Origin: Trueperaceae bacterium
GTDB lineage: Bacteria > Deinococcota > Deinococci > Deinococcales > Trueperaceae
Assembly (NCBI GenBank): GCA_965213925.1
Contig: CBDCAM010000005.1
Span: 1 to 15,909 of the forward strand
Direction of reading: 5' to 3'
DNA length: 15,909 nucleotides
The notes under the pieces are model-generated. The model saw nothing but the letters and a program-made list of their open reading frames with translations. It ran no database searches and had not been told where the DNA came from. The position numbers and the translations under genes were made by a program. This document shows, in pieces, positions 1-15,909 of the stretch (position 1 is the first letter of the stretch; each line of letters opens with the position of its first letter).

Positions 1-129
1 GTTATCTTCCCGCTGCAGATGGTGCTCAGTCATTGGTGGCTGACCCGCTTCAGGTATGGACCTGCCGAGTGGGCTTGGCGCTGTTTGACGTATGAAAGGC
101 GGCTCACTACCGGGACAAAAGCGAGATAA
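1..129 (+). CDS. DUF418 (YeiB-like) membrane protein, C-terminal fragment (5'-partial)
   Basis: Frame 1 reads VIFPLQMVLSHWWLTRFRYGPAEWAWRCLTYERRLTTGTKAR*. The Q..S.WWL.RF.YGP.EW.WR.LTY motif is the typical DUF418 C-terminus. The last ~8 codons and the stop probably come from the IS end. Confidence 0.8.
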   Translation, partial: VIFPLQMVLSHWWLTRFRYGPAEWAWRCLTYERRLTTGTKAR

Positions 130-186
130 GCCAGTCTATGACATGATTTAGGTGTGAAAGAAACCATTGTCAAAGGACTGGCTTAT
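126..186 (+). promoter_or_regulatory. Fold-back inverted repeat covering transposase RBS/start
   Basis: ATAAGCCAGTC (126-136) is the exact reverse complement of GACTGGCTTAT (176-186), which overlaps the end of the SD and the ATG at 185. Pairing extends imperfectly inward (TATGACATG / CATTGTCAAAG). Confidence 0.65.
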
Positions 187-1004
187 GTATAAGCGTAACG
201 AACTTCAGAAGAAAATCCAAGCCCACCTACCCCTACACGGAGCGCGCACCGCTTTTATAGCGAAATTCGTGATGGCGCTCATCGTGGTGCGAGGCGTAAC
301 GGTGAGCACGGTAGCGAGCGTGCTGAACCCACGGGTGCTAGCGGAGTCAAATGAAAAGCGCATCAAGCGGTTTTTTGGAACGGTCAAACTAGAGGGTGAA
401 GGGTTTGCAAAGTTGATGTTAGCGCTGTTGCCTGTTAAAGATAGCTTAGTGTTGACGCTTGACCGTACGACTTGGGAGCTAGGCAGCGTCTGCATCAATA
501 TTTTAATGTTGGGCGTTGCTTACAAAGGTTTGGCCTTCCCGTTGCTGTGGGTGTTGCTCGACAAAAAGGGCAACAGCGACACGGCAGAGCGTTTGGCACT
601 GGTCGATAGGGTGCTGACGCTCATCAAAGTTGGAAACATCGAGGCTATCGTTGCGGACCGAGAGTTTACGGGCAACGATTGGTTCAAGGGTCTCAAAAAG
701 CGTAAGCTCATTTTTGTGATGCGCGTACGCAACAACACCGGCATCGGCTCGAAAGGGAAAACACGCTCAGCCAAACAACGTTATGACCACCTCAGAGTTC
801 AAGAGGTCTACATCTGTCCCAAGCGCTGCCGCGTCTTCGACTTACACCTCCACATTGCCGTGACCAAAAGCAAAGAAGGTGAAGAACTAGGCCCGACGGG
901 CCGGGCTTTGCCCGTTCTAGCTTGTCGTACTGGTCTGCAATGCTGAACCTGACAAAGCCTTACTACGTTACTCGCGCCGTGGGCAAATTGAAACGCTTTT
1001 CAGC
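185..1004 (+). pseudogene. IS4-family DDE transposase, frameshifted and 3'-truncated
   Basis: ATG at 185 after AAGGA. Catalytic-type motifs LTLDRTTW and IVADREF lie in ORF 167..946. After an insert at ~883-920 the protein continues from 921 in another frame as LVVLVCNAEPDKALLRYSRRGQIETLFS. This is the IS4 Y-x2-R-x3-E signature (usual W replaced by G), and it is cut off before the K. Confidence 0.88.
883..920. repeat. Short palindromic insertion (REP/MITE-like) inside transposase
   Basis: Outer IR AGAAC (883-887)/GTTCT (914-918). CTAG occurs at 887-890 and 917-920. Internal palindromes are GGCCCG-A-CGGGCC (890-902) and CGGGC-TTT-GCCCG (902-914). Removing 34 or 37 nt restores the transposase frame. 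Confidence 0.7.
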
Positions 1005-1471
1005 GTCTCCCGCTCGGTCTCGCTCAAACACCCGTAGGTATCACTATCCGCCGCGTCGATAATGCTCCTACTCTCTTTGAGAACGCGCTCACCCCGGGCG
1101 GTCAGTACCAGCTCGTAATAGCGTCGGTCATGGGTGCTCTTCACGCGCTGCACGTAACCGAGCGCTTCTAAATCGTCTACAAGGCGCACCACGTGGGTGC
1201 GGTCCAAGCCTAGGTTCTGGCTGATGGCGACCTGTGAGCGATGCTCGCTCTCGGCGATGAGCTTCATCACGCCAAGCTGACGCGCGTCGATGTGAAGCGG
1301 CTCCAACATCTCCTCCAGGACGAGCTGCGCCATCTGCGCGACGTAGCTCAGTACGTACCCCGTCTCCGACGCCAGCGTCTCGGAGAGGTCGTGAGAGTTG
1401 AAGTAGAGGGGCGGCGCGGGCACGCGATTCCGTTTAGGCACTGCTCGAGCATCTTTTGAAGCCTCAGACAT
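968..1471 (-). CDS. MarR family transcriptional regulator (last ~8 residues derived from IS antisense strand)
   Basis: wHTH motifs SQVAISQNLGLDRTHVVRLVDDLEALGYVQR and DRR...LTARGE. TAGACT on the minus strand (1477-1482) lies 5 nt before the ATG, suggesting a leaderless promoter. Confidence 0.92.
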   Translation of the reverse strand: MSEASKDARAVPKRNRVPAPPLYFNSHDLSETLASETGYVLSYVAQMAQLVLEEMLEPLHIDARQLGVMKLIAESEHRSQVAISQNLGLDRTHVVRLVDDLEALGYVQRVKSTHDRRYYELVLTARGERVLKESRSIIDAADSDTYGCLSETERETLKSVSICPRRE

Positions 1472-2174
1472 GGGCTAGTCTACACGTCGTGCGCCGAACC
1501 ACTCTCATGCGGGTAGCCCTGCGCAGGTACGCGAGCAAGCGGTGCTGCATTTCAAAGGTCTCCAAAAGCACGTCTCGAAAACCCTTGTCCGTTACCTCGT
1601 CGTCGCGGAAATGTCGGATGGTCAGGTACTGGTTGAGCCGCAGCAGGTGAGTCGCGGGGTGGTCGGTGCTGTAGCCGCGCGGCGCGTTTTTAAGGCTGTC
1701 CTCATCGTTTAGAACGTCAGAAAACACCTTGCGAAAGGCGTCGCTGTCAACGAGCTGCTCGAGTTCCTCCGGCTTGTCATGGATGCACTCGCGCATGGTA
1801 CTTGGCACCTCGCGCTTAGGCGAATGAAGCCCGCCGCCAGCGACGCTCCCGCCGGGCGCGATGTTGAGGTAGTACCCCGGTTCGACCTCCCCTAGAGGCG
1901 CAATGACCGCCATGATGTACGTTTTGAGCGGCGCGGCGTTGTCAGGGTGAAAGCGCGTATCGCGGTAGATGCGGGGCAAGCTCACGACGCTGCCGCCTCC
2001 TAAATCCTTGCGCAGGCGTTCGTCGAAGGGGGCGATATCGACTGCGACACCCCTGATACTCTGCTCGAAGGCGGCTTTCATCGCCTTATAGTCGTCTTTA
2101 CGCTCGTTGAACCAGTCCTTGGTGTTGTTTTGCTCGAGCTGGCGGAAGAACTCGAGCAAGGTCGGGTCGATCAT
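1464..2174 (-). CDS. DUF2461 (TIGR02453) family protein
   Basis: N-terminal FFRQLEQNNTKDWFNERKDDY, plus RIYRDTRF, YYLNIAPGGSVAGGGL and LKNAPRGYSTDHP motifs. SD GAGG lies upstream, and the gene starts 10 nt after the upstream stop. Confidence 0.9.
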   Translation of the reverse strand: MIDPTLLEFFRQLEQNNTKDWFNERKDDYKAMKAAFEQSIRGVAVDIAPFDERLRKDLGGGSVVSLPRIYRDTRFHPDNAAPLKTYIMAVIAPLGEVEPGYYLNIAPGGSVAGGGLHSPKREVPSTMRECIHDKPEELEQLVDSDAFRKVFSDVLNDEDSLKNAPRGYSTDHPATHLLRLNQYLTIRHFRDDEVTDKGFRDVLLETFEMQHRLLAYLRRATRMRVVRRTTCRLAHV

Positions 2175-2184
2175 GCTGCCTCTA

Positions 2185-3462
2185 TCATATTGCGCCTCGG
2201 TCGGTATCTCCCCCGCGTAAGTTCAGCATCTTGTCCATGATGTCTTCCCCGCGTCCAGGTTCACTCCAAGGACAGACCTCGATGCAGATCGCGCAGCTCT
2301 CGTTGGCGACGAAGTAAGGCGCGCAGCGGTCAAAATTGATGAACCACCGCTCCTCACCTCGGACCATCTGTTTGGTTTCGAAGATGGCTTGCGGCGGACA
2401 GTTCGTCGTGCAAATCTGGCAGAACATGCAGAAGTCATCCACGCCGATGTCAATAGGGTGATCTACCTCTAAGGGCATCTCGGTCAGCACCGTCGCTAAG
2501 CGCACGTTGGAGCCGTAGTCTTTGGTGATCATCGAGTTGTGCTTACCAAGCTGCCCTAAGCCCGCTGCAATCGCGATGGGCACGTGTTGCACTTCAGACG
2601 TACCGGGCGCGATGTTCGTACACGCTATTGCCGGATAACCCCGACTGCGGATGTATTCGGCAAGACGGATCGCTGCCAAGCCGACCTTACGGTAAATGCG
2701 AAAGACCTCGGCATGCGTGCGTATCTGGGTCGGGTAGCGCATCTCCTCGCGGTCCATCGGCACAGCGATAGAAATGGCGTACTTAAACGAAGGCTCGAAA
2801 CCGTCGAAGAACCACTCATCTTGAGGCTCGGTGATGCCGACTAGAGCCGCGCCGTGCTCCTTGGCAACCGCTTTGACTCGTCCGCTCATCGCTTTGGGGC
2901 TCGTCACCGTCTCCCGCCGCCTCGCGACCGCCCCGACGCGCCGCCGGTCATCCCAGAACAGACGCACAATGACGCGGGTGACTCGCCAAGATGTGAGTGT
3001 GAGGAGTACCTGGTGCAAGCCGCCCCAAGCGTAGCTAAAATCGAAGAAGAGGTAGTAGGGCCGACGCTTTTCTGTTTCGTCCAGACCGCTTATGACCATA
3101 CCCGAGACGGGCGGTTTGCGGTAGGCAAAAGGGTAGCTGGGCTCCGGGTAGGACGGAAGGGCGACGTCGGGGGACTTGCGGGGCGGCAAGTCGGTTTTAG
3201 GCGACAGGTCCGCGCTGATGTTCGGCAGTGTGTCAAACTGCTGCGTCTCCGCGTCTGGCGGCTTCGGGAGGTCTTCGATCCAGATGGTCTCTCCCCTCGA
3301 GATTTTCCGCCTGAACTGCCACTTTTGCCACTCTCCGACCGTCCAATAGGCGAGTGTTGCCCCGGCGGCAAGCCCGACGCTTCTCAGCATCCTCCCCGCT
3401 ATACGGACGTGCTGAGCGAGCTGTTCGGTACAGGTTCGGGGACGTTCAATCTTGACTGCCAT
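2185..3462 (-). CDS. Reductive dehalogenase-like cobalamin/2x[4Fe-4S] oxidoreductase (paralog 2)
   Basis: GAALVGI, AIAAGLGQLGKH and YGSNVRLATVLTEMPL motifs. Fe-S motifs CMFCQICTTNCP (Cx2Cx2Cx3CP) and C-x9-CAICIEVCPW. SD GAGGAG upstream. Confidence 0.85.
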   Translation of the reverse strand: MAVKIERPRTCTEQLAQHVRIAGRMLRSVGLAAGATLAYWTVGEWQKWQFRRKISRGETIWIEDLPKPPDAETQQFDTLPNISADLSPKTDLPPRKSPDVALPSYPEPSYPFAYRKPPVSGMVISGLDETEKRRPYYLFFDFSYAWGGLHQVLLTLTSWRVTRVIVRLFWDDRRRVGAVARRRETVTSPKAMSGRVKAVAKEHGAALVGITEPQDEWFFDGFEPSFKYAISIAVPMDREEMRYPTQIRTHAEVFRIYRKVGLAAIRLAEYIRSRGYPAIACTNIAPGTSEVQHVPIAIAAGLGQLGKHNSMITKDYGSNVRLATVLTEMPLEVDHPIDIGVDDFCMFCQICTTNCPPQAIFETKQMVRGEERWFINFDRCAPYFVANESCAICIEVCPWSEPGRGEDIMDKMLNLRGGDTDRGAI

Positions 3463-3540
3463 CCATATCTCCTCTAGGTTGGGGCTTTTTACAAAAAGTC
3501 AATACATCTTCGTTACGGTAATGTGACAGGAAAATCACCT

Positions 3541-4809
3541 TCACGTTTCGGCACTCCCGCGGCGGCTGAGCATCTTGTCCATGATGACGTTGCCGCGCCC
3601 CGGTTCACTCCACGGGCAGACCTCGATGCAGATGCCGCACCCCTGGTTGGCTGAGAAGTAGGGGACGCACTGATCGAAGTTGATGAACCACCGCTCCTCA
3701 CCTCGCACCATCTGCTTGGTCTCGAAAATCGCTTGCGGTGGGCAGTTCGTCGTACAGATTTGACAGGACATGCAGAAATCATCCACGCCGATGTCTACGG
3801 GTGTGTCAACTTCTAAAGGTAGGTCGGTCAGCACCGTCGCTAAGCGCACGTTGGAGCCGTAGTCTTTGGTGATAATCGAGCCGTGTTTGCCAAGCTGCCC
3901 CAACCCGGCTTCAACCGCAAGGGGAATGTGTAGCACCTCCGTCGTGCCAGGAGAGATGTTCGTGCTAGCCCTGGCGGGATAGCCTAGGCTGCGGATGTGC
4001 TCGGCGACGTGAATAGCGACGCGCCCCACGTCTTCATAGATGCGGAAGACCTCCGTAAACGCTCGCTCGCTCGGCGTGTAGCGCATCTCCTCGCGGTCCA
4101 TCGGCACAGCGATAGAGATGGTGTACTTGAAGGAGGATTCGAAGCCCTCGAAGTACCACTCGTCGCGCGGCTTGGTGATGCCGACTAGGGCTGCACCTTG
4201 CGCTTTCGCGACCTCTTTGATCTGTGCGCTCATCGCCGCTGTATCGGTAACGGGCTGCTGCTCTCTCGAGACCGCCCCGTCGCGTCGCCCGTTATCTTGG
4301 AAGATACGCATGACCGACCGCGCGACCCTAGGCGGAATCAGGGTGAAGAACACCTGGGTCAGGCCGCCCCAGGCGTAGTCGAATTCGAAGAAGAGGGGGT
4401 GGGGACGGCGCTTCTCGATTTCGTCCAGGCCGCTGATGACCATGCCGGACAGGGGCGGCTTGCGGTAAGCGAAGGGGTAGCGGGGCTCTGGGTAGGACGG
4501 CAGGACGATGTCGTTAGACTTACTCGGCGGCAGGTTTTTTCTAGGGGACAGGTCAGCTCCGATATAGGGTAACTCGTCAAATCGTTGCGTCTCTGCGGAG
4601 GGGGGCTTGGGAAGGTCCTCGATCCAGACAGTTTCGCCTCGAGCGGTTAAGCGCGTCAGGTGCCGCTCCTGCCAACGTTTGAACGTTCGGCTGGCGAGCG
4701 TCACGCCGAGGGCTAAGCCCGCGCTCGTCAATTTGTGCCGCGCGGCGCGGACGTGTTGATAGAGATACTCGACTCGGTTCTTAGGATGTTCAAATTTGGG
4801 GAGATTCAC
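3541..4809 (-). CDS. Reductive dehalogenase-like cobalamin/2x[4Fe-4S] oxidoreductase (paralog 1)
   Basis: GTG start after AAGGA. Motifs AVEAGLGQLGKHG, YGSNVRLATVLTDLPL, CMSCQICTTNCP and C-x9-CGICIEVCPW. Colinear end to end with 2185..3462. Confidence 0.85.
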   Translation of the reverse strand: MNLPKFEHPKNRVEYLYQHVRAARHKLTSAGLALGVTLASRTFKRWQERHLTRLTARGETVWIEDLPKPPSAETQRFDELPYIGADLSPRKNLPPSKSNDIVLPSYPEPRYPFAYRKPPLSGMVISGLDEIEKRRPHPLFFEFDYAWGGLTQVFFTLIPPRVARSVMRIFQDNGRRDGAVSREQQPVTDTAAMSAQIKEVAKAQGAALVGITKPRDEWYFEGFESSFKYTISIAVPMDREEMRYTPSERAFTEVFRIYEDVGRVAIHVAEHIRSLGYPARASTNISPGTTEVLHIPLAVEAGLGQLGKHGSIITKDYGSNVRLATVLTDLPLEVDTPVDIGVDDFCMSCQICTTNCPPQAIFETKQMVRGEERWFINFDQCVPYFSANQGCGICIEVCPWSEPGRGNVIMDKMLSRRGSAET

Positions 4810-4829
4810 GATCAGGTCCTTTCGCGCCC

Positions 4830-6236
4830 TTACACCGCTCGAGCTTCACGCTTCACCATGTTAGGTTCGACCTCCGCCTCCAACATCGCCTCGACGCTGG
4901 AGAACTTCGCACGCCACCGCCGGTTCTGCAAGCCCCCTGCTCTACGCTCCGCCCGGTCGATGCGCCGCCAGCCCGCTGCTGTGACGTAGCGCACGCCCTT
5001 CTCTTCTAAGATGCGGTTCACCGCTTGTGGGTCGGGGTCTTGTGCGAAGGGCAGGGTCGGCAGGTCCTCCAAGAGGTGCCGCACGGTTTCCTCCGCGTCC
5101 GTCTTGTTCGTGCCGATGACGCCCGAGGGTCCGCGCCGCACCCAGCCAGAGGTGTACTCGCCTAGTACGACGTCACCTTCTAAGGTTGTGACACGTCCGC
5201 CTTCATTCGGAATGACGCCGCGCTTATCGTCAAAGGGCACGTTCGGAAGAGGCTGGCTGCGGTAGCCGACCGAGCGCAGCAAGAGGCCGATATCCAAATG
5301 CTCGAATTTGCCCGTGCCAATAGCGGAGAGGCGCTCCCCTTTGGGCTCGAGCCGATTCTGCTCCAACTTGAGCCCTTGCACCCGACTGTCTCCTCGGACT
5401 TCAGTAGGAGAGACGAAGAAGTGGATGTGGGCGTGCTTGTTTGCGCCGGGTTTATGACGCCCCGAGTATTCGGTGAAGAGTTCCACGTTGCGCCGGGTCT
5501 TCTTCGCCTCCAACGCATCTTCAAATGTGCCCTCCTGGTCGGCCTCGAGGTCCGCTGGGTTCACGACGACATCTACACCCGGCAGTTCGCCCACTTCGCG
5601 TAGCTCTTTGGGCGTGAAGTTTGCTTGAGACGGACCGCGCCGCCCTAAAATGTGGACGTCAGTGACGCTCGAGTGTCTAAGCGCATCCACCGCGTAGCCC
5701 GCCATATCGCTCTCGGCGAGCGCGTCGGGGTCTTTGAGGAGCGCCCGTGTCACATCCAGCGCGACGTTGCCCATGCCGATGATGGCGGCGTGCGAGCTAT
5801 CTAATGGTGGATTCAGGTCGGCGTGGTCGGGGTGCGCGTTGTACCAGGCGACGAACTCGGTGGCGGAGAGGCTACCGGGTAGGTCTTCGCCGGGAATGCC
5901 TAAGGATTTGTCGCTACTCGCGCCGACTGTATAGATGACCGCGTCGTAGTGCCGCTTCAACTCGTCATACGTAATGTCCTTGCCAAAACTCACGTTGCCG
6001 AAGTAGCGCACCGCCTCGTGCTTCAAGATGAGGTCGAAGGTGACCGACTTGGACTTCACGACGGGGTGGTCGGGCGCGACGCCGTAGCGGACTAGCCCGT
6101 AGGGACTCGGCAGGCGTTCAAAGAGGTCCACGGACACCTTGCCCCCATTTTTCAGTAGGGCGTGCGTCGCGTAGAAGCCTGCCGGACCTGCGCCGATGAT
6201 CGCGACGCGCAAAAGGCGTGAGGAATGTTTAGACAT
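4830..6236 (-). CDS. fprA: Ferredoxin--NADP+ reductase, FprA / adrenodoxin reductase type
   Basis: FAD-binding GAGPAG, PYGLVRYGVAPDHP, NADPH-binding GMGNVALD and GRRGP, and C-terminal GWVRRGPSGVIGTN. No fused ferredoxin domain. Confidence 0.92.
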   Translation of the reverse strand: MSKHSSRLLRVAIIGAGPAGFYATHALLKNGGKVSVDLFERLPSPYGLVRYGVAPDHPVVKSKSVTFDLILKHEAVRYFGNVSFGKDITYDELKRHYDAVIYTVGASSDKSLGIPGEDLPGSLSATEFVAWYNAHPDHADLNPPLDSSHAAIIGMGNVALDVTRALLKDPDALAESDMAGYAVDALRHSSVTDVHILGRRGPSQANFTPKELREVGELPGVDVVVNPADLEADQEGTFEDALEAKKTRRNVELFTEYSGRHKPGANKHAHIHFFVSPTEVRGDSRVQGLKLEQNRLEPKGERLSAIGTGKFEHLDIGLLLRSVGYRSQPLPNVPFDDKRGVIPNEGGRVTTLEGDVVLGEYTSGWVRRGPSGVIGTNKTDAEETVRHLLEDLPTLPFAQDPDPQAVNRILEEKGVRYVTAAGWRRIDRAERRAGGLQNRRWRAKFSSVEAMLEAEVEPNMVKREARAV

Positions 6237-6248
6237 GGAAACTCTCTT

Positions 6249-6293
6249 TCATCTAAATTTGCTTCTGAGATACGAGTAATTGCGAAGCGCCAC
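6249..6293 (-). other. Possible 14-aa upstream ORF (MALRNYSYLRSKFR) before fprA
   Basis: SD GAGGAG (6300-6305, minus strand) lies 6 nt before GTG 6293. The TGA ends 12 nt before the fprA ATG. Confidence 0.3.
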
Positions 6294-6379
6294 GGTTGTC
6301 TCCTCGAGTTAACAAACAGCAATTCCATTACTCATTGCTACACCACTGATTGCGTCCATTTCTATTCGCATCCGCTCAA

Positions 6380-6407
6380 ACTTTTGCTTGCTGTAGCAAG
6401 CAAAAGT
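6380..6407. promoter_or_regulatory. Perfect 13-bp inverted repeat, candidate operator upstream of the fprA-rdh operon
   Basis: ACTTTTGCTTGCT-GT-AGCAAGCAAAAGT in an AT-rich intergenic region. There is no clear U-tract after the stem on either strand. Confidence 0.55.
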
Positions 6408-6633
6408 GGAAATGCTAAAATAAGTAAAAGGGCGAAAAGGCTTCTTCGTCTAAACTAAGTATATTAGGTGATTATTTCATCTATAGGTATCTTCACTTAC
6501 ATTGTGATAGTGCTTTTGTGAATCTTCCATTTTTGCGTATCGCACAAAGCTCTGGACGTAGCGTCCTTAAACACTTTTATGTGGCGCGCGCGTGTTAATC
6601 GCACAACGGTCCGAGCCCAGGAGCGCTAAGGGG

Positions 6634-7608
6634 TCAGATGCTAATGACGACTTTTCCCCGAGCGTGCCCTTTTTCGAGATACCTGATGGCTTCAGCCGTC
6701 TCACTTAGCGGGTAGGTCCTGTCTATGACAGGGACGACTTTGCCGGTTTCGAGAAGTTCTTTGATGAAAACCAGATCCGTCTGGTTCGGTTTCGCCGCCC
6801 CTATGAGACCGATCTTCTTCCGCCCCCTCCTGGACACCCACGCCCCCAACGACGCGACCTGGAGCAGATGAGCCAGGGTGGTAAAGCCGACGACGACACA
6901 TCTCCCCTGAGGACTTAAGGCACGCGCGTAGTCCGAGACCGAACGGTTCCCCACCGCGTCGAGGATCAGGTCGTACGGCTGCCCGCTTTTGGTGAAGTCC
7001 TCTCTCGTGTAGTCGACAACCCTGTCCGCCCCGACGGAGCGCACCAGCTCCAGATTTCGCGTGCTGCACACGCCGGTGACCTCGGCCCCGAAATGTTTGG
7101 CGAGCTGCACCGCGAAGGTGCCCACCCCGCCAGAGGCGCCGTTGACCAGCACCTGCTGCCCGGACCGAATCCGTCCCTTGTCGCGAAGCCCCTGTAGAGC
7201 GGTGATGGCCGCCACTGGGACCGCCGCCGCCTCTTCAAAGGATAAGTTACTCGGCTTCAGGGCTAAGGTCTCTTCACGAGCACAGACATACTCGGCGAAG
7301 CCGCCCAACCCGCTGCCGCTCACGTCCCCGAACACCTCGTCACCGGGCCTAAACTGTGTCGCCCCGCTGCCGACCGCTTCGACGTGCCCCGCGATGTCCG
7401 CGCCGAGAAACGTGTTCTTCGGCTTGCGGAATCCAAAAACAAGGCGGAACGGGAGCGGCGTACCCCTCATGAAGTGCCAGTCGAGCGGGTTCGCGGCCGC
7501 CGCGTGAACCTTGACCAGGACTTCGTCGTCTTTAGGGGCGGGCTTTTCTACCTCCTCGAGCCGGAGCACTTCGGGGGGTCCGTATTCTGTGTACACCACC
7601 GCTCTCAT
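6634..7608 (-). CDS. NAD(P)-dependent MDR-family oxidoreductase (zinc-independent, quinone-reductase-like)
   Basis: MRAVVYTEYGPPEVL, ANPLDW, GADIAG, NGASGGVG and GHARGKVVI motifs. SD GGAGG upstream. Confidence 0.92.
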   Translation of the reverse strand: MRAVVYTEYGPPEVLRLEEVEKPAPKDDEVLVKVHAAAANPLDWHFMRGTPLPFRLVFGFRKPKNTFLGADIAGHVEAVGSGATQFRPGDEVFGDVSGSGLGGFAEYVCAREETLALKPSNLSFEEAAAVPVAAITALQGLRDKGRIRSGQQVLVNGASGGVGTFAVQLAKHFGAEVTGVCSTRNLELVRSVGADRVVDYTREDFTKSGQPYDLILDAVGNRSVSDYARALSPQGRCVVVGFTTLAHLLQVASLGAWVSRRGRKKIGLIGAAKPNQTDLVFIKELLETGKVVPVIDRTYPLSETAEAIRYLEKGHARGKVVISI

Positions 7609-7657
7609 GGTTTGCCTCCGGGATCATGTACGAGTCGTTGTATGCCTATTCGCCGCA

Positions 7658-8074
7658 CTATAGCGCACAGCGTGACTGAACCGTAAGGAGGGGAGGTGGG
7701 CCCCCTTGCCCGTTCAAAATGACACGAAACAACTCCGGGTCACGCCCCACGACCTCGAAAATGATTAAGGCGGGGTGCGGCACGCCGCTGACCAAGTCCC
7801 GCCTCGAAAATTGCTTGACCTCTTCGAGGATGGTTTCAACCAGCGCGTCGAGCGAGCTGAGGAGCAGCGCGTCCTTGTCATCGTAGTGCAGGTAAAAGGT
7901 CGCCCTTGCAACATCCGCTCGCTCAGCGATTTCGGAGACGCTGATGCTCTCGTAAGGTTTCTCTAATATCAGTTCCATCAGCGCCTCAAAGAGCCGCTTC
8001 TGCGAACGCCGGGTGCGCCTGTCCGGTTTCTTCTCTGAAGAATCGGAGGTGGAATTAGACCCGAAATTAGACAT
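7658..8074 (-). CDS. TetR/AcrR family regulator, C-terminally truncated (probable pseudogene)
   Basis: DRRTRRSQKRL...ISVSEIAERADVARATFYLHYDDKDALL HTH. Only 138 aa from ATG 8074. After FRVILNGQGG the sequence turns into a non-homologous-looking tail (PPPLLTVQSRCAL*). Confidence 0.8.
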   Translation of the reverse strand: MSNFGSNSTSDSSEKKPDRRTRRSQKRLFEALMELILEKPYESISVSEIAERADVARATFYLHYDDKDALLLSSLDALVETILEEVKQFSRRDLVSGVPHPALIIFEVVGRDPELFRVILNGQGGPPPLLTVQSRCAL

Positions 8075-8175
8075 TTTTTCCCTTCTGTCCAAAACTGAAC
8101 ATATCGCCCTATCTGTACTTGACGTTCCTTCCGCCGAAGCTCTAACTTAACATATGTCTTTTAATAGACAAATGT
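8070..8175 (+). promoter_or_regulatory. Divergent promoter/operators between TetR and FAD monooxygenase
   Basis: TTGACG (8119-8124) - 18 nt - TAACTT (8143-8148). Near-palindrome ACATATGTCT-N6-AGACAAATGT (8150-8175). Two ACA-N12-TGT motifs (8070-8089, 8098-8117). SD AGGAGG follows, before ATG 8192. Confidence 0.65.
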
Positions 8176-8191
8176 CAAAGGAGGTAGAACG

Positions 8192-9862
8192 ATGACCACA
8201 AGGAGCCGAACCGACACGCAGGTGAACACGACCGACGTCCTCATCGTCGGCGCAGGTCCGACCGGCCTCACCGCCGCGACGCTCTTGGCGCGTTACGGCG
8301 TGGACTTTCGCATCGTCGATAAAAACGCGACTGCCGCGAAAAAGTCCAAAGCGCTCGGCGTCCAGGCGCGTACGTTGGAGCTGTGGGACAAGTTGGGCAT
8401 GGCTGAAGGCGCAGTGGCGCGCGGACAACCGCTCAGAGCCCTGAATCTCATTACCGAAGGCACCATCGGCAAAGGCGGCAAGCCGTTCATGTCGTTGGGG
8501 CAGGACGGGAAGGACATTTCGCCTTACCCATACCTGCTGATTCACGAGCAGTACAAAACCGAGAAGATGCTCTTGGATGAGTTGGCGACCCAAACGGGGC
8601 CGAAAGGTGCCTACGGTGCCGAGCGCAACACCGAAATCGTGAGCTTAGCGGCTGACTCGAACAGCGTCACCGTGGTCTTACGTCACGAAGACGACCAGCA
8701 GGAGACGGTGCGCGCCCGCTACCTCATCGCGGCGGACGGGGCGAGCAGCTTTGTGCGGAAAACGCTGGGTTTGGAGTTCGACGGCGCGACCTACGCCGAT
8801 CCCCTATTCGTCGCCGACGTGGATATGACTTGGCCCTTGGACCGCGATAAATTTTACGCCCAGGTGCCGCGCCAGGGGATGCTCACCTTCTTCCCGATGC
8901 GCGGCGACGGCTACTCGGGCAGCCGGTACCGCATCATCGGGCGAATCCCCAAAGCCTGGGAAGACAAAGAACTTACCGGGGACGACGTGCAGAGCTTGCT
9001 GAACGAGCACAGCGTCGTGAAGGCCAAGATCAACAGCGCGGGCTGGGTCTCCAAGTATAAAATTCACCGCCGCATGACCAAAGAGTTTCGCGTTGGCCGC
9101 ATCTTTTTAGCGGGTGACGCGGCGCACATCCACAGTCCGGCGGGCGGCCAGGGGATGAACACGGGCATCCAGGACGCTTGGAACCTCGCCTGGAAGCTCG
9201 CGCTCGTGGTGAAAGGTCAGGCGGACGAGAGGTTGCTAGGGAGCTACGAGCCCGAGCGCCTGCCCGTCGCCAAGGCGGTGCTGAACGGCTCGGACAAGGG
9301 TTTCTCCTTTATCGGTTCGCCCAACTATGTGTTCCACCTCTTGCGCAGCGCCATCTTGCCGCGTTTGACCGACCTCACCTCGAACGAGCGCGTGGGCAGG
9401 TTCGTCTTCAAGTTCATCTCGCAGACCTGGATCGGCTACCGCAAGAGCCCAGCGGTGGACGGCGACAGGGACGCGAAGCGTGCGCAGCCGGGCGACCGTG
9501 CGCCTTACGGACACTTCACCTCGGGGGAGAGCATCTTCAACCTTTTACGGGGCGTAGATCATCACTTGCTGCTCTTCGTCAACCGGGGAACTGACGTGGA
9601 AGCGGAGCGCGCGAGGGCTGAGGCGACGCTGAGCCGCTACGGTATCAACACCCAGGTACACGTCATCGGCGCGTCTGAGCACGTTCTACGCGGCGCTTAC
9701 GGGGTGAGCGAAACCACCGCGTTCTTCATCCGTCCCGACGGGCACATCGCATGGCGCGGTGCGGCGAGCTTAGAACGTTTACGGACGTACTTAGACACCT
9801 TTTATACGCAGCGCAAAGCGGAACAGATCACGGAGCCAACCTCTCAGAGCGTCCCTGTTTAA
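8192..9862 (+). CDS. FAD-dependent monooxygenase (PheA/TfdB/PcpB/aromatic-ring hydroxylase class)
   Basis: GAGPTGL, AADGASS and FLAGDAAHIHSPAGGQGMNTGIQDAWNLAWKL motifs. C-terminal thioredoxin-like domain (PGDRAP...FIRPDGHIAWRG). Confidence 0.93.
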   Translation: MTTRSRTDTQVNTTDVLIVGAGPTGLTAATLLARYGVDFRIVDKNATAAKKSKALGVQARTLELWDKLGMAEGAVARGQPLRALNLITEGTIGKGGKPFMSLGQDGKDISPYPYLLIHEQYKTEKMLLDELATQTGPKGAYGAERNTEIVSLAADSNSVTVVLRHEDDQQETVRARYLIAADGASSFVRKTLGLEFDGATYADPLFVADVDMTWPLDRDKFYAQVPRQGMLTFFPMRGDGYSGSRYRIIGRIPKAWEDKELTGDDVQSLLNEHSVVKAKINSAGWVSKYKIHRRMTKEFRVGRIFLAGDAAHIHSPAGGQGMNTGIQDAWNLAWKLALVVKGQADERLLGSYEPERLPVAKAVLNGSDKGFSFIGSPNYVFHLLRSAILPRLTDLTSNERVGRFVFKFISQTWIGYRKSPAVDGDRDAKRAQPGDRAPYGHFTSGESIFNLLRGVDHHLLLFVNRGTDVEAERARAEATLSRYGINTQVHVIGASEHVLRGAYGVSETTAFFIRPDGHIAWRGAASLERLRTYLDTFYTQRKAEQITEPTSQSVPV

Positions 9863-9895
9863 GGGTCGCATCAAACCCCGAGAAAGGAACACCCT

Positions 9896-10381
9896 ATGAA
9901 CGCCCTTACGCCCTCCCTCATCGTCGCCATCTTCTCTTTCGGAACCGCCATCTTCTACGCTCTCTCCTGTATCGAATGGTCCACACTGAGGCTGGCGCTG
10001 AATCAGCACACGCAAACGGTGAAAAACGCGGACGTACGCTTCGTTCACGCAGCCTTAAAGCGCCTCATCCCCCTCTTGCCGCCCTCGAACGGGTTCGTCA
10101 TCCTCTTCGGAACCGCAGCGCTGATCTACCAGTGTTTCCTGCGCGGTTGGGACGGGCCGTCTATCCTCATCCTCACCTTTTACTGGCTCGTTACGGGCTA
10201 CCTGATCACCTTCGGGCGGATCGCGGCGGCGGTCATGGACGTGCGGAAGACGGACAGCCAGGGCGACATTGGGGACGTCAGACGCGGCGTCAGCCGCCTG
10301 ATCGTGCGGCATCACATCGGCTTGTCGGCGAACTTGGGCGTGGTGGGGCTCGAGTTCGCGCTGGTGTCGGGCTGGTTGTGA
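9896..10381 (+). CDS. Multi-TM membrane protein, possibly DUF1772/anthrone-oxygenase-like
   Basis: 161 aa with about four hydrophobic segments. SD AAGGA upstream. Directly downstream of the monooxygenase. The family call is tentative. Confidence 0.65.
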   Translation: MNALTPSLIVAIFSFGTAIFYALSCIEWSTLRLALNQHTQTVKNADVRFVHAALKRLIPLLPPSNGFVILFGTAALIYQCFLRGWDGPSILILTFYWLVTGYLITFGRIAAAVMDVRKTDSQGDIGDVRRGVSRLIVRHHIGLSANLGVVGLEFALVSGWL

Positions 10382-10692
10382 CCTTTTGCCTAAAAGTACG
10401 CGGCGGCAAACAGCGGCGTATGGGTCTCATAGAACTGCGCAGCTTGACATAGATATTTAAGTTTGCTTCCTAAGCTTGCTTTAGGTTTGATACGGCAAGA
10501 CGGAAACTGTACTCCGAAGACTCGAGCCCGAAGAGGAGACACCCACGTCAGAGCGTCTTGTCAGAATGCTGCTTAGTAGTGGCGACGAACTGACCTGAAC
10601 ATCATATCGAGTGAAGAGGCTCGGGCGCTCACCGCTCACGTGCGTACCGACATTCGCTCAACCCAGATTGACTTCTTGAAAGGAGCCCCTAA

Positions 10693-11064
10693 ATGACTAT
10701 CCTTCTCTGGACCTTACAGATCGCCTTAGGTGTCCTCTTCGCCCTTCACGGCGCAGCGCTTCTGGTCTCACCGCCACCCTTGCAAGAGACGCTCGAGTCG
10801 CTCCCGTACCCCAAACCCTTCTTGCAGTTCATCGGTCTGTGCGAGCTTTTAGGCGGCTTAGGGCTCATCTTGCCCTGGTGGTTGGGAATCGCGCCTACCC
10901 TAACACCTCTCGCCGCAGCGGGACTCGCGATCATTATGCTGGGCGCGGTCTTCACGCACCTACAGGCGGGCGAAACGCCACAAGTCGTGCTGCTCAGCAC
11001 CCTCGCGGTGCTCCTTGTGGTGGTGACGGTAGCGCGTTGGGGTGGGCCAGCGTTAGCGAGCTAA
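10693..11064 (+). CDS. DoxX family membrane protein
   Basis: LWTLQIALGVLF, FIGLCELLGGLGLILP and LTPLAAAGLAIIMLGAVFTH motifs. SD AAGGAG upstream. Confidence 0.9.
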   Translation: MTILLWTLQIALGVLFALHGAALLVSPPPLQETLESLPYPKPFLQFIGLCELLGGLGLILPWWLGIAPTLTPLAAAGLAIIMLGAVFTHLQAGETPQVVLLSTLAVLLVVVTVARWGGPALAS

Positions 11065-11208
11065 TCAGCTAAGAGGCGCACCGAGTGAGCGGCCTGGAGC
11101 ATTCAAGCGCTACCTTGCGGAGGACCATCTCTAAAAACGTATGTTTAGCGGCGGTCTTGCTCAAAGCGGAATTTTATGCGCCAAACCAGGCCGAGGCTTG
11201 CGGAGGCC

Positions 11209-11240
11209 TTGTGCGACAGACGCGCGCGTCTGTCGCACAA
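11209..11240. terminator. Perfect 32-bp palindrome between convergent genes (bidirectional hairpin)
   Basis: TTGTGCGACAGACGCG|CGCGTCTGTCGCACAA, between the doxX stop (11064) and the tetR stop (11289). No clear U-tract, so the terminator role is inferred. Confidence 0.5.
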
Positions 11241-11288
11241 AGCTTATGCGACCTTCGGCCCGGTTCGTCACATAGCCAGCGTCTAAGC

Positions 11289-11879
11289 TTAAGTCTGTGT
11301 AGAAACAATCAAATCAATCGTCACCTTGGCAAAGTTTTCATCCAAGGGCGCGTGCTCGAGCAACATCCGGTACCAGGCCGCGCCCAACATCACGTCGATA
11401 AGCGCGTCGCTGTCTTTGCTGGCCCTAAGTTCACCGCGCGCTTTTGCACGCTCCAGCACGCGTCGCAGCGGTGCTCGCCAGTAGCTGTGCAACTCCCTGT
11501 ACGTCGCTAAAAAGTCCTCGTCCAACTGCGCTTCGGCCATCAGCGTTTTATTGGCAAGCGCCGTTCCTTTGCCGAAGTCTTTGTTCAACTCGAACACGGG
11601 TAAAAGGATAGCTTCGAGGTCGCCCCTAAGCGTACCCGTATCAGGCTCGGGTACCCGCACGTCGCTCGCCGACATATAAGCCTCCATGACCAGCTCTGCC
11701 AGAGAGTTCCACCAGCGGTAGATGGTCTGTTTGCCTACGCCCGCTTCGGCAGCAATGCCTTCAATCGTTAGATTTTTGTAGCCACCCGCCTCGAGCAGCT
11801 TAACAGTGGCGTCGAGAATTGCCTCGTGCGACTTGGCACTGCGGCGTCTTGCATCGGGTTCGGGGCTCTGCTCTGTCAT
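11289..11879 (-). CDS. TetR/AcrR family regulator (TetR_C_11-type C-terminus)
   Basis: RRSAKSHEAILDAT...LTIEGIAAEAGVGKQTIYRWW, PDTGTLRGDL and RAKARGELR motifs. The real start is probably ATG 11879 (196 aa), not 11993. Confidence 0.92.
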   Translation of the reverse strand: MTEQSPEPDARRRSAKSHEAILDATVKLLEAGGYKNLTIEGIAAEAGVGKQTIYRWWNSLAELVMEAYMSASDVRVPEPDTGTLRGDLEAILLPVFELNKDFGKGTALANKTLMAEAQLDEDFLATYRELHSYWRAPLRRVLERAKARGELRASKDSDALIDVMLGAAWYRMLLEHAPLDENFAKVTIDLIVSTQT

Positions 11880-11894
11880 ATCTAAATATACCTC

Positions 11895-11960
11895 TTGACA
11901 AGACGCAGTGTCTCGTCTATGCTTGTCCCATCTAGCGAGACGCTGCGTCTCGCTAGATGG
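11895..11960 (+). promoter_or_regulatory. Sigma70 promoter with two TetR operators
   Basis: TTGACA (11895-11900) - 17 nt - TATGCT (11918-11923). Operator 1 is GACAAGACGC-A-GTGTCTCGTC (11897-11917). Operator 2 is the perfect 33-bp CCATCTAGCGAGACGC-T-GCGTCTCGCTAGATGG (11928-11960), with the same core. Confidence 0.85.
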
Positions 11961-11970
11961 AGGAGGAAGA

Positions 11971-12033
11971 ATGTTTGACCAAGTTGCTCTCATTACAGGT
12001 ATAAGCCGAAGACACTTTTTAGGAGGACGATGA
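11971..12033 (+). pseudogene. 20-aa SDR N-terminal remnant (MFDQVALITGISRRHFLGGR)
   Basis: SD AGGAGG (11961-11966) and ATG 11971. VALITGISR resembles an SDR beta1/TG motif and the downstream VALVTGASH. The stop overlaps ATG 12030. Confidence 0.6.
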
Positions 12034-12035
12034 TA

Positions 12036-14030
12036 ATGGATGCTCTAAGCAGGTCCACACACAAGCGACTCGGTGTTTTTGGGGTCGTATTAGCAGCCTT
12101 AGTCCTTAGCGGGGCGGCGTTCGTAAAAGCGCAAGGGGGTACGGCTCAACCCTTTGAGATTAATGTCTCCGACGAGGTGCTGAGCGCCCTTCAGCAACGC
12201 CTAGCCGAGACCCGCTGGCCCGATGAGGTTGAAGGCGCAGGTTGGACTTACGGCACAAACTTAGCCTATCTTCAAGAGCTTGTTTCGTACTGGCAGGACG
12301 GGTTCGACTGGCGTGCTCAGGAGGTGCGCATCAACGCCTTCAACAACTTCATGGCCGACGTTGACGGAACGAACATCCACTTCATCCATGAACTCGGTGA
12401 GGGTGAGAATGCTCTGCCCGTGCTCGTCCTGCACGGCTGGCCGAGTTCGTTTGTGCAGATGCTCGACCTCATCCCGCTCCTCACGACGCCTGACGAAGGC
12501 GGTTTATCCTTCGACGTGGTGGTGCCCTCGCTCGTGGGCTATGGGTTCTCGGAGATTCCTAACGAACCCGGCATGAGCGTCGCCAAAATGGCCGAGCTGT
12601 TCCACAAACTCATGACCGAAACCCTGGGTTATGAGCAGTACGCCGTGCGAGGTAGCGACTTGGGCGCGGGTGTCATCCAACAAATGGCGCTGCTCTACCC
12701 GGACGAGATTATCGGCGTCCACTTGTCGGGCACGAACCCCTTTGTAGCGGAAGTGCCCGACGATTTGACCGAAGCCGAGCAGGAGTTCGTCGGGAACGCG
12801 CAGGCCTGGTACGCCCAGGAGATGGCGTACGCGATGGAGCAAAGTTCCTATCCGCAGACCTTGGCCTACGGTTTGAACGATTCTCCCGCGGGACTCGCCT
12901 CGTGGATTATCGAGAAGTTCCGTGCCTGGAGCGACAACGATGGAGACTTAGAAAGCGCGTTTACTAAAGACGAGTTGCTGACCAATCTAACCATCTACTG
13001 GGCAACTCAAACTATCAACCCGTCCATGCGCCTGTACTACGAGACGGCTCGAGACCCCGGACAATTCGGGCGGGTTGAAGTGCCCACCGGAATGCTCATG
13101 ACCGACAAGGACATGTTCCCGACACCCCGTGAGTGGGCCGAGCGCTCCTACAACGTCGTCCACTGGACCCGGATTAGCGTAGGCGGGCATTTCCTCGAGT
13201 GGGAAGAGCCTGAACTCGTTGCAGAGGACATGCGGGCGTTCTTTATATCGCTACAGCCATACCCCCCATCTTCTTGGAAAGACTTCACATTTCAACGAAA
13301 GGAGCATGACATGGCAGACGTTGCCTTAGTGACAGGCGCAAGCCACGGGATTGGCTTTGAGGTGGTTCGTCAACTTGCCCAAAAAGGGATGACGGTCATC
13401 CTCAGCGCTCGAGGCGAGGACAAAGGACGGGCGGCGGCTCAAAAGCTAGCAGGCGAAGGGCTCGAGGTAAGTTTTCTTCCCCTTGACGTTTCCGACGCAA
13501 AGAGCGTGAAAGAAGCGACTCACAAGGTCGAACGCGAGCACGGCAAGCTCGATGTGTTAATCAACAACGCCGCCGCCTATGCGGACTGGTCGGAAACGGC
13601 GAGCGGCGCAGACCTGGAGCATTCGCGGGAGGTGATGAACACCAACCTCTTCGGTCCTTGGCGCACCGTTCAGGCGTTTTTGCCGCTTCTCAAAAGGAGC
13701 GACCACGCGCGCATCGTGAACGTCGCAAGTGGTGCGGGTTCGCATGGGGAAACGCAGTTTGGCCTTGCCACAGGACCGACCACCGCCAGCTACGGCGTCT
13801 CCAAAGCCGCCCTCAACGCGCTTACCGTGAAGTTCGCGGTTGAACTCAAAGAAGCGGGTATTCTAGTGAACTCGGTAGACCCTGGCTTGACTGCGACCGC
13901 ACCCGGCATGGAAGAGATGGGCGCGCGGCCGGTGCCTGAAGGTGCGGCGAGCGTGGTGTGGGCGGCGATGCTGGAAAAGGGCGGGCCCACAGGCGGCTTC
14001 TACAGAGACGGTGAGCCGCTACCCTGGTAG
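12036..14030 (+). CDS. Signal peptide + epoxide hydrolase (EHN + alpha/beta hydrolase) fused in frame to an SDR oxidoreductase
   Basis: PFEINVSDEVLSALQQRLAETRWP, FDWRAQE, HGWP oxyanion motif, GSDLGA nucleophile and GGHF His, followed by the SDR from 13311. ATG 12036 is better spaced from SD AGGAGG (12021-12026) than ATG 12030. Confidence 0.85.
   Translation: MDALSRSTHKRLGVFGVVLAALVLSGAAFVKAQGGTAQPFEINVSDEVLSALQQRLAETRWPDEVEGAGWTYGTNLAYLQELVSYWQDGFDWRAQEVRINAFNNFMADVDGTNIHFIHELGEGENALPVLVLHGWPSSFVQMLDLIPLLTTPDEGGLSFDVVVPSLVGYGFSEIPNEPGMSVAKMAELFHKLMTETLGYEQYAVRGSDLGAGVIQQMALLYPDEIIGVHLSGTNPFVAEVPDDLTEAEQEFVGNAQAWYAQEMAYAMEQSSYPQTLAYGLNDSPAGLASWIIEKFRAWSDNDGDLESAFTKDELLTNLTIYWATQTINPSMRLYYETARDPGQFGRVEVPTGMLMTDKDMFPTPREWAERSYNVVHWTRISVGGHFLEWEEPELVAEDMRAFFISLQPYPPSSWKDFTFQRKEHDMADVALVTGASHGIGFEVVRQLAQKGMTVILSARGEDKGRAAAQKLAGEGLEVSFLPLDVSDAKSVKEATHKVEREHGKLDVLINNAAAYADWSETASGADLEHSREVMNTNLFGPWRTVQAFLPLLKRSDHARIVNVASGAGSHGETQFGLATGPTTASYGVSKAALNALTVKFAVELKEAGILVNSVDPGLTATAPGMEEMGARPVPEGAASVVWAAMLEKGGPTGGFYRDGEPLPW
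13311..14030 (+). CDS. SDR family NAD(P)-dependent oxidoreductase (carbonyl-reductase-like), with its own start inside the fusion
   Basis: SD AAGGAG 6-7 nt before ATG 13311. Motifs TGASHGIG, NNAA, catalytic YGVSK and GPTGGFYRDGEPLPW. Confidence 0.8.
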   Translation: MADVALVTGASHGIGFEVVRQLAQKGMTVILSARGEDKGRAAAQKLAGEGLEVSFLPLDVSDAKSVKEATHKVEREHGKLDVLINNAAAYADWSETASGADLEHSREVMNTNLFGPWRTVQAFLPLLKRSDHARIVNVASGAGSHGETQFGLATGPTTASYGVSKAALNALTVKFAVELKEAGILVNSVDPGLTATAPGMEEMGARPVPEGAASVVWAAMLEKGGPTGGFYRDGEPLPW

Positions 14031-14054
14031 GTGTGAGCAGGGTTGGAGAGTAGG

Positions 14055-14693
14055 ATGACCAAGCAAAAGAAAACTCGGGTTCACCCCAAAATGCGCGCCG
14101 AGTGGCGCGATTGGCTCGAGAAGAACCACGGCACTTCAGACGGCGCTTGGCTCGTGTCTTACAAGAAAGACACGGGCAAGCCCGTTGTCAGCTACGAAGA
14201 CAGCGTCAAAGAAGCGCTCTGCTTCGGCTGGGTAGACAGTCGGCCCAACAAGCTTGATGATGAGCGTTTCGAGCGGCGCTTTTCGCCGCGGGACCCTAAA
14301 GCCCCCTGGTCGAAGCTGAACAAGACCTACGTTGAGGCGCTGAAGAAAAAGGGCTTGATGACCGAGGCGGGGCTGGCCGTCATCGAGAAGTCCAAAGAGA
14401 ACGGTGCCTGGACGATTTACGACAGTGTAGAAAGGCTCGAGGTGCCGGACGACCTGCAAGCGGCGCTCGGCGCAAACAGAAAGGCCAAGGAAACCTTTGA
14501 CGCCTTTCCAGACTCCTCCAAAAAGAACATCCTGTGGTGGCTTAAAAGCGCAAAGAGTGACGCGACGCGGCGGAAGAGAATAGACAAGACGGTGAGCATG
14601 GCGGCGGAAGGTAAACGGGCGAACCACTACCGGCAGACCTGGACGGAACGATATTACAGCCTTGTGGGGCGGTTGCGCGCGTTCATCGCATAA
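14055..14693 (+). CDS. YdeI/OmpD-associated (bacteriocin-protection) family protein
   Basis: EWRDWLEKNH, EALCFGWVDS, FSPR...WSKLNK, VPDDL and SAKSDATRRKRI motifs. ATG 14055 follows GGAGAGTAGG. Confidence 0.9.
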   Translation: MTKQKKTRVHPKMRAEWRDWLEKNHGTSDGAWLVSYKKDTGKPVVSYEDSVKEALCFGWVDSRPNKLDDERFERRFSPRDPKAPWSKLNKTYVEALKKKGLMTEAGLAVIEKSKENGAWTIYDSVERLEVPDDLQAALGANRKAKETFDAFPDSSKKNILWWLKSAKSDATRRKRIDKTVSMAAEGKRANHYRQTWTERYYSLVGRLRAFIA

Positions 14694-14771
14694 CCTTTGT
14701 TGTCGCCACCTCTTTCCGGCCTCCACCAAAAGCTTGAGGACGCAAGGTGCAGCCTGAGCTAAGCTTAGGAC

Positions 14772-15093
14772 GTGCGTCTCGCTCCGCTCGCTCTAGGTCT
14801 GGCCGTGCTCACGGCCTCCCTGGGTGCTGTGGATTTACCTACCAGCACCCACCCTAGAACTCTGGTACCGCGCCGCTCGAGCCGAGGGTGTTCACCTCTC
14901 CTTGTCGGCCTACCTATACGGACTCACCGCACCCGCCGCGTACTCCTCTCGCACAGAGACCTACGTGGTGGTTGGTGGTCAGACACTTCAACTCAACCTG
15001 TGGGAACCCGCTCAAGCCTTCGTCAGCCCCCGCCCCACCGTACACTGGCACATGGACCCCCCTCACCCGGACTGCGGTGTGTGCGTTAACTGA
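14772..15093 (+). pseudogene. Small membrane/exported protein with C-terminal His/CxxC tail, apparently frameshifted near 14818-14820
   Basis: TAAGCT (14760-14765) - 6 nt - GTG 14772 gives MRLAPLALGLAVLTAS. Removing one C joins it to WVLWIYLPAP...HWHMDPPHPDCGVCVN* (ORF 14824..15093). Confidence 0.4.
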
Positions 15094-15198
15094 CACTTAT
15101 GGAGTACCATACTGAACAGATAAAGCGTAAGAGGTTGACCTAAACATGGTGGCTTACCTCTTCCACATTAAAGGGGGCGCGTTGCACAGGAGCCTTTC

Positions 15199-15909
15199 AT
15201 GTCTCAGCTTCTCAGTCCGTTACCCGCTCGAGGTACTCTCGTCACGCTGGGCGGCCTAGCACTTAAAGGCAGCGACTTCGACCGGACCAAGCCGCTCTTG
15301 CTCCTGTGTTACTTGTGTTTAGAAGGCCCCAAGGAACGCCGCCATTTGGCCGAACTCTTCTGGCAAAACGCTGCCGACCCCTTGGCGAGCCTCGCCACCG
15401 AACTCTCGAGGCTCAAGCGTCACCTCGGCAACGTCGTCGATACCGACGCAAGTCACACTAAAGCGCTCCTACAAACTGACGCCCAAGTTTTCTTGCGCGC
15501 GCTCGAGCGGCAAGACTTAAACCAAGCTGCGGCTGTTTACGAAGGTGGTTTTCTCAAGGGAGTAGCGTTAAAGAACGTCTCGCAAGAACTCGAGGCGTGG
15601 GTGCAAAGCACGCGCGAATTCTTGGCGGGGCGAGCTCGCGACGTGTTGCTCGGCTTGGGCGAGGCGGCCGCCCGCCGTAACGACTTTGCCAAGGCGGCCG
15701 GGCGCGCTCACGAAGCTTACGCACAGGTGCAGACCGCCGCGTTAGAACCCGAGCAGTTGCGGAGGGCGTACACCCTTCTGGTCGCGGACGACCACCCTTG
15801 GGCAGCGACGCTCAGAGAGGAAGCGCGCGACCTGGGTTTGTCCCTGGACGTCGGCAAGGTCGAAGCGCGCAAGCGTTTACGCCCGGCGCAGGGTGACGCT
15901 CTCTCGATT
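15199..15909 (+). CDS. SARP/AfsR-type transcriptional regulator (wHTH + BTAD), 3'-partial
   Basis: SD AGGAG and ATG 15199; open to the window end. Reads LVTLGGLAL...KPLLLLCYLCLEGPKERRHLAELFW...SLATELSRLK...TDAQVF...YEGGFL...ELEAWVQSTRE. Absent from the ORF track because no stop is in the window. Confidence 0.85.
   Translation, partial: MSQLLSPLPARGTLVTLGGLALKGSDFDRTKPLLLLCYLCLEGPKERRHLAELFWQNAADPLASLATELSRLKRHLGNVVDTDASHTKALLQTDAQVFLRALERQDLNQAAAVYEGGFLKGVALKNVSQELEAWVQSTREFLAGRARDVLLGLGEAAARRNDFAKAAGRAHEAYAQVQTAALEPEQLRRAYTLLVADDHPWAATLREEARDLGLSLDVGKVEARKRLRPAQGDALSI

Follow-up and report, generated by a model that had tools for sequence, protein, structure and literature searches.

A predicted cytoplasm-facing corrinoid reductase operon pairing two RdhA-like enzymes with an FprA-type flavoprotein in a Trueperaceae bacterium

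We have identified a five-gene module in a Trueperaceae bacterium that encodes an FprA-type flavoprotein, two RdhA-like enzymes, a DUF2461 protein and a MarR-family regulator. With modest confidence, we read it as an operon, controlled by MarR, whose products would form a corrinoid reductase system that faces the cytoplasm and draws on NADPH. Cytoplasmic RdhA enzymes served by an NADPH reductase are already known, and the present system would differ in the FprA type of its NADPH flavoprotein. A first-pass annotation of this DNA had proposed a similar system; RdhA-like enzymes lacking a Tat motif and rdhB, an aerobic host and a dedicated FprA are supported, whereas family-wide fprA synteny and DUF2461 as a fixed component are not.

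The window, meaning the whole 15,909-nucleotide stretch analyzed, is a short contig with an IS4 transposase fragment at its end. The module occupies positions 968-6236 on the minus strand, where its genes run head to tail. The first, fprA (4830..6236), encodes a 468-aa FAD/NADPH flavoprotein of the FprA/adrenodoxin-reductase type, a paralog separate from the housekeeping FprA. It is followed by rdh-like 1 (3541..4809; 422 aa, GTG start), a putative non-exported corrinoid/2x[4Fe-4S] reductase from a clade of the RdhA superfamily, and by its tandem paralog rdh-like 2 (2185..3462; 425 aa), which has the same motifs. The DUF2461/TIGR02453 gene (1464..2174; 236 aa) and marR (968..1471; 167 aa) complete the run. 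The ORF coordinates agree with the tight, co-directional spacing described earlier: 20, 78 and 10 nt separate the first four genes in turn, and the DUF2461 gene and marR overlap by 8 nt. No convincing terminator was found inside the module by a terminator scan and the ORF list, and the five genes are predicted to form one operon. A GC-rich hairpin at 891..906 on the minus strand, approximately 60 nt past the marR stop, may be the operon terminator, although it is weak evidence because the terminator-like sites in the region (8 found, 7.3 expected) are not above chance. The gaps within the module are too short for an rdhB-like or ferredoxin ORF and the 397-nt upstream spacer contains neither, in agreement with the first-pass annotation.

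Profile scores, sequence and fold matches in the PDB, and phylogeny agree in placing both enzymes, which are 70% identical to each other, with the RdhAs of the superfamily and not with QueG. Their best profile was TIGR02486 RDH (140.3 bits for rdh-like 1 and 136.3 bits for rdh-like 2, against a cut-off of 160.35), while QueG TIGR00276 scored much lower (62.2 and 55.1 bits; cut-off 200) and was matched over positions 128-244 of 337 only. The Pfam profile PF13486, which had been suggested as a check, gave no match to either protein at E<=0.01. Among PDB sequences, rdh-like 1 matched NpRdhA (3.5e-28) and PceA (1.7e-27), with QueG at about 1e-9 to 8e-9. In a Foldseek search with its AF2 model (pLDDT 89.1), the matches to PceA and NpRdhA had E values near 1e-16 (TMq 0.5-0.6), compared with about 1e-8 (TMq 0.35) for QueG. 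In a 52-row tree that included 33 rows of the window family, 3 bona fide QueGs and 10 Tat-bearing RdhAs, the window family formed a single clade (support 97) apart from the Tat-bearing RdhAs, and a branch of length 1.22 with support 100 parted the family and the RdhAs from the three QueGs. Rdh1-type and Rdh2-type proteins each form their own, older clade. With QueG the enzymes share the superfamily fold, the AGLG cobalamin segment and two [4Fe-4S] clusters, but they match only the central third of its model and have no C-terminal extension.

These results bear on whether the Rdh-like proteins stand in for an absent epoxyqueuosine reductase, a role to which we assign almost no probability. The host does encode Tgt (471 bits) and a QueA-like ORF (139+22 bits), its genome yielded neither a QueG match above cut-off nor QueH in the profile search, and the six Rdh-like genes are its only QueG-model matches. 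However, QueG occurs in 0 of 18 other genomes of the host's family, and three relatives (G001, G005 and G012) have a QueA-like gene with no QueG-model match, which means that QueG loss is independent of Rdh-like genes. Members of the enzyme family also occur together with a true QueG (304-367 bits) in three of five other genomes, and six MarR-regulated copies are unlike a housekeeping tRNA enzyme. Together with the short QueG-model match and the tree split, these observations largely refute the role.

The enzymes are members of an uncharacterised, widespread clade of approximately 420-aa proteins within the RdhA superfamily. Its members are found in cyanobacteria, Chloroflexota and Myxococcota, usually as stand-alone genes with an adjacent TetR gene. 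Nor is the family obscure: it is large, some members are annotated as "reductive dehalogenase domain-containing protein", and non-Tat RdhAs with N-terminal helices are already described from genomes in the available part of PMC6797604.

Both proteins contain AGLGQLGKH and the Fe-S cluster motifs CMSCQICTTNCP / CMFCQICTTNCP and C-x9-C-x2-C-x3-CP, so the earlier reading of an AGLG segment and short-spaced cluster motifs applies to each. The conserved cluster cysteines are C346/349/352/356 and C381/391/394/398 in rdh-like 1. The accompanying statement that VDT is lacking is literally wrong for Rdh1, which carries this tripeptide as V334-D335-T336. Neither N-terminus has a twin arginine, as had been claimed, whereas the bona fide RdhAs used for comparison carry SRRDFMK. 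Y258 of Rdh1 aligned to PceA Y246 and NpRdhA Y426, and R322 to PceA R305 and NpRdhA K488 (the K488Q variant 6ZY0 has Q in that column); both residues are invariant among 26 family members. The available part of PMC10463259 names Y426, K488 and R552 as key residues of NpRdhA. At the R552 position the family has an invariant Phe (F385), and V254 and F255 take the place of NpRdhA S422 and M423, which implies a substrate other than an NpRdhA-type halohydroxybenzoate, and one that is not necessarily an organohalide.

We propose that the bound cobalamin would carry out a reductive elimination on a small substrate, probably hydrophobic or aromatic and most likely an organohalide, with Tyr258 and Arg322 as a putative PceA-like proton-donor pair. 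A possible but less probable alternative is that FprA is the donor for different chemistry, in which an epoxide or another leaving group is reduced on a natural metabolite or stress-derived compound. The replaced NpRdhA substrate-binding residues fit such chemistry, as do the sub-cut-off RDH scores, the frequency of the family in aerobes and phototrophs not known to metabolize organohalides, and the capacity of the fold for epoxide reduction, for which QueG is a precedent according to PDB titles. The recurrent neighbors across the wider family point the same way, being amidase, hydantoinase A/B, S58 and M81 peptidases and transporters rather than halo-aromatic pathways. Dehalogenation is favored by the invariance of the PceA-type Tyr/Arg pair, by the nearest sequences and structures, all of which are dehalogenases, and by the xenobiotic- or aromatic-type neighbors in the window itself (an FAD aromatic-ring hydroxylase, an epoxide hydrolase-SDR fusion and a quinone reductase).

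The fprA product matched FprA 1LQT (376.7 bits over residues 10-452) and adrenodoxin reductase 1CJC (331 bits) in the PDB. Three of the four FprA genes of the host genome adjoin Rdh-like pairs, one in each of three modules that together hold the six Rdh-like genes. The other two module FprAs are 88% and 71% identical to the window FprA, and the fourth, lone FprA is 51% identical. A sister species (G002) has two more modules and one lone FprA, while G001, of the same genus, has only a lone FprA and no Rdh-like gene. Within the genus, fprA is linked to Rdh-like genes in all five modules, always as an additional paralog, and gene order is either fprA-rdh-rdh or rdh-rdh-fprA. Outside the genus this linkage was found in only 1 of 80 loci of the wider enzyme family; synteny is therefore not conserved across the family, and most members must use another donor.

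A chance neighborhood within a mobile, duplicated cassette, with FprA functionally unlinked to the Rdh-like genes, would be consistent with the IS4 fragment on a short contig, the duplication of the module in the genome and a linkage confined to one genus among the genomes searched. We consider this very improbable. The linkage is kept in a rearranged third module that is 57-71% diverged, the number of FprA copies follows the number of modules, and the same two protein lineages have been fused independently. The window FprA is instead supported as a predicted dedicated partner of the Rdh-like enzymes, because extra FprA paralogs occur in this genus only where Rdh-like genes do, in five modules with two gene orders, and because the fusions involve the same FprA lineage.

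At least five public proteins, in four 50%-identity clusters plus P0222, fuse a sister RdhA-like core to a C-terminal FprA. The full-length fusion clusters number four (P0180 and P0282-P0284) among 1.84 billion representatives. In P0180 (799 aa) and P0222 (809 aa), the N-terminal core is 28-37% identical to Rdh1 residues 120-420 and the FprA part is 58-60% identical to the window FprA. The top stand-alone FprA match to a fusion was the cluster of the window FprA (561.8 bits, 61% identity), followed by P0287 (459 bits). Fused and module FprAs lie on one side of a split with SH-aLRT support of 100 and housekeeping FprAs on the other. The fused cores are sister to the window family (support 83), and it counts against our preferred reading that the fusions fall in a sister clade outside that family.

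In these fusions the RdhA-like Fe-S domain is joined straight to FprA, with no additional ferredoxin domain, which favors the direct transfer that the first-pass annotation had considered possible and supports a ferredoxin-free flow from NADPH through FprA and [4Fe-4S] to cobalamin. The dedicated FprA paralog would oxidize NADPH on its FAD, and single electrons would move straight from it to the ferredoxin-like 2x[4Fe-4S] domain at the C-terminus of both RdhA-like paralogs, whose clusters would then reduce cobalamin. Ferredoxin::FprA fusions such as P0315, which we take to be FprB-like, also place a 2x[4Fe-4S]-type domain just N-terminal of FprA, and the shared order suggests the same docking of FAD to cluster. 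Unlike the RdhA-like fusions, they have no corrinoid domain, and their FprA part groups with the housekeeping FprAs in the tree.

The classical electron acceptor of FprA and adrenodoxin reductase is a ferredoxin or adrenodoxin, and electrons might instead pass from FprA to the Rdh-like enzymes through a small ferredoxin whose gene lies at another place in the genome. The NpRdhA gene cluster, for which a ferredoxin reductase with two ferredoxins has been proposed, offers a parallel. We regard such a three-component chain as rather unlikely, since no ferredoxin gene lies inside or beside any of the five genus modules and the natural fusions dispense with an extra ferredoxin domain.

As in the self-sufficient or truncated catabolic class of JtRdhA, NpRdhA and BhbA, as described in the available part of PMC10463259, the enzymes are predicted to be cytoplasmic, lack Tat and RdhB, and would draw on NADPH through a flavoprotein reductase, fused or nearby. 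Aerobic hosts, a predicted cobalamin and 2x[4Fe-4S] core fold and the catalytic Tyr are also shared. However, the catabolic reductase is either a phthalate-dioxygenase-reductase-like FMN/[2Fe-2S] domain or a ferredoxin reductase with ferredoxins, while the window reductase, an FAD protein, lacks a 2Fe-2S cluster and has no accompanying ferredoxin. The window enzymes (approximately 420 aa) align well only with NpRdhA residues 352-572, are without its vestigial second cobalamin-binding domain, and form a separate clade. Respiratory RdhAs (PceA of Sulfurospirillum multivorans and Desulfitobacterium; Dehalococcoidia RdhAs) are similar in size (about 420-500 aa), core fold, both Fe-S motifs, the AGLG segment and the equivalents of Tyr246/Arg305. 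They differ from the window system in their twin-arginine signal, rdhB and host physiology, and their donor is quinol or hydrogenase rather than the proposed NADPH/FprA.

An N-terminal helix at about residues 22-44 of the Rdh-like proteins had escaped the first-pass annotation. It is weakly hydrophobic in the window proteins (Kyte-Doolittle 0.68 and 0.99) and strongly so in relatives (1.5-2.0), and it counts against our preferred reading in that a purely soluble, FprA-driven model leaves it unexplained. A hydrophobic helix before the catalytic domain, with no Tat and no rdhB, is also a feature of the "hybrid" or "transmembrane" putative RdhAs, which are known from genomes alone (Atashgahi 2019, PMC6797604; Microbiome 2025, PMC12219181). 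In the available parts of these sources, such proteins, for which a respiratory role is assumed, mostly have three TMHs and an EXE motif and belong to anaerobic Deltaproteobacteria and Bacteroidetes; by these descriptions, the case presented here is set apart by a single helix, aerobic or phototrophic hosts and an NADPH flavoprotein partner.

The host had been called probably aerobic, and three heme-copper oxidase subunit I genes in its genome bear this out. It encodes B12-binding-domain proteins, but no marker of the de novo B12 pathway was found (CbiJ is absent), and the cofactor would therefore have to be imported. The sole match in a cobalamin riboswitch search was sub-threshold (24 bits).

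The DUF2461 product (PF09365, 164.4 bits; TIGR02453, 156.3 bits) is present in three of the five genus modules, adjoins Rdh-like genes at 4 of 80 other loci and is found as well in relatives that lack Rdh-like genes altogether; it is an optional part of the system and probably a dispensable accessory. Its AF2 model (pLDDT 86.6) has a DUF1054 (YktB)-like fold and matched 2A8E (Z 13.6) and 3MQZ (Z 11.4) by VIA-align.

The marR product matched PF12802 (36.3 bits) and PF01047 (32.7 bits) in the profile search, and its gene is the last in all five modules of the genus. MarR would probably keep the operon repressed as long as neither the substrate nor a related compound is present. A sigma-70 scan gave no minus-strand site in the upstream region (6237..6578), which is duplicated together with the module: the duplication between the window contig (C6) and contig C1 spans window positions 1001-6578, with spacer identity of 92-99%. 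Upstream of fprA, this region holds a perfect 26-bp palindrome (12+2+12) at 6381-6406, a candidate MarR operator, and the second module is preceded by the same palindrome at C1:855095-855120.

The minus strand of a complete contig of 15,909 bp (C6) in a Trueperaceae genome, G000 (4.75 Mb in 6 contigs, 96.9% complete), carries five genes arranged head to tail. They are fprA (4830-6236), encoding a full-length FprA/adrenodoxin-reductase homologue of 468 aa; rdh-like 1 (3541-4809; Rdh1, 422 aa); rdh-like 2 (2185-3462; Rdh2, 425 aa); a DUF2461/TIGR02453 gene (1464-2174; 236 aa); and marR (968-1471), encoding a MarR regulator of 167 aa. The ORF coordinates give gaps of 20, 78 and 10 nt and an 8-nt overlap of the final gene pair, as the first-pass annotation had described, and the feature is real. 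An Rfam search of the window returned no match.

Rdh1 and Rdh2 are 70% identical and have in common the segment AGLGQLGKH and the Fe-S motifs CxxCxxCxxxCP and C-x9-CxxCxxxCP. Reading both sequences thus bore out the cobalamin-contact segment and short-spaced clusters that had been reported for them. PF13486 matched neither protein at E<=0.01, Pfam detecting a ferredoxin-like domain only. TIGR02486 (RDH) was the top family, at 140.3 bits for Rdh1 and 136.3 bits for Rdh2, although this is below its curated cut-off of 160.35. The QueG model TIGR00276 fell much further below its own cut-off of 200, with 62.2 and 55.1 bits over model positions 128-244 and 128-202, respectively, of 337. A PDB sequence search returned NpRdhA and PceA (1e-27 to 1e-28) well ahead of QueG (~1e-8). 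An AlphaFold2 model built with 26 family sequences as input (pLDDT 89.1, pTM 0.91) gave the same ranking in Foldseek, with two PceAs and NpRdhA as the best matches (E ~1e-16, TMq 0.5-0.6) and QueG at ~1e-8 (TMq 0.35). Motifs and model together show the superfamily-level layout of RdhA, in which a 2x[4Fe-4S] ferredoxin-like domain comes after a corrinoid-binding core fold.

For the phylogeny, 33 members of the window's RdhA-like family (all six G000 paralogs among them), 10 Tat-bearing RdhAs, 6 Tat-less Chloroflexota RdhA-like proteins and 3 true QueGs were combined in a maximum-likelihood tree (52 rows). The window family formed a single clade (SH-aLRT 97), and a branch of length 1.22 with support of 100 parted the three QueGs from the RdhA side, including the window family. 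HMM scores, PDB sequence matches, fold and tree are therefore in accord with the initial view that these proteins are RdhA-like and not QueG. They form a distinct RdhA-superfamily clade. The composition of the host genome makes it worth considering that the Rdh-like proteins nevertheless stand in for a missing epoxyqueuosine reductase, since G000 carries tgt (471 bits) and a QueA-like ORF, with no QueG above cut-off and no QueH. However, none of the other 18 genomes in the host's family has QueG, 15 of them lacking any match to the QueG model, whereas 12 of 12 sister-family genomes have it. A QueA-like gene is still carried by three genomes (G001, which belongs to the host's genus, G005 and G012), and in three of five unrelated genomes a family member occurs alongside a true QueG (304-367 bits). 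In light of this family-wide loss and this coexistence, we consider such a replacement highly improbable, and Rdh1 and Rdh2 are treated here as RdhA-like enzymes.

Y258 of Rdh1 aligns with Y246 of PceA and Y426 of NpRdhA, and R322 aligns with PceA R305 and NpRdhA K488; the PceA residues we take to be that enzyme's catalytic Tyr/Arg pair. Every one of the 26 aligned family sequences has both Y258 and R322, so the catalytic Tyr with Arg/Lys of RdhA is retained. The third member of the NpRdhA substrate triad (Y426/K488/R552) is replaced in the window family by an invariant Phe, F385, and the positions of S422 and M423 are occupied by V254 and F255. From these substitutions, the pocket is predicted not to be of the halohydroxybenzoate-enzyme type. 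The roles of NpRdhA Y426 and K488 are described in PMC10463259.

Respiratory RdhAs have a Tat signal and an adjacent rdhB anchor gene, whereas Rdh1 and Rdh2 have neither. No twin arginine was found at either N-terminus, while all 10 bona fide RdhAs used for comparison start with SRR(D/E)F(M/L)K-type signals (e.g. SRRDFMK). The module holds no small membrane-protein (rdhB-like) ORF and has no space for a ferredoxin or rdhB ORF, and none is present in the 397-nt upstream spacer. Inspection of the N-termini, module and spacer thus upheld the proposed lack of Tat motif, rdhB and ferredoxin at the locus. The N-terminus contains one hydrophobic segment, which is weak in the window proteins (19-residue Kyte-Doolittle maxima of 0.68 and 0.99); many relatives have a clearly hydrophobic N-terminal helix (1.5-2.0). 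An uncleaved Tat signal-anchor in the style of the Rieske protein was considered for this segment and dropped, as the family is without a conserved twin arginine. In PMC6797604 and PMC12219181, Tat-less putative RdhAs with N-terminal helices are genome-derived proteins of anaerobes, mostly with three helices, and are assumed to be respiratory. The hybrid or transmembrane putative RdhAs of Atashgahi 2019 (PMC6797604) mostly have three N-terminal TM helices with an EXE loop replacing RdhB; Rdh1 and Rdh2 have the one weak segment.

The window proteins also differ from the NpRdhA/BhbA/JtRdhA class, whose members are at least about 700 aa long and contain a second, vestigial copy of the cobalamin-binding domain, a PDOR-like reductase at the C-terminus, or both. 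Only residues 352-572 of NpRdhA align (91.5 bits), its N-terminal repeat scoring 8.3 bits. According to PMC10463259, known cytoplasmic RdhAs either carry a fused FMN/[2Fe-2S] reductase of the PDOR-like type or, in the case of NpRdhA, share a gene cluster with a ferredoxin reductase and two ferredoxins. The paper reports that the reductase and ferredoxins of the NpRdhA cluster failed in vitro and that good function was obtained only in PDOR-fused enzymes. Research on oxygen-tolerant reductive dehalogenases has been hampered because a cognate and specific means of delivering electrons has been missing. A cytoplasmic RdhA with an NADPH reductase is thus an already known theme, and what would be new here is a reductase of the FprA type.

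The fprA product scores 376.7 bits over residues 10-452 against Mycobacterium tuberculosis FprA (1LQT) and 331 bits against bovine adrenodoxin reductase (1CJC), and Pyr_redox_2 and NAD_binding_8 were also matched, placing it in the FprA/adrenodoxin reductase family. G000 has three modules, namely that of the window, a 5.6-kb duplicate at C1:849717-855292, and a diverged copy at C1:2966846-2971387 with the order rdh-rdh-fprA-marR and no DUF2461 gene. The sister species G002 has two, fprA-rdh-DUF2461-marR and fprA-rdh-rdh-marR. An fprA, one or two rdh-like genes and marR thus occur together in five of five modules in the host genus. No ferredoxin domain was found in the four other modules among flanking ORFs lacking a match to a window protein. 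G000 and G002 each have one additional FprA away from Rdh-like genes (51-54% identical), and G001 has this lone copy only, with no Rdh-like and no DUF2461 gene. Across the wider family, fprA was near a family member in only one of 80 fetched loci, a Trueperaceae MAG (L001, 89% identity). Conservation of the fprA linkage, which had been put forward as a check, therefore holds in the genus and is rare across these 80 loci. FprAs P0167-P0176 from public databases are 68-75% identical to the window FprA, and contigs of equal size (5067, 4,020,199 and 35,658 bp) suggest that FprAs P0173, P0175 and P0164 adjoin the Rdh-like proteins P0019, P0015 and P0127, respectively. The third G000 module lies inside a Bmp/PnrA-type ABC transporter operon (L118, G000:C1:2962000-2975000), with an ATPase and two permeases upstream and a substrate-binding protein downstream.

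The FprA pairing is genus-restricted, yet it is backed by independent gene fusions. A search with the window FprA returned two proteins of ~800 aa, P0180 and P0222. In each, the last 450 residues correspond to the query (58-60% identity), and the first 330 make up an RdhA-like core (28-37% identity to residues 120-420 of Rdh1) that retains the AGLG segment, the two Fe-S motifs, the Tyr and the Arg. With P0180 as query, HMMER was run exhaustively against 1.84 billion cluster representatives and returned four full-length fusion clusters (P0180, P0282, P0283 and P0284) and two partial ones; among stand-alone FprAs, the cluster of the window FprA scored highest (561.8 bits, 61% identity), followed by P0287 (459 bits). 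A split with support of 100 in an FprA tree of 44 rows placed all five module FprAs and all five fused FprA domains on one side, with 11 others, and the Deinococcota housekeeping FprAs, including that of G000, on the other with a ferredoxin::FprA fusion. The enzyme tree grouped the fused cores with two stand-alone relatives (support 100), and this clade was the sister group of the window family (moderate support, 83). In the fusions, the 2x[4Fe-4S] domain of the enzyme immediately precedes FprA, a domain order shared with ferredoxin::FprA fusions such as P0315, whose sequence shows a ferredoxin of the 2x[4Fe-4S] type linked to FprA. P0315, P0357, P0373, P0384, P0394, P0409 and P0412 are fusions of ~550 aa that can be aligned to P0180 from its Fe-S region on.

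The fusions, the FprA tree and the domain order provide good comparative evidence that the module-type FprA lineage serves RdhA-like enzymes and may act without an intermediate ferredoxin. We tentatively propose, with somewhat less than even confidence, that FprA/adrenodoxin-reductase-type flavoproteins constitute a second, ferredoxin-independent class of cognate reductase for oxygen-tolerant RdhA-like cobalamin enzymes, supplied as an adjacent dedicated paralog or as a C-terminal fusion (a new 'self-sufficient' architecture), and that the large aerobic clade served (cyanobacteria, Chloroflexota, Myxococcota and Trueperaceae) acts on a natural substrate class not yet tied to B12 chemistry and not in pollutant respiration. 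A full-text literature search did not find 'reductive dehalogenase' together with FprA, adrenodoxin reductase or DUF2461. If the proposal is true, enzymologists and bioremediation engineers would gain a compact new means of driving B12-dependent reductions in air, in the form of an NADPH-driven pair of FprA and RdhA or of the single-chain fusion, and the MarR inducer and FprA partner would offer a first approach to what a very large, widespread RdhA-like clade of aerobes and cyanobacteria does.

The DUF2461 protein scores well above the cut-offs of PF09365 (164.4 bits; cut-off 22.8) and TIGR02453 (156.3 bits; cut-off 105.4). Its gene was counted as part of the system in the first-pass annotation, and this is only partly sustained. 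It is present in three of five genus modules but near a family member in just four of 80 other loci (L001, L002, L012 and L029, under four different phylum labels), and it also occurs in relatives with no Rdh-like gene (G007, G010, G011, G018, G022, G026 and G029). It is an optional accessory. A structural model (pLDDT 86.6) resembles only DUF1054 proteins (Bacillus subtilis 2A8E, Z 13.6; 3MQZ, Z 11.4), all others having Z <=7. Foldseek retrieved no PDB entry at E<=0.001, a PDB sequence search found nothing, and the ESM Atlas returned DUF2461 clusters only. A role as tetrapyrrole carrier was dropped, its sole basis being matches at Z 4-5 to bilin reductases and coproporphyrinogen oxidase that are within noise. 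The literature search turned up four papers mentioning DUF2461, none of which names it in title or abstract.

The duplicated unit spans window positions 1001-6578, upstream spacer included, and is 91.5% identical to its C1 counterpart (849717-855292) over 5583 bp. Identity is ~96-99% across the greater part of marR-DUF2461-rdh2 (1200-3600, where a single 300-nt bin falls to 91%), ~99% at the 5' end of fprA and 92% in the promoter spacer, and just 79-88% over rdh1 and most of fprA, a mosaic which suggests recombination or gene conversion between the two copies. A perfect 12+2+12 palindrome at 6381-6406 in the spacer is kept in the second module. A ATAGATGA(A/T)A-type motif at 6471-6485, upstream of fprA, recurs upstream of the third module (G000:C1 ~2966700-2966800), where it forms two inverted repeats, ATAGATG-N7-CATCTAT; it is a possible operator for MarR common to these modules. 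A GC-rich hairpin lies 3' of marR. The sigma-70 scan found no minus-strand site upstream of fprA, the region having 2 sites against 1.7 expected. Control of the MarR type would fit a ligand-induced detoxification or catabolic operon.

G000 encodes three heme-copper oxidase subunit I genes, and the host is therefore aerobic, as had been thought probable. CbiJ was not found in the genome, the single cobalamin riboswitch match (24 bits) is sub-threshold, and B12-binding domains are carried by two proteins; B12 is thus probably imported.

The clade is large and has a wide distribution, with homologues of ~420 aa and 45-60% identity in cyanobacteria (Leptolyngbya, Nodosilinea, Synechococcus and Cyanobium), Chloroflexota, Myxococcota, Bacteroidota and Rubrobacteraceae. 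Their most informative annotations are '4Fe-4S dicluster' and 'reductive dehalogenase domain-containing' protein. A relative is encoded in at least 553 of at least 568 candidate stretches (one-genome-per-species contigs). Neighbours were annotated with Pfam in 18 of the 80 loci, selected because the match extends into the N-terminal part, and a TetR-family gene lay no more than three genes away in 11 of these (WYL in 2, LysR in 2 and MarR in 1). The usual arrangement is therefore a lone, regulator-guarded gene. Rdh1 also found two metagenome-contig loci, both distant (37-38% identity), with neither fprA nor DUF2461 nearby. Among the shorter-N-terminus relatives (L015-L080, e.g. L077:8180-10588), with 78 loci clustered in all and one representative annotated per cluster, amide- or peptide-processing genes (hydantoinase B in 7, hydantoinase A, amidohydrolase and S58 peptidase in 5 each, amidase in 4) and transporters (TonB receptor in 7, SNF symporter in 6) recur. 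These counts are rough because the simple ORF caller produces shadow ORFs in GC-rich loci; the biggest neighbour 'cluster' has no Pfam match and lies opposite the rdh-like gene. In 8 of the 78 loci, an M81/MlrC peptidase ORF overlaps the rdh-like frame, possibly as a fusion.

The marR end of the window module adjoins an IS4-family transposase fragment (167-946, plus strand; DDE_Tnp_1; NF033591 at 123 bits, below cut-off). The other genes of this short stand-alone contig have 72-94% paralogs dispersed over C1. Directly upstream of fprA, 6634-9862 holds a PIG3-type quinone oxidoreductase gene on the strand of fprA, a TetR gene and a divergent gene for a 556-aa FAD aromatic-ring hydroxylase; a quinone oxidoreductase 92% identical to the window's lies within ~2 kb of a G002 module. 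A fusion of 666 aa joining an epoxide hydrolase (EHN and alpha/beta hydrolase) to a short-chain dehydrogenase (SDR) is encoded at 12030-14030 (plus strand) beside a divergent TetR gene, and its SDR half alone has a paralog on C1. The plus-strand ORFs at 9751-10452, 14772-15089 and 15199-15909 had no Pfam or NCBIfam match. The 3'-open ORF at 15199 has four paralogs on C1, at 42-91% identity.
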